DNA from: Candidatus Bathyarchaeota archaeon
GTDB lineage: Archaea > Thermoproteota > Bathyarchaeia > Bathyarchaeales > Bathycorpusculaceae
Direction: 5' to 3'
DNA: 64,000 nt
Assembly: GCA_963815095.1 (NCBI GenBank)
Contig: CAWFFH010000003.1
Span: forward strand, 1,088,001 to 1,152,000
The translations under genes were made by a program, and so were the position numbers. Within the stretch, counting starts at the first letter, position 1. The number at the start of each line of letters is the position of its first letter. The notes below the pieces were generated by a model. The model was not told where the DNA came from. It saw nothing but the letters and a program-made list of their open reading frames with translations, and made no database searches. Below are positions 1-64,000 of the stretch, one piece after another.

Positions 1-1
1 A

Positions 2-388
2 CACGACGAATTGATGTCGGTCGTTTTGGGGTTGCCACATTTTCTTGGCTTAGTGGCCTGCGAGACCTTACTTGAACAAAAGAATCTTTCTGAAACTAAG
101 AAAGTCGCTGGAACAACTTATCGAATGCTGTTTACGCTGGCAGAAGCGACGGCGCTGGAAACTCCAGACCTGTACGTTGCCGTACAAACGAGTCTGCCAG
201 AACTGGGAAACATCGAAGACACCTTCATGACTAAAGCCCAAGAACTACTCACCCTAATAAAGAACAAAGACACCAAAGCAATCGTCGAGCGCATGGAGCA
301 ACTAAAAAAGAAGCTCAAGGAAACCGACAGTGACTTCACAAAATCATACGAAACCATGTACAAAATGCTGGAATCCACAGAAAAATAA
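2..388 (+). CDS. tyrA: Prephenate dehydrogenase, C-terminal part (5' truncated by window)
   Basis: HDELMSVVLGLPHF resembles the TyrA HD..m...q.LpH motif; lies near pheA. Confidence 0.7.
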   Translation, partial: HDELMSVVLGLPHFLGLVACETLLEQKNLSETKKVAGTTYRMLFTLAEATALETPDLYVAVQTSLPELGNIEDTFMTKAQELLTLIKNKDTKAIVERMEQLKKKLKETDSDFTKSYETMYKMLESTEK

Positions 389-444
389 ACCGTCACAGAT
401 AAACTCAAGTAACCTTTTCTACTTTTATTAGTTGAGCTGTTTTT

Positions 445-798
445 ATGGAATGGAAAAAAGCGCCTATTGAGCTTGTAGATTTTATTAACGAAAAAATGAA
501 AGATAAAAACTGCGATTACAAAAAAATGTTCGGTTACCCCGCCTACTTTTTTAACGGTAACATGTTTGTTGGGGTTCACGGCGACAAACTTTTTCTGCGG
601 CTCTCCGAAGCCGACACAGCAGAAATAATGAAGGATTGCAAGGATGTAACTGCCTTTGAGCCCATGCCGGGAAGAGCAATGAAAGGATACGTTGTTCTCC
701 CCAAACCTATTTACTCTGAAGATAAACTTTTCACAGAGTGGCTCGACAAATCAATAAAATATGTTGCCTCGCTGCCGCCCAAAAAAGGAAAAAAGTAA
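445..798 (+). CDS. TfoX/Sxy N-terminal domain protein
   Basis: KKMFGYPAYFFNGNMF...LFLRL...PMPGRAMKGYV...W pattern typical of TfoX_N. Confidence 0.75.
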   Translation: MEWKKAPIELVDFINEKMKDKNCDYKKMFGYPAYFFNGNMFVGVHGDKLFLRLSEADTAEIMKDCKDVTAFEPMPGRAMKGYVVLPKPIYSEDKLFTEWLDKSIKYVASLPPKKGKK

Positions 799-799
799 C

Positions 800-1618
800 T
801 CAATAGGTAGCTTTGGGGTATGAACCTAAGATTTTGATAAACGTTGCATACTTTTCTAATGCCTTTAATGCTTCGGCACATTTGGCTTCAGTTCGGTGTC
901 CTTCAAAGTCAAGGTAAAAGTTGTATTCCCAGGCGGTTTTCTTGGTAGGTCTGGATTCGATGCGTGTCAGGTTGATGTTTCGTTTAGCGAATTCTCCAAG
1001 TGCATTGTAGAGTGAGCCGGGTTCATGTTTGGCTGAGAAGATGATGCTGGTTTTGTCTTTGCCTGTTGGGGCTGAATCTTCTTGTGATAAAACAAAGAAG
1101 CGCGTGTAGTTTTCTTTGTTGTCAGCTATGTCTTTGGCTAAGATTTGCATCTCGTAGAGTTCGGCGGCTCGTTGGCTGGCTATGGCTGCGGCGTTTAGGA
1201 GTTTTTGTTCTTTGATTATTTTGACGCTGCCCGCTGTGTCATAGGCTGGAATGATTTCCCATTTCATTTTTTCAAGGTAGTTTCGGCACTGGGCTAAAGC
1301 TTGAGGATGAGAATAGACCAATTTGATTTGATCTATAGTAGTGCCCTTGTTTACGATTAAGCAATGTGCTACTCTTACAACGACTTCTCCATAGACTTTA
1401 AGATCATAGTTGAAGAAGAGGTCGTAGTTCTGATTGATACTGCCTTCCAATGAATTCTCCACTGGCACCACACCAGACGCCACAGCTTTTTGCTTCACTT
1501 TTTCGAATACGTCGCGGAAGTCTCGACAAGGTTTAGCTTGCACCGTTTTACCGAAAAAATGGTAAACTGCCGCTTCGCTGTATGCGCCAGGTTCGCCTTG
1601 GAAAGCTACGTTTTTCAC
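800..1618 (-). CDS. pheA: Prephenate dehydratase
   Basis: VAFQGEPGAYSE, PVENSLEG, SHPQALAQC, NYTRF, IESRP motifs; ACT domain. Confidence 0.95.
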   Translation of the reverse strand: MKNVAFQGEPGAYSEAAVYHFFGKTVQAKPCRDFRDVFEKVKQKAVASGVVPVENSLEGSINQNYDLFFNYDLKVYGEVVVRVAHCLIVNKGTTIDQIKLVYSHPQALAQCRNYLEKMKWEIIPAYDTAGSVKIIKEQKLLNAAAIASQRAAELYEMQILAKDIADNKENYTRFFVLSQEDSAPTGKDKTSIIFSAKHEPGSLYNALGEFAKRNINLTRIESRPTKKTAWEYNFYLDFEGHRTEAKCAEALKALEKYATFIKILGSYPKATY

Positions 1619-3153
1619 TTTTTGTTTCCCTGCTTGTGATGATTTTTTATCAAAAGCTTGTTTATTCCATTTATCATTGCTTCAACGCTGGCCATAACGA
1701 TGTCTTCGCGGGCTGCTCGGGCGCTGACGATGTTGCCTTTTTCATCTTCAACTTTTATGACAACTTCAGCGACAGCATTGGATCCGCCAGTTATGGCTTC
1801 CAGTCGGTATTCGCTTAAGCGGATGTTTTCGAGGTTGCTTGTTAATTTTTGGATTGCTTTGAGGACTGCATCGACTGGTCCCACGCCTGTTTCGGCTGCG
1901 ACGTATTCTTTGCCATCAAGTATTATGCGCACGGAAGCGGTTGGAATAACTTTGATGCCTGTGACAACAGCCATGTCGCATAAGTCGATGATTTTTTCTT
2001 CCCCAATCACCTCGCCCATGACGGCAGAAGTTAACGCTATCAAATCGGCGTCTGTAACCATTTTGCCTTTGTCGCCTAATTCTTTGACGCGTTGGACGAT
2101 TTCTTTTATTTGTTCTTCTGTAGGGTGAATGCCGATTTCTTCGAGTTCCGCTCTGATTCCGCGTGTTCCAGCAAGTTTGCCAGCTACAAGTTTCCTCGTT
2201 CTCCCGACTAACTCGGGGTTTATTGGCTCAAAAGTCAGTGGTTTTTCGGTTACGCCCCTTGTGTGGATACCTGATTCATGTGCAAATGCGTTCTCGCCTA
2301 CAATTGCCTTGTTAGCCTGGACCGTAATTCCAGTTAACGAAGCAACCATTCGCGACGTGCTATAGAGTAAGCGGGTGTTAACGTTTGTCTTATACTTGTA
2401 AATCATGTTTAGTGCCATAACCACTTCTTCCAGCGAAGCGTTTCCTGCACGTTCGCCCAAGCCGTTGACAGCAACATGTACTTGGGCCGCGCCTGCTTCA
2501 ACCGCGGCTAAGCTGTTTGCAACTGCCAATCCAAAGTCGTCGTGACAATGTGTACTTATGGGCACAGTGACCACGGTTTTCAATTCTTCAATTAGTTTGA
2601 TTGTTGTTTTGGGAATCATGATGCCTACCGTATCGGGAACATTGAGGCTGTCCATGCCTGCGTCCTGTGCCGATTTACAGACTTGTTTTAGGAAAGGCAT
2701 TTCAGATCGGGTGGCATCCATAGGTGAAAACTCACATTTTACCCCATGTTTCTTTACATATGAAATTGAATCTATAGTGGCAGCCAAAACTTGCTCTTCT
2801 GTCAAATTAACCGCGTATTTCATCTGGACTTCTGATGTCGGAATGAAAACGTGGATCAAGTCAACATCGCATGCTAATGCCGCGTCAATGTCGCCTCTTG
2901 TTGCTCGAGATAACGCGCAGATTTCTGAAGTTAACTCTAACTTAGCTATGTCTTTGACGACTTTTTTTTCGCCTTCAGAAGAACTTGGAAAACCCGCCTC
3001 AATCACATCTACGCCTAGTTTGCTAAGTTGGCATGCAATCTCAATCTTATCGTCTGAAGTTAAAGAAACTCCGGGGGTTTGTTCCCCGTCTCTTAGAGTG
3101 GTGTCAAAAATTCGGATGGTTTTTGGGTTTTTATTTGTCATGCTTTCAGCCAC
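1615..3153 (-). CDS. leuA: 2-isopropylmalate synthase
   Basis: [33 protein letters not shown] and C-terminal regulatory domain; in leu operon. Confidence 0.85.
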   Translation of the reverse strand: MAESMTNKNPKTIRIFDTTLRDGEQTPGVSLTSDDKIEIACQLSKLGVDVIEAGFPSSSEGEKKVVKDIAKLELTSEICALSRATRGDIDAALACDVDLIHVFIPTSEVQMKYAVNLTEEQVLAATIDSISYVKKHGVKCEFSPMDATRSEMPFLKQVCKSAQDAGMDSLNVPDTVGIMIPKTTIKLIEELKTVVTVPISTHCHDDFGLAVANSLAAVEAGAAQVHVAVNGLGERAGNASLEEVVMALNMIYKYKTNVNTRLLYSTSRMVASLTGITVQANKAIVGENAFAHESGIHTRGVTEKPLTFEPINPELVGRTRKLVAGKLAGTRGIRAELEEIGIHPTEEQIKEIVQRVKELGDKGKMVTDADLIALTSAVMGEVIGEEKIIDLCDMAVVTGIKVIPTASVRIILDGKEYVAAETGVGPVDAVLKAIQKLTSNLENIRLSEYRLEAITGGSNAVAEVVIKVEDEKGNIVSARAAREDIVMASVEAMINGINKLLIKNHHKQGNKK

Positions 3154-4183
3154 TTTTCACTGTTAAGGCTGCAGCGATTGCTTCTGCCATGCCCACAGTT
3201 GTGGTGGTTCCGCCGCAGTCTGGAACAGATTGACGATTAGTCAATGCGTACACTACTCCATTCTCTATGGCTGCGCCTGCTTGTAAGCATTTCTTGTCAC
3301 TGTACTTTTCTCCCAGCCACTCCAGCATCATTTTTGCGGAGAGTATCATTGAGATTGGGTTGGCGGTGTGTTTTCCTGTGCGGTTGGGTGCTGAGCCGTG
3401 GATTGGTTCGAATAATCCAAAGTTGTCGCCTACGTTTGCGCCTGGAGCCATTCCTAAGCCGCCGATTTGTTGAGCTGCTTCATCGCTGAGTATGTCACCG
3501 AACATGTTGCATGTGCAGAAGACATCGAATATTTCTGGTTCCTTGATTAATCGCATGGACGCTGCGTCAACGTAGAGTTCGTTGAATGCGATGTCGGGGT
3601 ATTGTTTCGCGGTTTCGCGGCAAACATCACGGAATAAGCCGTCGGTTATGCGCATTACGTTTGCTTTGTGGATGGCGGTGACTTTCTTTTTGCCGTTGCG
3701 TAGGCGGGCGATGTCGAAGGCTTTTTTGGCTATTCGTTCGCAATTTTTGCGTGTGATAACTCTTAGGCATAGGGTTGTGTCATTGCCTATGGTGAATTCT
3801 AAGCCCTTGTAAACATCCTCAGTGTTCTCTCGTACAAACATCATGTTGATGTCTGGATGGGCAACTGGAACGTTGGGGTAAGCTTTCAGTGGACGCAGGT
3901 TAGCGTACAAGTCAAACATGACTCTGAGCTTCACTATGACATCTGCTGCAGACTCGCCAACTGGCCCCTTTAGGCAAGCATGGGAATTCTTAATTTTCTC
4001 TACAGTATCTGCCGGCAATGCAACGCCTATTCTCTCAAGTGCGACGTCGCCTGCTTCAGCTTCAATAATTTGCAGTTTTAGACCGAATTTTTTCTGGACT
4101 GCTTCTAGGACTTTTAGAGTGGCTTCGGTTAATTCTGGTCCGATGCCGTCGCCTGGAATTAAGGATATTTTGTATTCTGTCAT
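3146..4183 (-). CDS. leuB: 3-isopropylmalate dehydrogenase
   Basis: [32 protein letters not shown]; operon context. Confidence 0.85.
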   Translation of the reverse strand: MTEYKISLIPGDGIGPELTEATLKVLEAVQKKFGLKLQIIEAEAGDVALERIGVALPADTVEKIKNSHACLKGPVGESAADVIVKLRVMFDLYANLRPLKAYPNVPVAHPDINMMFVRENTEDVYKGLEFTIGNDTTLCLRVITRKNCERIAKKAFDIARLRNGKKKVTAIHKANVMRITDGLFRDVCRETAKQYPDIAFNELYVDAASMRLIKEPEIFDVFCTCNMFGDILSDEAAQQIGGLGMAPGANVGDNFGLFEPIHGSAPNRTGKHTANPISMILSAKMMLEWLGEKYSDKKCLQAGAAIENGVVYALTNRQSVPDCGGTTTTVGMAEAIAAALTVKSG

Positions 4184-4680
4184 TTTTTCATTTTTCCTTT
4201 CAAGTTCTCTATTAATCCGCCATCTGCCAATATTTCTAGGATGAATGGTGGAAGTTTTTCAACTTGGAATTTTTTGCCGTTTGAAGAGTTCTCGATTTTG
4301 CCCGCCTCAAAGTCAACAACTAATTCTTCGCCTGTTTCCACTGCGCTTGATATGCCTTTGCATTCGATTACAGGTAAACCAATGTTTATGGCATTGCGAA
4401 AAAAGATACGGGCAAACGATTCAGCGATTACGCATTTGACGCCTGAGTACTTCAAAGCTAAAGGAGCCTGTTCCCTGCTAGAGCCGCAACCAAAGTTTTT
4501 GCCGCCAACTAATATTACACCTTTTTTTGCTTTGTTGACGAATTCGGTGTCTAAGCTTTCTAAGGCATGTTTGGCTAACTCGCAGGGGTCAACTAAGATC
4601 AGGTATTTGCCTGGTAGGATGACGTCTGTGTCTATGTTGTTGCCGAATTTTATGGCTGGTGCTTTGATTTTGCTGTTCAT
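4180..4680 (-). CDS. leuD: 3-isopropylmalate dehydratase small subunit
   Basis: NIDTDVILP, NFGCGSSREQA, SFARIFFRN. Confidence 0.92.
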   Translation of the reverse strand: MNSKIKAPAIKFGNNIDTDVILPGKYLILVDPCELAKHALESLDTEFVNKAKKGVILVGGKNFGCGSSREQAPLALKYSGVKCVIAESFARIFFRNAINIGLPVIECKGISSAVETGEELVVDFEAGKIENSSNGKKFQVEKLPPFILEILADGGLIENLKGKMKK

Positions 4681-5945
4681 GGTTTTGTCACCAATTTTGT
4701 GGGGTCTGTTAATTTGCCTGTGATTGCGGAAGCCGCTACGGTTGCGGGTGAGGCTAAGTAGACGTTGGCTTGGGTGCTGCCCATTCTGCCGATGAAGTTG
4801 CGGTTGCTGCTGCTAACGCATGATTCGCCTGCTGCCAGTAAGCCGATGTGGCCGCCTAAGCATGGTCCACAAGCAGAACCACAAACGATTGCGCCTGCGT
4901 CGGTGAAGATTTCCATTAAGCCCTCGTTTAAAGCTTGGCGGTAGATTTCTTGGGAAGCAGGAATAACTAAAGCTCGTACGCCATCTTTGACGCGTTTTCC
5001 TTTGATTATTTCTGCGGCTAAGCGTAAGTCTTCGATTCTGCCGTTTGTACAGGAACCGATGAATGCTTGTTCGATTGGCACGTTCCCAACTTCCGAGACA
5101 GGTTTCACATTGTCCACTGAGGCTGGGCATGCCACTTGAGGTTCCATCTTGGAAACGTCAAACTCGACGGTGCGCTCGTAAACGGCGTCCTTGTCGCTTT
5201 GCAAGGTTTCAAAGGCAGGTAAGTTTTTGACTCTGCCCTCTAAGAATTTGCTTGTGGTTTCATCGGGTGCGATTATGCCGTTTTTGGCGCCCATCTCAAC
5301 TGCCATGTTGCACACAGTCATTCTTCCAGCAATGCTCATTTTTTTGATTGTTGGACCTGTGAATTCCGCTGCTTTGTATATGGCGCCATCTACACCTAAG
5401 TTGCCGATTACATTCAGGATTAGATCCTTTGGGGTAACGTACTTTTGGAAAGTGCCTTTAACATTAACTTTGATTGTTGGGGGTACTTTGAACCAGATTT
5501 TTCCTGTCGCCATAACTGCTGCTGCTTCGGTTGAACCGATTCCCGTGGCGAATGCGCCGAATGCTCCGTAAGTGCAGGTGTGGCTGTCTGCGCCAACGAT
5601 TACGTTGCCTGGTGTAACGTGTCCTTTTTCGGGCATAACTTGGTGGCATATTCCGCCTCTGCCTACGTCGTAGAAGGTGACGTTTTGGTCTTTGGCAAAT
5701 TGTCTCATAGTTTTGTGAAGTTCTGCTGCTTTTACTGATTCTGCTGGAACCTGATGGTCCAGAATCACAACTACTTTTTTGTTATTCCAAACTTTTTGAG
5801 AGCCTATTTTTTTGAAGGCTTCAACCGCTAAGGGTCCAGTTAAGTCATGAATCATGACCATGTCGACGTTTGCATCAACAATTTCGCCTGGATGCACAGC
5901 TTTTTTTCCTGAAGCCTTAGCTAAGATTTTTTCTGTAATGTTCAT
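4677..5945 (-). CDS. leuC: 3-isopropylmalate dehydratase large subunit
   Basis: DSHTCTYG, IGSCTNGR, CGPCLG, SNRNF aconitase-family motifs. Confidence 0.92.
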   Translation of the reverse strand: MNITEKILAKASGKKAVHPGEIVDANVDMVMIHDLTGPLAVEAFKKIGSQKVWNNKKVVVILDHQVPAESVKAAELHKTMRQFAKDQNVTFYDVGRGGICHQVMPEKGHVTPGNVIVGADSHTCTYGAFGAFATGIGSTEAAAVMATGKIWFKVPPTIKVNVKGTFQKYVTPKDLILNVIGNLGVDGAIYKAAEFTGPTIKKMSIAGRMTVCNMAVEMGAKNGIIAPDETTSKFLEGRVKNLPAFETLQSDKDAVYERTVEFDVSKMEPQVACPASVDNVKPVSEVGNVPIEQAFIGSCTNGRIEDLRLAAEIIKGKRVKDGVRALVIPASQEIYRQALNEGLMEIFTDAGAIVCGSACGPCLGGHIGLLAAGESCVSSSNRNFIGRMGSTQANVYLASPATVAASAITGKLTDPTKLVTKP

Positions 5946-6040
5946 AGTTTCTCTTACCTTTGAATTAACCTAAATATTACTAAGATAAATGGGAGTTTTA
6001 AAGAACAAGCAATTAAGTATTTCCGCTTTATCGATGCTGT

Positions 6041-6553
6041 TTATTCGTCGATTCTTATCGATTTTGCGCCTCGGGCTAGGGCTGTTATGCCTGTTCTGGC
6101 GAGTTCTATGATTCCGAATGTTTTCATGAGGTTGAGGAAGGCATCTATTTTGTCGGGGGTTCCTGTGATTTCGACGGTTAAACTGTCGGTTGAGACATCA
6201 ATGATTCTACCGCGGAAGACGTCTACACAGTTGATGATATCGCTTCTTTCTTTGGAACTGGGTACATTAACTTTTGTCAAAGCGAGTTCGCGCATGACAA
6301 AGTTACCTTGTGAGAGTTCGCTGACTTTGAGGACATCAATTTGCTTTGCGACTTGTTTGACCACTTGGTCGATTGTTTTTTCGTCTCCATTGATAGTGAT
6401 GGTCATGCGGGACGTATCTGGTTCTTGAGTGGGTCCGACAGTGATGCTTTCGATGTTAAAGTTTCTTCGACGAAACAGGTTCGCTATGGTGTGGAGTACT
6501 CCTGGTTTGTTTTCGACAAGGATGCTGATTACTTTGTTTTTTGCTGTTTCCAT
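6041..6553 (-). CDS. ilvN: Acetolactate synthase small (regulatory) subunit
   Basis: LVENKPGVL...RRRNFNIESITVG, RELAL, IELARTG. Confidence 0.95.
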   Translation of the reverse strand: METAKNKVISILVENKPGVLHTIANLFRRRNFNIESITVGPTQEPDTSRMTITINGDEKTIDQVVKQVAKQIDVLKVSELSQGNFVMRELALTKVNVPSSKERSDIINCVDVFRGRIIDVSTDSLTVEITGTPDKIDAFLNLMKTFGIIELARTGITALARGAKSIRIDE

Positions 6554-8265
6554 TAGTAGTCACCTATCTGTTGTGGTAAACCGCAGCCTGGAGGCACAAA
6601 GGGAACCACATCGGTCTCTGAGCCAATAGGCACATCGATTACCGTTGTTACTTTACTAGATAGTGCTGTCTTAACTGCTTTGTGGAACTCCTCGATAGAC
6701 GTCACGCGTAAGCCTCGTGCTCCGTAAGCTTCTGCCAACTTAACGAAGTCTGGAGATTTGCCCAAATGAACGGCCATGTAGCGGCGTTTGTAGAGCATTC
6801 TTTGCCATTGAGCAACCATGCCAAGGATTGAGTTGTTTAGCACTATGACAGTGACAGGGATGTTCTCAGTAACTGAGCATGCTAGTTCCTGTTCGGACAT
6901 TATAAAGCTGCCATCGCCTGCAATGTCCACGACAGGGCGGTCTGGGCACGCGACTTTAGCGCCTATTGCTGCTGGAAAACCAAATCCCATAGTTCCAAGT
7001 CCGCCTGAACTGATGAACGTTCGCGGTTTTAATGCTTGGAAATATAAAGCTGACCACATTTGGTTTTGCCCCACTTCCGTGGTAACTATGGCGTTTTCTT
7101 GCAAAAGCTTCCTCAGCTCGATCAGCAATGCTTTAGGCATCAGGTCTTTTGGCAACTCTTTTAGCAGCGGACTTAGTTGTTCTTTAGCTTCTTTCACTCG
7201 TTTTGTCCATGTTTTACCTTCGCCCTTCTGTAACTTTTGCGAGACCGCAGCATAAAGCATCTTCATCGTAACTTTAGCGTCTGCAACGATGGGGACGTCA
7301 ATTTCGATGTTCTTGTTAATTTCTGCGTTGTCGATGTCTACGTGAATTTTTTTAGCGTTTGGGGCGAAGCTGTTTAGGTTTGCGGTGGCGCGGTCAGAAA
7401 ACCTTGTTCCAACAGCCAGCAATACATCCGCTTCACCCATTAACTTGTTCGCTGCAGGGTTTCCGTGCATGCCGATGCTTCCCAGTGATAACGGGTTATT
7501 TTCTGGGAATGCACCTTTTCCCATGAAGGTAGTCGCAACAGGTGCCATCAGTAAATCTGACATTTTAACCAGTTCATCTGATGCGCCTGCAGTTATGACT
7601 CCGCCACCTGCCAGAATGATTGGGAATTGAGCTTTGGCTAACAGGTCTGAGGCTTCGCTGATTTTTGCTGGATTCGGTTCGGTTGGTAATTTGTAGCCGC
7701 GTAAATCAATTTTATTTGTAAATTCTACGTCGGCAACTCCTGATTGAACGTTCTTTGGTAAATCAATTAGGACAGGTCCAGGTCTGCCTGTGGTTGCTAT
7801 GTAGAAGGCGTTGTTGACCATGAGCGGAATTTCAGTAACGGTACGGGGTTGATAACTGTATTTGGTGATGGCGGTGGTGATGCCGATGATGTCTGCTTCT
7901 TGAAAAGCATCTCTGCCAATCATGTAGCTGGTGTTGGTGCCTGAAGCAGGAATTTGTCCCGTTAAAGCAATTATCGGAGAGGAATCCATGTAGGCATTCG
8001 CGATACCTGTTACTAGGTTAGTTGCTCCTGGTCCGCTGGTTGCCATACATACGCCTGCTCTCCCGCTGGCTCTTGCATAGCCTTCAGCTTCATGTGCTGC
8101 ACATTGTTCATGTCGTGCGAGGATGTGGCGGATTTTCTTGTTGCCGCATAACGCATCGTATACTGGGAGGATTGCGCCGCCTAATATGCCGAATATAACT
8201 TCAACTTTTTGATGTTCAAGGGATTCTAAGAGTGCTTGTGCACCAGACATTTTTGCCATTTTCAA
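6553..8265 (-). CDS. ilvB: Acetolactate synthase large subunit
   Basis: RHEQCAAH, TSGPGATN, SSGGLGTMG, GDGSF...NN TPP motif; AGGAG SD before TTG. Confidence 0.95.
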   Translation of the reverse strand: MKMAKMSGAQALLESLEHQKVEVIFGILGGAILPVYDALCGNKKIRHILARHEQCAAHEAEGYARASGRAGVCMATSGPGATNLVTGIANAYMDSSPIIALTGQIPASGTNTSYMIGRDAFQEADIIGITTAITKYSYQPRTVTEIPLMVNNAFYIATTGRPGPVLIDLPKNVQSGVADVEFTNKIDLRGYKLPTEPNPAKISEASDLLAKAQFPIILAGGGVITAGASDELVKMSDLLMAPVATTFMGKGAFPENNPLSLGSIGMHGNPAANKLMGEADVLLAVGTRFSDRATANLNSFAPNAKKIHVDIDNAEINKNIEIDVPIVADAKVTMKMLYAAVSQKLQKGEGKTWTKRVKEAKEQLSPLLKELPKDLMPKALLIELRKLLQENAIVTTEVGQNQMWSALYFQALKPRTFISSGGLGTMGFGFPAAIGAKVACPDRPVVDIAGDGSFIMSEQELACSVTENIPVTVIVLNNSILGMVAQWQRMLYKRRYMAVHLGKSPDFVKLAEAYGARGLRVTSIEEFHKAVKTALSSKVTTVIDVPIGSETDVVPFVPPGCGLPQQIGDY

Positions 8266-8415
8266 TTCAGTCTCCTATGATTTAATTTAACAACTATACT
8301 GTCGTCTAGGATGATTGTTTGCGAGAATTTTTTGGTGGTGTATTTAGAGGATAACCTGGGTGAATTAGAAAAGTTGTACCCGACGATCCCAACTATTGAG
8401 GTGACGATCCCTCAT
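8262..8415 (-). promoter_or_regulatory. ilvB leader with 16-codon uORF (8415-8365) and an overlapping start-less Ile/Val-rich +1 frame whose TGA overlaps the ilvB TTG
   Basis: Translated by hand; see findings. Confidence 0.45.
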
Positions 8416-8438
8416 GTTCTTGCCTCTTTTAACTCCAC

Positions 8439-8454
8439 GTTCTTTAAAAAGAAC
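8439..8454. promoter_or_regulatory. Palindrome GTTCTTT-AA-AAAGAAC overlapping a putative TATA box of ilvB
   Basis: Perfect 7-bp arms; GTTCTTTAAAA also occurs upstream of leuC (about 5996-6006, minus strand). Confidence 0.4.
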
Positions 8455-8620
8455 TATTCGTGCAAATAAAAAGTTTACGGTTTACGAATAAACCTTACAG
8501 TCGGTAAAGAATAATTACTTGGCAAAGCAACAAGACTGTTAGTTCCAATTTACTTTTAGACCTCTTTCCTAAATATTTCTGCATAAAAAATCTGTCAAAT
8601 GGGTTTAAAGGGGAAAAGTA

Positions 8621-8741
8621 GTTAATTAAGCGGATTTAGCCATGGGCTAACATCGGTGAGAGCAAAAACAGCGGAATAAGCCTCCTCCTTTGTTAGCCGC
8701 CAGACTCGCCCAACTTGGCTCTTAGTAGTTTGCTTCTTAAC
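8621..8741. ncRNA. Candidate structured ncRNA (about 120 nt, nested stem)
   Basis: Nested pairings GTTAA/TTAAC, AAGC/GCTT, AGCCA/TGGCT, GGCTAACA/TGTTAGCC; TATA-like boxes on both flanks. Confidence 0.35.
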
Positions 8742-8939
8742 CTTCTAACGAAAAGATTTGATATAAGGCAATGTGGTTACAATCGTGAAACAACAACCGC
8801 CAAGTTTCTTACTTCATTACCCAAAAATAATGTTTAACAAATAAAAAATTTAAAAAAGAAATTTTCGATTTTTAGTTAGCATGCTTTGTTGCTTGACTCT
8901 TTTGTTGCAGCCAACTTGTCAGTTTGACCTTTCAGGTTT

Positions 8940-10568
8940 TTATTCGGTTGGAGCTGGATTGTAGCGGGAGAGGATGCCTCTTTTTATTTTGGGTTCTCTT
9001 GGCTTCCAGGCAGCTAAACGGGCTTTGAGTTCTTTGTCGGAAAGTTCCACTTTTAGAACGCGGTTTGGAATATCAATGGTTATTATGTCACCGTTTTTTA
9101 GAACTCCAATTGGTCCGCCATCGAAGGCTTCTGGAGCAACATGCCCTATGCTGCCTCCACGAGTAGCACCTGAGAAACGTCCATCCGTGATTAATGCAAC
9201 ACTTTCGCTAAGGCCCATGCCTGCGATAGTGGCGGTTGGAAACAGCATTTCAGGCATTCCAGGTCCACCCCTCGGTCCCTCATAGCGAATGACGACAACG
9301 TCACCAGCTTTGATTTGGTTGGCGCGGATAGCTGTTAGAGCTTCTTTCTCTGAATCGTAGACTTTTGCCGGACCTGTGTGTTTTTGCATCTTTGGTGAGA
9401 CGCCTGCGGTTTTTATTACTGATCCTTTAGGTGCGAGGTTGCCGGTTAAGATGGCGATGCCACCTTCCTTATGAACGGGGTTAGTGAGGCTGTGGATTAC
9501 TTCTCTGTCAAGTACCGCTGCGTTCTTGATGTTTTCGCCGACTGTTTTTCCTGTCACAGTTAGAACTTTTAGGGTGAGCAATGTTTTGAGTTCGTTCATG
9601 ACTGCTGGAACTCCGCCTGCAGCATCTAAGTCTTCAATTGCATATGTTCCGCTTGGAATCATACTGCATAGGTGGGGAACTTTTCGGCCGATTTCATCGA
9701 ATCTTGAGAGCGGAAGGATTAAGCCTGCTTCTTTAGCGATGGCTGGCAAGTGCAGAGTAGTATTGGTTGAACCCCCAAGTGCCATATCGACTGCGATGGT
9801 GTTTTCGAAAGCTTCCTTGGTTAAGATTTGTGATGGTTTGAGGTCGTCTTTGATTAGTTTGAGGATTTGTTTGCCTGTGGCTCTGGCTAACCGCACTTTG
9901 AAAGCGCTGTTTGCAAGAGAAGTTGCGCAGTAGGGCAAAGACATACCCAACGCTTCAGTTAAGCACGCCATTGTGTTGGCGGTGAACATGCCGCTGCAGC
10001 TCCCGCATCCGGGGCAGGCGTTTTCTTCCAGCTCGCACAGTTCTCCTTGCGTCATCTTTCCAGCAGCGACCTGACCGAGTGCTTCTGGCATTGAGGAATA
10101 ACTGATTTTTTTGCCGCGGTGGTGTCCTGCCGCCATTGGTCCACCCGTAACCATGATGGCGGGGATGTTCACTCGGGCAGCTGCCATAAGCATGCCTGGA
10201 GTAATTTTGTCGCAGTTCGAAATCATAACCAATCCATCTAAACTATGAGCTTGAAGCATAATCTCTACGGAATCAGCGATTATTTCGCGTGAAGGCAAGG
10301 AGTACCTCATTCCTTCATGTCCCATGGCGATGCCATCGCAAACGGCAATCGTGCTGAATTCAAACGGTGTACCACCAGCAGCTAAGATGCCCTCTTTCAC
10401 GGCCTCCCCAATGGTTCGGAGATGAATGTGCCCGGGAACGATGTTTGTGTAACTATTAGCAATACCAATTAACGGCTTTGCTATGTCATTGTCTTCTAAA
10501 CCCAACGATTTTAGGAGCGCTCGATGAGGAGCTTTCTCAGTTCCTTTCTTAATCTGGTCACTACGCAT
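8940..10568 (-). CDS. ilvD: Dihydroxy-acid dehydratase
   Basis: [45 protein letters not shown]; start placed at MRSD after GAGG. Confidence 0.95.
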
Positions 10569-10654
10569 ACATTTTGCCTCTGTGCAATCTATTGTCACCA
10601 ATAATTTTATATTTAAGCTTGACCCCTTGAAAATGAATGTGATTTAAATGGGGT

Positions 10655-12172
10655 ATTGCTTTATTCAACCACTTCCCTAAGTCTATAAAGTTTTTAGACA
10701 CTACCCTTCGTGATGGTGAACAAACACCCGGAGTCTCTCTTGTACCTGAGAATAAACTGCGTATAGCCCAGAGGCTGGATGAGCTTGGCGTCGATTTTAT
10801 CGAGGCCGGGTTCGCGGCGGTTTCGCAAGGCGAAATGGAATCTGTTGCCTTAATTGCTAAGCAGGGTCTTCGGGCGCAGGTGTTCAGTGCGGCAAGAGGT
10901 ACTAAAAACGACGTTGACGCTGTACTGAAAAGTGGAGCTTCAGGTATTGCGATGATTATTCCAACTTCCGATTTGCATATAGAGGTTAAACTGCGTAAGA
11001 CTCGTGAGCAAATCCTAACGGCAACTCATGACCTTGTAGCGTATGCTAAAGCTCATGGTTTAGCCGTTGAGCTTTTAGCTGAAGACGCAACCCGCTCAGA
11101 CTTCGAATACTTGACTAAAGTGTTTCTGACAGCAGTTGATGCTGGTGTGGATAGGGTTGTTCCATGCGACACCGTGGGGATTTTGACCCCGGAACGTGCG
11201 GCAGAGTTCTTTTCTAATCTCAAAAAAACCATAAAAGTTCCAGTTGCAGTGCATTGTCACAATGATTTTGGCATGGCAGTCGCCAACACCGTGGCTGCTT
11301 TAGGATCAGGCGCAGAGGAATGCCACTCAACTATCAACGGACTCGGCGAACGCGCAGGCAACGCAGCCTTAGAAGAAATAGTGATAACACTGAGGTCTCT
11401 CTACAAGATGGACCTGAACATCAAAACCGAACTGCTCTATGGCACATCCCAACTGGTTTCACGCCTAACAGGCGTTCATTTGCAACCCAACAAAGCCATA
11501 GTGGGAGAAAACGCCTTTACACACGAATCGGGAATCCACACTCAAGGTGTCCTCGCTAACCCGTTGACCTATGAGCCAATTGCTCCTGAACTGGTCGGGT
11601 GCCAAAGACGCATCGCAGCCGGAAAACACTCAGGTTCCAACGCTATACGCGCCGACCTCAACAATATGGGCATAAAGCCCACCGAATCACAATTCAAACA
11701 GATATTCCATCGTATAAAAGAACTCGGTGACAAGGGCAAAACCGTCATGGATGCCGATGTCCTAGCTATAGCTGAATCAGTCATGGGTTTGGGCGGAGAC
11801 AAACCGATTCAGTTGGAAGAAATGACCTACGTTGGTGGCGACAAAGTGACTTCAACCGCTTCAGTGCGCCTGAAACTTAATGGGAAAGTCGTTTGGGGCG
11901 CTGCTGTAGGTGTTGGTCCCGTGGATGCCGCCATAAATGCCGTGAAAGATGCTATTGCAGAGACTGAACCCATAACGCTGGAGCAATATAACGTTAAAGC
12001 TATTACAGGTGGAACAGACGCAATGGTTGAAGTTCTCGTTCACATGCGCAAAGGCAACCGAACAGTCACAGCATTGGGAGTCCGCGAAGACATCGTTAAA
12101 GCAAGCATGGAAGCTGTCTTAAGCGGCATGAACGTCCTAACAACCGATTACAACAACAAAAACCACCAATAG
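10655..12172 (+). CDS. cimA: (R)-citramalate synthase / LeuA-family protein with no canonical in-frame start (frame open from 10643; start coordinate is the in-frame ATT and is uncertain)
   Basis: Frame of the 10835 ORF extends upstream through [18 protein letters not shown] to TGA at 10640; SDLHI, EDATRSD, HCHNDFG resemble archaeal CimA. Confidence 0.75.
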
Positions 12173-12393
12173 CAAGCCTCCCTTTATTTTTATTCCAATT
12201 CTTACTGCAAGAGGTTAGGGTTAACTTTTTAATCTTTAACTTAATTTGGTTGTAGTAGTAGGTTGACTACCGCAAACGCTTTTAGAGCTAAAAAACGATG
12301 ATTTTAATGCGACTTGCCTTGAGTTGTAAGTCTCTTTTTAACGAAAAACACAATAATTGGTGGTTTTGTATGTTTTTGGTTGAAGGAATACAG

Positions 12394-12720
12394 ATGAAAA
12401 CTGAGTGCATATCCAAAAGGCGTCTCACGACTGCATGGAAAACATTGAGCGACAAGCCTCTGCCAAAAGTAAAAGCCTTCAGATTAAGCGACGACGACTT
12501 CAACACTGTCCTTCACCAACGTCATTGTATCGAGGATGATTTTCGAGAAATTGAGGAGTGGGGCGGGCTCCTCTCAACTAAGGGCACCGATGCCTGCGTT
12601 TTTAACGGCGACGAAAATGACGATGCAGAATTCATTATTCTGGTCAGGGAAAACTCCTATCACACTTTAGACGAAATTATCGTTCACGAATTATCACACA
12701 TCGCCCGCGGGGACCTCTAA
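12394..12720 (+). CDS. Small hypothetical protein with C-terminal HExxH motif
   Basis: EIIVHELSHIARG; purine-rich SD-like sequence before ATG 12394. Confidence 0.6.
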   Translation: MKTECISKRRLTTAWKTLSDKPLPKVKAFRLSDDDFNTVLHQRHCIEDDFREIEEWGGLLSTKGTDACVFNGDENDDAEFIILVRENSYHTLDEIIVHELSHIARGDL

Positions 12721-12721
12721 A

Positions 12722-13672
12722 CTAAAACTTGTTGGCGACGGCTTCGGCAAACAGTTTTAGCCCATCTGTGCTTGGTAAGTCTGCGAAGTACAACATAAAA
12801 TAAGTAGTGTCCAAATCGATGTAAACCTGCAGGGGATTTCGGCATTCATTTGCTGTAACAGCTAAAGTTCCCTTCATATAATCTTGCAAGCTCATGTTCG
12901 GCGGCTTTAATCTATTGATTTTTTCGTCAAGCGCGTTTTGGTTTTCAGCAATAAGTATTTGTCCGCTTGGCCAAGCAGACCGCTCAATTTCACTGAAATC
13001 TCTGCCCACCGCCATGCAATGGTTCTCTAAAACCTCAAGTTTATGTTTATACACCTCAACCGAGGGCAGGTATCCCCAGTCAAACCGGTCGGCGTATTTT
13101 GCGGTAACTTTGAGGGTGTTTTTCTCTTCACTGCCACCGACAGTTATTGGTGGGTAAGGTTTTTGTATGGGTTTAGGATCACAAACAGCATCTTTCAGAG
13201 AATAGTGTTTGCCTTGGTAGGTTGCTTCTTCCTGAGTCCAAAGCAACTTTATTAGGTCTAAAGCCTCGCCCAAACGTTCTACTCTTTCGCTGAGCTTGGG
13301 GAAACCAAACCCATAAGCCACGTGCTCGGGTTCTTGCACTCCTGCTCCAATGCCGAATTCTAACCTGCCGTTTGATAGGACGTCAAGCGTGGAGGCGGAT
13401 TTGGCGAGCAGAGGAGGGTTTCTGTGCTGGTTGCAGGAAACCATGGTTCCCAAACGTATCTTGCTAGTTAAAGTGGAGAGGGCAGATAGGGTGGTCCAGG
13501 ATTCGAGGATGGGCCAGTTATTGTACATTAAGTGGTCGTCGAGCCAGACCGAATCGTAGCCATAGCGTTCGCAATCTAAAACAATGGTTTTTAGGGTTTC
13601 AAACTGTTCGGTCGGCGTTTTGGCTTGAAATGCATAAAAAGGTAGGAATACGCCGAATTTTAGTTTGCCCAC
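12722..13672 (-). CDS. LLM-class (F420/flavin-dependent) oxidoreductase
   Basis: GYDSVWLDDH, TSKIRLGT, LDVLSNGRLEFGIGAG, PKPIQKP. Confidence 0.9.
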   Translation of the reverse strand: MGKLKFGVFLPFYAFQAKTPTEQFETLKTIVLDCERYGYDSVWLDDHLMYNNWPILESWTTLSALSTLTSKIRLGTMVSCNQHRNPPLLAKSASTLDVLSNGRLEFGIGAGVQEPEHVAYGFGFPKLSERVERLGEALDLIKLLWTQEEATYQGKHYSLKDAVCDPKPIQKPYPPITVGGSEEKNTLKVTAKYADRFDWGYLPSVEVYKHKLEVLENHCMAVGRDFSEIERSAWPSGQILIAENQNALDEKINRLKPPNMSLQDYMKGTLAVTANECRNPLQVYIDLDTTYFMLYFADLPSTDGLKLFAEAVANKF

Positions 13673-13724
13673 ATCTTTTTCCCAGCCGTAAATTTGTTAT
13701 CATAATAGTTGTGGGTTGGCGGTA

Positions 13725-15188
13725 TTAGGTTTTAGGATTTACCGGCTGATTCCTAATTTCTTTTCCTCTAAAATACGAGAGTACCGCTGCAATTACCAGT
13801 ATAACTATTGAGGCGTAGAAGGCGTTGTGTATGCCTCCTAAGAACGCAGTGCTTACGCCCCCTGATAGGCTGGAGGTTCCTATGAAGACTTCAAACGCGA
13901 CCTGTCTAGGAACTGATGCTGCTGCAACCGAGATAGCTAAAACATAGCTTCCCACCAAGCCAATGTTTTGCACAGTTCTTAGCAATCCAGAGATACTGCC
14001 AAAGGAGCCTTGTCGGGCGTTTGCCATGACCGCGCTATTGTTGGCTGGGAAGAACATCGATGTGCCTAAGCCTGAGATCGCTGAGGCGACTAGGACAATC
14101 CAAAGCGGCGAGGTAGTACTCATGGTTAGGTAAACTAATATGGCTAAAGCTAAGAAGAAAACGCCAATGGTAGCTAAGTCTCTTGAGCCGTATTTGTCGC
14201 TGAGCCTGCCCATTATTGGACCCAGAAAACTGCCCGCCACGTACCCTGGCACAAGCAAAAGTGAAGCATCTAACGGAGATAGTCCTCTTATGCCTTGCAG
14301 GTACATGATAACTAGAAATACTACGGCGAAGTAGCCTATGCTAAGAAAGAAGGCTGAGAGGATTGCGTTTCGTAGAATTTTGTTTTTGAGAGCTTCATAG
14401 TCAATCAGGGAATTTTTGAGTTGTCGGTCGTACCAGAAGAACACAGGAATCAACGCAGTACCTATAATGGCTAAGATGATGCTTGATGTGCTGATTCCTT
14501 CCGCAGCAAAGTTTACCAATCCCAAAGACAACAAGACGAGTGCTACTGCAAGTAGTCCCATACCTGGTAGGTTAAGTTTCGAAGGCGTCTTGTGCGTGTC
14601 TTTTATGTACTTGAAGCCGGCAACCGTTGCTACTACGCCTATTGGAATGTTTATGAAGAAAATGTATTGCCAACCGACGAAAGTGGTTATTATTCCTCCA
14701 AAGACTATTCCCAACATTGCTCCTGCCGTAAATCCTAAAGCGTTGTAGCCGTATGCTCTGCCTCGGACCTGAGGTGGAAACACATCAGCTATTATAGCCC
14801 CGCTTGTTGCTTGCATAATGGCGCCGCCTGCTGCTTGAACTACTCTAAACGCTATGAGCAGGTAGATGTGGGTTGAGAATCCGCAAAGGACTGAGCCAAC
14901 TGTAAAGATAATGAAGCCTGTGTTGAATATTCTGCTTCGCCCGTAAATGTCACCGATTCTGCCCATCTGCGTAGTTGCAACCGCGATTACCAACAGGTAA
15001 GCCAAGATTATCCAAATTGAAGTGGCGAGGTCGGAGTGGAGGCTGTCATTTATGGTTGGAAAAGCTAAGAGGACTATGGTGCTGTCTAAGGAACCCATTA
15101 GGGTGCCAAGCACAATGATTGTCAGTATTATTCGGCTGTGCGGTGTAGAACTTTGGTTTGGTTTGTTTTGTGCTTGTGGTTGGCTCAT
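13725..15188 (-). CDS. MFS transporter, DHA2 (14-TM) type
   Basis: LDSTIV, GRIGDIYGR, WQYIFFINIPIG, GRLSDKYG. Confidence 0.9.
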   Translation of the reverse strand: MSQPQAQNKPNQSSTPHSRIILTIIVLGTLMGSLDSTIVLLAFPTINDSLHSDLATSIWIILAYLLVIAVATTQMGRIGDIYGRSRIFNTGFIIFTVGSVLCGFSTHIYLLIAFRVVQAAGGAIMQATSGAIIADVFPPQVRGRAYGYNALGFTAGAMLGIVFGGIITTFVGWQYIFFINIPIGVVATVAGFKYIKDTHKTPSKLNLPGMGLLAVALVLLSLGLVNFAAEGISTSSIILAIIGTALIPVFFWYDRQLKNSLIDYEALKNKILRNAILSAFFLSIGYFAVVFLVIMYLQGIRGLSPLDASLLLVPGYVAGSFLGPIMGRLSDKYGSRDLATIGVFFLALAILVYLTMSTTSPLWIVLVASAISGLGTSMFFPANNSAVMANARQGSFGSISGLLRTVQNIGLVGSYVLAISVAAASVPRQVAFEVFIGTSSLSGGVSTAFLGGIHNAFYASIVILVIAAVLSYFRGKEIRNQPVNPKT

Positions 15189-15335
15189 TGGGTGCGCCTC
15201 TTTTCAAAACAGTTTGCTTTTCTCTAATTAAAGGCAATTTATTAAACCCACAGGGAACAAAATGGACGGCTTAAGCGGAAGCTGTTCTGCTTTTTGGCAA
15301 ATCTTGACTTAATGGCGGTTGCTATTATCAGCGGT

Positions 15336-15449
15336 AGAACAACAACACACTTTTTTGTAGGATTACTCAGTTGTTGTTCTTTTCTCAGATGTGCTATGAT
15401 TGAAAGAAGAAGAACGGCAATTCTGTAGGAAATGTGTCCTTCTTCTTCT
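15336..15449. repeat. Two tandem hairpins with shared loop motif TGTAGGA
   Basis: AGAACAACAAC/GTTGTTGTTCT (15336-15380) and AGAAGAAGAA/TTCTTCTTCT (15405-15449). Confidence 0.6.
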
Positions 15450-15721
15450 ATTTGAAAGAAAACAACATCTCAGACATACGTACATCTACAACGTTCAGAG
15501 CTGAAAATTTTCAATGAACTACCTTCAATCATCGTTTTTGAAATTTGCTCGCTATGAAATACTGGCTCGACAAAGTATGATGATTCAACTTTTAACTTCA
15601 TCATGATGCATTTCTACAGAAGATTAACATCGGAATCTTCAGAAATATGAATGATATGTCCAACTTTGATGGGATAAGTAATTATAATTCATAAACCTAT
15701 TTTGAAAACAAATCATTTCCC

Positions 15722-16249
15722 GTGATTGTCAAAATGCCGTCGAAACCGCCTTCTGTATACGAGCTGATGGATGAAGAAAACAGTGCACAGGTTGATGAAG
15801 AAACTGAAAAACGGCAGCGACGCAAAGAACTCCTCGAACCCACAGGCGTTAAGGAACTTTTTAAAGAAGGCAAAATAGATATCAACAAATTTACCTGTGT
15901 GGGTGGCCAATGTCGACTATGCATCAAGGCTTGCCCAACTAACGCTTTGTACTGGAGCACAAGCGGAGTTGGCGTAACCGAAGACCTCTGCGTTTACTGT
16001 GGAGCCTGCGTTTTCAACTGCATGGTGAATGACTGCATAAAAATCGAACGCAAACGCGACGACGGCACAGTGGAGCGGTTTAGCAAGCCAAACGACGTTG
16101 TCAAACTTGCAGAAAGGCTCAACAGTCGGAAACGACTTGAGCGAGTCAGAACAAACGCTGCCACGATGAGGCGTTATAAAGAAAATGATTACGTTAAGAA
16201 ATATCGGAACTTTAGGCAACTTTACACTGAACAAGAAAACAAAATTTAG
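15722..16249 (+). CDS. 2x[4Fe-4S] ferredoxin-domain protein
   Basis: CVGGQCRLCIKACP and CVYCGACVFNC. Confidence 0.85.
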   Translation: MIVKMPSKPPSVYELMDEENSAQVDEETEKRQRRKELLEPTGVKELFKEGKIDINKFTCVGGQCRLCIKACPTNALYWSTSGVGVTEDLCVYCGACVFNCMVNDCIKIERKRDDGTVERFSKPNDVVKLAERLNSRKRLERVRTNAATMRRYKENDYVKKYRNFRQLYTEQENKI

Positions 16250-16332
16250 TGAATTCTTGGCTCAGAAAGTTAAAGGCAACAGGAATGCTGATAAGCAAAA
16301 ACACATACTAACAAAAACCAGAAGGCAACTGA

Positions 16333-17355
16333 ATGAGTAAAACTTACAATATAGCTACGCTCAAAGGCGACGGCATAGGACCCGAAGTTACCGAGGCAAC
16401 GGTGCAGGTCCTTGAGGCAATCCAAGCAAAATCCACATTCAAACTAAACTTTCTCTATGGGGAAGCAGGATACCACTGCATAGCCCAACATGGAACGAAC
16501 TTACCAAAAGAAACTATCGAGTTAATCAAGAAAACCGATGCGTGCCTCAAAGGACCCATGACCACACCTGAGGAAGCGGGAGCACCTGTAAGTGTCGCGG
16601 TTACGTTGCGGCGAATGTTCAACCTTTACGCGAATGTGCGTCCCTGCAAGAGTTTTCCAAGCGTTGAATCCCTCAAACCCAACATCGACTTAATCGTTGT
16701 AAGGGAGAACACAGAAGGGTTGTATTCGGGCGCTGAATCTCTTTTGGCTCCAGGAGTTGGAGTCGCACTGAGAATAATTACGCATGATGCATCACTGAAA
16801 ATCGCCGAATTCGCCTTCAAATTGGCATCTCAACGAAGAAAACACTTAACATACGTGCACAAAGGCAACATCCTACGGATAACCGACGGTATATTCAAAG
16901 ATGCCGTCAAAGAAGCCCAACAGAAATTTCCCGATGTTGAGGTTGACGACTTGCACATTGACGCGGCAACCATGCAATTAATCAAGAAACCCGAAGTCTA
17001 CGACGTAATGGTTACTACAAACCTTTTCGGAGACATCCTCAGCGACGAAGCAGCTCAAGTTACAGGCAGTTTAGGGTTGGCTGCGGGAGCAAACATTGGA
17101 GTGTCATATGGCATGTTTGAACCAGTCCACGGCTCCGCACCCAAATATGCTGGAATGAACAGGGTTAACCCAATCGCTACTATAATGGCTGGTGCAATGA
17201 TGCTTGATTACCTCGGAGAAAAGAAAGCTGCCGCAAAAATCGAAACCGCCGTAATTGCTGTGCTAAAAGAAGGCAAAGTTCGAACAGCAGACTTGGGCGG
17301 CGCTGCAACAACCAGCGAAATGGCAAACGCAATAGTGGCGAAACTAAAAGCTTAG
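16333..17355 (+). CDS. Isocitrate/isopropylmalate dehydrogenase family protein (second paralog)
   Basis: [33 protein letters not shown]. Confidence 0.85.
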
Positions 17356-18507
17356 TTTAACAATTGAAACCGCAGTTGCGGAGCGGGTAGACAACTCCAG
17401 TTTACCCCCAAACCCCTTCTTCACATAAACATTTTCCAAAACCACTCTATCCCCAATTTTCAAATCCTTCAAAGATTCAGCATGTTCCCTCCAAGCTGAA
17501 ACCCGAACAACGTTGTCGTTATCTTTTAAGTCGAAAACTGCGAGTTTGACGGTTTCGCCTTTGGACGTTGTGACTTCTTTGTTTTCACGCAACGCACAAA
17601 CGACGCCTTCAAGATTAACTATTTGATCTTCGGCTAAAGCCGCAATTTTTGTAAACTGTTTTGCGGCTGTTTGAAAGTCAATAAAGGTATTTGAGTCAAC
17701 ATGAACCTCCAAACCCCCGTTCTGCCCTTCTTTCACCCTTGCGTTAACCAGTAGCAAACATGCGTTAGCTTTTAGAGTGTTTTCAAGTTCGGCAGCTTTT
17801 TCGTTCCAAAAAACTACTGTGACTTGACCTGTCTCGTCTGCTAAAGTTAATCGAGTGATCGTGCCGACACTTGTGTCGCTCTTGATGAAGGTGCTTTCGC
17901 CTAAAATCTCCTTTACTGCCCCGGAAATGTTCACGTTTCCTGACGTGATGATTAAAGTGTTGATTTTTGAAGTAAACTTTGCCAGAGAGGGATACTCGGC
18001 TGTTTTGTTATCGGGTTCTTGTTCAATTTGGCTTTTATTGCCCAGGTGTAGCTCGGTTTTTCCGTAACGGTCTTCGCGTGTGTAGCCATGAAGTAGCCTG
18101 ACCGTTTGTCCAGCTTTCAACTCTCCCCTCTCAACCAACTCTGCCTTTTCGTTCCACAATACCACCCGCAAAATTCCTTCCTTATCCAGAATCATTAAGG
18201 TAGCAAACTTGCCTGATTTTTCAGCGCCCTGAAAGGTTTTGGTCGGAAAAACCGCGATTAAACGACCTGCCACATTAACATCATATAACCCTGCAAACAA
18301 GCGGCTAGTTGAGAGTATTCCACAGTTTTGGATAGTGTTCTGTTGGACTTGGACGCCGAATTTAGCCGCAATTAACCGCAAAAGCGTTTCGTCACCCAGC
18401 AAACCACCTGTTTTGGACCTTTCAGCCTGTAGCTTTTCTAGGATTTGCTCTTGGCTGATCAAAGGTTTTTGTCGTTGGATTTCTTGAATTAGGTCTTGGG
18501 TAGTCAT
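17344..18507 (-). CDS. rpa: Replication protein A-like multi-OB-fold ssDNA-binding protein
   Basis: Three OB repeats: D-x-x-G...V.LW / DETGQVTVVFW / D...VRVSAW. Confidence 0.8.
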   Translation of the reverse strand: MTTQDLIQEIQRQKPLISQEQILEKLQAERSKTGGLLGDETLLRLIAAKFGVQVQQNTIQNCGILSTSRLFAGLYDVNVAGRLIAVFPTKTFQGAEKSGKFATLMILDKEGILRVVLWNEKAELVERGELKAGQTVRLLHGYTREDRYGKTELHLGNKSQIEQEPDNKTAEYPSLAKFTSKINTLIITSGNVNISGAVKEILGESTFIKSDTSVGTITRLTLADETGQVTVVFWNEKAAELENTLKANACLLLVNARVKEGQNGGLEVHVDSNTFIDFQTAAKQFTKIAALAEDQIVNLEGVVCALRENKEVTTSKGETVKLAVFDLKDNDNVVRVSAWREHAESLKDLKIGDRVVLENVYVKKGFGGKLELSTRSATAVSIVKLSF

Positions 18508-18626
18508 TTTGCGCCGACACGATAAAGAAGTGTTGGGGCTTTTAATTTTTTGCATTTCTGAAGGTTTGTTCTTTATGTTTATTAAAACGCTGGTTCATTG
18601 TTAGTTTGGTCGCTGGAGGCTAATGC

Positions 18627-18887
18627 GTGGATCTTGCGGTTTTTTATGCACTTGGCATAGCATTGATCGTTGTCGGAATCATTCTTGCTGTTACAGCGAT
18701 TGTATTAGCTTCCATGAGTGGTGAAAAGAAAGGTAAGGTGCGAACTGCAGGAGTAATTATGATCGGGCCAATTCCAATAATTTTTGGAACCGACAAAAAA
18801 TCAGTTAAGACCGTTTTGACGCTTGCTTTAGTTCTGACTATTGTTGTCTTAATAATAATTATTGTGGACTATTGGTTGGCGAGGTAA
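18627..18887 (+). CDS. DUF131 (TIGR00304-like) membrane protein
   Basis: AGVIMIGPIPIIFGTD between two TM helices. Confidence 0.8.
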   Translation: MDLAVFYALGIALIVVGIILAVTAIVLASMSGEKKGKVRTAGVIMIGPIPIIFGTDKKSVKTVLTLALVLTIVVLIIIIVDYWLAR

Positions 18888-18893
18888 CTTGGC

Positions 18894-19190
18894 ATGTTAA
18901 AAAATGAGGACTCGGAGGACGAAGGCATCGGATTATCTGGCAGGCTGCTGGGTTTACTGCTCTTAGGAATTACGTTGATTTTTGTTGGAATAGCAGTTTT
19001 CGTAGTTGCCTCAGTTGTTTTAGGCAACTCAGGAAATGTTGGCGGCGTAATTTTGATAGGACCAATTCCCATAGTTTTTGGGGCTGGAACTTTTTCAATC
19101 TGGCTAATAGTTGTGAGCGTAATTTTGACTGTGGTGAGTATAATCTTGTTTTTGATTATGAACAGGCGCAGTAAAAGGTTTAGCATTTAA
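18894..19190 (+). CDS. DUF131-like membrane protein (tandem paralog)
   Basis: GGVILIGPIPIVFG. Confidence 0.75.
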   Translation: MLKNEDSEDEGIGLSGRLLGLLLLGITLIFVGIAVFVVASVVLGNSGNVGGVILIGPIPIVFGAGTFSIWLIVVSVILTVVSIILFLIMNRRSKRFSI

Positions 19191-19203
19191 AAAGAGATTT
19201 TTA

Positions 19204-19323
19204 CTAGTTAGTTTGCTCTTCATCTTTGCTGTAGTAAGCATAGAGGAAGATGAGTAGTAGAGCAACAAACACTGAGGCCATTAAGAGGTACTGTAAGGTT
19301 TGGAAGTATGCGCCTAGATCCAT
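19204..19323 (-). CDS. 39-aa single-TM small protein (not in ORF track)
   Basis: MDLGAYFQTLQYLLMASVFVALLLIFLYAYYSKDEEQTN*; AAGGAG SD upstream. Confidence 0.6.
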   Translation of the reverse strand: MDLGAYFQTLQYLLMASVFVALLLIFLYAYYSKDEEQTN

Positions 19324-19371
19324 GCGAAGGTTCTCCTTGTGTATTTACCTATTGTTGTAGCGTCTACATAT

Positions 19372-19785
19372 TTAAGCAGTAGCTTTTTTCCACTCATTCA
19401 TCAACATCTCAAAGCACTCGTCATTTTCCTCAATCGTTTCAAACCAACTAAGGTTCGCCGCAATTTTCTGTGTCAAAAGGTGGTAGCACATGTGAACTTT
19501 TTTGTCGAGGACACGGAAGTAAAAGTCGTGGCAAGTGCAGAATTCCGCTTCTGGCATAATCAAATAGTCGCGCTCTCTGCCCACCACTATCCAGACGGTT
19601 CTGCCGCTGGGCTTGAAAATGTATTTTTTTACGCGTCCTTCTTTTAGGGCTTCGAGTGCTTTTGTGAATCTGGACCCAAAAAGCTCATAGAGCTCCGTCA
19701 GATCTTCGCCGGACAGTTTGCCTGCTGTTTTCGCCTCTCGGCAAATAGCGTTTAACGTATCTATTTCCGTGTTGTCGTTAGTCAT
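19372..19785 (-). CDS. SWIM zinc-finger protein
   Basis: FCTCHDF...CYHLL (CxC...CxH); WIVVGRERDY. Confidence 0.8.
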   Translation of the reverse strand: MTNDNTEIDTLNAICREAKTAGKLSGEDLTELYELFGSRFTKALEALKEGRVKKYIFKPSGRTVWIVVGRERDYLIMPEAEFCTCHDFYFRVLDKKVHMCYHLLTQKIAANLSWFETIEENDECFEMLMNEWKKATA

Positions 19786-19834
19786 GGCAATAGCTACTCT
19801 AAGGACTAAATGGGAAGGTGGAGTTTTTAGGCTT

Positions 19835-20431
19835 TTAGTCTATATCGATTGGTTCGCCTTTGGGCTTGGTTAAAACATCGGCTTTTGGCAGAACCACTTC
19901 TAATACACCGTTTTTGTAGGTTGAGTTTGCTTCTTTAATTCTTACTTTCACTGGCAAATCAGCTTCCTTGAAGTACTTGTATTGGGGAGTATCAACGGAA
20001 ATTGTGAGGGAATCTTCTGTGCCGTGGAGCTTTATGTCCGTTTTTTCTACTCCTGGAAGCTCTACAACTACATGGATGTCTTCATTGGTTTCCATAATGT
20101 CAACGAGCGGTTCCCGTTCATCCTTAACTTGAGGGGCACCCTTCAGGTCTTTTTTGATGTTCCCAAACTCTTGGATTTCAGGTTTGCCGTCTGAGCCTAT
20201 TTTCATGCTGTAACCATAAACGAATGGTCCCATTTCCTTGACTGTGCTGCCATCTGGTAGTTTGCGTTCTTTAACATATTCCTTGGGAACTTTTTCTGTG
20301 AAGTTTTTAAGTTCTTCATCCATCATTTTTTCCATTTCACGGAACATGTCGTCTATGTTGCTGAAAGGGTCCTTGGATGGGTTGCGGCGTTTTTTGAACC
20401 ATTCCGGAGTATCCTCGTTATCTGAAGACAT
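19835..20431 (-). CDS. hsp20: Archaeal small heat-shock protein Hsp20
   Basis: GPFVYGYSM...GKPEIQEFGN, EPLVD, ELPGV, YKNGVLEV, C-terminal IxI. Confidence 0.92.
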   Translation of the reverse strand: MSSDNEDTPEWFKKRRNPSKDPFSNIDDMFREMEKMMDEELKNFTEKVPKEYVKERKLPDGSTVKEMGPFVYGYSMKIGSDGKPEIQEFGNIKKDLKGAPQVKDEREPLVDIMETNEDIHVVVELPGVEKTDIKLHGTEDSLTISVDTPQYKYFKEADLPVKVRIKEANSTYKNGVLEVVLPKADVLTKPKGEPIDID

Positions 20432-20786
20432 ACAGTCACCGTCTTAAAGGTGGGTTTTCAATCCAATAAATTTATTGTAACAAAACTTATCAATTAGATG
20501 AAAGCCAAAGGGTTTTGAACTTGTTTTTTTTTAAGAAGCCTTTCGATTGTTTTTGATATTTTAATTGCTTCAAAGCCATCAATTTAAAACTTATACGTTA
20601 GGTTTCACCATGGAATTTCGACATAAATTTGTTTTCTCTCTTTTTGTTGTTGCTACGCGAACCCACATAGATATATTAGCGTTCTTGAGAGAAAATTAAA
20701 TAGGCGAGCCAAAATTCTTTAGTTATTTTTGCGTATGAATTTTTCCGGGCTTGCATTTAGGTTAAACTAAGTTTGGTGACTTAAAA

Positions 20787-20909
20787 TTGACTCAAATGAA
20801 AGTTGCAGTTAAGCAAACCTACGATCCTGTTGATGAAATCATGTTTGAAGCTGCATTAGTGGCTAATGCGAAAGAAACAAAAACCAAACAAAAAGAATAC
20901 ATCAGTTGA
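20787..20909 (+). CDS. 40-aa small hypothetical protein (not in ORF track)
   Basis: GGTGA SD at 20775-20779, TTG start; MTQMKVAVKQTYDPVDEIMFEAALVANAKETKTKQKEYIS*. Confidence 0.5.
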   Translation: MTQMKVAVKQTYDPVDEIMFEAALVANAKETKTKQKEYIS

Positions 20910-21013
20910 TCTGAGAAAAATTTTTGCCAATAACAATTTTACGATTACCAAGTTTAGGGCGGCATGACTTTCTCAGAAACAATTTTACAGATAGTTGGTT
21001 TTTTGCAGCCTCT

Positions 21014-21350
21014 TCAAACTTCGAATTCCCATAACCACAATGAAGTGATTAACACGAATGCCACCCAAATCGATACAATCAATGTACGAAAACGTTTAAT
21101 CTTAAATCCAGAATTTGAGGTTGCCAAAGTTAGTTTGGCTGTTCTCGTGAACAACGTAAAGGTTGGAAAAGGTGTGAGGGCGTCTACGAGGATGCTTGTT
21201 TGTTTATCCAAATAATAAGTAGTTTCGTGAGTGCTAGCTGACACTATGGTTCGCACTTTTCCGCTGACTTGTAGTTGCCATGTGATTGTAAGGGTTATGT
21301 GACCATATATTTACGATAGAATTGGTCCTCGATATTGAGATTTACGGATG
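21014..21350 (-). pseudogene. Probable remnant of a secreted, C-terminally membrane-anchored protein
   Basis: Beta-rich YGHITLT...RTIVSASTHETTYYLDKQTSILV followed by a hydrophobic tail; upstream part broken by a stop or frameshift. Confidence 0.35.
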
Positions 21351-21565
21351 AAGAAGCATAGAAAAGTTTTGAACTATAGTATTTGTGTTTCATCTAAAAT
21401 CAATGCCCAGTTTGGGTTGAATTAAAGTTACTGTTTGCAATAGAAAATTGGTAAGTTGCTTTTTCTAAAGCTTCATTGGTTGCAGAAACGTATTATGATT
21501 CCTTAAAGGTTTAAATGAAGGAAAACAAACTAAAAAGACACGGCTAGAAAAAAACTGTGGTAATT

Positions 21566-21673
21566 GCCGGGGTAGCCTAGCCTGGCTAGGGCGCCAGACT
21601 CATAATCTGGAGAGTCAAAGGGCCAAGCGCCTTAACCCAGAAGTCGCGGGCTCGAATCCCGCCCCCGGCACCA
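21566..21673 (+). tRNA. tRNA-Met(CAU), elongator type, with 30-nt intron in the variable region (about 21613-21642) and encoded CCA
   Basis: GCCGGGG/CCCCGGC acceptor stem, CCAGA-CTCATAA-TCTGG anticodon arm, GCGGG-CTCGAAT-CCCGC T arm; CTGG/CCAG helix with two 3-nt bulges. Confidence 0.92.
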
Positions 21674-21721
21674 CTTTTTAAATAGGCTTTATCATATTTG
21701 TGGCAAGTTGGTTTGAATTCG

Positions 21722-23350
21722 ATGGTTGCTGAAGATAAGCCTTGGTTCAAATTTTGGCCTGCTGATGTACCAAAGAGCATAAAATATCCTGCAATACCTC
21801 TTCATGCGCTCTTGCAAGCGACCGCAGAAAAATACCCTCAAAAGTTTGCTTTAGCGTACAGTGGCAACAAAATTGATTATTCGCATCTGGATATGTTTTC
21901 AAACCAGTTTGCCCATGCTTTAGAAAAATTGGAAATAACCAAAGGCGACCGCGTTGCGCTTTTTCTACCCAACATCCCCCAGTTTGTAATCGCGTATTTT
22001 GGGGTTCTTAAAGCAGGCGGGGTTGTTACAACGATTAGTCCTCTGCATCGGGGACGGGAAGTCGAGTACCAACTTAGCGATTCAGGCGCCCAAACCATAG
22101 TTGCTTTGGATTCGCTGTATCCCATTGTGGAGAAAGTTAGGGAAAAAACCAATCTAAAACAAATAATAATCACAGGTTTAGAAGATTATGGTTCCGAAAA
22201 TATCTCTTCTTCAAGCATTCCAAATACTTTGTTTTTCAAGCAATTACTGAAAAACATCCCTGTAGAAGATCCAAACGTTAAGATTAATCCATATGAAGAC
22301 TTAGCAGCACTCCAGTACACTGGTGGCACCACAGGAACAGCGAAAGGTGCAATGCTTACCCACGCAAACCTCGTTTCAAATGCTCTTGCATTTGCGGCTT
22401 GGATAAAAGGCGTCGCAACCCAAGAAACCTTCCTATCTGCATTGCCACTGTTCCACATATATGGAATGACAACAAGTATGACCGTACCCATCAGTTTAGC
22501 AGCAAATATGGTCTTAATGCCAAAATTTGAGCCAACAAAAGTTTTGGAAACCATACAAACACAAAAAGTTACAGTTTTCTGTGGCGTCCCAACTATGTAC
22601 TCAGCATTGCTTGTTAATCCGAACCTTGGTAAATATGACTTAACCTCGATTCGGGTTTGCATTTCGGGCGCTTCCTCTCTTGCTCCCCAAATCCAAAAGA
22701 AGTTCATGGAAGTTACAGGAGGCTTCCTTGCAGAAGGGTATGGCTTGACTGAGGCATCGCCGGTAACGCATTGTACTCCTGTGGATAAATCGATGCTGAC
22801 GGTCAGGGTTGGTTCAATTGGGTTCCCGCTGCCAGACACCGACGCCAAAATTATTGACTTAGAAACAGGGGAAAAAGTTCTTGCTGTAGGTGAAGCGGGA
22901 GAGTTAGCAGTGAAAGGATTGCAGGTTATGAAGGGGTACTGGCACAAGCTAGAGGAAACCGATTTGGTACTGCGGGACGGGTGGCTTTTAACAGGCGACA
23001 TAGCACACATGGATGATGACGGTTATTTCTACATTACAGACCGTAAAAAAGACCTAATCAAGACAAAAGACTACAGCGTCTACCCAAGAGAAATTGAAGA
23101 TCTTCTTTACGAGCATGCAGCCATAAAACTCTGCGCGGTCGTGGGCAAACCCGACCCATTGGCAGGTGAGGTTCCAAAAGCCTACATAGTGCTCAAAGAA
23201 GGCAGGAGAGCATCCGCCGAGGAAATAATGTTTTTCGTCAATGGCAAAGTGGCACCCTACAAGGCAATCCGTGAAGTCGAATTCAGAAAAGAACTGCCCA
23301 TCAGCTCAGCAGGCAAAGTCCTTAAGCGAATGCTCCAAGAAAAACCTTAA
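21722..23350 (+). CDS. Long-chain-fatty-acid--CoA ligase
   Basis: YTGGTTGTAKG, EGYGLTEAS, WLLTGD, GKVLKR AMP-binding motifs. Confidence 0.9.
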   Translation: MVAEDKPWFKFWPADVPKSIKYPAIPLHALLQATAEKYPQKFALAYSGNKIDYSHLDMFSNQFAHALEKLEITKGDRVALFLPNIPQFVIAYFGVLKAGGVVTTISPLHRGREVEYQLSDSGAQTIVALDSLYPIVEKVREKTNLKQIIITGLEDYGSENISSSSIPNTLFFKQLLKNIPVEDPNVKINPYEDLAALQYTGGTTGTAKGAMLTHANLVSNALAFAAWIKGVATQETFLSALPLFHIYGMTTSMTVPISLAANMVLMPKFEPTKVLETIQTQKVTVFCGVPTMYSALLVNPNLGKYDLTSIRVCISGASSLAPQIQKKFMEVTGGFLAEGYGLTEASPVTHCTPVDKSMLTVRVGSIGFPLPDTDAKIIDLETGEKVLAVGEAGELAVKGLQVMKGYWHKLEETDLVLRDGWLLTGDIAHMDDDGYFYITDRKKDLIKTKDYSVYPREIEDLLYEHAAIKLCAVVGKPDPLAGEVPKAYIVLKEGRRASAEEIMFFVNGKVAPYKAIREVEFRKELPISSAGKVLKRMLQEKP

Positions 23351-23562
23351 CTGCTCTTTTTTCTCCTCCAAACTTTGAAGGCAACTTTTTCGCCTATCCA
23401 AGCAAAAAACAGTAAAACAAAAAATGGACCCAAAAAAAGCCCGAAAACAAAATCGTTGTTATTGGTTGCTGCTTTCCCCAAGATATCTGGATAGAGCATT
23501 ATGCCTGCTATGACTAAAACACTTGTCAAAACAAACGCCATAGCGAAGGTTAGAGCCTTCAT
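23347..23562 (-). CDS. Small two-TM membrane protein
   Basis: Two hydrophobic segments and a basic C-terminus. Confidence 0.55.
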   Translation of the reverse strand: MKALTFAMAFVLTSVLVIAGIMLYPDILGKAATNNNDFVFGLFLGPFFVLLFFAWIGEKVAFKVWRRKKSS

Positions 23563-23671
23563 TTACCATCAAATATCTTCTGTTAAGCTTGTCTGTTTTA
23601 AATGTTGTCAAAAATTGCTTCGAAATGTATAAGAGAAAACCTCGAGCATGAATTAGGTTAAGGCTTCGTCT

Positions 23672-25954
23672 TTGCGTGTAAAAGTTGCTGTCTCAGGTAT
23701 TGTTCAAGGTGTAGGTTTCCGCCCATTCATCTATCGGTTAGCGGTGCGAAACGGCTTGGCAGGGTATGTCCGAAATAGAGGGGATGCTGGGGTAGAAATC
23801 CTACTTGAGGGCAGCCAGACGGACATAAAGTGTTTTATGCGTGATTTAAAGGTGGAGAAGCCGCAGTTAGCCTCCATCTATGATATTAAATCAACCGAGC
23901 TTTCGGGAAGAAAAGAATACCAAAACTTCACAATTTACAAGAGTTCCACTGAGGCAGAGTCTTCCGGTTCAATCATACCTCCTGACATCGCCATTTGCAA
24001 TCAATGCCTCAAAGAACTCCGTGACCCCAAAGACTCCCGCTACGAATACTTTTTTATAACTTGCACCGACTGCGGGCCACGCTTCACAATCATTGAGAAG
24101 CTCCCGTACGACCGGGAAAACACTACTATGAAAGAGTTTCCCCTGTGTGGTTTTTGCCTCAAAGAGTATGAGGACCCAGCGAACAGGCGTTTTCATGCAC
24201 AAACCGTAGCGTGCCCAACCTGCGGACCCAAAGCATATTTGACAACAAAAAAGGGTGAAATAATCCACACCAAGGACCCTGTGAGGGAAGCTGGGAAACT
24301 GCTCTCGGAAGGCAATATCCTTGCGGTGAAAGGGTACGGTGGTTTCCATATTGCAGCTTCAACATTGATAGAGAAGCCTCTGCAAACCCTCCGTGCAACC
24401 AAGCATAGACGCGAGAAACCTTTTGCTATCATGGCAAGAAGTCTTGAAGCAACAATGGGGTTCGCCGAAGTGGGTTCAAAGGAAAAAGAACTGCTGCTTT
24501 CCCCTTCACGCCCAGTGGTGCTGTTAAACAAAAGTCTCAGTTACAACCTTTCGCCACAGGTGGCGCCTCACCTGCATAACGTGGGCGTAATGCTACCTTA
24601 CACGGGCCTACACTATATGCTCTTCGACCAAGTCAACGACCCAGCATACGTAATGACCAGCGCCAACCCGCCAAACCAACCCATCGTGAGGGACAATGTA
24701 CAAGCGCTCAAAGCATTGGGCAACACTGTTGATTATTTCCTGTTTCATAATCGCGAGATTGCGCATCGCTGTGACGATTCAGTACTGCGTGTCCATGGCG
24801 ACTACCAAGTGTTCCTTAGACGAAGCCGAGGTTACGCTCCTGCACCAATAAGGCTTAAACAAAAATCCAAACGCTGCGTTGTCGCCTTAGGCGGCGAACT
24901 TAACAATACTTCCTGTGTTCTGTTGGATGATAAAGCTTTTATCAGCCAGTATATCGGCGATGTCGAAAACGTTGAAACTCGCAGCTTCCTACAAGAAGCA
25001 ACTAATCATCTTCAGCTTTTGACCAACTGTAAGAGCGAGATGGTTGCTTGCGATTTGCATCCCAAGTTCACCACAACCAACTTGGCTAAGGCGATGGCTG
25101 AGGCTAATGGTTCGTTGGTGGTTCAAGTCCAGCATCACCATGCTCATGCGGCAGCTTTGATGGCGGAACACAGTTTGGATGAAGCGGTCAGCATTGTTTG
25201 CGATGGTTACGGCTACGGCACGGATGGTGAAGCGTGGGGTGGTGAGGTCCTTTTCTGTGCGCATAAATCAGCCGAGTTCAAAAGGCTTGGGCATTTGAAG
25301 ACTCAACCTTTGCTGGGCGGCGACTTAGCGAGTCGATATCCCGTGCGTGTGGCGGTTGGGATGCTTGGCAAGGTAGGAGTAAACGTTGAAGAATGGCTCT
25401 CAAAGAACAACCAGCATTTGCCTTATGGCGAGCCCGAAGCCAAACTTATACTAAGCCAACTCCAAAAAGGTGTAGGTATCATTGAGACTACGAGTTGCGG
25501 GCGAGTTTTGGATGCGATTGCCGTAGTTTTAGGAGTTTGTTTTGAGCGAACATACGAGGGAGAATTAGCAATGAAACTAGAATCTACAGCTTTAGCTGGC
25601 ACGGACCTTTTGAAGCTAGAACCTCAACTACAAGGAGATGTTTTGGATACTTCTTACCTGATTGGTTCAATTTATGACAGTTTGGGCACGGTTTCTGCTG
25701 CAGATTTAGCTTATTCTGCCCACGTTTACCTTGCCAAAGGCTTAGGGCAACTGGCAATTCAGGCTGCAAATGAGAAAAACTTGAAGAATGTGGGTTTTTC
25801 AGGCGGCGCCGCGTGCAACCAAATCCTTGCCCATCTCATGCGCGAAACTGTTGAATCTGCTGGTTTGAGGTTCTTTGTCCACAAATCTGTCCCCGCTGGA
25901 GACGGCGGAATCTCGTTTGGTCAAGCAGTTGTCGCTGGGTTTTCGAAGTTTTAG
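23672..25954 (+). CDS. hypF: Carbamoyltransferase HypF
   Basis: GIVQGVGFRPF, CxxC zinc fingers, RRSRGYAP, QHHHAH, GDGGISFGQ. Confidence 0.96.
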   Translation: MRVKVAVSGIVQGVGFRPFIYRLAVRNGLAGYVRNRGDAGVEILLEGSQTDIKCFMRDLKVEKPQLASIYDIKSTELSGRKEYQNFTIYKSSTEAESSGSIIPPDIAICNQCLKELRDPKDSRYEYFFITCTDCGPRFTIIEKLPYDRENTTMKEFPLCGFCLKEYEDPANRRFHAQTVACPTCGPKAYLTTKKGEIIHTKDPVREAGKLLSEGNILAVKGYGGFHIAASTLIEKPLQTLRATKHRREKPFAIMARSLEATMGFAEVGSKEKELLLSPSRPVVLLNKSLSYNLSPQVAPHLHNVGVMLPYTGLHYMLFDQVNDPAYVMTSANPPNQPIVRDNVQALKALGNTVDYFLFHNREIAHRCDDSVLRVHGDYQVFLRRSRGYAPAPIRLKQKSKRCVVALGGELNNTSCVLLDDKAFISQYIGDVENVETRSFLQEATNHLQLLTNCKSEMVACDLHPKFTTTNLAKAMAEANGSLVVQVQHHHAHAAALMAEHSLDEAVSIVCDGYGYGTDGEAWGGEVLFCAHKSAEFKRLGHLKTQPLLGGDLASRYPVRVAVGMLGKVGVNVEEWLSKNNQHLPYGEPEAKLILSQLQKGVGIIETTSCGRVLDAIAVVLGVCFERTYEGELAMKLESTALAGTDLLKLEPQLQGDVLDTSYLIGSIYDSLGTVSAADLAYSAHVYLAKGLGQLAIQAANEKNLKNVGFSGGAACNQILAHLMRETVESAGLRFFVHKSVPAGDGGISFGQAVVAGFSKF

Positions 25955-26005
25955 ACCAATTTGTTTTTATCGCCCTTTACAGCCTCTTCTATTGACTGAT
26001 TAGTT

Positions 26006-26230
26006 ATGTGTTTAGCAATTCCAGCCAAAATAATGAGCCTTAATGGGGCAACAGCCCATGTGGATTTTGGTCAAGGCGTTTTACGCGACGTTAACGTGTC
26101 CTTAGTTGACGCTAAGGTAGGCGAGTACGTGTTGGTTCATGCAGGTTACGCGATTCAGGTTTTAGAGGAAAAGGAAGCCTTAGAGACACTGAGTCTTTGG
26201 GAAGACGTTTTAGCTGCTGCTGGAGAATAA
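26006..26230 (+). CDS. hypC: Hydrogenase maturation chaperone HypC
   Basis: MCLAIPAK...VLVHAGYAI. Confidence 0.96.
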   Translation: MCLAIPAKIMSLNGATAHVDFGQGVLRDVNVSLVDAKVGEYVLVHAGYAIQVLEEKEALETLSLWEDVLAAAGE

Positions 26231-26246
26231 ACTGTAAGTTGAGAGC

Positions 26247-27335
26247 ATGGCACAAAACCTCAGGTTCCGAAATTCCGAATTGGCACACAGCATAGCAGAA
26301 AAAATCAAATCAGTGTCGCCCAAAAGGGGGCAAGTTAAGTTTTGCCATGTTTGTGGTACCCATGAATGGACCATAACCCACTTTGGCTTGCGAAGTTTAT
26401 TGCCGGAAAATGTTGAGGTCATCGCTGGACCCGGATGCCCAGTTTGTATTGTGCCTGCTGCAGAAATCGACGAAGCAGTGCAGTTGGCGCAAAAAGGGAT
26501 GGTGATAACATGTTTCGGCGATCTTCTCCGAGTGCCGGGAAGTCAATCCTCGCTTTTAGAAGCCAAAGCAGCTGGCGCTGACGTCAGAATTGTATATGCC
26601 GTTTCAGACGCCATTGAAATGGCTAAACGCGAGCAAACTAAACAATTTGTTTTTCACGCCGTCGGTTTCGAAACCACTGCCCCTATCACTGCGCTTGAAG
26701 CCCTCGGTGATTTGCCCAAAAACTTTAGCTTCTTGGTTTCCCATCGCTTGATTCCGCCAGCCATGGAACTTTTGCTTGGCGTCGGCGACTTGCATATTGA
26801 CGGATTCATTGCGCCCGGGCATGTAAGCGCCATTATCGGTTTGAAACCCTACGAGTTATTTACTCGAGTTTACCGGATGCCTACAGTTGTGGCAGGGTTT
26901 GAGCCCAACGACGTGTTGATGTCGCTTTACATGCTTCTAAAACAAGTCAGCGAAAGCGATGCTTTGCTGGAGAATGAATATTCTCGTGTTGTTAAGCCTG
27001 AAGGCAACCCTAAAGCGCTGGAAATGATGAGGCAAGCTTTCACGGTTACTGCTGGGAACTGGCGCGGCATCGGCAGGCTACCCGACTCAGCATTGCAGTT
27101 GCGCGAGTCACTTAAACAGTATGATGCCCGAGAAAAATTCGATGTTCACGTTAAGGAAGGAAAAGACATTAACTTTGGGTGCGAATGTCATCTGGTAATT
27201 ATTGGAAAAATCAAGCCCAAAGAATGTCCCCTCTTCATGAAAACATGCACGCCCGCAAAACCAGTTGGCGCATGCATGGTTAGCAGCGAAGGCACCTGCC
27301 GCGTATGGGCAAAAAACGAAGCTGCCCAAGCCTAA
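26247..27335 (+). CDS. hypD: Hydrogenase maturation factor HypD
   Basis: CGTHE, GPGCPVC, GFETTAP, PGHVS, CMVSSEGTC. Confidence 0.96.
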   Translation: MAQNLRFRNSELAHSIAEKIKSVSPKRGQVKFCHVCGTHEWTITHFGLRSLLPENVEVIAGPGCPVCIVPAAEIDEAVQLAQKGMVITCFGDLLRVPGSQSSLLEAKAAGADVRIVYAVSDAIEMAKREQTKQFVFHAVGFETTAPITALEALGDLPKNFSFLVSHRLIPPAMELLLGVGDLHIDGFIAPGHVSAIIGLKPYELFTRVYRMPTVVAGFEPNDVLMSLYMLLKQVSESDALLENEYSRVVKPEGNPKALEMMRQAFTVTAGNWRGIGRLPDSALQLRESLKQYDAREKFDVHVKEGKDINFGCECHLVIIGKIKPKECPLFMKTCTPAKPVGACMVSSEGTCRVWAKNEAAQA

Positions 27336-27342
27336 CTGATTG

Positions 27343-28941
27343 TTACGGAATATTCGTTTGGAAAACAAAAACTCTATACGGCAGAGTCCCAAAGACTGTT
27401 TCGTGAGTAAAATTGCCACTTACAACTAACATGTTGTATACTCCTTGAGCAGTTAAAGTTGAATTGAAGTATTCGAAACTTGTGTTTTCATCCAACATTA
27501 AATACTTGACATTTTTTTGTTCGCACAATACAACCAACTCATTAATGCTAAAGTTTGGTGTATATGAGTCGGGCGGCAAAGTGGGGTACTGCCAAACCGA
27601 GTTATTATTCGATCTATCGGCATTCAAATAAAACTGGACCATGTTAATATTGAGATTATTTACTGGACAGATAACCAAAACAGAATCATTACTGCCTAAT
27701 CCTTTAGCTACATACTGGGTGGCTTCAGGCAAAGGTATGTAAACTGATTCGTTTGCAACCCAGGTTTCCGCATCAACAATGCTGTAAACGATGGCGGCTC
27801 CCGTAAGAACTATGAGGCAACCAGCGAGAATTTTGACCGCCCATTTGCGATGAATGCTTGTATTGAAGGATCTCCAAGTTTTCTCAAATTTATTGTATAT
27901 GGCTGAAACAAAACATGCGCTTGAAACCGCTAACACTGGAAAAAGAGGCATTGCATAACGCCAAGTTCTCGAGGCTATCAAAGTGAAGAAAACGTAAACA
28001 ACAATAAACCAAACCAGGAAAAATTTGTCTTCGGGTTTTTTTCGCCAAGCAAACAGACCCAACCCCAACAACCCAAGAACAAATACAAGTATAGAAATTG
28101 GGTGAACATACTGCATTCCTTGAAAAGATATTTCCATCAAATAGAAGATTGGTTGAGGAAATCTTGCACTGTACACGTTTGCTTGGGCGTCGTTGACTTG
28201 AAGCAAATTAATCCATTGCCCTAAACCACCTGAAATAAAAATTGCTGTGAAAACTGGAATTATCATGGCTCCAGAGGCAAGGATAAAAAGCGGGAATCTT
28301 GAAAACTTTGCTTTAAATTTACTTCGGTAGAGGAGAAAAGGCAAAGTAACAAGTAACACTAATCCTGCAACGATTGCTTGATACTTAGTCAAAAACGCTA
28401 ACCCCAACACTAACCCGCATAGAAGAATAATTTTGTCTTTACCCGTATGCAACCATTCAACAAAAAGCAGCAACGTAGCCAAAAAGAAAAATTCCAGCGC
28501 CATCTCCAAAAGCGAAAGTCTAGAGAGCCAAATAAACGCCGGCATTGTCGCCATGAATATGCAAGATATGAATGCGACTCTGTGTCCGTATGTTTTTGAG
28601 GCAAGTTTAAACAAAACCCCTAGGGTAAGCAACCCAAAAACTACGGAGACCAGTCTTCCTGCCCATAAACTGGTGCCGAAAACCGCAAAGAAGCCAGCTG
28701 TAACTGCGTCGAATAAGGGTGGATAAAACGTTACGCCAAGATATTCCGTGATACGTCCTTGCGATAATAGAAGTGCTCCATATAGGTGAGGTGTTTCATC
28801 CCAAAGTATGCTTTTGTAAGCCAAATTATACAATAGCAAAAGACCACAAGTAACTGTGAAAATCAAGAATAAAATATGCCAACGCTCAAACCTAAACCTT
28901 ACTTGTTTAGACCTGATTTGAGAGAGCATTTTGTCACCCAA
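27343..28941 (-). CDS. GT39/ArnT-like (GT-C fold) glycosyltransferase
   Basis: WDETPH, YPPLF, GRLVS, LAFLTKY, RYAMPLFP; multi-TM. Confidence 0.8.
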   Translation of the reverse strand: MGDKMLSQIRSKQVRFRFERWHILFLIFTVTCGLLLLYNLAYKSILWDETPHLYGALLLSQGRITEYLGVTFYPPLFDAVTAGFFAVFGTSLWAGRLVSVVFGLLTLGVLFKLASKTYGHRVAFISCIFMATMPAFIWLSRLSLLEMALEFFFLATLLLFVEWLHTGKDKIILLCGLVLGLAFLTKYQAIVAGLVLLVTLPFLLYRSKFKAKFSRFPLFILASGAMIIPVFTAIFISGGLGQWINLLQVNDAQANVYSARFPQPIFYLMEISFQGMQYVHPISILVFVLGLLGLGLFAWRKKPEDKFFLVWFIVVYVFFTLIASRTWRYAMPLFPVLAVSSACFVSAIYNKFEKTWRSFNTSIHRKWAVKILAGCLIVLTGAAIVYSIVDAETWVANESVYIPLPEATQYVAKGLGSNDSVLVICPVNNLNINMVQFYLNADRSNNNSVWQYPTLPPDSYTPNFSINELVVLCEQKNVKYLMLDENTSFEYFNSTLTAQGVYNMLVVSGNFTHETVFGTLPYRVFVFQTNIP

Positions 28942-29015
28942 GCGACTCTAACCTCGCCTGGTCATTATATTAATATTTGCAGAAAACTGGAGACAATCTC
29001 TCTTTGTCTGATTTG

Positions 29016-30080
29016 TCAACAGATTCTTGGTACTGGATCGCCAACTGGTTTTGCGATTATTCTTTTGCCACCCACCAAAGTTTGCATCGCTACTCCCTTG
29101 AATTCGGAGGTGATTTCGCCGATTATTTGTGCATCCTTGCCCTCTTTGGTCTGCTTTAAGAACGCGAGTACTTCTTCGGTTTTTTGGTGAACAGCGCCAA
29201 TTATGATTTTGCCCTCATTGCCAATTTCTAAGGGGTCTAGGCCAAGCATTTCGCATGCAGTTTGTACGTCGCTTCGGATTGGGACCTTGTCTTCATGGAT
29301 TAGGATGCCTATTTTTGATTTTTCGGTCCATTCGTTTAGGGCGTCGGCTAAGCCTCCTCGGGTGGGATCTTTCATTGCGACAACGCCGCCGACATTGCCC
29401 AGCAAACTTTGAATCATTCGGTTAAGCGGCTTCACATCCGACTTTATTTCACTGCCAAACTTTAAGCCCTGCTGTGCCGAAAGCACTGCTAAACCATGGT
29501 CTCCGATTGTGCCTGACAATATGATTTTGTCGCCGACTGCAAGGTTAGAATCAAGTGCCCAGCGGGCTTTAAGTTCACGATATTTCCTGGCAACTTGAAG
29601 GTTACTCTCGAGAGCTGGAGTTCGCCTGCCTATGCCTGAAACATTCATAACACATCCGCCTAGACTGCCCTTCTCCACAACTTTCGTATCACCCGTAACT
29701 ATGCCAACGCCCGCTTCAATGCAGGCTTGTCGCATGCTACCAAGGATAAGCTTCAAATCCGATAGTAACAAACCCTCCTCAAGGATGAGTCCGCAAGCCA
29801 ACGCATAAGGCTCCGCGCCCAAGCACGAAATATCGTTAACAGTACCTGAAATGGATAGACGCCCGATGTCGCCGCCTGGGAAAAATATGGGTTTAACGGC
29901 GTGGGAGTCGCTTTTGAAAACTATATCTCCAATGACTGCTGCGTCATCCATGGCTTCCAATGGAACTTCGGCTTCGTTGACTAATCCGCCAAAATATTTT
30001 ACTATGTAGTTTTTGACGAGGTCATGCATTACTGAGCCGCCCGCGCCATGCAGCATTGTGATTTTCTCGATTTTATCCAT
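29016..30080 (-). CDS. hypE: Carbamoyl dehydratase HypE
   Basis: HGAGG, FPGGDIG, GDTKVVE, KDPTRGG, C-terminal PRIC. Confidence 0.96.
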   Translation of the reverse strand: MDKIEKITMLHGAGGSVMHDLVKNYIVKYFGGLVNEAEVPLEAMDDAAVIGDIVFKSDSHAVKPIFFPGGDIGRLSISGTVNDISCLGAEPYALACGLILEEGLLLSDLKLILGSMRQACIEAGVGIVTGDTKVVEKGSLGGCVMNVSGIGRRTPALESNLQVARKYRELKARWALDSNLAVGDKIILSGTIGDHGLAVLSAQQGLKFGSEIKSDVKPLNRMIQSLLGNVGGVVAMKDPTRGGLADALNEWTEKSKIGILIHEDKVPIRSDVQTACEMLGLDPLEIGNEGKIIIGAVHQKTEEVLAFLKQTKEGKDAQIIGEITSEFKGVAMQTLVGGKRIIAKPVGDPVPRIC

Positions 30081-30410
30081 GGATTTGCTGTCCCCTGAGG
30101 CTTTTTACTAGAATAGAATAGCCTAAATGTGAAAAATAAACACATCGCAAAGAAATATGATTTTTCTAAGTTCTCAAATGAGGATAAAGTTATTGCAAGC
30201 TCTCGCCAGTAATTTTGATTTTGTTTTCTTAGAGTTTTTTAGGTAAAGTATAAATGGTTAAACGCAATCCCAAAACTATACACCTCACGCGTTCGAATTG
30301 TTCCGTCGCAGGAATGTCACTTAGTCAGTTAAGAGTAAAATCTTAGTTGTGATACGGAAAGCCATATAAATTGCTTTTACGTGTTTGAATGGCGCACTGG
30401 AGAAATATTA

Positions 30411-30896
30411 ATGCCAAAATGGGGATACACAATAATTGAAGAAATGCTCAATCCAGAAAAAACAGCGAAAGCAAGCGGAAGAGAACTCAAAGTATCCCAT
30501 AAAGCCGCACGGGAAGTCTGTAAAGCTGTTAAGGGCATGAATCTATCACAATCTAAAGAGTTTTTGCGCGACGTTATGGTCAAGAAAAGACCAGTTCCAT
30601 ATACAAGGTACACTAAAAAACTAGGCCATAAAGGCGGAATGCAAGGCAGATGCGTGGGCAGGTTCCCCATAAAGTGCGCCGAGCAAATTCTTCATGTTAT
30701 AGAAGCAGCCCAAGCCAATGCAGAAAACAAAGGCTTAGACGTTGACCGTCTCCGAATTATGCATGCAGCAGCTTACCAGGGTATAAAACTTAAGCGTTTT
30801 ATGCCAAGAGCACACGGCAGAGCCTCACCAAAATTCGATACAACCACACACGTTGAAATAGTCCTAGAAGAGAAACCGACTCAAGGAGAGCAATAA
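30411..30896 (+). CDS. rpl22: 50S ribosomal protein L22 (uL22)
   Basis: MPKWGY, GRFPIKCA, NAENKGLD, PRAHGRA. Confidence 0.95.
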   Translation: MPKWGYTIIEEMLNPEKTAKASGRELKVSHKAAREVCKAVKGMNLSQSKEFLRDVMVKKRPVPYTRYTKKLGHKGGMQGRCVGRFPIKCAEQILHVIEAAQANAENKGLDVDRLRIMHAAAYQGIKLKRFMPRAHGRASPKFDTTTHVEIVLEEKPTQGEQ

Positions 30897-31652
30897 ATGA
30901 GCATAGTTAAACGTTTCATCACTGAATCAATAAAAAGAACAGAAATAGATGAATTTTTACAAAAAAAGCTTGAACGCGCAGGATACGGTGGGGTAAACCT
31001 GTCTAAAACGCCACTCGGCACCCACGTGGTTATCTACGCTATGCGTCCCGGCTTAGTTATAGGCAGAGGCGGAGAAACCATCAAAGAACTCGCCTCAGCA
31101 TTAGAGCACAACTTTAAAGTTGCTAACCCTCAAATTTCAGTTTCAGAAATCGAAGTTCCAGAATTCAATGCCCATGTCGTCGCAAACCGCGTTGCTTCAG
31201 CTCTTGAGCGAGGAGTTCACTTTAGACGTGCAGGTTTCTGGGCACTAAACCAAGTAATGGAAGCAGGCGCACTTGGCGCAGAAATAGTGATCAGTGGAAA
31301 ACTCACCACCGAACGAGCACGCTTCGAAAAATTCAAAGCAGGTCACTTTCCAATAGTCGGTGAACCAGCACTTAAAGCCATGAAAACGGCCGAAGCCCAC
31401 GTTCTTCTAAAACCAGGCATAATCGGTGTCCGCGTCAAAATCATGCCGCCAGACGCATACTTCCCAGATAAAGTAACAATTATTGAGCCAGCCAAAGAAG
31501 AAGAAAATGTAGCTTCTCCACAAACACAAGCTCCCCCTACACCGGTGACTACACCAGTTGAGCCAAAAGCTGAAGTAGAGGCAGAACCCGAACCAGAAGT
31601 GCAAGCAAAAGAAGTTGTTGACGAACCAAAACCTGAGGAGACAAAAGAATAA
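30897..31652 (+). CDS. rps3: 30S ribosomal protein S3 with Pro/Glu-rich tail
   Basis: RAGYGG, RPGLVIGRGG, ERGVHFRRA. Confidence 0.95.
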   Translation: MSIVKRFITESIKRTEIDEFLQKKLERAGYGGVNLSKTPLGTHVVIYAMRPGLVIGRGGETIKELASALEHNFKVANPQISVSEIEVPEFNAHVVANRVASALERGVHFRRAGFWALNQVMEAGALGAEIVISGKLTTERARFEKFKAGHFPIVGEPALKAMKTAEAHVLLKPGIIGVRVKIMPPDAYFPDKVTIIEPAKEEENVASPQTQAPPTPVTTPVEPKAEVEAEPEPEVQAKEVVDEPKPEETKE

Positions 31653-31942
31653 TGCGAGTAAAGGACATCAATGCCCTATCAACTGATGATAGAGCGACAA
31701 AACTTGCTGATTTACGCATAGAATTAGCTCGTATGAGAACTATGGTTAATGCAGGTGGCGCTGTTGAGAACCCAACACGTATACGGGAACTGCGCAGAAC
31801 CATCGCCCAAATATTAACTATTCAAAACGAGAAAAAATTGGGAATCAGGCAGGCTGTTGAAGAGACAAAACAAGAAAAGAAAGTCCCAAAAACCGCCAAA
31901 GTTCCAAAAGCTAAGAAAGAATCTAAGGAGACCGTTTCCTAA
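31652..31942 (+). CDS. rpl29: 50S ribosomal protein L29
   Basis: ENPTRIRELRRTIAQILTI. Confidence 0.93.
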   Translation: MRVKDINALSTDDRATKLADLRIELARMRTMVNAGGAVENPTRIRELRRTIAQILTIQNEKKLGIRQAVEETKQEKKVPKTAKVPKAKKESKETVS

Positions 31943-32223
31943 TGAAAGTAACTCCTGATATTATCCGTTACGAGTTTATCGGTGCTCAAGCAAGAATCGC
32001 TCAGAGTGTTCATGCAGGTTACCTTGGTTTAGCTGGTCCAGTAATTGCAGAAACTAAAAACACATTGACTCTGATTCATCAAGGTCAACCTAAAAATGTC
32101 ATAAAAGACTTGGCAACCTTTGACTTCAAATTTGGCGATGGTACAACTGTAGAAATTGACGGTAACCTATTAGTTGGCAGGTCTGAAGACAGGCTAAAGA
32201 AAGGTGTAAAGAGGTTATGGTAA
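31942..32223 (+). CDS. rnp1: Ribonuclease P protein component 1 (Rpp29)
   Basis: EFIG...G.VIAETKNT...IDGNLLVGRSEDRLK; conserved position. Confidence 0.9.
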   Translation: MKVTPDIIRYEFIGAQARIAQSVHAGYLGLAGPVIAETKNTLTLIHQGQPKNVIKDLATFDFKFGDGTTVEIDGNLLVGRSEDRLKKGVKRLW

Positions 32224-32224
32224 T

Positions 32225-32545
32225 ATGTCGATGAATTTTAAGCAACCAAAAAAGACATGTGACGACCGAAATTGTCCATTCCACGGTGAGTTAGCTGTGC
32301 GAGGACGTGTCCTGGAAGGTGTCGTTCACACTGCAAAGATGGATAAAACTGTTATTGTTGACCGAGAATTTACTCAATTCTCCTCAAAATTTGTTCGCTA
32401 TGAACGCAGACACGGCCATATTGCTTCCCACAATCCACCATGCATTGACGTTAAGGAAGGCGACCGCGTAAAAATCGCAGAGTGCCGACCAGTCAGTAAG
32501 ACAGTATCATTTGTGGTTGTAGAAAAATTAGGAGAGGAACGATAA
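32225..32545 (+). CDS. rps17: 30S ribosomal protein S17
   Basis: CDDRNCPFHG, HNPPC, ECRPVSKT. Confidence 0.95.
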   Translation: MSMNFKQPKKTCDDRNCPFHGELAVRGRVLEGVVHTAKMDKTVIVDREFTQFSSKFVRYERRHGHIASHNPPCIDVKEGDRVKIAECRPVSKTVSFVVVEKLGEER

Positions 32546-32546
32546 T

Positions 32547-32990
32547 ATGTGTGCGGCGAAGGCAAAGCAGAGAGCCTTAACAGCAAAAGGTATGCTTTCT
32601 CACGGCCAGAAAATTAGTCGTGGACTCTTAGCAGGCTCCGAATTAAGGTGTACCGATAACACAGGTGCACGGGTTTTGCGTTTGATCCAAGCAATGGGTT
32701 ATAAAGGTAGACTAAGACGTTACCCATCAGCCACTGTTGGCGACAAAGTAACTGTTTCCGTACGTCAAGGCTCACCCGACATGCGCAAAAAAATATTCCA
32801 AGCCGTTATTGTCCGCCAAAGGAAATGTTTCCGACGTGTTGACGGGGTTTGGATTCAATTTGAAGATAACGCCGCAGTAATAATCACACCTGACGGCGAA
32901 ATGAAGGGTTCTGAAATTCGTGGCCCAGTAGCAAGAGAGGCAGCTGAAAGATGGCCAAGAATCGCAAGTGCCTCCAGCATAATTGTGTAG
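32547..32990 (+). CDS. rpl14: 50S ribosomal protein L14
   Basis: DNTGAR, FEDNAAVI, GPVAREAAERWP. Confidence 0.95.
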   Translation: MCAAKAKQRALTAKGMLSHGQKISRGLLAGSELRCTDNTGARVLRLIQAMGYKGRLRRYPSATVGDKVTVSVRQGSPDMRKKIFQAVIVRQRKCFRRVDGVWIQFEDNAAVIITPDGEMKGSEIRGPVAREAAERWPRIASASSIIV

Positions 32991-33000
32991 GTGTAGAATA

Positions 33001-33654
33001 ATGCAAAATACAAAACGTGTAAAGAACCCTGGTAAACAAAGAAAGATGCTCTTTAACGCTCCCGCTCACATACGACACAAATTCATGTCAGCCCCTCTAT
33101 CACGTGAGTTAACTGCGTCAAGAGGCGCAAAGACTCTTCCAGTAAGAAGAGGCGATACCATTCTCATTAAACGCGGAGATAACAAAGGATTTGAAGGCAA
33201 AGTTTCCCGGGTTGACCTGAAAGCATTCCGCATTTACATTGAAGGATTGACACGCGAAAAAGTAGACGGAACGAACATCTTCCTCCCCGTTCACCCATCC
33301 AAAGTTGAGATACGGAACCTCAACTTGGACGATAAATGGCGAAAGAATATTCTTGAAAGAAAGAAAGCGACAGAAGCTCCCATTAAACAAGAAAAAACTA
33401 AAGCTAAGCCAGCAAAGAAAGCTGAAAAGGCTCCAACTAAAACAAAAGCGGAAGTTGAAGAAGAAAAAACCGTAGATGCAGAAGTTGCAAAAGGGCCTGC
33501 ATCAGAAATGACAACCAAAGAAGCACCCGCAAAGAAGCCTGTCGTCAAAAAAACAGTAACGTCTACAGCAGCAAAGAAGGCACCAGCTGCAAAAGAAACC
33601 GCGTCAAAGGCAAAGTCTAAGAAAACCTCTGAAAAAACTCAAGGAGAACAATAA
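33001..33654 (+). CDS. rpl24: 50S ribosomal protein L24 with long Lys/Ala/Glu tail
   Basis: PGKQRK...APAH, VRRGD, PVHPSKVEI. Confidence 0.95.
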   Translation: MQNTKRVKNPGKQRKMLFNAPAHIRHKFMSAPLSRELTASRGAKTLPVRRGDTILIKRGDNKGFEGKVSRVDLKAFRIYIEGLTREKVDGTNIFLPVHPSKVEIRNLNLDDKWRKNILERKKATEAPIKQEKTKAKPAKKAEKAPTKTKAEVEEEKTVDAEVAKGPASEMTTKEAPAKKPVVKKTVTSTAAKKAPAAKETASKAKSKKTSEKTQGEQ

Positions 33655-33657
33655 AAA

Positions 33658-34422
33658 ATGGGTAAAAAAGGAAAAACTGCAAGGCTGAAACGTAAGCCAG
33701 CTCCAGCATTCTGGCCAATTCACAGAAAAGAATTACCATGGATAGTGAAGCCATCATCAGGTTCACATTCACTGGAAAAATGTGTACCCCTAACGATGGT
33801 TCTAAGGGATATGCTGGGTGTAGCACAAACAAGAAAGGAAGGCAAAATAATTATTTCCCAAGGCAAAGTAATAGTCAACGGGAAAGTTTACAAGAAAGAC
33901 GACATCCCAGTTGGATTAATGGATGTCATTGCTTTCCCTGATAGCGACAAATACTACAGGGTTATGCCATCACACAAAGGTTTGGTTTTAGCTCCAATAA
34001 ATAAGGAAGAATCCAATGTATCTTTGCTTAGAGTAGAGAACAAAACCACGGTCAATAGCGGAGTACAAATTGCTGTTCACGATGGTTCAGTGATGCTGGT
34101 AAAAGTGGCTGACCCAAAAAAACCAGTTGAAGTGACATTTGAAACATTCGATATCTTGAAAGTAACTTATCCAGATAAACAAGTAGTTCAAACCTTAAAG
34201 GTAAAGGAAGGAAACTTGGCAGTAATTACCGGCGGAAAAAACATCGGCAAACTCGGTAAAATAGTTGAAATTGAAAAAACAGAAGCAAAAAAACGTCGCC
34301 AAGCCCTAGTAGTCATCGAAGACTCAGAAGGTAAACGTTGCCAAACAATCCTTGACTTCATCTTCTCAATAGGAGAAACTGAACCACTTATAACTCAACT
34401 GGAGGCATCAGAAGTTGTCTGA
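33658..34422 (+). CDS. rps4e: 30S ribosomal protein S4e
   Basis: LKRKPAPAFWPIHRK, PVGLMDVI, ITGGKNIG. Confidence 0.95.
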   Translation: MGKKGKTARLKRKPAPAFWPIHRKELPWIVKPSSGSHSLEKCVPLTMVLRDMLGVAQTRKEGKIIISQGKVIVNGKVYKKDDIPVGLMDVIAFPDSDKYYRVMPSHKGLVLAPINKEESNVSLLRVENKTTVNSGVQIAVHDGSVMLVKVADPKKPVEVTFETFDILKVTYPDKQVVQTLKVKEGNLAVITGGKNIGKLGKIVEIEKTEAKKRRQALVVIEDSEGKRCQTILDFIFSIGETEPLITQLEASEVV

Positions 34423-34954
34423 AGAAGCACTAATTAGTAAATGGGAACAACATCCAATGTTAAAGCCACGAATCGATAAAGTAGTAGTGAACCTTAACGT
34501 TGGGAAATCAGGCGAACCACTTGAAAAAGCAAACAGCGTCCTCAAGGAAATCACAGGTCAAACACCAATAAAAAGGAGAGCCAAGAAAACAATCCGAGAC
34601 TTCGGCATACGTGAAGGTGAATCAATCGCCGTTGTCGTAACCTTGCGTAAACAAAAAGCCATAGATTTCCTCAAAAAAATATTGCCTGTAGTAGATAACA
34701 AGGTTGCAAAACGTTCCTTTGACGAACGCGGCAACTTTGCCTTTGGTCTAAAAGAACACATTGAAATTCCAGGCGTAAAATACGACCCAGAAATTGGCAT
34801 TTTTGGAATGGATGTCTGTGTCTCAGTTAATCGTCCTGGACAAAGAATCAGAATCCGCAGAAAACAAAACAAGAAAATCGGTCCAAAGCACCTGTTAACA
34901 CCTGATGAATCAATTGTTTTCATAAAACAAACTTTAGGAGTCGAAATCGTCTAA
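34415..34954 (+). CDS. rpl5: 50S ribosomal protein L5
   Basis: [27 protein letters not shown]. Confidence 0.95.
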
Positions 34955-34970
34955 AACTGAGAGTGAATGT

Positions 34971-35135
34971 ATGGGAAAAGAGCAAGTTAAGAAAGTAAGA
35001 AAATACGGCAAAGGTTCACGCCCATGTGTTAGATGTGGTTCGTATGGACCAGTCATCCGACGTTATGATTTATATTTATGTAGGACATGCTTTAGAGAAG
35101 CTGCACCAAAATTGGGGTTCAAGAAATACGAGTAG
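34971..35135 (+). CDS. rps14: 30S ribosomal protein S14 (Zn type; not in ORF track)
   Basis: Hand translation: MGKEQ...[11 protein letters not shown]...[19 protein letters not shown]. Confidence 0.95.
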
Positions 35136-35151
35136 GAGCTAAAGAAAAACT

Positions 35152-35535
35152 ATGGATACTTTAACAAATGGTTTGATAACCATCAAAAACAACGAAACAC
35201 GCAACAAGCGCGAATGTATAATTAGCCCTGCCTCTAAACTTTTGGGACGCGTATTACGCATTATGCAGCTTAACGGTTACATCGGAGAATTCGAGTTCAT
35301 CGACGATGGACGCCAAGGAAAATTCAAAGTCCAACTGCTGGGTAGGATAAACAAATGCGGGCCAGTTAAACCACGTTTCGCCGTAAAGGTTGACGAATTT
35401 GAAGAATGGGAAAAGAAGTTCCTCCCATCAAGAGATGTTGGCATAATGGTTGTTTCAACTTCCAAAGGCGTAATAGGTCACAAAGATGCTGAAGGAAAAA
35501 ACCTTGGAGGAAGGCTCTTAGCCTTCGTGTATTAA
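35152..35535 (+). CDS. rps8: 30S ribosomal protein S8
   Basis: GYIGEFEFIDDGR, LLGRINKCG, GGRLLAFVY. Confidence 0.95.
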   Translation: MDTLTNGLITIKNNETRNKRECIISPASKLLGRVLRIMQLNGYIGEFEFIDDGRQGKFKVQLLGRINKCGPVKPRFAVKVDEFEEWEKKFLPSRDVGIMVVSTSKGVIGHKDAEGKNLGGRLLAFVY

Positions 35536-35547
35536 GGAGTGTAATTT

Positions 35548-36093
35548 ATGCGGCTTCCAGAAATATCTAAAACTGTTCAAGTTCCAAATGACGTAACCCT
35601 GAGTCTAGAAAGCAAAAAAATCAGTGTCAAAGGTGCTAAAGGTACATTAATACGCGATTTCTCGTTTGCTCCAATTTCAATAGAAGGCGAAGGCAAAAAC
35701 GTCCGCATTTCAGCCAAGTGGCCGCGCAAAAAGGAAGCTGCTCTGGTAGGCACTATCTATTCGCACATAAATAACATGATAACAGGCGTAACAAAAGGCT
35801 ACCAATACAAACTCAAAATAGTATTCTCGCACTTTCCCATTTCAGTAAAGCTTCAGGACAAATCCGTCTTGATTGAAAACTTTACGGGAGAACGTAGACC
35901 TCGCAGGATAAAATTAGTCGGTAGCGTTAAAGTGAAAATTGAACCTGACGACATCATTGTTGAAGGCGCAAACTTGGAAGAAGTCAGCCAAACCGCCGCC
36001 AACATTGAACAGGCAACACGGGTTAGAAATAAAGACCCAAGAGTTTTCCTCGACGGCATATACGTATATGAAAGAAACGAAGGAATGGCATAA
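35548..36093 (+). CDS. rpl6: 50S ribosomal protein L6
   Basis: HINNMITGVT, SHFPI, DPRVFLDGIY. Confidence 0.95.
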   Translation: MRLPEISKTVQVPNDVTLSLESKKISVKGAKGTLIRDFSFAPISIEGEGKNVRISAKWPRKKEAALVGTIYSHINNMITGVTKGYQYKLKIVFSHFPISVKLQDKSVLIENFTGERRPRRIKLVGSVKVKIEPDDIIVEGANLEEVSQTAANIEQATRVRNKDPRVFLDGIYVYERNEGMA

Positions 36094-36656
36094 TGACTGA
36101 AAAGAAACCTTCCCCATCACGCGAAGCACTCAAACTTAGAGCGCGCGCAAGGAACAAGAAACCCAAATTCGTAAGAGCTGAAAGCTGGAAATACGACCGC
36201 TTCAGCATAAGCTGGAGAAAACCACGCGGCTTAGACAACAAAATACGCCGAAAAATCAAAGGGTGGCCACCAGGACCCAGTATGGGTTACAAGGGACCAA
36301 AAATCGCCCGATTCCTCCATCCATCCGGATACCGCGAAGTCATAATTTTCAATGTAGAAGGCTTATCCACTATAGATCCTAACACTCAAGCTGCACGCAT
36401 CTCCCACACAGTCGGCAAACGAAAACGCGCTGGAATCATAGCAGAAGCTAAGAATCTTAATATTAAAATTTTGAACCTCAAAGTTTCTAAGGAAACTGAA
36501 GAAGAGACAACCGAGGAAGTCGCTGAGGGTGAAGCACCAGAGGCAGAAGCTGCAGAGAAAGAAGCCTCAAAAGAAGAGAAGAAGCCAAAGAAAGAAACCA
36601 AAAAGAAAGCACCCAAAACTAAACCTAAAGCCAAGAAGGGAGAAAAGAAACAATGA
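36093..36656 (+). CDS. rpl32e: 50S ribosomal protein L32e with Glu/Lys tail
   Basis: WRKPRGLDNK, LHPSGY. Confidence 0.95.
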   Translation: MTEKKPSPSREALKLRARARNKKPKFVRAESWKYDRFSISWRKPRGLDNKIRRKIKGWPPGPSMGYKGPKIARFLHPSGYREVIIFNVEGLSTIDPNTQAARISHTVGKRKRAGIIAEAKNLNIKILNLKVSKETEEETTEEVAEGEAPEAEAAEKEASKEEKKPKKETKKKAPKTKPKAKKGEKKQ

Positions 36657-37108
36657 CTGACTTAAGCGGACAAAGACGTTTAGCTGCTCAAATCCTCAAG
36701 ATTGGGCAAAACCGTGTTTGGATTAATCCTGAACGTATGGCTGATGTTGAAGGCGCAATTACACGTGAAGAGGTTAGAAAGCTGATTCACGAGAAAATAA
36801 TCGTTACATTGCCCCAACAAGGAGTAAGCAGATCCCGCGCAAAGGTTATTCGAGCCAAAAAACTCAAGGGCAGACGTAGTGGTCCAGGAAGCCTAAAAGG
36901 CGCTAGCCACTCAAAGGTTACCAAGAAAGAAGCTTGGATGATAAAAATTCGTTCTCTACGGCGCAAGCTTAGAGATTTGAAAGCAAGAAAAGTCATAACT
37001 GACGAAACCTACACCCAATATTACAGGATGGCAGGCAGCGGCAGATTTGAGTCTATTGCTGATTTAGAACGCAATTTGAAAGCGCATGATTTATGGAGGA
37101 AACGTTAG
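36653..37108 (+). CDS. rpl19e: 50S ribosomal protein L19e
   Basis: QRRLAAQILK...VWINP, WMIKIRSLRR. Confidence 0.95.
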   Translation: MTDLSGQRRLAAQILKIGQNRVWINPERMADVEGAITREEVRKLIHEKIIVTLPQQGVSRSRAKVIRAKKLKGRRSGPGSLKGASHSKVTKKEAWMIKIRSLRRKLRDLKARKVITDETYTQYYRMAGSGRFESIADLERNLKAHDLWRKR

Positions 37109-38005
37109 ATGGCAAAAAAAGCAAATTACCGAGTACAACTGCGACGTAGGCGTGAAGGAAAAACCGATTACCAAGCCCGCAAGGCACTGGTTACATCCAG
37201 AAAGCCAAGGCTTGTCACAAGGGCGTCACTCAAAAATGTTGAAGTACAAATAATAATCGCTAAGCCCCATGGTGATGAGGTTTTAGCATCAGCTAACAGC
37301 CGCGAACTCATTAAGTCTTATGGATGGAGAGCTCCCACAGGCAACATCCCCGCTGCTTACCTAACGGGTTTGCTTTGCGGTGTGAAAGCTAAAGCTGCAG
37401 GCATAAAAGAGGCAATTTTGGACATAGGCTTGGTTTCGCCAACGAAAGGCTCAAAAATCTTCGCTGTCTTAAGCGGCGTGGTTGACGCTGGAGTGCAAGT
37501 TCCTCACGGTGAAGATAAAATCGTCAAAGAACGTATGAAAGGAGAACACATAGCCAAATATGCAAAAACCTTGGGCATCGGATCCGAAGATTACACAGCC
37601 AAATTCTCACAGTACAACGCGCAAGGTGTGGCTCCAGAAAAAATCGCTGAACACTTCACTAAAGTTAAAGCTGACATTTTGTCTGGCTCAAAGAGTGCTA
37701 AAATAGCCGTAGTAGCTGTTGCACCAAAAGCGGCCTCAAAAGAGAAAGCTACAAAAGCAGCGGTTAAAACAGCAGCACCAGCCCAAAAAGAAAAAGCACC
37801 AATTAAGGCTAAAGAAGAAAAACCAGCAGAAGTAGAACCTGTGAAAGCGAAAGCTGCACCAAAAGCGAAAGTAGCCAAAGAGAAAACGCCAAAGGAAAAA
37901 GTTACAAAAGAAAAAGCTGCCCCAAAAGAAAAAGAGGCAAAAGCACCAAAAGAAGCTGCAACCAAAAAAAAGGCTACAGCTAAGAAAGGTGGAAAGAAAG
38001 CATGA
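37109..38005 (+). CDS. rpl18: 50S ribosomal protein L18 with about 100-aa Lys/Ala/Glu tail
   Basis: RRRREGKTDY, NIPAAYLTG, ILDIGL. Confidence 0.95.
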   Translation: MAKKANYRVQLRRRREGKTDYQARKALVTSRKPRLVTRASLKNVEVQIIIAKPHGDEVLASANSRELIKSYGWRAPTGNIPAAYLTGLLCGVKAKAAGIKEAILDIGLVSPTKGSKIFAVLSGVVDAGVQVPHGEDKIVKERMKGEHIAKYAKTLGIGSEDYTAKFSQYNAQGVAPEKIAEHFTKVKADILSGSKSAKIAVVAVAPKAASKEKATKAAVKTAAPAQKEKAPIKAKEEKPAEVEPVKAKAAPKAKVAKEKTPKEKVTKEKAAPKEKEAKAPKEAATKKKATAKKGGKKA

Positions 38006-38658
38006 GTAGTAGAAACCGAAATGAAAGAGAAAAGCGTACGACTAACTTAGAAGCTTGGATACCAAAAACCCGGCTTGGTAAGATGATTCAGGAAGGCAAA
38101 ATTACCAGCATCGAAGACGTCTTCTTATCGGGCATAAAAATCTCCGAATCTCAAATCGTCGACTCGTTGATTCCTGACTTGCAGGAAGAAGTCATAAACG
38201 TTAACTTGGTTCAGAAGCAAACTGACGCAGGCGAAAAATCACGCTTCAAAGCCATCGTCGCAGTCGGCAACCGAGACGGCTACATTGGATTAGGCAGCGG
38301 AAAAGCTAGCCAAGTAAGAAACGCTATCGAAAAAGCCGCAGTAAATGCCCGCTTAAACATTATCCCCGTTAAACGAGGATGCGGAAGTTGGGAATGTGGC
38401 TGCGGTAAACCACACTCAGTGCCATTCGAAGTAGAAGGTAAATGTGGCGGTGTCCGTGTAATTATCGTTCCAGGGCCAAGAGGTTTAGGTTTAGTTTCAA
38501 GCGAAGTAGCAAAAGTTATATTAGGTTTAGCTGGTGTGAAAGACCTTTGGATGCGAAGTTTCGGTTCCACAAGAACGGTGCCCTCTTACGCATGCGCAAT
38601 CTTTGACGGATTAAGGAAGACTTATAATTTGATTACCACAGTGGACTGGGTGAAGTAA
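38002..38658 (+). CDS. rps5: 30S ribosomal protein S5
   Basis: WIPKTRLG, RGCGSWECGC, PGPRGLGL. Confidence 0.95.
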   Translation: MSSRNRNEREKRTTNLEAWIPKTRLGKMIQEGKITSIEDVFLSGIKISESQIVDSLIPDLQEEVINVNLVQKQTDAGEKSRFKAIVAVGNRDGYIGLGSGKASQVRNAIEKAAVNARLNIIPVKRGCGSWECGCGKPHSVPFEVEGKCGGVRVIIVPGPRGLGLVSSEVAKVILGLAGVKDLWMRSFGSTRTVPSYACAIFDGLRKTYNLITTVDWVK

Positions 38659-38659
38659 A

Positions 38660-39148
38660 ATGGCGCAGAAAATAGAAGAATGCAAACCTCTCGTCGTAGT
38701 ACGAATCCGTGGACTCGTTAGTGCTCAGCGCGAAGCCAGAGAAACCCTTGACCTACTCAATCTAAACCACACCAATCACGCTATCATAATCGACAGCCGA
38801 CCATCCTACAAAGGTATGCTTCAACGCGTAAACAGCTACGTCACCTACGGGGAACCCACAACAGAAACCGTAACTATGATGCTACAAAAACGCGCGCTCC
38901 TTGCAGGCGACAAAAAACTAACTGAAGAATACCTTACAAAAATAGGCTACAAATCTTTCGCGGACCTCGCAGAAGCCATAGTTGCCTGCAAAGTGCAATA
39001 CGGCAAACTTCCAGACATACAAGCACGTTTCCGACTGCATCCACCAAGCAAAGGCTACAAGGGCAAAACCAAAAAAGGCTTCAAAGCAGGTGGCGAAGCT
39101 GGCTACCGCGGAGAAGCAATCAACGCATTAGTCCAACGCATGGTCTAA
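38660..39148 (+). CDS. rpl30: 50S ribosomal protein L30 (uL30)
   Basis: VVRIRG, FRLHPPSKG, GYRGEAIN. Confidence 0.95.
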   Translation: MAQKIEECKPLVVVRIRGLVSAQREARETLDLLNLNHTNHAIIIDSRPSYKGMLQRVNSYVTYGEPTTETVTMMLQKRALLAGDKKLTEEYLTKIGYKSFADLAEAIVACKVQYGKLPDIQARFRLHPPSKGYKGKTKKGFKAGGEAGYRGEAINALVQRMV

Positions 39149-39657
39149 ACAACAAATACGCTCAATTATTTTTTGTTTTGTTTAATTCTTAATTGGTTTA
39201 AAAGTTATTTTGTTAAATTATTTCTAAAGCAGATTGTAATATAGTTCGTTATCATAATTGTTTTATCCAATAATGATTATTTAACTTTCGAGATCTTTTC
39301 TTGTTTATGCTCTAATATTTTTATAAATTTGTTAAGTTTTTGTGAAGTATTTTGTTTAGCAATGTAATTTTTCAAATCCATGTAGTATATTTAGTTCATA
39401 TAGTCTCTATCCAGAAGTTAACGAAGTGGATCATTTTGTTTATTTTTCCAGACATTAATAAATTGAAAACCATAAATCACTGAATTGCCCATTATTTTTC
39501 ACAAAATCAGCCTGCTTCCGCCGGCGTATCACCGTGCAATCGCTGTTTTCATTGATATTTTGCTTATTGTCGGTTAGGGGATTTGTCACCGTTTATGTGC
39601 GATACGTTTTATAACATCCTTAGAGAGATGCGTTAGTCAATTGGAGGGGCAAGATAC

Positions 39658-40101
39658 ATGAGTGCAAGATGGAGAAGAAGCAGTAAGAAACGCAAGTGGC
39701 TTGATTTTAACGAGTTTAAGGACAAGAAACCTGTAGTAACCCAGAAAACTCGACGGTTAAAAAACATGCCTGCACATACAAGTTTTCGCCCATCCAAAAG
39801 CTTTATCAAACGCAACTTAGCTGAACAAAAACCTTTAATTGACATCTTCCAAGAAAACAACACAATTACTATAGTTGCTGAAATAGTAGGCTTTAATAAG
39901 GAATCTCTCAAGATAAATGTGAAAGATCAGAAAATTACGCTGTCGGCAAAGTCAAAAGACCGAAGATACTATAAAAGTTTAAATCTTCCGACGGTAGTGA
40001 TTCCAAACGCAATGCACACCAAATTTAAGAATGGCGTGCTCGAAATCAAGCTTAAAAAAGCTGAAACAATCGATAAAGAAGCGGATCAAAATGCCACATA
40101 A
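39658..40101 (+). CDS. Hsp20/alpha-crystallin-domain protein with basic N-terminus
   Basis: PLIDIF...YYKSLNLP...FKNGVLEIKLKK, similar to the Hsp20 at 19835. Confidence 0.8.
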   Translation: MSARWRRSSKKRKWLDFNEFKDKKPVVTQKTRRLKNMPAHTSFRPSKSFIKRNLAEQKPLIDIFQENNTITIVAEIVGFNKESLKINVKDQKITLSAKSKDRRYYKSLNLPTVVIPNAMHTKFKNGVLEIKLKKAETIDKEADQNAT

Positions 40102-40501
40102 ACTAAGAAAAATCAGAAAAACAAGAGGCTCAAGAACACAAGGTTACGGAAGAATAGGTCAACACCGAGACAGCGGCAGTAAAGGCGCCCGAAAAGTTGG
40201 ACGCCACAAACACCTGTGGAGTCTAGTTGTTACTTCTGAACCCAACTACTTCGGAAAACACGGATTTACGTCACCACAAAGCCTACACACTAAAACAAAC
40301 ACAATTAACCTAATCAAACTTGACCAATTAGCTCAAGGCTCCGAAATCGACCTAACCGATCTTGGCTACACCAAACTCTTAGGCACAGGAAAAATCAGCA
40401 AACCCCTGACTATAAAAGTAGCGTCATTCTCAAAATCTGCACAAGAAAAAGTCACCCAAGCCGGCGGAAAAATCGTAGCTCCCCAAACCCACGGAGAGTA
40501 A
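40091..40501 (+). CDS. rpl15: 50S ribosomal protein L15
   Basis: RGSRTQGYG, FGKHGF, KLLGTG, AGGKI. Confidence 0.95.
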   Translation: MPHKLRKIRKTRGSRTQGYGRIGQHRDSGSKGARKVGRHKHLWSLVVTSEPNYFGKHGFTSPQSLHTKTNTINLIKLDQLAQGSEIDLTDLGYTKLLGTGKISKPLTIKVASFSKSAQEKVTQAGGKIVAPQTHGE

Positions 40502-40510
40502 AACTGCTAA

Positions 40511-41929
40511 ATGCCCGGAAGATTTCTCAGCCTCTTCAAACCAATAGGCAGAGTTTTACCTGAAATAAAAAAGCCTGAACGCAAAGTAAGCTTTAATGAA
40601 AAAATCTTCTGGACTGCACTCGTTCTTATTATTTTCCTTGTCATGACTGAAATCCCGCTTTTTGGGATTGAAAAAGCAGCCTCTGATAGTTTTGGTCAAT
40701 TAAGAGTTATTTTTGCTTCCAACCGCGGCACCTTGATGGAGCTGGGTATCGGTCCAATTGTTACTGCTGGATTAATTCTCCAATTGCTCGCAGGATCCTC
40801 AATTATTAAATGTGACATGTCAAACTCTGAGGATAGAGGACTTTTCACTTCAGCAAGCAAAGTCTTTAGCATTGTATTAACCGGCATCCAAGCTGGCGCA
40901 TACATTTTAAGCGGCATGTATGGTACGACCCTAGCTGGACCCACAATTATAGTAATTTTCCTGCAACTCCTTTTCGCAGGCATAATCGTAATGTTAATGG
41001 ATGAACTCGTCCAAAAAGGATGGGGATTAGGCAGCGGAATCAGCCTATTCATCATGGCAGGCGTTGCCCAAAACGTCTTATGGTCAACCTTCTCGCCGCC
41101 CACAGGATTATTCGTTGGTTCTCTCTCAGCCTATTTAGGCGGTTCACAAACTTTAGTTCAATGGTCCTTTGGCAGTGCTTCAGGGGTTTACCCGTCCCTG
41201 CTAGGCTTCTTTGCCACTATTGCCGTTTTCTTGATTGTCATTTATTTGCAAGGCGTAAGAATTGAGCTTCCAATGAGCTACGCTGGGTACAAAGGCTTCC
41301 GAAGCAGATACCCAATTAAACTCCTTTATGTCTCAAACCTGCCAGTTATCTTTGCATCAGCCCTATTCGCAAACGTTTACTTCTTCAGTCAACTACTTTG
41401 GAGTCAATTTGGACGACCTGCGCCAGGAACGAATTTGTTCTTCCAATTTATAGGTGATTACAGCTATAACGCAACATCAGGAGCTGTTACAAACGTAGGG
41501 GGCTTAGCATATTATGTTACTGCACCACGAAACATTCAAACCGTAATAGCTGCGCCAGTGCAAGCTTTCGCATACTTAGGTGTCATAATAATTTTCTGTG
41601 CCGTCTTCTCATTGATTTGGCTTGAAGTCGGCGGTTTAGGACCTTCAAAAGTCGCACAGCAACTCATGGACAGCGGCATGCAAATTCCAGGTTACCGTCG
41701 CTCAGGACGACCCATCGAAGCCATCCTCAAACGTTACATACCTGTAGTTACAGTTTTAGGAGGTATTATCGTTGGGCTTGTGGCTGGGGTCTCCGACTTC
41801 TTTGGTGCCTTCGGTTCAGGTACGGGTATCTTGCTGTCAGTAGGCATCATCTACCAGTACTACGAACTGCTGATGCGTGAACGCGCCGCAGAGATGTTCC
41901 CAGCGTTCAGAAGAATCCTGGGCGAATAG
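40511..41929 (+). CDS. secY: Preprotein translocase SecY
   Basis: TLMELGIGPIVTAG, GLGSGISLFI, YPIKLLYVSNLP, GTGILL. Confidence 0.97.
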   Translation: MPGRFLSLFKPIGRVLPEIKKPERKVSFNEKIFWTALVLIIFLVMTEIPLFGIEKAASDSFGQLRVIFASNRGTLMELGIGPIVTAGLILQLLAGSSIIKCDMSNSEDRGLFTSASKVFSIVLTGIQAGAYILSGMYGTTLAGPTIIVIFLQLLFAGIIVMLMDELVQKGWGLGSGISLFIMAGVAQNVLWSTFSPPTGLFVGSLSAYLGGSQTLVQWSFGSASGVYPSLLGFFATIAVFLIVIYLQGVRIELPMSYAGYKGFRSRYPIKLLYVSNLPVIFASALFANVYFFSQLLWSQFGRPAPGTNLFFQFIGDYSYNATSGAVTNVGGLAYYVTAPRNIQTVIAAPVQAFAYLGVIIIFCAVFSLIWLEVGGLGPSKVAQQLMDSGMQIPGYRRSGRPIEAILKRYIPVVTVLGGIIVGLVAGVSDFFGAFGSGTGILLSVGIIYQYYELLMRERAAEMFPAFRRILGE

Positions 41930-41936
41930 CATAAAC

Positions 41937-41978
41937 AACGCTGACCAGTAAGTTGGCGTTTGCCTCTCTTTCTTTCTT
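41937..41978 (+). terminator. Hairpin plus pyrimidine tract after secY
   Basis: AACGCTGAC/GTTGGCGTT stem (2 G-U pairs) followed by CCTCTCTTTCTTTCTT. Confidence 0.5.
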
Positions 41979-42301
41979 AATTAAGTCTACTTAATTTCAA
42001 CCGGTTGTAACTCAGCAACCAAAGAATCACTGGATTCACGACTTTTCCCGACTTTAAAGCGTAGATTCGGGTAAATGACGGATGGTGTTTTGGGCGCATT
42101 TCATTTTCTTAAACGCTAATTTTCGTTATTATGCTCATTTTTTGGTCGGCTCATTTCGTATGCTTTGATAGGTCTTCTTAGTTTAGAGGAAAGTGGCTTC
42201 TTTACCCAAATCTTATAAACAATATGAAACAAAAATTGAAAGATTGAACAGGTTGCACATGCTTCCTGTTCAACCAACAAATTGAAAAAGGAGAAAAGAA
42301 C

Positions 42302-44965
42302 TTGAGCATTCTAAAAAATCGAAAAATAGCTATCGTGACTATAACTGTACTAATATTAGCAATGAGCACGTCTATGATGCTGATTCCGCAGACTAAAGCG
42401 CACACGCCGGCATGGCACTGGGTTTCATACCCCTACATAGTTGCTTCGCCGAACCCTGTCGGTGTCGGCCAGACAGTAGCTGTCGTCTTCTGGATTGATG
42501 ATCCATTGCCAGGAGCAACAGTTTCAAACGACATACGACGCCACGACTATACCTTAACGATCACTGATCCTGATGGACAAGTACAAACTCAAAATTGGCC
42601 CGTTCTCAGCGACTCAACTGGCATGCAGTACTATCAATATACACCTGAAAAAGTAGGCAACTACACAATCAAATTCAACTATCCAGACCAAATCTACACG
42701 TGGCCTTCCTCTGCATCAATGAACTACACTGGCGACGTTTGGCTTGGCGCAAGCAAAACTATCACGTTGGAAGTGCAACAAGAACCGATTGCGGCAGCAA
42801 GAGACAGCTATCCAATGCCAACTGAATACTGGACACGACCCATCGAAGGCGAAAACACCTACTGGTACTCTATCGCGTCGAACTGGCTAGGCACACCATA
42901 CGTTATCGGTGCAGGTGCAGGCTACGGGATTCCAGGTGCAGTTCAACCTGACGGCTCAGCACCCAACAGTGCACACGTAATGTGGACTAAGCCAATTCAG
43001 TGGGGTGGAGTAGTCGGAGGAAACAACACAGCGTACCCAGGCGAAATGTACTACGGCGGCTTATCCTACAATACACGCTTCGGCAACCCAATCATCATGC
43101 AAGGCATTCTCTACTACCAAGAACCATGGGGTAACGCAGGCGGAAGCGGCGGCTTATTCGGCACAGGCGGAGACTACGTTGCAGTAGACATACAAACCGG
43201 ACAAGAAGTCTGGCGCATAAACCCCGCGGCAACAGGCACAATGCTCGTACCATCCTTCGGCTACCTATATTCATATGAAGACCCCAACCAACATGGAGTA
43301 CTTCCAAACGGCATTCTAATCGCATCCTACCGACTTACTGGATACAACACATGTTGGGCAGCATATGACGCAAGAACCGGCAAACTTCTAACCATGAACT
43401 TCACTAACATACCCACAGGTGTTGCAGCTAAAGGACCATCAGGCGAATACCTAATATACACTCTGACAAACTATGGCACAACATCGTCACCAAACTGGTA
43501 TCTGGCACAATGGAATTCCTCTAGGGTCTTCGGCGGACAAGCAGGCGGAATGATGGGCGCTGGCAACTGGTTCACTATGACTGGATTTGCATGGGCTAAT
43601 GCGACAACCGCTTACGATTGGAACGTATCCATGCCAAACCTTAAAGGAACCTGGAGCGTCGGTGTAGCCAGCTTAGGATCCATTCCTCTGGTTAACCCAG
43701 GCGACAAACTACTGTTGGTCCAAGGAACCTTCGGCGGACACCCAATGGACTACTACGCAACAATATCATTGGATAACGCAAACATCACAGCTGTAAACCT
43801 CAAGACAGGCATGGTCGGTCAAACACTCTGGACAAACACGTATACACCAGCACCAGGCAACAATACACGACTCATCACTGATTGGGATCCAGTTAACGGG
43901 GTCTTCGTGTTCTGCGACAAAGAAGACATGGTTCACTATGGTTGCAGTCTAGCAGACGGCAACAAATTATGGGGACCAACCGTTCTCACCAATGACTTCA
44001 CCACAGACTACAATTACATGGCTATCGGCTTGGAAAGAATAGCTTATGGCAAACTTTTCTTCACAGGCTACAGCGGCATCCTATACGCATATGACGACAA
44101 AACTGGCGACCTACTGTGGACTTATGGCAATGGCGACGCAGGCAACAGCACACTCAGCGGATTTGAAACACCATACGGACGTTACCCAACATTCATCAGC
44201 GTCATCGCAGACGGAAAAGTCTACTTAGACACAACAGAACACTCACCCAACTCTCCACTCTACAAAGACGCACAATTCCGCTGTATCAACGCCACTGACG
44301 GAACTGAACTCTTCAAGGTACTAGACTACGGAAACCAAATGTACGGCGGCCAAGCAGCAGTTGCAGACGGCTACCTAACAACGCTCAACTCCTATGACGC
44401 GCAAATCTACTGCTACGGCAAAGGCCCGAGCGCTTTAACTGTTACAGCGCCAGACTTAGCAGCAGCAGCAGGACAAGCAGTAGTCATACGGGGCACAGTC
44501 ACCGATGTCGCAGCAGGAACACAGCAAACTGAACAAAAAGGGCGTTTCCCCACAGGTGTACCCGCAGTCTCTGACGCAAGCCAAAGCGCGTGGATGGAAT
44601 ACGTCTACATGCAGAAGCCCCGTCCAACCGACGTAACAGGTGTACCCGTCTCAATCGACGTGATGGATTCTAATGGCAACTTCCGCAACATCGGAACAGT
44701 AACAAGCGACGCAAACGGCGTATTCAGCTTAACTTGGCAACCAGACATTGACGGTTCATACACAGTAATCGCTTCGTTTGCAGGTTCAGAATCCTACTAT
44801 CAATCGCATGCTGAGACATCCTTCGCAGTTTCGGCTGCAACACCAACAGCATCACCGTCCCCAGTGACCAACGCTCCATCAACTGACATGTCCTTTACAG
44901 CTTCAACAATCGCCATAATCATCGCAATCGCGATAGCAACAATTATCATCATCAAGAGAAAATAA
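42302..44965 (+). CDS. Secreted PQQ-binding-like beta-propeller surface protein with C-terminal TM anchor
   Basis: Signal peptide; AVDIQTGQEVW, YAYDDKTGDLLW, CINATDGTEL repeats; P/T/S linker, hydrophobic tail and KRK. Confidence 0.8.
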   Translation: MSILKNRKIAIVTITVLILAMSTSMMLIPQTKAHTPAWHWVSYPYIVASPNPVGVGQTVAVVFWIDDPLPGATVSNDIRRHDYTLTITDPDGQVQTQNWPVLSDSTGMQYYQYTPEKVGNYTIKFNYPDQIYTWPSSASMNYTGDVWLGASKTITLEVQQEPIAAARDSYPMPTEYWTRPIEGENTYWYSIASNWLGTPYVIGAGAGYGIPGAVQPDGSAPNSAHVMWTKPIQWGGVVGGNNTAYPGEMYYGGLSYNTRFGNPIIMQGILYYQEPWGNAGGSGGLFGTGGDYVAVDIQTGQEVWRINPAATGTMLVPSFGYLYSYEDPNQHGVLPNGILIASYRLTGYNTCWAAYDARTGKLLTMNFTNIPTGVAAKGPSGEYLIYTLTNYGTTSSPNWYLAQWNSSRVFGGQAGGMMGAGNWFTMTGFAWANATTAYDWNVSMPNLKGTWSVGVASLGSIPLVNPGDKLLLVQGTFGGHPMDYYATISLDNANITAVNLKTGMVGQTLWTNTYTPAPGNNTRLITDWDPVNGVFVFCDKEDMVHYGCSLADGNKLWGPTVLTNDFTTDYNYMAIGLERIAYGKLFFTGYSGILYAYDDKTGDLLWTYGNGDAGNSTLSGFETPYGRYPTFISVIADGKVYLDTTEHSPNSPLYKDAQFRCINATDGTELFKVLDYGNQMYGGQAAVADGYLTTLNSYDAQIYCYGKGPSALTVTAPDLAAAAGQAVVIRGTVTDVAAGTQQTEQKGRFPTGVPAVSDASQSAWMEYVYMQKPRPTDVTGVPVSIDVMDSNGNFRNIGTVTSDANGVFSLTWQPDIDGSYTVIASFAGSESYYQSHAETSFAVSAATPTASPSPVTNAPSTDMSFTASTIAIIIAIAIATIIIIKRK

Positions 44966-45104
44966 AAAAAATCAGCCAAAACAAACCTCTCTTTCTTTTT
45001 TTAATTTTCAAGTTAATCTTTAAATTCCGTTAAATTGTTTATGATGCAATAATATAGTTAATAAATCTCTTCAGAGAGACGCTAATCTGTTAAAGTGGGA
45101 AAAA

Positions 45105-45638
45105 ATGAAGGCTCTTGTACTTTATGGTAGTCGTTGGGGAGGCACAGTTGGTGTAGCTAAAAAAATAGGGATAGTTCTAAAAGAAGAAAGCTACAGCGTT
45201 GATGTTATTGATGCCAAACATAGTCCCAAAAACATAGAATCATACGACCTTGTTATCATTGGAAGTGGCATAAGAGCGGACAAATGGACCAAAGAATCTT
45301 TGGGTTTCATGGAAAAAAACGCAAGTTACTTAAGAACCAAGAAGACGGCTTTATTTGTCAGTTGCCAAATGGCTGACCGCATCGAACCAGAAGTTCGAGA
45401 TAAAGCACAAAAACAATACTTAGAAAAAACGGCTGCACAATACGAATTAAAAACTGTTGCTTACGGTTTTTTTGGAGGGTTCTTAGATTTTAGCCACAGC
45501 CATGGTTTAATTGTAGATATTATGGTTAGAGTTAACAGGAACAGTTTACGCAAAAATGGGTTGGATACTCGTAAAGTGCGAGATACTCGAGATTGGAGTA
45601 TAATAGAGGCTTGGGCGCGAGAGGTAGCTAAAACTTGA
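45105..45638 (+). CDS. Flavodoxin-domain protein (HemG-like family)
   Basis: LYGSRWGGT, YDLVIIGSGI, DTRDWSIIEAW. Confidence 0.8.
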   Translation: MKALVLYGSRWGGTVGVAKKIGIVLKEESYSVDVIDAKHSPKNIESYDLVIIGSGIRADKWTKESLGFMEKNASYLRTKKTALFVSCQMADRIEPEVRDKAQKQYLEKTAAQYELKTVAYGFFGGFLDFSHSHGLIVDIMVRVNRNSLRKNGLDTRKVRDTRDWSIIEAWAREVAKT

Positions 45639-45798
45639 CCTTAACGAGCAAATCTCGCATTTTAGCCATAATTCTTAGGGTTTTTTTGGAAATTTAAATA
45701 TTTTTTGTTAGTTGCTACTTTCAATTCTCCCTAGTAAATAGAAACCGGTATAAAAGTGACAGACAAGGACATTTTCTAACGTTCTTGCCGAGAAACAG

Positions 45799-45881
45799 GT
45801 TGAGAAGACTCGGGGAGAAAAAATGCATAATAATCTGCATATTTTCTTTTCTCCCAACATCCCCTCCTCTCGAGTCTCAAC
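45799..45881. repeat. Long imperfect hairpin in intergenic region
   Basis: GTTGAGA-A-GACTCG/CGAGTCTCAAC, GGGAGAAAA/TTTTCTCCC, ATGCA/TGCAT. Confidence 0.55.
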
Positions 45882-46009
45882 AACCCCCAAATGTTTTTCT
45901 TTAAAATTAAAGAACGATTTCGTGACCTATTTAGAGTCTAAATAAGTGAAAATGGTTATTAACAAGAAACATGTACGCTTAGACTTAGAGCGGTTAAGAG
46001 GAAAATATA

Positions 46010-46525
46010 ATGTCTATCGATCTCCTGGCAACACTAGCAATCATGGGAATTGCAGCTGGAATTGCTTTCTTAAACTCTGGCATAAACAGGGTTTTAATCA
46101 ACTACTTCATCGGCTGGGAACAATACCGCGTCATGCAGAAAGAAATGGCTGAATATCGTTCAGAAACAATGGCGGCCATGCGTGCGAACGATAAAAAACA
46201 AGTTGAAAAACTCAAAAAGAAAGATTCACAGATAAAAAATATGCAAGCAAAAATGATGAAACCTCAAATTGTCCAGTTCGGAATATCTTTTGTTTACCTT
46301 ATTGTTTGGTTTTTAGTGTTAACGCCTACTTTTCATAATGCTCCTATGGCTTTGATTCCTGGCATTGGTACAATTGCTAATGCTCAAACAATTACAAATG
46401 GCGTTGCGTTAACAATCCCTAACGCAATTCCAGTGTTCTACTGGTACCCCATCTGCTCTCTTTTCTTTGGCCTACTTTCTTCACGCATAATTGGCATAAT
46501 GCCAATTGAACAAGGACCTATATAG
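46010..46525 (+). CDS. EMC3/TMCO1 (DUF106) family Oxa1-superfamily insertase
   Basis: TM, coiled coil, two TMs; FYWYPICS motif; usual position between secY and cmk. Confidence 0.85.
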   Translation: MSIDLLATLAIMGIAAGIAFLNSGINRVLINYFIGWEQYRVMQKEMAEYRSETMAAMRANDKKQVEKLKKKDSQIKNMQAKMMKPQIVQFGISFVYLIVWFLVLTPTFHNAPMALIPGIGTIANAQTITNGVALTIPNAIPVFYWYPICSLFFGLLSSRIIGIMPIEQGPI

Positions 46526-47160
46526 TGCTGAAAACAGGTGAACGCCAAATGGCTAAACAACAAGAAAACTGCGTTTCCCCCAAAAAAACTGTAATTTGCA
46601 TATCTGGATTGGCTGGAACCGGAAAAAGTACGCTCTCCAAAAAACTCGCTGAGAAATACCAACTGCGATACTTTTCTGGCGGAGACGTTTTGAAAGAGTT
46701 GGCCCAGCAAGAGGGTTACGATGTGTCTATTCAGGGGTGGTGGGAAAGTCCGGCAGGCTTAAAATTTCTTAGCGAGCGAGCAAACGACCCTAAATTTGAC
46801 AAGGCTGTTGATGATAAGCTTTTAGAGCATGCTCAGCAAGGAAACGTTCTTTTGGACAGTTGGACTATGCCTTGGCTATTAAAGGATGGCTTTAAAATCT
46901 GGCTGGAAGCGTCGTTCGAAAGAAGAGCTGCAAGAGTTGCCGTTAGAGATGGGTTGACTGTTGCTGAAGCTTTTGATGTGTTGAAGGAAAAAGAGGCGCG
47001 GACTAAAGCTATTTACAAAGCGCTGTATGGTTTTGGTTTAGGTGAAGATTTCAAGCCTTTTGACTTCATTTTAGACACTGATAATTTGAGCGCAAATGAA
47101 GTATTCGAGGTCCTGTGCAAAGTAATAGATAACGTGGCTATTTCTTTCGATAGTGTTTAA
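46525..47160 (+). CDS. cmk: Cytidylate kinase (archaeal type)
   Basis: ISGLAGTGKST P-loop, FDKAVD, KIWLEAS...RAARV..RD. Confidence 0.88.
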   Translation: MLKTGERQMAKQQENCVSPKKTVICISGLAGTGKSTLSKKLAEKYQLRYFSGGDVLKELAQQEGYDVSIQGWWESPAGLKFLSERANDPKFDKAVDDKLLEHAQQGNVLLDSWTMPWLLKDGFKIWLEASFERRAARVAVRDGLTVAEAFDVLKEKEARTKAIYKALYGFGLGEDFKPFDFILDTDNLSANEVFEVLCKVIDNVAISFDSV

Positions 47161-47274
47161 TCTTTTGTGAAATAGAACATTCTTCTATAACACAGTTTCA
47201 GCTGATTTAATAACTACAAGCAAGCAAATTAGCCATATGTCGTAAGCATATAACGCGAATGGGCTGGGCTGTAG

Positions 47275-47655
47275 TTGAAGAATTTAAACCGATTAGTAAC
47301 AATTTTCTTAGCAGAAACAATAATTCTAATCCTTATAACGTCCTATCGATTAATCAACAGCAGCCTATGCATCGCCAACCTCTTAATCTTTAATACTTTT
47401 TTTATTACACTATTTTTTCAACTTAACGGCAGTTTCAACCTTAAAATGGGCATATTAGCAGCAGGTAACTTCCTTGGATTACTTTGGAACCTATTTTTCT
47501 ATTACTTCTCTTTAGCAAGTCATAGTATTTTCAATATATCCTTCGATGTTTTCTTTATGATAGTTTATCCCATCTTGAACCTGATGTGGATGGTTCCCTT
47601 TTGGTCGTTGAGCTTGAGTCTTTTACCCAAACTACAACTTTCTAAAACTACTTAA
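47275..47655 (+). CDS. Hypothetical four-TM membrane protein
   Basis: Hydrophobic ORF 13 bp upstream of the GT2 gene. Confidence 0.6.
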   Translation: MKNLNRLVTIFLAETIILILITSYRLINSSLCIANLLIFNTFFITLFFQLNGSFNLKMGILAAGNFLGLLWNLFFYYFSLASHSIFNISFDVFFMIVYPILNLMWMVPFWSLSLSLLPKLQLSKTT

Positions 47656-47668
47656 TGGGGTTTGTGAA

Positions 47669-48946
47669 ATGTTAGTAGAAATAATAAACTTATTTTTCGT
47701 ATTTTCAGCATTAATTATAAGTGCTTATCTTATACGTCACTATTTTTTCACGCTATTCATTCTGCGGAGTCTAAAGAACTTGCCAAAGGAGGAAGTTTCT
47801 AGCCGTGACAATTATGAACCATCGGTTTCAATTCTTATCCCGGCTCATAACGAAGACCAAGTAATTGGCAAACTGCTACAGAAAATGGCTGAACTGTTAT
47901 ATCCGCATAGCAAACTGGAAATTATAATGATAGATGACGCTTCAACTGATAGAACAGGGCAAATCGCAGACGAGATTTCAAAACAATATCCATTCATCAA
48001 AGTGTTGCACAGAACCAGCCAAGAGGGCGGTAAGGGAAAATCTTCGGCTATGAATGCCGGGTTAAAGATAGCAAAAGGCGAAATTGTACTTTGCTTCGAC
48101 GCAGATTATCTCCCACATCCCGATGTAGTTAAGAGACTTGTAAAAAAGTTCGCCGACCCAACCGTCGGTGCCGTTCAGGGCAGACCCGTTGTATTAAATG
48201 AACCACAAAATATCCTAACTCGCATAATCGCTTTAGAACGTATAGGTGGCTACCGAGTCGATCAAGAAGCACGTGATGCTTTAGGTCTTGTGCCGCAATT
48301 TGGTGGTACAGTTGGGGGATTTAGGCGATGCATTGTGGATGAATTTGGTGGTTTTGACGAATCAATGATTACTGAGGACACCGATTTAACTTTCCACATT
48401 TATCTTGCGGGCTATAAAATTCGCTATTGTGGAGACGCAGAATGTTACGAGGAAGCTGTAGACTCTTGGAAGGCTTATTGGCGTCAAAGACACAGATGGG
48501 CAAAAGGACACATGCAAGTTTGTCTTAAACATGAGCTTAAGGTTATTCGAAGCAAGAAAATGAAGTTAAAAGAGAAAATTGATGGCTTGCTTTTATTGAA
48601 CATTTATTTTATGCCGCTTTTGACTATTTTTTCGTTTTTTGCTGGACTTTTGCTCATCTTGACTGGTTCACCAATAATTGAGTACCTTTGGTTAGCGGTG
48701 ATTATATCTTTTTACAGTTTCGTTGGAAATTATGCGCCCTTCTTTGAGATTGGAATAGGTGTGTATTTAGATGACAGAAAACGGGTTCAATGGCTAGCCC
48801 CATTATTGATTTTTTCTTTTATCTATAACATACTTATCTGCGGAAAAGCTTTCTTTGATCTGTTAACAGATAAATTACTACGTCGCAAAAGCAATTGGAA
48901 TAAAACAGAGCATCTAGGAAGGGGAAATCGTTATATTGGGAATTAA
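47669..48946 (+). CDS. Processive GT2 glycosyltransferase (cellulose synthase/PgaC-like)
   Basis: DDASTD, FDAD, TEDTD, QRHRW motifs plus C-terminal TMs. Confidence 0.9.
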   Translation: MLVEIINLFFVFSALIISAYLIRHYFFTLFILRSLKNLPKEEVSSRDNYEPSVSILIPAHNEDQVIGKLLQKMAELLYPHSKLEIIMIDDASTDRTGQIADEISKQYPFIKVLHRTSQEGGKGKSSAMNAGLKIAKGEIVLCFDADYLPHPDVVKRLVKKFADPTVGAVQGRPVVLNEPQNILTRIIALERIGGYRVDQEARDALGLVPQFGGTVGGFRRCIVDEFGGFDESMITEDTDLTFHIYLAGYKIRYCGDAECYEEAVDSWKAYWRQRHRWAKGHMQVCLKHELKVIRSKKMKLKEKIDGLLLLNIYFMPLLTIFSFFAGLLLILTGSPIIEYLWLAVIISFYSFVGNYAPFFEIGIGVYLDDRKRVQWLAPLLIFSFIYNILICGKAFFDLLTDKLLRRKSNWNKTEHLGRGNRYIGN

Positions 48947-48969
48947 GTGATAATGCTTTTTGATATTGA

Positions 48970-49176
48970 ATGATCTCAAATATAACTCTCTTCATTGTGA
49001 CCTTAATTGGTATGGCTTTGACAATTTTGATAATGTTTCTGCCCACAATTATTGAGTTAAGAAAACCTCGCGATGCTGGACCAAGATTAATAACAGAGTC
49101 CTTTACGTCAGCACAGCCTCTTAATCTTAAAACATCTTCAGACGACAAAGACGAGTTAAAAAAGACAGCTAATTAG
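48970..49176 (+). CDS. Small single-TM protein
   Basis: TM followed by FLPTIIELRKPRDAGPRLI. Confidence 0.55.
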   Translation: MISNITLFIVTLIGMALTILIMFLPTIIELRKPRDAGPRLITESFTSAQPLNLKTSSDDKDELKKTAN

Positions 49177-49189
49177 CTATTTTGAGCTA

Positions 49190-50236
49190 CTAATTTTTTT
49201 TGAAAAGTAACTTTGCATTTTTCCATTGGTCTTTAGCTAGTGATATATTTCCGTATGGGCTTCCGTGAAGCGAATAGAATACGTAGCAGAGATAGTTGCA
49301 TTGAGTGCATTGGTGATAGTTTTTTCTTAATTGTTTGAATTCTGGACTTTTCCATTTTTGAGTTAAATCAAAGATTGACCCTGCAAAGTTGTGGCTGTGG
49401 CATCCTGCAACTCTGCCCAAATGGTCAATGACTAAAAACTGGTTTAGTGCTTGGCATTTCCACGATCTTTTGTTGTCTTCTTCGTAGATGCTTCGAAGTG
49501 TTTCAAGCAATTTATCGGTCATGAGAATTTTTTTGTTTTTCTTTTTCATCTCGATAAGCGAGTTGCAGAGGTTAACCATTGCTTTTTTGTCTGTTATTAC
49601 AAATTCGTCATTTGCTCTTCCCAGCTTAAACAACTGTTTGCTGTCAGCAGATGTATCGTATGAGTAGAGACTATACCAGACTGGAATACCTTTTTCGGTG
49701 AAGTGGTTTGTTAGGTCAACGATTTCATAAAGGTTCTTTTGAGAAATTGTTGGAGTTACACTAACTTTTATGCCTTCATTGTGGAGGGTTTCAACGGCTT
49801 GAGTTGCATTTTTCCAAGCGCCCGGAACTGATTTGATGTAATCGTTTTTTGCTTCATCCAGACTATCAATTGAGATTGCAACGAAATCCACTTTTCTTAA
49901 TGCATCAAGTTTTTTTGCAGCCATACTTCCATTATCATAAACAGTTGTAACAAACAATTTTGATGCATAATTGATTATTTCGCCGATGTCATCTCGAAGT
50001 AGCGGGTCTCCGCCTGAGAGGACAAGCTCAATTACACCAATTTTTTTTAGAATATCTAAGCCTTTCTTTATTTCGTCGGTTGCAAGTTCTCTTTGATCTT
50101 GTTCTTTCCAAACGGTGCATCCACGGCATTGATAGTTGCATTTTCTTGTTACTAGCCATTGTGCATGATGAGGTTTGCCAGAAGCAAGCGAACGCGCCGC
50201 AATTGATGCTGCTTTTTTGAAACCAGACGTCAACAA
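49190..50236 (-). CDS. Radical SAM protein with C-terminal Cys cluster (SPASM/twitch-like)
   Basis: CNYQCRGC, SGGDPLLR, ISIDS, C-terminal C...GC...CTQCNYLC. Confidence 0.88.
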   Translation of the reverse strand: MLTSGFKKAASIAARSLASGKPHHAQWLVTRKCNYQCRGCTVWKEQDQRELATDEIKKGLDILKKIGVIELVLSGGDPLLRDDIGEIINYASKLFVTTVYDNGSMAAKKLDALRKVDFVAISIDSLDEAKNDYIKSVPGAWKNATQAVETLHNEGIKVSVTPTISQKNLYEIVDLTNHFTEKGIPVWYSLYSYDTSADSKQLFKLGRANDEFVITDKKAMVNLCNSLIEMKKKNKKILMTDKLLETLRSIYEEDNKRSWKCQALNQFLVIDHLGRVAGCHSHNFAGSIFDLTQKWKSPEFKQLRKNYHQCTQCNYLCYVFYSLHGSPYGNISLAKDQWKNAKLLFKKN

Positions 50237-50321
50237 GTATCACTAGCCGATTAATTGTTATTACCTATCTCGGGTAGGAACTATAAAAACCATTATAAAA
50301 CTAAGGTTCTCGTATGTTGTT

Positions 50322-51338
50322 TCATGTGCTTTGACGAGACAGTGCAATCCACAGATGGTCTGAGGTTGGTCTTGGTAATATCTCTGGCGAATCATCCTTG
50401 TGAATGATTATGCGTTTGTTTGGGGTTGGGTTGAATTCGCCGATGACATCAGCGTATATGTGTTCTTGGCCGAGTGAGTCGATAATTTTATTTGTGGCTT
50501 GTGGGTCGGCGGCGATAAGTAGTGCTCCTGAACTGATAAGTTGCAGTGGGTCAATTTCGTAAAACCTGCAGATTTTAGCGGTTTCAGGTTCAATAGTTAT
50601 TTTCTCTTCAAACACGCGTACGCCTAAGCCTGCTGCGTCCGCCATTTCGTGAATACCGTTTAAGATTCCGCCTTCAGTTGGGTCGTGCATGGCATGTACT
50701 CCACCTGCTCTGTAAGCGGTTAAGGCATCTTTTACGATGCTGATTTGTTTGTAGAAACCTTTAGCGCTATCCAACAAGGTGGAGGTGAAAGTTTTTGTGA
50801 GCTGCACTTCCCGGTCAGAAGCTAAGATAGCTGTGCCCTCAATTCCTGCGCTCTTCGTCAAAATTAGTTTGTCGCCTGCTTTGGTGCCAGCGGCAGTAAC
50901 GTATTTGCCTTTTTCGGTTAAACCCATGATGCAGCCCACCACAATCGGGTTCTCTAAGCCGGGTGTGGATTCGCAGTGTCCGCCCACAATAGCAATGCCC
51001 AACTCTTTTGCAGCTTTGTGCATTTGGGTACTGATGGTTTCAACGATTTTGCTGTCCGCGTTCTCTGGAAGCATTATGCATGAGAAGAAAAACGCGGGTT
51101 CCACGCCGAAAGTGGCAACATCGTTGGCGTTTACGTTTATGGCTTCCCATCCGACTCGCTCAACCGCACCAGTTATGGGGTCCATAGAGACTATAGCGTT
51201 CTTATTTCCAAAATCTAAAACGGCTCCGTCCACACCTGCGGCGGGTCCCAAAATAACTTCGCTACGGGCGGTGCCGAGGTTTTTGAAAACTACATCTTTT
51301 AGGATGTCTATGGGAATTTTTCCAGGTGGAAGCTTCAT
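50322..51338 (-). CDS. AIR synthase (PurM/HypE/ThiL/SelD superfamily) protein of unknown function
   Basis: DPITGA, NANDVA, IVGGHCE, AMHDPTEGG, ISSGALL; lacks the HypE PRIC tail. Confidence 0.85.
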   Translation of the reverse strand: MKLPPGKIPIDILKDVVFKNLGTARSEVILGPAAGVDGAVLDFGNKNAIVSMDPITGAVERVGWEAINVNANDVATFGVEPAFFFSCIMLPENADSKIVETISTQMHKAAKELGIAIVGGHCESTPGLENPIVVGCIMGLTEKGKYVTAAGTKAGDKLILTKSAGIEGTAILASDREVQLTKTFTSTLLDSAKGFYKQISIVKDALTAYRAGGVHAMHDPTEGGILNGIHEMADAAGLGVRVFEEKITIEPETAKICRFYEIDPLQLISSGALLIAADPQATNKIIDSLGQEHIYADVIGEFNPTPNKRIIIHKDDSPEILPRPTSDHLWIALSRQST

Positions 51339-51351
51339 GCGTATTCCTCTG

Positions 51352-51879
51352 TTAAAGCTGGCTTTTAAGCTGTGGGAAAATACGCAGTACTGCGTGCATG
51401 ATTGGTACTGCAATTATCAGGCCAATGAGCATTTGAACGATGTTGAAAGGAACTTCTAGAATCGCCACAGTACTTCCTAAGATAAGTGTTTCATAAAGGA
51501 AGTATCCTAAAACCATCTCAAACCCTCCAATAACAATGGATATGGTGGCGCTTAAAGTGATGCTTTTAGTCTTCTGTACTATTTTCTTGTATAGGATGCC
51601 GACGAGTAAACCTTCAATTGCTTTTATAGTGAAGGTTCCGGGGGCATACTGCGGAGCTACAAGTGCATCTGCTATTGTTGCTCCTGCACCTGCTATGGCA
51701 CCTACAAAAGGCCCGAACAGCAATGCAGCTACGTAAATGAGAGTCTCTCCGAGATTGAAGTATCCACTGGTAGCAGGAATAGGAATCACAAACAGTAGTG
51801 TGGCTGCTGCGACTAGTGCTGCAAAGATTGCGGCTACTGCAATTTTGAATGGTGTGGTTGTGTTAAATTTGGATTGCAT
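51352..51879 (-). CDS. ECF transporter S component
   Basis: AIFAALV, IPATSGYFNLGE, ALLFGP, AD...YAPGTFTIKAIEG, NIVQ. Confidence 0.88.
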   Translation of the reverse strand: MQSKFNTTTPFKIAVAAIFAALVAAATLLFVIPIPATSGYFNLGETLIYVAALLFGPFVGAIAGAGATIADALVAPQYAPGTFTIKAIEGLLVGILYKKIVQKTKSITLSATISIVIGGFEMVLGYFLYETLILGSTVAILEVPFNIVQMLIGLIIAVPIMHAVLRIFPQLKSQL

Positions 51880-51893
51880 GTTTTTCGCCTTAG

Positions 51894-51927
51894 TATAGTT
51901 GTGACTATAGTATAGTTGCAGCTATAC
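51894..51927. promoter_or_regulatory. Two tandem palindromic operators TATAGT-N4-RCTATA
   Basis: TATAGT-TGTG-ACTATA (51894-51909) and TATAGT-TGCA-GCTATA (51911-51926), between a TATA-like TTTATTA and the ECF start codon. Confidence 0.7.
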
Positions 51928-51952
51928 CATCTAATAAATATTCCCAAAACAA

Positions 51953-53365
51953 TCACATCAGCAACTGAATCTCATCAAACGCCGCCAAAACTTTTTTCCC
52001 ACGCTCCGAAACACGGAAAAACTTCTTCCCACCAACCTCGTAACCAATCACCAACCCCTTATCTGACAGTTCGTTGAGGTGTTGGTAGATAGCGGCGCGC
52101 GTCATTATCTTGCCCAATTGTTTCCACAAATCATAACCATACGTATCTTTCTCATTGAGAATCTTGAGAATTTTCTGTTTCGTACTTACCGCGAGCCCTA
52201 AGCCTATCGTCTTCTGTTTCTTGTTCAAAGCTTGCAACACATCAGTGGCTTTAAGACCGCTCCCCGTAATTAGGCACACAACGCTACCGTCTTTTGAGAT
52301 TCTTTTTTCATCTACAAGCTTTTTCAATGCTGCGACAGTTATTGCACTGGCTGGTTCTGCAAACACGCCCTCTAGTTTTGCGATCTGGAGTTCTGCAATC
52401 AAAATGTCTTGATCGGACACGGTTAAGGAAAGCCCTCCTGACTCAGTTATTGCTTTGGAGGCAAGTTCGCATTGAAGTGGATTTCCTACGAGGATTGCAA
52501 GGGCTCGAGTGGATGGATTGCAAGTTTTATTATTTTCAGAACCTTTGGCCGCGTTCACTATAGCAGCACATCCGTCAGGTTGAACTCCAACCATCTTTGG
52601 CAAGGTCTTCGTTAAGCCGCGTTGTTTTAGTTCTTTGAATCCTTTCCAAACTGAGTAAATGGTGCCCCCGCTTCCCATGGAAACTATCATCCACTCGGGA
52701 ACCTCATATTGTTCCATAATTTCGAAAGAAATGGTTTTTTGGGCTTCAATCACCAGCGGGTTAAGTTCCGCAGTTGCTTGATACCAACCTGTTTCTTTTG
52801 CTACAGCCTTTGCTTTTTGGATTGAGTCGTCAATGATTTCGCCGTATTCCTCAATTATCGCATCGTAGGCAAGTATCTGGGCAAGTTTTCCCACATCCAC
52901 TTCTTTTGGAACTATTACATGACAATTTAATCCAGCTTTTGCCGAGTAAGCGGCCAGAGATGCTCCCATGTTGCCGTTAGTTGCGCATACCAGTGTATCT
53001 GAAAGGAGGTCTATAGCATTAGAGGTTAGGAGTGCAGCAGCCCGGTCTCGATAGGAGTTGGTTGGGTTTCGTGTTTCATCCTTCAAATAAAGTTTAGTTA
53101 ATCCCATTGTTTTCGCAAGTCTCTCAGCCTTATGAAGGGGTGTTCCACCCTCTCCTAAACTGACCATTTGCCTGACAGCAGGAAGCATTTGCCTATACCT
53201 CCAAAACCTAAGTGTTCCAGAAAACTTGACCGATCGTTTCTGGGGAACGTCTGCCGTGTACTCCAATATTTTACCGCATTTTTCGCAGTTACTTCTAAGT
53301 GGGTAAACTGGAAATTTGGTGCCACAATGACTGCATTGAAGGTTTTCGTTGGACTCTTGGAGCAT
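51953..53365 (-). CDS. Threonine-synthase-like domain (catalytic Lys replaced by Arg) fused to PadR-like wHTH; putative transcription factor
   Basis: Zn ribbon, SLGEGGTPL, NPTNSYRDR instead of NPTGSFKDR, EPASA, ITGSGLK; C-terminal YGYDLW...IYQHLNELSDKGLV...KKFFRVSERG. Confidence 0.8.
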   Translation of the reverse strand: MLQESNENLQCSHCGTKFPVYPLRSNCEKCGKILEYTADVPQKRSVKFSGTLRFWRYRQMLPAVRQMVSLGEGGTPLHKAERLAKTMGLTKLYLKDETRNPTNSYRDRAAALLTSNAIDLLSDTLVCATNGNMGASLAAYSAKAGLNCHVIVPKEVDVGKLAQILAYDAIIEEYGEIIDDSIQKAKAVAKETGWYQATAELNPLVIEAQKTISFEIMEQYEVPEWMIVSMGSGGTIYSVWKGFKELKQRGLTKTLPKMVGVQPDGCAAIVNAAKGSENNKTCNPSTRALAILVGNPLQCELASKAITESGGLSLTVSDQDILIAELQIAKLEGVFAEPASAITVAALKKLVDEKRISKDGSVVCLITGSGLKATDVLQALNKKQKTIGLGLAVSTKQKILKILNEKDTYGYDLWKQLGKIMTRAAIYQHLNELSDKGLVIGYEVGGKKFFRVSERGKKVLAAFDEIQLLM

Positions 53366-53428
53366 TTTTGGTTAAATCCAGTCAACTATTATTGTGTTCC
53401 TCCATTTCTCTCTTATCCAAAATTTGGT

Positions 53429-53450
53429 TACTAAATAGTAACTATAGTTG
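53429..53450. promoter_or_regulatory. Related palindrome AACTATAGTT upstream of the ThrC-wHTH gene
   Basis: Perfect 10-bp palindrome at 53440-53449 sharing TATAGTTG with the ECF operators. Confidence 0.45.
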
Positions 53451-53546
53451 TTTCCCAAGAGCATTACAAAAGTAGCTAATGCGAGGGGGAAAATCTAAAT
53501 GTGACTTCTTCAAAGAATAATGTAGAACTAAGAGAGTTGCGTAAAA

Positions 53547-53951
53547 ATGAGCACTGTTAGAGAAGACCCAATTAAAATGCATAAAGATGCAATCACGTTG
53601 ATGGAAAATGGCAAGTACGCTGAGGCAAAAGACCTCTTTATGAAAGTGGCAGAACTCTATTATAAGGGACAGAACTATTTTGGCGCGGCAGAAATGAATT
53701 ATAAAGCAGGCGAATGTAGTTTTGCGCTAAAAGACTATACAAAAGCTGTAGAATTTTTCACCAAATCTGCTGACATCTCATTTGGCAAAGGCTTTGAGCG
53801 TTATGGCGTTAGTGCATTAGAGCAAGCGCGTGATAGCCAGAAATCATTGGGTAACGCTAAAGAAGTAGCGGAACTGGAAAAGAAGATTAGGGAAATCAAC
53901 GACAAACAAAAAGAGCCTGAAGGCGAATCTTCGTTCTCTGTATTTTCCTAA
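53547..53951 (+). CDS. TPR/SNAP-like helical repeat protein
   Basis: GKYAEAKDLF, AGECSFALKDYTKAVEFF. Confidence 0.75.
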   Translation: MSTVREDPIKMHKDAITLMENGKYAEAKDLFMKVAELYYKGQNYFGAAEMNYKAGECSFALKDYTKAVEFFTKSADISFGKGFERYGVSALEQARDSQKSLGNAKEVAELEKKIREINDKQKEPEGESSFSVFS

Positions 53952-53957
53952 ACTTGT

Positions 53958-54743
53958 TTAGTTACCCCAAGTTTTCCTTTTTTTGATTTTTTGCTGCAGA
54001 ATACTGTAAGTCAGGCTTGGGGCAGCAAAATCAGTTGAGGTTTTGATTTCAGGGGTAAAATCGACGATCCCTAACATGTAAGTGGGATGCTTTTCTAACT
54101 CAACTTCGCTGGTGTAGGGTGTTTTTGTGAATCGAAGCACCGTGTTTGCTTTTTGGGTTGTTATTTCTTGTAGGGTAATGTTTCTTCGGTTGCTCTCATG
54201 CGATAGATATGTTGCGATTATGATGATTCGGTGTTTTTTTGCGAAATTTGCAAGATAACTCATGATTTGGCTGTAAACCGCTTTTGCTTCTTGGTCATCC
54301 ACGTTGTCATTCAAAAATGAACTCACCATATCAGAGATCACTACAAGTTTTGCTCCAGATGTTTCTACGGTCTCTGATAGTTTCTCCATTATTAGAGAAG
54401 TCAGTCGATATGCTGTATATGCGCGCATACTGATTACTCGTCCGAGCGCTGCTTTGGGGTCTAGTTGTTGAAGTTCTGCAGCTTGCGCTATGTTTGATAG
54501 TGAAGAACTGTTTGAGCAATCAATGAAAATAACATCGCTTTCTAGTCCGCCAAGTTTCATTGGTAATTGTGCACGGACGCAAAGCTCAGACATTAATGCC
54601 GTAACTGATTGAGAGCCATAGACGACTGCGAAGTCTCCTGCTTTGAATCCTGGAAAAATCTGCTCTATTTCTGGAACCTTAAAAGTAAACTGTTTAGTAG
54701 TTGTCTGTATTATTGTCGCTTTAAGCATAAGTTTTTGTTGCAT
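53958..54743 (-). CDS. Inactivated RadA/Rad51-like protein (no Walker A)
   Basis: LCVRAQLP..LGGL...VIFID, RAYTAY, LVVISD; VYGSQSVT where GxxxxGKT is expected. Confidence 0.75.
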   Translation of the reverse strand: MQQKLMLKATIIQTTTKQFTFKVPEIEQIFPGFKAGDFAVVYGSQSVTALMSELCVRAQLPMKLGGLESDVIFIDCSNSSSLSNIAQAAELQQLDPKAALGRVISMRAYTAYRLTSLIMEKLSETVETSGAKLVVISDMVSSFLNDNVDDQEAKAVYSQIMSYLANFAKKHRIIIIATYLSHESNRRNITLQEITTQKANTVLRFTKTPYTSEVELEKHPTYMLGIVDFTPEIKTSTDFAAPSLTYSILQQKIKKRKTWGN

Positions 54744-54902
54744 CGTTTCTTCACAGAAAACCAGTTTACCCTGATTTGCCTATTTAAAGCGTCGATGCAG
54801 CAACATAGCCGAATAGTGGAGGGGTCAGTGAAAGTGAATTTGGGAGCAATCAATTATAGTCTCAAACACCTTTAGACTAATACGCGTTTTTTGGGGTAAA
54901 TT

Positions 54903-56597
54903 ATGTTTACATCGTTCAAATCTCTCTCTGAACTCCTTGAAAGAGTAGAGGGAACAAAGAAACGGCTTGAAATCATAGAGCACACCACAAATTATCTGAA
55001 AACGATTGGCGCCGATGAAATCGAAGCTGCCACTAACATGATGGTGGGACGAGCTTTCCCCAAGTTCAGCCAAAAAACTCTCGACGTAAGCTGGTCAACC
55101 CTCACCAGCATCTTTGAGCGAATAAGCTTCTTTGACTGGGAACTTTTTCGAGAAGCCATGGCGAAAACAGGCGATATCGGTTCAGCCACCAAAGTAGTTC
55201 TTGAACAAACAAAAGCAAAGAAACAAACTCAACTAACACAGAAGTCCCTAAGCATAACCGAAGTTAGAACCACATTAGAAGCCGTTGCACGAGCTCAGGG
55301 TTCAGGTTCCAGAACCAAAAAAGGACGTCTAATTACCACACTCATGAGCCAAGCCTCACCAGTCGAAGCCAAGTATCTCGTCAAAATCTTCACAGGTGAA
55401 ATGCGTACAGGACTTCATGAAGGTTTAATGGAACAAGCGGTTGCAGGAGCGTTTAACGTTCCGTTCCAGAATGTGCAGCATGTCAGCATGGTCTTGGGAG
55501 ATATTGGCGAGGTTGCCGCTGTCCTTAAGACTCAAGGAGCAGAGGGATTGGAGAAGGCAGGTTTTAGTATCTTTAGACCAGTCAAACTCATGCTTGCACA
55601 GACTGCACAATCAGTTCAGGAAGCTTTAGCTGAGCATGACGGAAAAACCGCATTCGAATACAAGTATGACGGCGCTAGAGTTCAAATTCACAAGCAAAAC
55701 AATAGGGTGAAAATTTTCAGCAGACGACTGAGTGACGTTACGGCGAGCTTGCCTGAAGTTGTGGAAGCCGTAAAACAAAACATCAAAGCACAATCTACAA
55801 TCGTTGAAGGAGAAGTAATCGCGCTCGACAGTGCTGGCTATCCCATCGCGTTCCAGCACCTGATGCGTCGTTTTAAACGGATCCGAGGAGTTGCTGACAT
55901 GGCAGAGAAGATGCCTATAACCCTCTACCTCTTCGATATCCTCTATCTAAACGGGAAAAGCCTAATTGCCGAGCCTTACAACCAGCGTCGTCAAATCCTC
56001 GCCCAAAACGTCGGGGAAATTTCCTTAACCAATCAAATAATAACTGAACAGCCCGCCCAAGCCGCAGGTTTTCTCAAAGAAGCTCTTGATGCTGGACACG
56101 AAGGTTTAATAGCGAAAAAACTCGACAGCCCTTATACTCCTGGACGCCGGGGCAAACGGTGGCTTAAAATCAAAACTGTTCTTGAACCCTTAGACCTTGT
56201 TATCACAGCCGCCGAGTATGGTTACGGGCGCAGGAAAGGCTGGCTCTCAGATTACTATCTTGCGGCAAGAGACTCTAAGACAGGCGAGTTTTTGAATCTT
56301 GGAAAGACGTTTAAGGGGTTAACTGAAGCCGAAATCATCGAGTTAACCCAGAGACTAAAAGAATCCGCCGTAAGCCAAGAGGGGCACCGGGTGATTGTTC
56401 TTCCTAAAATCGTTGTAGAAGTTGCTTATAACGAAATCCAGCAAAGCCCCCGCTACAAAAGCCAAATGGCGCTGCGGTTTGCAAGAATTACACGCATTAG
56501 AGATGACAAAACTCCGGAGGAAGTTGACACGGTTGAGCGGGTTAGGGAAATATATGATAGGCAGTTTCGGAATAAAGGCAAATATAACACTGATTAG
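54903..56597 (+). CDS. lig: ATP-dependent DNA ligase
   Basis: EYKYDGARVQIH, EGEV, EGLIAK, WLKIK, ALRFARI..IRDDK. Confidence 0.95.
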   Translation: MFTSFKSLSELLERVEGTKKRLEIIEHTTNYLKTIGADEIEAATNMMVGRAFPKFSQKTLDVSWSTLTSIFERISFFDWELFREAMAKTGDIGSATKVVLEQTKAKKQTQLTQKSLSITEVRTTLEAVARAQGSGSRTKKGRLITTLMSQASPVEAKYLVKIFTGEMRTGLHEGLMEQAVAGAFNVPFQNVQHVSMVLGDIGEVAAVLKTQGAEGLEKAGFSIFRPVKLMLAQTAQSVQEALAEHDGKTAFEYKYDGARVQIHKQNNRVKIFSRRLSDVTASLPEVVEAVKQNIKAQSTIVEGEVIALDSAGYPIAFQHLMRRFKRIRGVADMAEKMPITLYLFDILYLNGKSLIAEPYNQRRQILAQNVGEISLTNQIITEQPAQAAGFLKEALDAGHEGLIAKKLDSPYTPGRRGKRWLKIKTVLEPLDLVITAAEYGYGRRKGWLSDYYLAARDSKTGEFLNLGKTFKGLTEAEIIELTQRLKESAVSQEGHRVIVLPKIVVEVAYNEIQQSPRYKSQMALRFARITRIRDDKTPEEVDTVERVREIYDRQFRNKGKYNTD

Positions 56598-56624
56598 CAA
56601 CACACAATTTGGAGATGACTAAAG

Positions 56625-57665
56625 TTGGAGTCGGCAGAGAAGAAAGCGTTTGCTAAGGAGTTCTATAGTCGCCAGACTATATTGAAAGAATTGGGCGAGA
56701 TAGGTCAGCAAAAGCTTGCAAAGTCTAAAGTTGCAATAGTGGGTGCTGGTGGACTCGGTACCGTATCCTCGCTCTACCTCGCGTTGGCTGGCGTCGGCTA
56801 CATCCGCCTTATCGACCAAGACACAATAGAAATTCACAACCTTCACCGCCAAATCCTCTACAACCCAGACGACCTCCATTACCCCAAAACAGAGGTTGCT
56901 GCTAAAAGGCTGGAAAAACAGAATCCGCTCGTAAACGTTGAAGCAGTGCCCGAAAACGTGAATGCAGGCAATGTTGAACGGCTTTTGCAAGGGGTGGATT
57001 GCGTGGTTGATGGATTAGATAATATGGTCACCCGCTACCTTGTAAATCGCGCTTGCGTTAAACTGAAAATACCCTACGTTTTCGGTGCAGCCATCGGTAT
57101 CGAAGGCAACCTATCAGTTTTCGCCCCGCCTGAAACGGGATGTTTGGAATGTTTGATGCCTAACCTCTCTGACTCAGATTTGCTGACATGCAATACCCGC
57201 GGCGTCTTGGGGGCTACAACGGGAATAATAGGCGCCTTGCAAGCGATGGAAACCATAAAACTCCTAATAGGCGTAGGCTCCACGTTGAAGAACAAGTTGA
57301 TGGTTTGCGACTTTAGCGACATGGACTTCACAACCATAGATATCTCAAAGAGCAATCGTTGCCCCGTATGTCATGGCGACGTAGCATCGATTGCGGGTGG
57401 CGAGCGGTTGGTTTGGCTCTGCGGCAAGGAAACCGCTAACATCAACCCTAAAAACCCTCTAAAACTTAACCTTGACGAAGTTTATCTACAAGTTAGTGAG
57501 CAATTCAAAATGCGTCTGAAATCGCGGTTAGCATTAATGTTTAATTACAAAACCTATGAAGTTAGCCTCTTCAACGGTGGACGTATGCTCGTAAAAGGCG
57601 TTGCAGACGAAAAAACCGCTTTGACAGTTTACAGAGAAATTTTGAAGAAAATAAATGTTGGCTAA
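56625..57665 (+). CDS. HesA/MoeB/ThiF (UbaA-like E1) adenylyltransferase
   Basis: YSRQ, GAGGLG, NLHRQ, DGLDN, CLEC, CPVC. Confidence 0.9.
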   Translation: MESAEKKAFAKEFYSRQTILKELGEIGQQKLAKSKVAIVGAGGLGTVSSLYLALAGVGYIRLIDQDTIEIHNLHRQILYNPDDLHYPKTEVAAKRLEKQNPLVNVEAVPENVNAGNVERLLQGVDCVVDGLDNMVTRYLVNRACVKLKIPYVFGAAIGIEGNLSVFAPPETGCLECLMPNLSDSDLLTCNTRGVLGATTGIIGALQAMETIKLLIGVGSTLKNKLMVCDFSDMDFTTIDISKSNRCPVCHGDVASIAGGERLVWLCGKETANINPKNPLKLNLDEVYLQVSEQFKMRLKSRLALMFNYKTYEVSLFNGGRMLVKGVADEKTALTVYREILKKINVG

Positions 57666-58894
57666 TGGTTTAGCATTTTTATCAGAGCTGTGGCGTCATT
57701 TACCCATCCATCGATGACTTTGAGGTTTTCCTCAAGTTTCTGTTGGTTCTTTTCAAATCCCCTGAGCTGTCCCTGCTGATGCACGTAGTAGCTTGCTAAT
57801 TGATTTAATGGCTCAATGAACTCTGTCGTTGAAGCTCCTGTTTTCAGGCTGTTTCCTAAAGCTTTCAGAGTGGTTTGCATCTCATCAATTGATGATCCTG
57901 TTGTTTTCTTGAAGTCTCGGCTTACCCATTGGCGTTCGAAAAGGTTGCGTTTTTTCCATCCTTCGGACTGCTCTAGATAAGTTTTCAGTACTGTTTGGTA
58001 GAGCTCAGAGGTGTTTCTGCTTTCAGATGTTATAGCTTTTTGTATTTCTTCGGGGTTGCTCGGCTTTTGTTCTTCCGTTTTGGTTCCTTCTTGATCTGTC
58101 AGCGGTATTCCTGCTTCACGCAGCACTTGGATGGAGCTGGTTTCTCGTCCATGGTACTTTTTGGCAAGAGCAATCGCGATGGCAAAGCCTGCACCTGCGG
58201 CTTCGGGAGAAATCTGGGCGTTTTTGTTTAGTTCAAAGAGCTGCTCTAAACTCATACCCATCAGCGAGGCTACTTTTCCTCCGCCTTCAACAAATCCGGG
58301 GGTTTTAGAGATTCCTGGTCCGATGGTGAATGCATAGACTCCAGTGTCTTCGACTTCGGCGGATATAGTATTTGATAGTTCAACTTGGGCTGTCTTGAAA
58401 ACCTCATAGGCTCCCATGTAAGGTGCCGCTCCAGAAGAGGAAACGCAAACGAACACGCCGTGCTTGCGGTCAATCATGGCTGGCAGAAACTTTCTTGCCA
58501 ATGCCACTGGTCCCCGTAAATTCACTCGGTAGCTAAAATCCCAAGATTCAACAGGTGTGTTTTTGACTGCACCCATTGGAAACACAGTGGCGTTATTTAG
58601 GATAACATCAACTTTGCCGAATTTTTTCAACGATGTCTCGGCGAGTTTGTCGATGTCTTTCTCGTTGCCAATGTCCGTTTTGATAAAGAACGTTTTTCCT
58701 GAGCCAAATTCTTTGTTAATAATTTCTTCGGCGGCTTTGCCATTTTTCTCATCGATTTCAGCGATAATCACATTTGCGCCAAGCCAAACAAGGCTTCTAG
58801 CAGCTTCAAAACCGATTCCTCGTCCAGCGCCAGTTACGAGGACGACTTCTCCCTTAAATGAATCCTGAGTTAGATTTCCTTTGCTGACAATCAT
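57662..58894 (-). CDS. SDR oxidoreductase with C-terminal helical extension
   Basis: TGAGRGIG, NNA, YEVFK (YxxxK). Confidence 0.85.
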   Translation of the reverse strand: MIVSKGNLTQDSFKGEVVLVTGAGRGIGFEAARSLVWLGANVIIAEIDEKNGKAAEEIINKEFGSGKTFFIKTDIGNEKDIDKLAETSLKKFGKVDVILNNATVFPMGAVKNTPVESWDFSYRVNLRGPVALARKFLPAMIDRKHGVFVCVSSSGAAPYMGAYEVFKTAQVELSNTISAEVEDTGVYAFTIGPGISKTPGFVEGGGKVASLMGMSLEQLFELNKNAQISPEAAGAGFAIAIALAKKYHGRETSSIQVLREAGIPLTDQEGTKTEEQKPSNPEEIQKAITSESRNTSELYQTVLKTYLEQSEGWKKRNLFERQWVSRDFKKTTGSSIDEMQTTLKALGNSLKTGASTTEFIEPLNQLASYYVHQQGQLRGFEKNQQKLEENLKVIDGWVNDATALIKMLNH

Positions 58895-58944
58895 ACAGTT
58901 CCCTACTTCAAGGTTGTTATGGCTGACTTGTTACTCGGTTTTCC

Positions 58945-60292
58945 TTAAAAAAGTTTAAACCCAAGTAATGCAAGTTCTGCCCATAGCACGGCTGACGCAA
59001 TAGCAACTTGAGCAATAGATAAAGTTGCACCGACTTTGAGGTATTCTTTTAGGCTGATGGACACGCCTTTGCGTCTCATGATTTCTAGCCACATCACAAT
59101 CGCCAGTGAACCAAGTGGAAAGAAGTGTGGTCCAAGGTTGTTGCCGATGATGTTACTGAACACTAAGTTGGTCAAGAGTGGTCCAGTTACCGCTGCTTGG
59201 TGAATGCTAAGTAACCCCAAGATTGTCATGGGCCAATTGTTTATGAAGCTTGCCCCCATAGTTATAACCATGCTCGGCCCAAATACTCCCAATACAGATG
59301 GAAGCTTGCTGGTTGTCACAAGGGCAGAAGCCAGAAGATTAGTAACTCCAGCTGCTTCCAGTCCTTGCACGACTATGAAAATACTAAGCATAAACAGCAC
59401 AATATCCCAATTGATGTCCCTCGCTAATCCAACGAGCCCTTTTTTCTCGCCGTTCACCGACCCATTGTGGATCAGCGTAACCCAGTAAACCACTACCAAA
59501 AATGCTACCCCACTGCAAATCACTAATGAAACTGGGAACCTACCCAAAGAAGTCAAAACGTACCCAATATCAATCGCTACAAGAGTAACTACGGTTATTT
59601 TCAGTAGGTTCGGTGAAATTGGGGGTTTTCCTCTGGTTAAGGAATCTGCAGCTTGTACATTGAAGGTCTTGGGAATTTGTTTTCTAAAAAAAAGCCAAAT
59701 CAAAAGCAAACTGCTCAAAAGAACCGCCACGGCTACGGGTCCCATGAAGATTAGGTGGTCGATGAAGCTGTAATTGAAGTAGTCTGCTGAGAGGATGTTG
59801 ATGGGGTTACTTGTTATAAGCGGCATAGCGGCGGTGTCGGGCGATTAAGCCTGCAGTGAATAAGTATGCGAGTTTGCCTTTTTTGTCTATGCCCAAGCAG
59901 ATTACTACCTCAAGCACAATTGGCGTGAGAATCAGGACTGCGCTGTCGTTGGCAAAAAGAATGCTCACCGCCGCCGTCAGCAAGGCTATATAGAAGTAAA
60001 GTCACAATCCACTTCCATTCGCCAATTTAACAACTCGCAGTGCCGCCCACCTAAAGAAACCCATAGCATCCAACGTAATCGACAACACTATGATGCCCAA
60101 GAATGCCAAAGCGGCGTCCCAGATATCCAAAAACGACTGCGCCGCCTGCCCAAAACTTACTGTACCCAACAACAACGAAGCAACCGCACCGATTCCAGCT
60201 GCGTAGCCCAGTCGTAGACCCCGCGGACGCTTAATCATCAAGAAAAGCGTTGCAACAAAGACTGCTAACGCAGAGACAGTGATATAGTCCAA
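58945..60292 (-). pseudogene. arsB: ArsB/NhaD-family transporter pseudogene
   Basis: In-frame TGA at 60004-60002 (GSGL*LYFYI...FANDSAVLILTP) plus a 1-bp insertion at about 59840 in IADTAAMP; ITSNPINI and NLGP motifs. Confidence 0.85.
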
Positions 60293-60416
60293 GAGGGTGC
60301 CTCATATCGTTACTCTGCGGTGGTTTTAGGTATAAAAGATTAGCTCGTCAAACAAGATAGAACTTAAGGTACTCGAACAAAAAATTAAACAAAAATAAAA
60401 AAATTAGAAAAGAAGC

Positions 60417-61481
60417 TTATTCTGTCTTCTTCTGCTTAGGACGCAAAGACCGAACGGTTGCGCCTGCACGCCACATTTCGCTGTTGCCCATTTCTTTGAG
60501 TTCATCAGCAAGTTTCTGGCGGTAGTCGGGTGCTTTGCTCTTTTCCAGCACGATGCGTGTTTCTTCGCCAGCCGCGACAAGTTCGTAGAGTGAGTCGAAC
60601 ACTGGTTGTGTTGCTTCGCGGAATCTGCTTCTCCAGCGTAATGCGCCGATGCGGGCGGTTTCGCTGCAGTTGCAGTACATCCAGTCCATGCCGTTTTCGT
60701 CGACAAGGCGGATTAGGCTTTGGGTGAGTTCTTCGACAGATTCGTTGAATGCTTCGCTTGGGCTGTGTCCGTGTTCACGTAGGGTTTTGTATTGGGCTTC
60801 AAGGATGCCTGCGAGTGCTCCCATGAGTGTGCCGCGTTCGCCTGTTAGGTCGCTGTAGGTTTCTTTTTCGAATGTGGTTGGGAAGAGGTATCCTCCGCCA
60901 ATGGCGATGCCGAGTGCTTTTGCGCGGTCTTCGGCTTTTCCTGTTGCGTCTTGGAAGACTGCGAAGCTGCAGTTTATGCCGCTTCCGTCAACAAAGTTTC
61001 GGCGTACAGATGTGCCGGAGCCTTTGGGTGCAACAAGGATGACGTCTATGTCTTTGGGTGGGATAACGCCTGTTTGTTCCTTGTAAACAATTGAGAACCC
61101 GTGGCTGAAGTAGAGTGCGTCTCCTTTTTTGAGGGTTGCTTTAACTTTAGGCCAGACAGCTTTTTGTGCAGCGTCGGTGAGCAGGAAAAGTTTGATGGTG
61201 CCCATTTTTGCTGCTTCTTCCATCGGGAACAGGTTTTTGTCTGGAACCCAGCCGTCTGCGATTGCTTTGTCCCATTCTTTTTTGAATACGCCCTCTTTTT
61301 CTTGTCCTATAATTACTTTTATTCCTTGGTCACGCATGTTGAGTGATTGAGCTTGACCCTGTATGCCGTAGCCAAGTGAGACGACAACTTCGTCTTTTAG
61401 GATTTTTTGGGCTTTTGCCAATGTGAATTCTTCTCTTGTGATGACGTCCTCTTTGACGCCTCCGAAATCGATTTTCACCAT
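60417..61481 (-). CDS. ilvC: Ketol-acid reductoisomerase
   Basis: LGYGIQG, FSHGFSI, VAPKGSG, SDLTGERG, CSETA; GAGGT SD. Confidence 0.95.
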   Translation of the reverse strand: MVKIDFGGVKEDVITREEFTLAKAQKILKDEVVVSLGYGIQGQAQSLNMRDQGIKVIIGQEKEGVFKKEWDKAIADGWVPDKNLFPMEEAAKMGTIKLFLLTDAAQKAVWPKVKATLKKGDALYFSHGFSIVYKEQTGVIPPKDIDVILVAPKGSGTSVRRNFVDGSGINCSFAVFQDATGKAEDRAKALGIAIGGGYLFPTTFEKETYSDLTGERGTLMGALAGILEAQYKTLREHGHSPSEAFNESVEELTQSLIRLVDENGMDWMYCNCSETARIGALRWRSRFREATQPVFDSLYELVAAGEETRIVLEKSKAPDYRQKLADELKEMGNSEMWRAGATVRSLRPKQKKTE

Positions 61482-61873
61482 TTTTAAGTACCTCAGCCAT
61501 TGCATTTATCAGATGGCATAATTAAGAATTATGTTGGTAAATCCTGCGATAATTATGCTTTAAAGGTGCTCTTAATACTTCTAAAAAATTAATCAAGCTC
61601 AACAAATTCGTCTTTTCCGTATATGTGTCAAATAGAGTATCGAATTGAAAGATTGAATTCTATAGTCGGTTAGAGGTTTGTTTTGAAGAGAAGTTATGTT
61701 GTTGGACAGGAATCCAACCTGTTTACACATAAATATGAATAAACAGGTCATTAGATTGCTGTTATTTTGAACGCTTTAATTGGATAATTGAGTGCACTTG
61801 TACTACAGTTGAGTAGGTGACCATTGTAAAAGGATAATTCCCGTCTCAACCTAATATTAGCTAGGGATTAAGA

Positions 61874-62020
61874 ATGAATAGTACCGTGCAAAAAGAAAAA
61901 ATGAAGTTGAGTAAATGTCTCGAACAAAAATATTCAAAGAATGTAACCAAAGAAATATTGCGTCTGTATGACTCTGATCTAAATCATTATTTTGGTCTGC
62001 CCCATAAGAAACAAGAATAA
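61874..62020 (+). CDS. Possible 48-aa small protein
   Basis: MNSTVQKEKMKLSKCLEQKYSKNVTKEILRLYDSDLNHYFGLPHKKQE* in an AT-rich spacer; only weak SD support. Confidence 0.25.
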   Translation: MNSTVQKEKMKLSKCLEQKYSKNVTKEILRLYDSDLNHYFGLPHKKQE

Positions 62021-62154
62021 TCACAAAAGTATAAGCTTCAACAATAATTAGTTGGCGTTTTACCAGGGTTATTTATTTTCCTAAAAGCTTAGAGCTACCC
62101 TGACATTTATGCAAAAACGCAAACCAATTAAACCGTTTTCCCATAATACAATCG

Positions 62155-62601
62155 ATGTCAACCGACAAATTTACGCCTGAACTTGTAGCTCCTTGTGGCA
62201 TGAACTGCGGCTTATGCAAAGCCTACCTATTTTACACGCATGACGTACCAAGGCGAAAGGGCAAAGTAACTCACTGCGCAGGTTGCCTTCCCAGAGCCAA
62301 AAACTGCTATATCAAACGAGGCTGCAATAAACTCTCAAAACACCAAATCCAATCCTGCCATCAATGCAACACAATTCCATGCAAAAATCTTGCACACCTA
62401 GACAAGCGTTACCGAGAACGCTACGACATGAGCATGGTTGTAAGCCTCCAAACAATAAATGCTAAGGGAATTAAAGGGTTTCTCGATGAACAGGTACAGA
62501 AGTACAAGTGCCCCAGCTGCGGAGGCGTCGTTTCTGTGCATGATGGAAAATGTTACTCATGTGGCTATGTAAGAAAAAAGGCTGATGTAACCAAAGCATG
62601 A
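62155..62601 (+). CDS. DUF3795-like Cys-rich protein
   Basis: APCGMNCGLC, CAGC, CYIKRGC, CHQC..IPC, CPSC, CYSC. Confidence 0.8.
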   Translation: MSTDKFTPELVAPCGMNCGLCKAYLFYTHDVPRRKGKVTHCAGCLPRAKNCYIKRGCNKLSKHQIQSCHQCNTIPCKNLAHLDKRYRERYDMSMVVSLQTINAKGIKGFLDEQVQKYKCPSCGGVVSVHDGKCYSCGYVRKKADVTKA

Positions 62602-62606
62602 CTGGC

Positions 62607-63518
62607 TTAAGCGCTCATCAGCTTTAGGTAGATCGCTTTTGCTGAGTACAATCTGTTTTCAGCCTGCTCATAAATTACCGACTTAGGATTCTCGATTGCT
62701 TCTGGGCTTATTTCGTAGCCTCGATGAATTGGCATATCATGCATGATGTATGTGTCGTTGCCTTTGAGAAGTTGGGAGTTGATTTGGTAGGGCATCATGA
62801 GTTTAATGCGTTTTTCTTTTTCTGCCGCAAACTTAGGATCAGTGAAGAATTCCATGTCGATCCAGGTATCTGTGTAAACGAAATCTGCTTCGGCCACTGC
62901 TTGTTTGACATCCAAGGTGGATTGCCAAAGCCCAGTCTTCTTGGCTTTGGAGAGTAACTCCTCGTCTCTTGCTGCTTCATTAAAAATCGGCGCTACCGTT
63001 GTCAGTTTGACTCCTGTTTTGGTACAGCCTTCTATTAGCGAGTTAGTTACGTTGTTGTGGACGCCGATGTAAACAAGTTTGGCTCCTTTGAGTTTACCAT
63101 ATTTTTCTTTGATGGTGATTAAGTCTGCGAGGGCTTGGCTTGGATGATACATCTCATCGCAGCCATTTATGACTGGAACACGGGAAGCCTTAGCCATCTT
63201 GAGCAAATCTGAGTCACAAAGTAACCGGGCCATTATACAGTCGACGTTACGTGATAGGTATTGAAGCTCGTCTGTTATATCTGCTAAAGAGAAGTTGGTT
63301 GTGCGCCAATCGATGTAGAGTGCGTGGCCGCCCAGTTGCGTCATGGCTACTTCAAAAGAAACTCGGGTGCGAGTTGAGGTTTTTTGGAAAATCAGCGCCG
63401 CTGACTTGCCTTCAAAGATTTTTAGGTATTTCCTTGGATTGTGTTTAATTTCTATGCCTAAATCAACCAGTGCACCAAGCTCTTGGCTTGTTAATTCTTT
63501 GAAGTTAATCAGATGCAT
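62607..63518 (-). CDS. argF: Ornithine carbamoyltransferase
   Basis: STRTRVSF, HPSQALAD, YTDTW, QAENR. Confidence 0.85.
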   Translation of the reverse strand: MHLINFKELTSQELGALVDLGIEIKHNPRKYLKIFEGKSAALIFQKTSTRTRVSFEVAMTQLGGHALYIDWRTTNFSLADITDELQYLSRNVDCIMARLLCDSDLLKMAKASRVPVINGCDEMYHPSQALADLITIKEKYGKLKGAKLVYIGVHNNVTNSLIEGCTKTGVKLTTVAPIFNEAARDEELLSKAKKTGLWQSTLDVKQAVAEADFVYTDTWIDMEFFTDPKFAAEKEKRIKLMMPYQINSQLLKGNDTYIMHDMPIHRGYEISPEAIENPKSVIYEQAENRLYSAKAIYLKLMSA

Positions 63519-63618
63519 CTTTTCTATGCCTTCAATAAACGCTGAACCAAGCATGCAATTATAAGCTTTATGCAAAACCTTTTTCCACTACAAACATGAA
63601 CCAATTAAAAGAACAAGC

Positions 63619-64000
63619 ATGATTCTGCTGGTTGCCTCGAACAAAGATGTTGCAAGTTTAAACATCAAAAAGCAAATCCTCAGCTACTACCCTTTCCGCA
63701 AGCTGGCAAAGATATTTCAGCATAACCCCGTTTACGGTGCCGAATTAAATAGCAAAACGCTGAATCTTGTTACCTTAGCCAATGAATCAGTTAAAGCGCA
63801 AGATTTACCCAAAAAGTTTCCAACCGCAAAATCAATTATTTTCATTTCAAGGCACAGCAGTCAAAGTGGTAAACCAACCCTCTCCGTCCATGCTCCGGGA
63901 AACTTTGGAAATGCAGAACTTGGAGGATTGCCTGGCAAACTTTCGGTTTCATCGCCTTATACGATGCAGAATGCCCTAAAAGCGCTCCTGTACCACAAGG
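63619..64000 (+). CDS. dtdA: D-aminoacyl-tRNA deacylase (archaeal DTD2), 3' truncated by window
   Basis: Hand translation: MILLVASNKDVASLNI...IFISRHSSQSGKPTLSVHAPGNF...GG. Confidence 0.88.
   Translation, partial: MILLVASNKDVASLNIKKQILSYYPFRKLAKIFQHNPVYGAELNSKTLNLVTLANESVKAQDLPKKFPTAKSIIFISRHSSQSGKPTLSVHAPGNFGNAELGGLPGKLSVSSPYTMQNALKALLYHK

Follow-up and report, generated by a model that had tools for sequence, protein, structure and literature searches.

We propose that a cimA-like gene in a Bathyarchaeia genome owes its expression to a programmed +1 ribosomal frameshift in which charged tRNA-Ile is sensed, a reading to which, from the sequence comparisons described here, we assign a probability of about 0.65. 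The gene lies in a window of 64,000 nt (G000:C3:1088001-1152000; all positions below are given within it) taken from a genome of 2.69 Mb that is 98% complete. Related leaders were also found ahead of other genes of branched-chain amino acid metabolism, and we consider it slightly better than an even bet that all of them represent one modular device of Bathyarchaeia in which the ribosome itself reads a “specifier codon”. Such a device would consist of a Shine-Dalgarno (SD) sequence, AUG GGG UAU YGY UUU and the sensor codon; a shortage of charged tRNA-Ile, -Val or -Leu would cause a +1 shift leading either into the enzyme (cimA) or to termination-reinitiation at valS, ilvBN and ilvA, and tandem sensors would behave as an OR gate.

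The frame that encodes the enzyme is open on the plus strand from 10643 to the stop at 12170-12172 and carries the catalytic motif DTTLRDGEQ at 10697-10723, with the GAC codon of the motif at 10697. An in-frame TGA (10640-10642) precedes it, and the first ATG, GTG or TTG of this frame is the ATG at 10835, which is downstream of the motif and well within the catalytic domain. Two ORFs, both one base off the enzyme frame, adjoin each other upstream of the motif: ATG AAT GTG ATT TAA (10633-10647, plus strand) and the mini-ORF ATG GGG TAT TGC TTT ATT CAA CCA CTT CCC TAA (10648-10680, plus strand), whose 10 codons and stop define what we call frame 0. The original prediction had pointed out the absence of a canonical start between the TGA and the motif, as well as the two abutting out-of-frame ORFs, and these facts of the sequence are correct.

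Upstream of both ORFs there is a nearly palindromic TATA-like box, TTTTATATTT (10605-10614, plus strand), a putative promoter that may also be shared with the divergent ilvD (8940-10568, minus strand, identified by the ncbifam scan), the first gene of the minus-strand series that continues with ilvB-ilvN-leuC-leuD-leuB-leuA-pheA. A TATA-like hexamer is found 40-53 nt 5′ of the mini-ORF ATG in approximately 101 of 117 relatives. The sequence GTGAT (10639-10643, plus strand), 4 nt 5′ of the mini-ORF ATG, resembles an SD and is complementary to the 16S rRNA 3′ end of the same genome, GGAUCACCUCCU; SD-like motifs occupy positions -16 to -3 in 109/117 relatives (GTGA in 73, GAGG in 24). The first ORF contains this SD-like sequence and is not conserved as an ORF, as an abutting upstream ATG-uORF is present in just 19/117 cassettes, and the spacer differs in length among relatives by non-multiples of three. 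Consequently, neither this uORF as a feature nor the shift at its ATT-TAA, both put forward in the original prediction, can be upheld. Inside the mini-ORF, a second SD-like element, GGGGT (10650-10654, plus strand), pairs with 3′-CUCCA-5′ of the anti-SD, one G·U pair included, and its natural variants GAGGT, GGGTGAT and AAGGTGA retain complementarity to the anti-SD. Six nucleotides separate its last G from TTT (10660-10662, plus strand), the proposed P-site slip codon, which is followed in frame 0 by the putative Ile sensor codon ATT (10663-10665, plus strand). Read from the slip onwards (TTA at 10661-10663, then TTC at 10664), the +1 frame (10661-12172, plus strand) would encode a synthase of approximately 507 aa.

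The enzyme belongs to the LeuA/CimA family of HMGL-like aldol-type synthases: it scores 635.4 bits against NF002085 (cut-off 517) and 516.2 bits against TIGR02090 (cut-off 484.75), and the catalytic DTTLRDGEQ is present. Against TIGR00977 it reaches 267.6 bits, the cut-off being 450, and its relatives are named D-citramalate synthase by JGI and 2-isopropylmalate synthase by NCBI. A second paralogue, with a normal start, is located within the ilv-leu operon. In the genome of the window, no match to ilvA_1Cterm exceeds the cut-off (best score 100 bits vs 379). Because of this, and because the gene lies opposite a divergent ilvD-ilvBN-leuCDB-leuA operon, the proposed regulatory logic fits its context, and an Ile sensor would likewise fit an enzyme that is CimA.

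The unusual start is not restricted to this genome. Orthologues with 55-96% identity were collected within Bathyarchaeia from the best 80 of 553 relatives and from 40 more distant 5′ regions of a class-wide draw, in which orthologue matches occurred in 317/401 genomes; 121 ids were examined, and the 119 with the DTTLRDGEQ anchor serve as denominator. In 117 of these 119 loci, an ATG (108) or GTG (9) is located at 1 mod 3 from the D codon of the motif and is followed by TTT and ATT or ATC, although such counts overstate independence, as the compared genomes are relatives. The consensus of the cassette, an SD-preceded start in ATG GGG TAT YGC TTT ATY, is nearly invariant. The two exceptions have an extra base 3′ of an intact cassette (L010) and a CTG together with an in-frame TTG (L098). 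A canonical start in the enzyme frame is absent from the vicinity in 83/119 loci and present, at scattered positions, in 36/119, where ordinary initiation may contribute, which counts against the frameshift reading. Comparing the regions upstream of Bathyarchaeia orthologues had been suggested along with the original prediction, as had checking the run of four Gs in ATGGGGT, where one extra G was offered as a mundane alternative. One short-read DNA contig (run X2) spans 10558-10765 with no difference or gap and confirms GGGG; it perhaps derives from the assembly's own sample. The enzyme ORFs of the relatives are intact (approximately 505-510 codons), and their assemblies come from different technologies. 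Thus, the 117/119 independent assemblies and the X2 contig rule out a sequencing error, and the comparison confirms the out-of-frame start as a genuine feature of these putative leaders, far beyond chance.

The pattern of conservation also indicates where the frame may change. Positions -1 to +16 from the ATG are nearly invariant across the aligned relatives, and TTTAT is invariant in 76/76 of them, although TTT spans third positions of the enzyme frame. The enzyme-frame third positions 12 and 15 are fixed, so that the Leu codon is TTA without exception (21% of genomic usage) and the preceding codon has T as its last base throughout. At position 17 only T and C occur; exchanging them leaves Ile unchanged in frame 0 but turns Phe into Ser in the enzyme frame. 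The constraint on TTTATY therefore acts at the nucleotide level, beyond what the enzyme frame explains. Furthermore, the indels observed between the start and TTT consist of whole codons (this distance being 3, 4, 6 or 7 codons; L087, L097, L116), and in two lineages (L061, L113) the enzyme-frame “W” codon is TGA, which implies that the enzyme frame cannot be entered upstream of the cassette. The frame-0 stop, by contrast, wanders among loci from 6 to 21 codons, with mini-ORFs of 6, 7, 8 or 10 codons, and this excludes CTT-CCC-TAA, another of the shift sites that had been proposed. From these observations we infer that the conserved shift site is TTT-ATT (10660-10665), which is not among the sites of the original prediction. 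The general idea of amino-acid-responsive recoding fared better: the need for recoding, its +1 direction and, as the best reading, the response to an amino acid were retained, whereas the proposed sites and the uORF were not.

Two other sources of an odd reading frame were considered and discarded. The tRNA-Gly set is complete, as the GCC, CCC and UCC species are all present with normal loops. Likewise, a scan of the whole genome, in which out-of-frame ATGs preceding long ORFs without a start were sought, yielded 12 candidates for +1 and 5 for +2, all of which, except cimA, had ordinary downstream starts; hence, besides cimA, that scan found no convincing out-of-frame start and nothing that would point to a genome-wide decoding quirk.

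In the mechanism that we favor, translation would begin at ATG 10648, downstream of its SD, and the frame-0 peptide Met-Gly-Tyr-Cys-Phe would be made, which would place UUU (10660) in the P site and the Ile codon AUU (10663) in the A site. If Ile-tRNA arrives, reading would continue in frame 0 and end at the TAA at 10678 after 10 codons, with no enzyme being made. If Ile-tRNA is scarce, the ribosome would pause and the peptidyl-tRNA-Phe could slip +1, from UUU to UUA (UUG or UUC in other cassettes), after which translation from TTC 10664 onwards would produce the enzyme and so supply the threonine-independent route to isoleucine. The slip is probably aided by the internal SD-like GGGGU, which may hold or strain the ribosome. 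Both the direction of the response, from shortage to shift, and this stimulatory role are deductions from the arrangement of the leader. The re-pairing of UUU to UUA or UUG would entail a purine-purine clash at the wobble position, which counts against the slip.

The 18-nt cassette is not specific to cimA. Four whole genomes (G401-G404) contain 2-6 copies each, while a reversed-pattern control gave 0 matches, and both in these genomes and in a scan of the collection the sixth codon of the copies was ATY or GTY. Val-type cassettes occur in 68/401 genomes of the class, 67 of which are among the 71 genomes of a single family (f22). Downstream of these sister leaders lie genes for valine-tRNA ligase, for the large subunit of acetolactate synthase (with an ilvN-like ORF after it) and for a protein resembling threonine dehydratase. 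The valS leaders have a Val sensor alone (GTY, 23/23), while 21 of the 23 leaders of ilvB-like genes (ilvBN) possess a second mini-ORF, which makes them Val+Ile in 9 cases and Val+Leu in 12 (MG-x-R-[I/F]-L); the ilvA-like gene has two Ile sensors, and cimA one, which is ATT or ATC in 117/119 loci. In all the other cassettes the slip position is TTT, or ATT in the Leu type. Taken together, these leaders show that the predicted sensor codon matches the gene that would be regulated.

A total of 48 sister leaders were examined, and the 47 with a long downstream ORF were used for the statistics of frames. Their +1 frame is open for 40-68 codons, and in 46/47 leaders its stop is no more than 17 nt from the downstream start (no more than 10 nt in 39/47), whereas frames 0 and 2 behave in this way in 0/47; in shuffled spacers the mean probability of staying open was 0.11. 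The offsets between the +1 stop and the start are those typical of termination-reinitiation, with an ATGA-type overlap in 18 leaders and stop-N-ATG in 12. As the +1 frame lacks a start codon of its own in 40/50 leaders, a long start-less ORF that ends at the start of the next gene must be entered from the mini-ORF, and the comparison of frames shows that the +1 frame is translated. In these leaders, shifted ribosomes would be delivered to the next start codon, whereas in cimA the new frame would be the enzyme itself. By comparison, frame 0 is shown to be translated as well, since in tandem leaders ORF1 and ORF2 share a frame, with 0 nt (18) or 3 nt (4) between the stop of the first and the ATG of the second (22/22); in ilvBN, two frame-0 sensors that share one +1 frame would thus form an OR gate. 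Moreover, whether A (Ile type) or G (Val type) is present makes no difference to the amino acid encoded in the +1 frame (UUA vs UUG), so that only reading in frame 0 gives this distinction meaning.

Most of the valS and ilvB leaders have a GC-rich hairpin of variable sequence starting 0-4 nt after the Val sensor, a feature whose absence from cimA counts against the frameshift reading. RNAalifold, applied to an ungapped alignment of 46 Val leaders, recovered a single pairing, GGG(3-5):CCC(23-25), but not the hairpins with variable loops that individual sequences show. Another point against this reading is that the support these leaders give to the idea of a regulon comes from f22 and not from the window's own family, where the cassette is found on cimA and in one orphan copy only. 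Among the 71 genomes of f22, sensor codons with a middle base other than U gave 17 matches, against 8 in the reversed control, with no recurring context; Leu-type cassettes, when searched for more widely, were found in ilvB leaders only. The exact 18-mer was found in 0/255 other Thermoproteota genomes, a search that diverged forms would escape.

Several other explanations have to be weighed against the proposed slip at TTT-ATT. In bases 3-11 of the cassette, most of the variation falls on third positions of the enzyme frame (G-[IV]-[AVTI]), which, by itself, would suggest that the shift occurs earlier, just after initiation, either through a four-base start (AUG-N) or through tRNA-Gly slipping on GGG-U. 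Met-Gly-Ile-Ala-Leu-Phe-Asn would then form the N-terminus of the protein, and expression would be constitutive or at a set ratio, with no sensing of amino acids. It agrees with such a shift that the variation at position 6 (GGT/GGA/GGG) and position 9 (ATT/ATC/ATA), like the conservative replacements I/V and A/V/T/I, resembles coding in the enzyme frame, that GGG is the rarest Gly codon (10%) and that skipping the base after the start codon is compatible with every locus. However, the same bases are equally conserved in the valS and ilvB leaders, where the +1 peptide is not, and hence the coding-like pattern seen in cimA is a property of the cassette rather than of the enzyme. In addition, GGG-U or AGG-U is missing in L087 (codon 2), L097, L111, L116, L118 and L124, which removes the GGG-T site of the original prediction too, and an early shift leaves unexplained the invariant TTTATY, the match between the sixth codon and the gene, and the abutting frame-0 stops of tandem leaders. 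We therefore regard it as unlikely, although for cimA on its own it would be a possible reading.

We see even less room for a mechanism without any frameshift, in which the enzyme would start at a noncanonical in-frame codon (ATT 10655, as had been suggested, or a similar one) and the mini-ORF would be a regulatory uORF where stalling modulates initiation. ATT, ATC and ATA are indeed near-cognate starts, the mini-ORF overlaps the site, and the scattered canonical starts of 36/119 relatives lie nearby. Against this, several lineages have GTT or GTC as this codon, and none of approximately 120 loci has ATG or GTG; there is no SD at a usable distance, as GGGGT abuts the codon; the cassette is equally conserved where the +1 peptide has no function; and the start-less +1 ORF that reaches the next start in 47 sister leaders needs entry from the mini-ORF. 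Finally, we give very little probability to a correction at the RNA level, whether by editing or by slippage of transcription at GGGG or TTT, and to the gene being a pseudogene or the arrangement an artefact of assembly. Short runs (G4 at 10650-10653, and T3) do exist, but known transcriptional slippage tracts are far longer, and the logic of the sensor codon would be meaningless at the RNA level. The conservation of the arrangement across assemblies of different technologies, the intact ORFs and the DNA contig speak equally against these options.

If the TTT-ATT slip is accepted, the device would work like prfB or Ty1-type +1 shifting and would serve the purpose of a T-box or an attenuator, yet it would lack defining features of each of them. 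A general description of the autoregulatory +1 frameshift of prfB, the gene of release factor 2, can be found in PMC5009743. Like prfB, cimA has a short frame-0 ORF, a functional protein in the +1 frame without its own start and, upstream of the shift codon, a G-rich internal sequence that may act like an SD, and in both cases slow decoding in the A site would trigger the shift, so that the site acts as sensor and effector. By contrast, the A site of prfB holds a UGA awaiting the gene's own product, whereas in cimA it would hold a sense Ile codon (ATY) awaiting charged tRNA, the frame-0 stop being variable; the slip codon is CUU in prfB and UUU in cimA. The spacing of the SD-like element, 3 nt in prfB, is 6 nt in cimA, which counts against the frameshift reading. 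Moreover, prfB is bacterial, while the cassette is archaeal, modular and reused with other sensor codons. In Ty1-type or “hungry codon” +1 shifting, scarcity of a tRNA slows the decoding of its codon, and the tRNA in the P site then slips on the preceding xUU. The proposed slip would follow the same principle, although in Ty1 a permanently rare tRNA produces a set ratio.

Leader-peptide attenuation of the ilv, leu and pheL type shares with the cassette a short translated leader containing the pathway's own codons, a pausing that reports charged tRNA and, for ilvBN, the tandem sensing of Val, Ile and Leu. Nevertheless, attenuators use a run of codons where the cassette has a single sensor codon, and the cassette would act by changing the reading frame; a terminator/antiterminator pair is missing from cimA, and its enzyme has no start codon of its own. 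In fact, no conserved secondary structure was found in the window leader, which is unstructured (z = +0.37), and hairpins are limited to the valS and ilvB leaders. The resemblance to T-boxes is that, within a single conserved cis element, the “specifier” triplet can be exchanged, so that both an aminoacyl-tRNA synthetase (valS) and biosynthetic genes come under the control of their cognate amino acid. The triplet of the cassette, however, would be read by the ribosome and not by RNA-tRNA pairing, and there is no Stem I or T-box sequence. Rfam gave 0 matches at E<=1 in the window between 10400 and 10950, and just two sub-threshold chance matches, located elsewhere, for seven sister leaders. As in the ketolide-induced frameshifting of the ermC leader, in which shifted ribosomes run on in the new frame (as outlined in part of PMC5009743), the shifted ribosomes of valS and ilvB leaders would cross a spacer to the start of the main gene. 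The trigger in ermC is an antibiotic and the host is bacterial, and in the cimA of the window there would be a direct fusion and no leader.

To our knowledge, amino-acid-responsive cis-regulation (T-box, leader-peptide attenuation) has been described only in bacteria, and the literature that we found on it concerned bacteria only. A literature search that covered few subscription journals found no description of a system such as this one. In the relevant portion of a 2021 review on archaeal recoding (PMC8211752), one frameshift is given as proven, the -1 frameshift of fucA1, with suggested cases in haloviruses and magnesium chelatase. Regarding starvation-driven shifting at hungry codons, Atkins et al. 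(2016, PMC5009743) state, in the part that deals with functional trans-frame products, that “no examples are known”. If confirmed, the cassette would fill both gaps, archaeal frameshifts and productive starvation-driven frameshifting. Archaea would have their first +1 frameshift that is both cellular and conserved, hungry-codon frameshifting would have its first natural role in regulation, and T-box and attenuation control would have an archaeal equivalent in function. It would also provide a compact reprogrammable sensor, as a triplet would set the amino acid.

The present annotation of these genes is affected as well. Database gene calls begin at chance codons: the ORF in the window was shortened (from 10835), and some calls run through the TATA box. 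Because the 5′ end of the enzyme is miscalled, isoleucine synthesis may be mis-scored in pathway reconstructions. Bathyarchaeia are an abundant uncultured lineage of sediments and soils.

The start of the synthase gene, the CimA/LeuA-family ORF ending at 12172 (+), is systematically mis-annotated. The public gene calls of this enzyme (P0002-P0121) begin at chance NTG codons upstream, and some of them span the TATA box as coding sequence. In the window, a plain ORF finder places the gene at 10835-12172, cutting it to 445 aa and leaving out the catalytic motif.

Between the starts of ilvD and the mini-ORF lies a nearly palindromic TATA-like element (10605-10614), from which the distance to the ilvD ATG (10568, minus strand) and to the mini-ORF ATG (10648) is alike, at ~38-42 nt. 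Since both ATGs are similarly spaced from a single element, a bidirectional promoter in this region (10566-10650), common to ilvD and the mini-ORF, is suggested.

In alignment A1, which holds 46 Val-type leaders, columns 3-5 (the GGG of the 18-nt cassette) are able to pair with columns 23-25 (CCC), which form part of the 5′ arm of the hairpin that follows the cassette; the pairs are GC in 43-46 of the 46 leaders. This pairing may represent an alternative structure that would take in the mini-ORF start region.

Some relatives depart from the usual arrangement. L098 and L104 (genomes G043 and G101, of one genus) have a TTG start in the enzyme frame with GGTGAT upstream, and in L098 the mini-ORF ATG has additionally become CTG and frame 0 contains a TGA; this lineage looks like one returning to ordinary initiation while its cassette decays. 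The cassettes of L111, L118, L124 and L116 (ATGGGTGATAGC..., ATG TTT AAA GAA GGT GAA TAT TTT ATT) do not have the G4 run; their internal SD-like element is GGTGA, and translation could alternatively begin at an enzyme-frame GTG. At L010, an extra G immediately 3′ of the cassette (TTATTCGAACC vs. TTATTCAACC), probably an assembly indel of that MAG, places the start at 2 mod 3 relative to the D codon of DTTLRDGEQ.

Ile cassettes are also found away from cimA. The window's own genome holds an orphan copy outside the window (G000:C3:108705-108722, minus strand), whose upstream region is promoter-like and similar to that of the cimA copy. Its +1 frame is open for only 21 codons, no long ORF follows 3′ on the same strand, and it points at the 3′ ends of two opposite-strand ORFs, one of 244 aa that reads by eye as aspartate-dehydrogenase-like and one of 830 aa that is class-I aminoacyl-tRNA synthetase-like. 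Comparable additional copies occur at L181 and L159/L244. At L244 (genome G404), in the region ~100-600 nt 3′ of the cassette, a 32-codon +1 frame stops 5 nt upstream of the ATG of a 70-aa ORF, which is followed by a 95-aa ORF with a weak Gp49-like Pfam match (18.7 bits, below the cut-off of 23.9).

Directly 3′ of the synthase gene, the window contains a 140-aa ORF (12298-12720, +) without an NCBIfam match, and a similar ORF likewise lies 3′ of the synthase gene at the related locus L245.

What the first reader, a model, noticed from the sequence alone, without database searches (positions are those of the whole stretch)
50322..53450. Catalytically dead threonine-synthase fold fused to a winged helix: candidate new transcription factor and regulon
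Seen: the 470-aa ORF would be auto-annotated thrC, but the PLP Schiff-base motif NPTGSFKDR reads NPTNSYRDR. R106 is codon CGA (53050-53048), two substitutions from any Lys codon, so a simple sequencing error is unlikely. About 75 C-terminal residues form a PadR-like wHTH. Directly downstream on the same strand are an ECF S component and an AIR-synthase-family gene (13 bp apart), with tandem palindromes in their promoter. Established: fold-type II PLP enzymes need this Lys for catalysis, and enzyme domains are reused as sensors in regulators such as bacterial MocR/GabR and archaeal ThiR. Inference: a pseudoenzyme sensor that represses an uptake/salvage operon, with a B6 vitamer or a phospho-amino acid as plausible effector. 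I know of no described ThrC-fold regulator.
Basis: partly seen in the sequence, partly recalled or inferred. Interest (0 to 1): 0.85.

Follow-up and report, generated by a model that had tools for sequence, protein, structure and literature searches.

The report
Dead threonine synthase turned B6 regulator
A gene that databases call threonine synthase has lost its catalytic lysine and gained a DNA-binding tail, and it most likely acts as an archaeal switch that senses vitamin B6 and controls a neighbouring vitamin-uptake operon.

Summary
ORF 51953-53365(-) is a zinc ribbon, a ThrC-type PLP fold and a PadR winged helix. Arg106 (codon CGA) replaces the Schiff-base lysine.

- **Lysine loss is a family trait.** All 61 fused relatives taken from 60 genomes lack Lys. 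So do 75 of 77 fused cluster representatives. The PLP-contact residues are kept.
- **Synteny.** An ECF S-component follows the gene in 78 of 80 further Bathyarchaeia loci, and an AIR-synthase-family gene in 76 of 80.
- **Operator.** All 80 loci carry a 22-bp palindrome, TAGTATAGTT-NN-AACTATACTA, placed just before the S-component where one is found. The window has two overlapping copies. They are the only strong sites in its 2.69-Mb genome. Eleven related loci without the regulator keep the gene pair but have no site.
- **Link to B6.** A sister clade sits back to back with pdxS-pdxT and shares one operator type with S-component loci. The closest solved S-component is the pyridoxamine carrier HmpT/PdxU2. 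The window's genome has no PdxS, PdxJ, PdxH or PdxK.

Best reading: a local PLP or B6-vitamer sensor, probably a repressor, of a B6 uptake operon. Ligand, sign of regulation and DNA binding are inferred. Five of five literature searches aimed at it found no description.

The parts
51953..53365 (-). Regulator gene: 470-aa fusion of zinc ribbon, ThrC-type PLP fold without the catalytic Lys, and PadR winged helix
   Evidence: AlphaFold2 model has mean pLDDT 88.9. Best Foldseek hits are threonine synthases, TM 0.86 on the target.
53276..53335 (-). N-terminal zinc ribbon (Cys11, Cys14, Cys27, Cys30)
   Evidence: C14, C27 and C30 are invariant and C11 is at least 90% conserved in 60 fused proteins. 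The catalytic ThrC of the same genome aligns from residue 9 or 10, so it shares this region.
52262..53164 (-). PLP-dependent-enzyme fold (aa 68-368), the presumed sensor domain
   Evidence: PF00291, E 1.3e-72. N132, G231, G233, E337, T367, G368, G370 and K372 are each the same residue in at least 85% of both catalytic relatives and fused forms.
53048..53050 (-). Codon CGA = Arg106, at the position of the PLP Schiff-base lysine
   Evidence: It is the only column where 67 catalytic relatives are at least 85% conserved and 79 fused forms at most 25%.
52190..52249 (-). Flexible linker (aa 373-392) between sensor and DNA-binding domain
   Evidence: pLDDT below 50 for residues 373-392.
51983..52171 (-). 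PadR-type winged helix-turn-helix (aa 399-461) with an invariant YQHL stretch (by position, the presumed recognition helix)
   Evidence: PF03551 in 60 of 60 fused proteins. Y427, Q428, H429 and L430 are invariant.
51908..51929 (.). Operator site, distal: TGGTATAGCTGCAACTATACTA on the gene strand
   Evidence: 26.9 bits, sequence. Overlaps the proximal site by 5 nt.
51891..51912 (.). Operator site, proximal: TACTATAGTCACAACTATACTA on the gene strand. It ends 11 nt before the S-component ATG.
   Evidence: 29.0 bits, the best site in the 2.69-Mb genome. Equivalent sites occur in 80 of 80 related loci.
51352..51879 (-). ECF-type S-component (175 aa) of the PdxU / PdxU2(HmpT) / RibU family, the presumed B6-vitamer carrier
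   Evidence: PF07155, 103.5 bits. The only solved relative is 4HZU chain S, E 1.4e-14. Pocket positions were compared.
50322..51338 (-). AIR-synthase-family (PurM-like) ATP-using enzyme of unknown reaction, 13 nt after the S-component
   Evidence: PF00586 and PF02769. It scores below the cut-offs of HypE, ThiL and SelD. A true ThiL lies elsewhere in the genome. An ortholog is found in 109 of 121 genomes of the order.
49190..50236 (-). Radical-SAM/SPASM gene 85 nt downstream. Only loosely linked, probably not part of the unit.
   Evidence: Found downstream on the same strand in 23 of 80 related loci.

Best explanation
The gene encodes a one-component transcription factor built from a threonine-synthase paralog, not an enzyme.

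- **Sensor.** The ThrC-type domain keeps the residues that hold pyridoxal phosphate but has lost the lysine that forms the covalent Schiff base. It can therefore bind PLP, or a closely related phosphorylated B6 vitamer, only reversibly. That makes it a concentration sensor.
- **DNA binding.** The protein dimerises through the enzyme fold. This places two C-terminal PadR winged helices on the 22-bp palindrome TAGTATAGTT-NN-AACTATACTA.
- **Target.** In the window two overlapping copies sit 11-50 nt before the start codon of the next gene, where an archaeal promoter would lie. When B6 is plentiful the liganded dimer most likely occupies them and blocks transcription. The genes affected are the ECF S-component (a B6-vitamer carrier of the PdxU/PdxU2 type) and the AIR-synthase-family enzyme. 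When B6 is scarce the protein leaves and uptake is switched on.
- **The AIRS enzyme.** It probably processes the imported compound with ATP. It is a candidate for the B6 kinase that this genome otherwise lacks.

Shown by computation: domain structure, loss of Lys across the family, conserved gene order, a conserved operator that is unique in the genome and tracks the presence of the regulator, the link to pdxS-pdxT in a sister clade, and the absence of known B6 genes. Inferred: the ligand, repression as the sign of regulation, the transporter's substrate and the AIRS reaction.

My odds: a transcription factor acting at this operator 0.9, B6 or PLP as the signal 0.6, repressor 0.7.
For: 1. **Loss of Lys is a family trait.**
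   - The column holds R 33, L 24, M 2, V 1, I 1 and K 0 in 61 fused proteins. Five of five neighbouring unfused ThrC keep K.
   - A profile search of 1.84 billion representatives listed 150 top hits. Of these, 79 are fused: L 20, I 18, R 12, V 9, M 5, T 5, F 2, K 2, one each of S, N, A and Y, and 2 truncated. The other 71 are unfused, with K in 67.
2. **Only that column separates fused from catalytic relatives.** PLP-site positions stay conserved.
3. **Domain content.** 60 of 60 fused proteins carry PALP and PadR.
4. **Synteny.** S-component downstream in 15 of 16 loci and 78 of 80. AIRS gene in 9 of 16 and 76 of 80.
5. **Operator.**
   - 80 of 80 loci hold a site of at least 21 bits. In 75 of them it lies 15-56 nt after the regulator's stop. 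In four of the other five it lies before a displaced S-component; in the fifth no S-component was found.
   - In the window's genome only the two sites score high (29.0 and 26.9). The next is 15.8 and the reversed-genome control reaches 17.8.
6. **Natural control.** Eleven related loci without the regulator keep S-component plus AIRS but have no site of 20 bits or more. The best is 15.9, a relic half-site. A congener that has the regulator has two sites, 28.5 and 29.5.
7. **Link to B6.**
   - In one genus, all 5 sampled genomes with PdxS have pdxT-pdxS back to back with a fused regulator.
   - The motif T[AG]T[AT]TAAG-N7-[CT]TA[TCA]A[TC]AT[AT] lies 19-29 nt before pdxS in 5 of 5 loci and 3-28 nt before the S-component in 6 of 9.
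   - It gives 23 hits in 332,664 nt, 22 of them at the regulator's start. It gives 0 hits in the window's genome and 0 in 369 kb of Arg-type loci.
   - It occurs once per genome in 4 of 5 genomes, with 0 reversed-pattern controls.
8. **S-component.** The only solved relative is HmpT/PdxU2 (4HZU), reported to carry pyridoxamine (abstract and passages of PMC4860826). Across 25 orthologs the pocket positions are: E41 as E or D in 25; Y120 as Y in 25; Q143 as Q in 25; N140 as N in 20; W76 aromatic in 25.
9. **Known B6 genes.** The genome is 98.45% complete and shows no PdxS, PdxJ or PdxH, and no PdxK/ThiD above cut-off. It has two EcfT genes. PdxS is found in 3 of 33 genomes with Arg-type regulators, against 140 of 301 in the phylum sample.
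10. **Homodimer model.** Score 0.83, best of 3 controls 0.00. The mark was reached by 20 of 30 proteins solved as pairs of one chain and by 1 of 23 solved as single chains. The runs agree in at least 72% of their contacts and the partner's pLDDT is at least 85. ThrC dimers are solved, so the pass may come from likeness to them.
11. **Bacterial parallel.** PdxR regulons hold pdxST, pdxK and pdxU, and MocR regulators are stated to be absent from Archaea (passages of PMC5320631).
Against: - No experiment and no expression data exist. Ligand, DNA binding and sign of regulation are all inferred.
- Two of 77 fused representatives keep Lys.
- The S-component family PF07155 also holds riboflavin carriers. 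HmpT was first predicted to carry hydroxymethylpyrimidine. Two HmpT pocket positions differ here: H84 is Lys and S136 is Glu.
- The AIRS gene is a core gene of the order, present in 109 of 121 genomes. It occurs with or without the regulator and sometimes far from the S-component. It also coexists with ThiD-type kinases in some genomes. Nothing ties it specifically to B6.
- Three genomes hold both PdxS and the uptake operon with its regulator.
- In two families the regulator follows gatD-gatE with no B6 gene nearby.
- Both operator types are TATA-rich and lie where promoters must be. Part of their conservation could be promoter sequence.
- Genomes of one lineage are not independent, so the counts overstate the statistics.
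Confidence: 0.6

Rival explanations
1. Same architecture and same operator, but the signal is not B6 status. The dead active site binds an amino acid or phospho-amino acid such as threonine, O-phosphohomoserine or phosphoserine. It could do so alone or as an external aldimine with loosely bound PLP, as GABA does in GabR. The operon would then import and process another compound, for example the thiamine pyrimidine HMP.
For: - The domain derives from threonine synthase and keeps most substrate-side residues of its catalytic relatives.
- A catalytic thrC lies next to the regulator, or within about 6 kb, in 5 of 61 loci (L042, L045, L046, L047, L052).
- HmpT was first predicted to be an HMP carrier.
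- The genome also lacks ThiD.
Against: - No operator site lies between the regulator and the adjacent thrC.
- A sister clade sits at pdxS-pdxT with the same operator type as at S-component loci.
- The whole-genome scan finds no site at any amino-acid biosynthesis gene.
Confidence: 0.22
2. The protein senses B6 but acts the other way round, or in both ways. The ligand-free form would bind the palindromes and activate or repress, and the ligand would release it. The stated logic 'B6 present means operon off through the liganded repressor' would then be wrong in detail.
For: - Operator position alone does not fix the sign of regulation.
- From recall, not from a call here: bacterial PdxR activates pdxST when PLP is low, and many PadR proteins leave DNA when ligand binds.
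Against: - The sites lie 11-50 nt before the start codon and overlap TATA-like sequence. That position is typical of archaeal repressors.
- In the sister clade one site fills most of a spacer of about 55-65 nt between divergent genes.
Confidence: 0.25
3. It is what the databases say: an active threonine synthase, or another PLP enzyme, that carries an extra DNA-binding domain as a bifunctional enzyme-regulator.
For: - It scores above the TIGR00260 cut-off.
- PLP-binding residues are kept.
- Two of 77 fused representatives keep Lys.
- Archaeal RbkR is a bifunctional kinase-regulator (abstract in the search listing, PMC5397151).
Against: - The Schiff-base Lys is absent in 61 of 61 and 75 of 77 fused proteins. 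It is replaced by chemically unrelated residues: R, L, I, V, M, T, F.
- Established knowledge of fold-type II PLP enzymes is that this Lys is needed for catalysis.
- A separate thrC scoring 370 bits against the thrC model exists in the genome.
Confidence: 0.03

Closest known systems
MocR-family PLP-dependent regulators (PdxR, GabR) of bacteria
   Same: A PLP-enzyme fold is reused as the sensor of a one-component regulator fused to a winged helix. PdxR regulons hold pdxST, pdxK and pdxU (passages of PMC5320631), which are the same kinds of target as seen here.
   Different: MocR has an N-terminal GntR-type helix and a fold-type I aminotransferase domain. Here the helix is a C-terminal PadR type and the domain is a fold-type II ThrC. 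MocR is stated to be absent from Archaea. From recall, MocR proteins keep the PLP lysine, whereas this family has lost it.
Archaeal vitamin regulators built on enzyme domains: RbkR (riboflavin kinase plus wHTH) and ThiR (ThiN domain plus HTH)
   Same: These are archaeal local regulators of vitamin synthesis and uptake genes. The sensor is an enzyme domain of the same pathway area, and they stand in for the riboswitches of bacteria (RbkR: abstract in the listing; ThiR: recalled).
   Different: The folds and vitamins differ. RbkR keeps its enzyme activity, while here the catalytic residue is gone. The RbkR paper does not mention B6 or threonine synthase.
Threonine synthase (ThrC; TIGR00260, NF004170/PRK05638)
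   Same: Same fold, same N-terminal zinc ribbon as the archaeal catalytic forms, and 40% identity to the genome's own ThrC. NF004170 aligns over 9-463, so that model already spans the winged helix.
   Different: No Schiff-base lysine, an added PadR domain, a conserved operator and B6-related neighbours.
PadR-family regulators
   Same: The winged helix matches PF03551 in 60 of 60 members. The operator is an inverted repeat, as expected for a dimer.
   Different: Classical PadR proteins are small (about 110-180 aa, recalled) and sense ligands with their own C-terminal helix. Here a 370-aa enzyme fold precedes the DNA-binding domain.
ECF S-components PdxU and PdxU2/HmpT
   Same: PF07155 membership. 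4HZU chain S is the only solved relative. Four of seven named pocket residues are identical in the window protein.
   Different: About 30% identity. H84 is Lys and S136 is Glu in 20 of 25 orthologs. The substrate is not tested.

Membership tests
Threonine synthase (catalytic ThrC) | Fold-type II PLP fold with ThrC-level sequence score | tested here: met
   TIGR00260 206 bits, cut-off 167.1. Foldseek top hits are ThrC, TM 0.86 on the target.
Threonine synthase (catalytic ThrC) | Schiff-base lysine in the motif NPTGSFKDR | tested here: not met
   Arg106, codon CGA. Lys is absent in 61 of 61 and in 75 of 77 fused relatives.
Threonine synthase (catalytic ThrC) | Is the genome's only threonine synthase | tested here: not met
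   A second thrC (370 bits, over the TIGR00260 cut-off) lies at G000:C3:1039778-1040764. Its Lys was not read directly, but 5 of 5 neighbouring unfused ThrC in relatives keep it.
NCBIfam NF004170 (PRK05638 'threonine synthase') | Score over the curated cut-off of 421 bits | tested here: not met
   396 bits over residues 9-463. None of 14 control genomes passes the cut-off.
PadR-family transcription factor | PF03551 winged helix over the cut-off | tested here: met
   34.7 bits, cut-off 27. Present in 60 of 60 relatives.
PadR-family transcription factor | Dimer that binds an inverted-repeat operator near its target | tested here: inconclusive
   A conserved palindrome tracks the regulator. The homodimer model scores 0.83, best control 0.00. 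No binding was measured.
MocR/PdxR PLP-dependent regulators | N-terminal GntR wHTH plus fold-type I aminotransferase domain | tested here: not met
   Pfam finds PALP (fold type II) and a C-terminal PadR domain, with no GntR or aminotransferase hit.
ECF S-component PdxU/PdxU2 (B6 carriers) | PF07155 membership | tested here: met
   103.5 bits, cut-off 26.7. The family assignment of PdxU and PdxU2 comes from PMC9997740.
ECF S-component PdxU/PdxU2 (B6 carriers) | HmpT pocket residues (E41, W76, H84, Y120, S136, N140, Q143) | tested here: inconclusive
   In the window protein these are E, Y, K, Y, E, N, Q. Four of seven are identical.
ECF S-component PdxU/PdxU2 (B6 carriers) | Transports a B6 vitamer | not testable with these tools
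   Needs an uptake or binding assay.
ThiL / HypE / SelD (for the AIRS-family gene) | Score over the family's curated cut-off | tested here: not met
   HypE 107 against 251.6, ThiL 91 against 184, SelD 70 against 125. A true ThiL scoring 256.7 bits lies elsewhere.

The most novel reading that the evidence does not exclude
This family is the missing vitamin-B6 regulator of Archaea. It would be the first transcription factor whose sensor is a fold-type II PLP pseudoenzyme that reads free PLP by non-covalent binding. In addition, the co-regulated AIR-synthase-family protein would be a new class of B6-vitamer kinase. That would explain how archaea with neither PLP synthase nor PdxK obtain their cofactor.
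Probability: 0.2. Interest if true: 0.9.

Novelty: new variant of a known kind. Interest (0 to 1): 0.8.

Why it matters
- **Regulation.** Bacteria control B6 genes with MocR/PdxR proteins. That family is stated to be absent from Archaea, and none of my five of five searches aimed at it found an archaeal B6 regulator. This family would fill that gap.
- **Protein evolution.** It gives a clear case of an enzyme turned into a sensor by the loss of one residue.
- **Annotation.** It corrects a widespread label. At least 79 clusters at 50% identity, and hundreds of Bathyarchaeia proteins, are named 'threonine synthase'. That inflates predicted threonine synthesis.
- **Metabolism.** Most carriers of the gene appear to be B6 auxotrophs with no known salvage kinase. 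A published survey flags this kind of pathway hole (section 13 of PMC9997740). The operon names a candidate transporter and a candidate enzyme to test.
- **Testability.** The operator is short, palindromic and unique in the genome, so the hypothesis can be tested directly with one protein and one oligonucleotide.

Tried and rejected
- **Wider regulon in the window's genome.** None was found. No site above control level lies outside 51891-51929.
- **Autoregulation in the window.** The palindromic stretch upstream of the regulator (53427-53450) does not reach 12 bits. It is not conserved in the closest locus. Left as unexplained.
- **thrC as a target.** Rejected, because no site lies beside an adjacent thrC.
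- **Riboswitch or other RNA.** Rfam finds nothing at 46000-58000.
- **AIRS gene as ThiL.** Rejected.
- **AIRS gene as the alpha-ribazole kinase CblS, with the S-component as CblT.**
  - This came from my recollection.
  - I could not find the family assignment of CblS in the passages read.
  - No CblS model appeared among the NCBIfam hits.
  - Dropped as untested.
- **Complementary pattern of the AIRS gene and PF08543 kinases across the order.** Not clean, since both occur together in several genomes.
- **Names from homolog and atlas searches of the AIRS protein.** These returned only 'HypE' or 'AIR synthase family'.
- **Bacterial promoter and terminator scan.** Counts were at or below the shuffled expectation, and the scan is not relevant to archaea.
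- **Remodelled substrate-phosphate pocket.** I first suspected this from the alignment to bacterial ThrC. I withdrew it after comparing with the nearest catalytic relatives.
- **Expression.** No RNA holder was listed.
- **Literature.**
  - Five of five searches aimed at this family found no description of a ThrC-PadR regulator or an archaeal B6 regulator (and the B6 survey found through).
Tables of PMC9997740 and PMC5320631 that I could not see might list such genes.
- **First regular expression for the sister-clade operator.** It was mis-specified and was replaced.

Full report
**What is there**

- The minus strand of 50322-53365 carries three genes in a row.
- The first gene, 51953-53365, encodes 470 aa.
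  - Pfam finds a PLP-dependent-enzyme fold at aa 68-368 (E 1.3e-72) and a PadR winged helix at aa 399-461 (34.7 bits, cut-off 27).
  - Four cysteines at positions 11, 14, 27 and 30 form a zinc ribbon.
  - NCBIfam would name the protein threonine synthase (TIGR00260, 206 bits, cut-off 167.1), and public sources name its relatives that way.
- In HMMER alignments to solved threonine synthases, the motif NPTGSFKDR of 2zsj and 2d1f lines up with NPTNSYRDR of the window. Residue 106 is Arg, codon CGA at 53048-53050.
- An AlphaFold2 model built on 60 relatives has mean pLDDT 88.9.
  - The linker at residues 373-392 is disordered, and a well-folded winged helix follows it.
  - Its best Foldseek matches are threonine synthases, TM 0.86 on the target. 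No solved structure has the fused architecture.
- The spacer to the next gene is 73 nt.
  - Next come an ECF S-component (51352-51879; PF07155, 103.5 bits) and, 13 nt later, an AIR-synthase-family gene whose likely start is 51338.
- The window lies in a 2.69-Mb genome that is 98.45% complete. Its close relatives are labelled Bathyarchaeia.

**The lost lysine is a family trait**

- The 120 closest proteins in the 5.8-billion-sequence collection all carry PALP plus PadR. Of these, 119 read NPT[NHS]SYRDR.
- A scan of 301 genomes of the phylum found full-length fused relatives in several families.
  - I fetched 60 such loci.
  - With the window that gives 61 fused proteins. The Schiff-base column holds R 33, L 24, M 2, V 1, I 1 and no K.
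  - Five unfused ThrC genes that happen to lie in the same loci all keep K.
  - All 60 full-length fused proteins have both Pfam domains.
- A profile of these 60 was scored against 1.84 billion cluster representatives, and the best 150 were listed.
  - 79 are fused: L 20, I 18, R 12, V 9, M 5, T 5, F 2, K 2, one each of S, N, A and Y, and 2 truncated.
  - 71 are unfused, with K in 67.
- I compared the 67 catalytic relatives with the 79 fused forms column by column.
  - Position 106 is the only one that is at least 85% conserved in the enzymes and at most 25% in the fused forms.
  - N132, G231, G233, E337, T367, G368, G370 and K372, together with D107-R108, are conserved in both.
  - These lie in the motifs that, from recalled knowledge of ThrC structures, hold the cofactor.
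- A FastTree of the enzyme domain, with column 106 left out, gives three groups.
  - They are an Arg-type clade (21 rows, support 100), a clade with mostly hydrophobic residues at position 106 (60 rows, support 99) and the catalytic enzymes.
  - The two Lys-bearing fused proteins are nested in the Arg-type clade, so they look secondary rather than ancestral.
  - This is a quick tree with a midpoint root. It does not settle whether the fusion arose once.

**Gene order and operator**

- In the window's own order the S-component follows the regulator in 15 of 16 loci, and the AIRS gene follows that in 9 of 16.
- The spacers share a 22-bp inverted repeat, TAGTATAGTT-NN-AACTATACTA.
  - The window has two overlapping copies, at 51891-51912 and 51908-51929. 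They end 11 nt before the ATG.
- I built a matrix from 16 sites and scanned the whole genome.
  - These two sites score 29.0 and 26.9 bits.
  - The next best site scores 15.8, and the reversed genome reaches 17.8.
  - The regulator is therefore local, and in this genome it controls this operon only.
- Eighty further loci came from species-representative genomes. Seventy-nine titles name Bathyarchaea, Thermoproteota or an uncultured archaeon, and one names a bacterium.
  - Arg motif in 75 (3 are cut by contig ends and 2 were missed by my pattern).
  - S-component downstream on the same strand in 78.
  - AIRS gene downstream in 76.
  - A site of at least 21 bits in 80.
  - In 75 loci the site lies 15-56 nt after the regulator's stop. 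In four of the other five it lies before a displaced S-component.
  - Some of these genomes may also have contributed training sites.
- There is a natural control.
  - The AIRS ortholog is present in 109 of 121 genomes of the order.
  - Around it I fetched 11 loci that have the S-component but no regulator gene.
  - None has a site of 20 bits. The best is 15.9, a relic with one intact half.
  - A congener that has the regulator has two sites, 28.5 and 29.5.
  - For 7 of these 11 genomes the whole-genome search also found no close fused match.

**Why vitamin B6**

- I scanned the same 301 genomes for PLP synthase (PF01680). Hits fell directly beside fused regulators of the hydrophobic clade.
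  - In one genus, all 5 sampled genomes that have PdxS carry pdxT-pdxS back to back with the regulator.
  - Two of those five loci were fetched by the PdxS position.
- The spacer there holds a second palindromic motif, T[AG]T[AT]TAAG-N7-[CT]TA[TCA]A[TC]AT[AT].
  - In other genomes of the clade the same motif lies between the regulator and an S-component.
  - It lies 19-29 nt before pdxS in 5 of 5 loci and 3-28 nt before the S-component in 6 of 9.
  - It gives 23 hits in 332,664 nt, 22 of them at the regulator's start.
  - It gives none in the window's genome and none in 369 kb of Arg-type loci.
  - I derived the pattern from these spacers, so only its specificity counts as evidence.
  - It occurs once per genome in 4 of 5 whole genomes, with no hits for the reversed pattern.
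- One regulator family with one operator type thus stands at PLP synthase in some genomes and at this transporter in others.
- The S-component's only solved relative is 4HZU chain S (E 1.4e-14).
  - That chain is HmpT/PdxU2 of Lactobacillus brevis, reported to carry pyridoxamine (abstract and passages of PMC4860826).
  - PdxU and PdxU2 both belong to PF07155 (introduction of PMC9997740).
  - Of seven pocket residues named in that paper, the window protein has four identical.
  - Across 25 orthologs, Y120 and Q143 are invariant, E41 is E or D in all, N140 is N in 20 and W76 is aromatic in all. H84 is Lys in 20 and S136 is Glu in 20.
- The window's genome shows no PdxS, PdxJ or PdxH, and no PF08543 kinase above cut-off. 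It has two EcfT genes and a PLP-dependent ThrC.
- PdxS was found in 3 of 33 genomes with an Arg-type regulator, against 140 of 301 overall.
  - These genomes are related, so this is a pattern and not a statistical test.
- The published survey states three relevant points (section 13 of PMC9997740).
  - Archaea have only the PdxS/PdxT route.
  - An uncharacterised B6 kinase may exist.
  - Hundreds of genomes have no predicted synthesis or salvage.

**How it most likely works**

- The enzyme fold keeps its cofactor site but cannot tie PLP down covalently, so occupancy would follow the free pool.
- A homodimer is predicted through the enzyme domain.
  - Score 0.83, best of 3 controls 0.00.
  - The mark was reached by 20 of 30 proteins solved as pairs of one chain and by 1 of 23 solved as single chains.
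  - Runs agree in at least 72% of contacts and the partner's pLDDT is at least 85.
  - ThrC dimers are solved, so this may reflect likeness only.
  - The interface includes residues 99-103, next to the cofactor motif. Ligand binding could therefore plausibly change how the two tethered winged helices are presented. This last point is inference.
- The operators sit where the promoter must be and are TATA-rich. Occupancy should therefore block the basal factors.
- I take the liganded form to be the repressor, which is the simplest feedback logic for both pdxST and an uptake operon. The opposite sign is not excluded.

**The AIRS-family enzyme**

- It is not ThiL, HypE or SelD by score. A true ThiL exists elsewhere in the genome.
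- Its tight pairing with the S-component, even without the regulator, suggests that it acts on the imported compound.
- In some loci the gene after the S-component is instead an NAD-kinase-like protein or a P-loop AAA_18 protein.
- Reading it as the missing B6 kinase is attractive but has no direct support.

**What weakens the reading**

- Nothing has been measured.
- PF07155 also holds riboflavin carriers, and HmpT was first thought to carry HMP.
- Two fused representatives keep Lys.
- In two families the regulator follows gatD-gatE with no B6 gene beside it.
  - In two such genomes an S-component ortholog elsewhere carries a similar palindrome, TATTCAAGTT-AA-AACTTAAATA, at 16.6 and 14.8 bits. 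I did not evaluate this further.
- Genomes that lost pdxST keep the regulator and its own site.

**Novelty**

- Enzyme-derived sensor domains in regulators are a known kind (MocR/PdxR, RbkR, ThiR).
- A fold-type II PLP pseudoenzyme fused to PadR, with a B6-linked regulon in Archaea, appeared in none of the five of five searches aimed at it.
- MocR is stated to be absent from Archaea.
- The NCBIfam model NF004170 already spans the fused architecture under the name threonine synthase. The family is therefore catalogued but misread.

Noticed in passing
G000, whole genome: The window's genome (98.45% complete) shows no PdxS, PdxJ or PdxH and no PF08543 kinase (PdxK/ThiD) above cut-off. By known pathways it is a B6 auxotroph without a salvage kinase, and it also lacks the HMP-P kinase of thiamine synthesis.
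   Followed up: partly
window 53427-53450: A palindromic stretch, CAACTATAGTTACTATTTAGTAAC, lies about 60-85 nt upstream of the regulator's own start and shares ACTATAG with the operator. It scores below 12 bits and is not conserved in the closest relative.
   Followed up: partly
L045, L047, L052 (also L042, L046): In one family a catalytic thrC with Lys lies back to back with the fused regulator, or within about 6 kb of it, without any operator site between them. This looks like a trace of the duplication that gave rise to the regulator.
   Followed up: partly
L035-L040, L042, L043, L045, L047 and others: Many S-component orthologs are 243-259 aa instead of 175 aa. An insertion of about 75 residues splits the tblastn match in two.
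   Followed up: no
L041, L044, L042: Where the AIRS gene is not next to the S-component, the following gene is an NAD-kinase-C-domain protein (L041, L044) or a P-loop AAA_18 protein (L042). These could be alternative ATP-using partners.
   Followed up: no
P0246, P0254: Two fused cluster representatives keep Lys (NPTSSFKDR, NPTNSFKDR) and sit nested in the Arg-type clade, one of them close to the window protein. They could be reversions or bifunctional forms. Their genomic context could not be fetched.
   Followed up: partly
L039 and L066 (one genome, G252): One genome holds both an Arg-type regulator, with S-component and AIRS gene, and an Ile-type paralog elsewhere with its own palindrome. 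The two types are therefore not simple orthologs.
   Followed up: no
L174 position 5554: A congener without the regulator keeps a degraded operator with one intact half, TAGCATAATCAGAACTATACTA (15.9 bits), upstream of its S-component. This suggests recent loss of the regulator.
   Followed up: no
L075, L077, L078, L080, L081, L083, L086: Genomes of one genus that lack pdxS-pdxT keep the fused regulator and its single operator at its own start, now next to a GH18-like gene.
   Followed up: partly
window 29085-30005 (-): Another AIR-synthase-family gene lies in the window, with a weak ThiL-model match of 60.7 bits. It was not examined.
   Followed up: no
L105: One of the 80 related loci comes from a record titled as a Limnocylindrales bacterium, while all its neighbours in the ranking are Bathyarchaeia. 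This is probably a binning or labelling problem.
   Followed up: no
window 53547-53951 (+): A small TPR protein is transcribed divergently from the regulator and keeps that position in 46 of 80 related loci.
   Followed up: no
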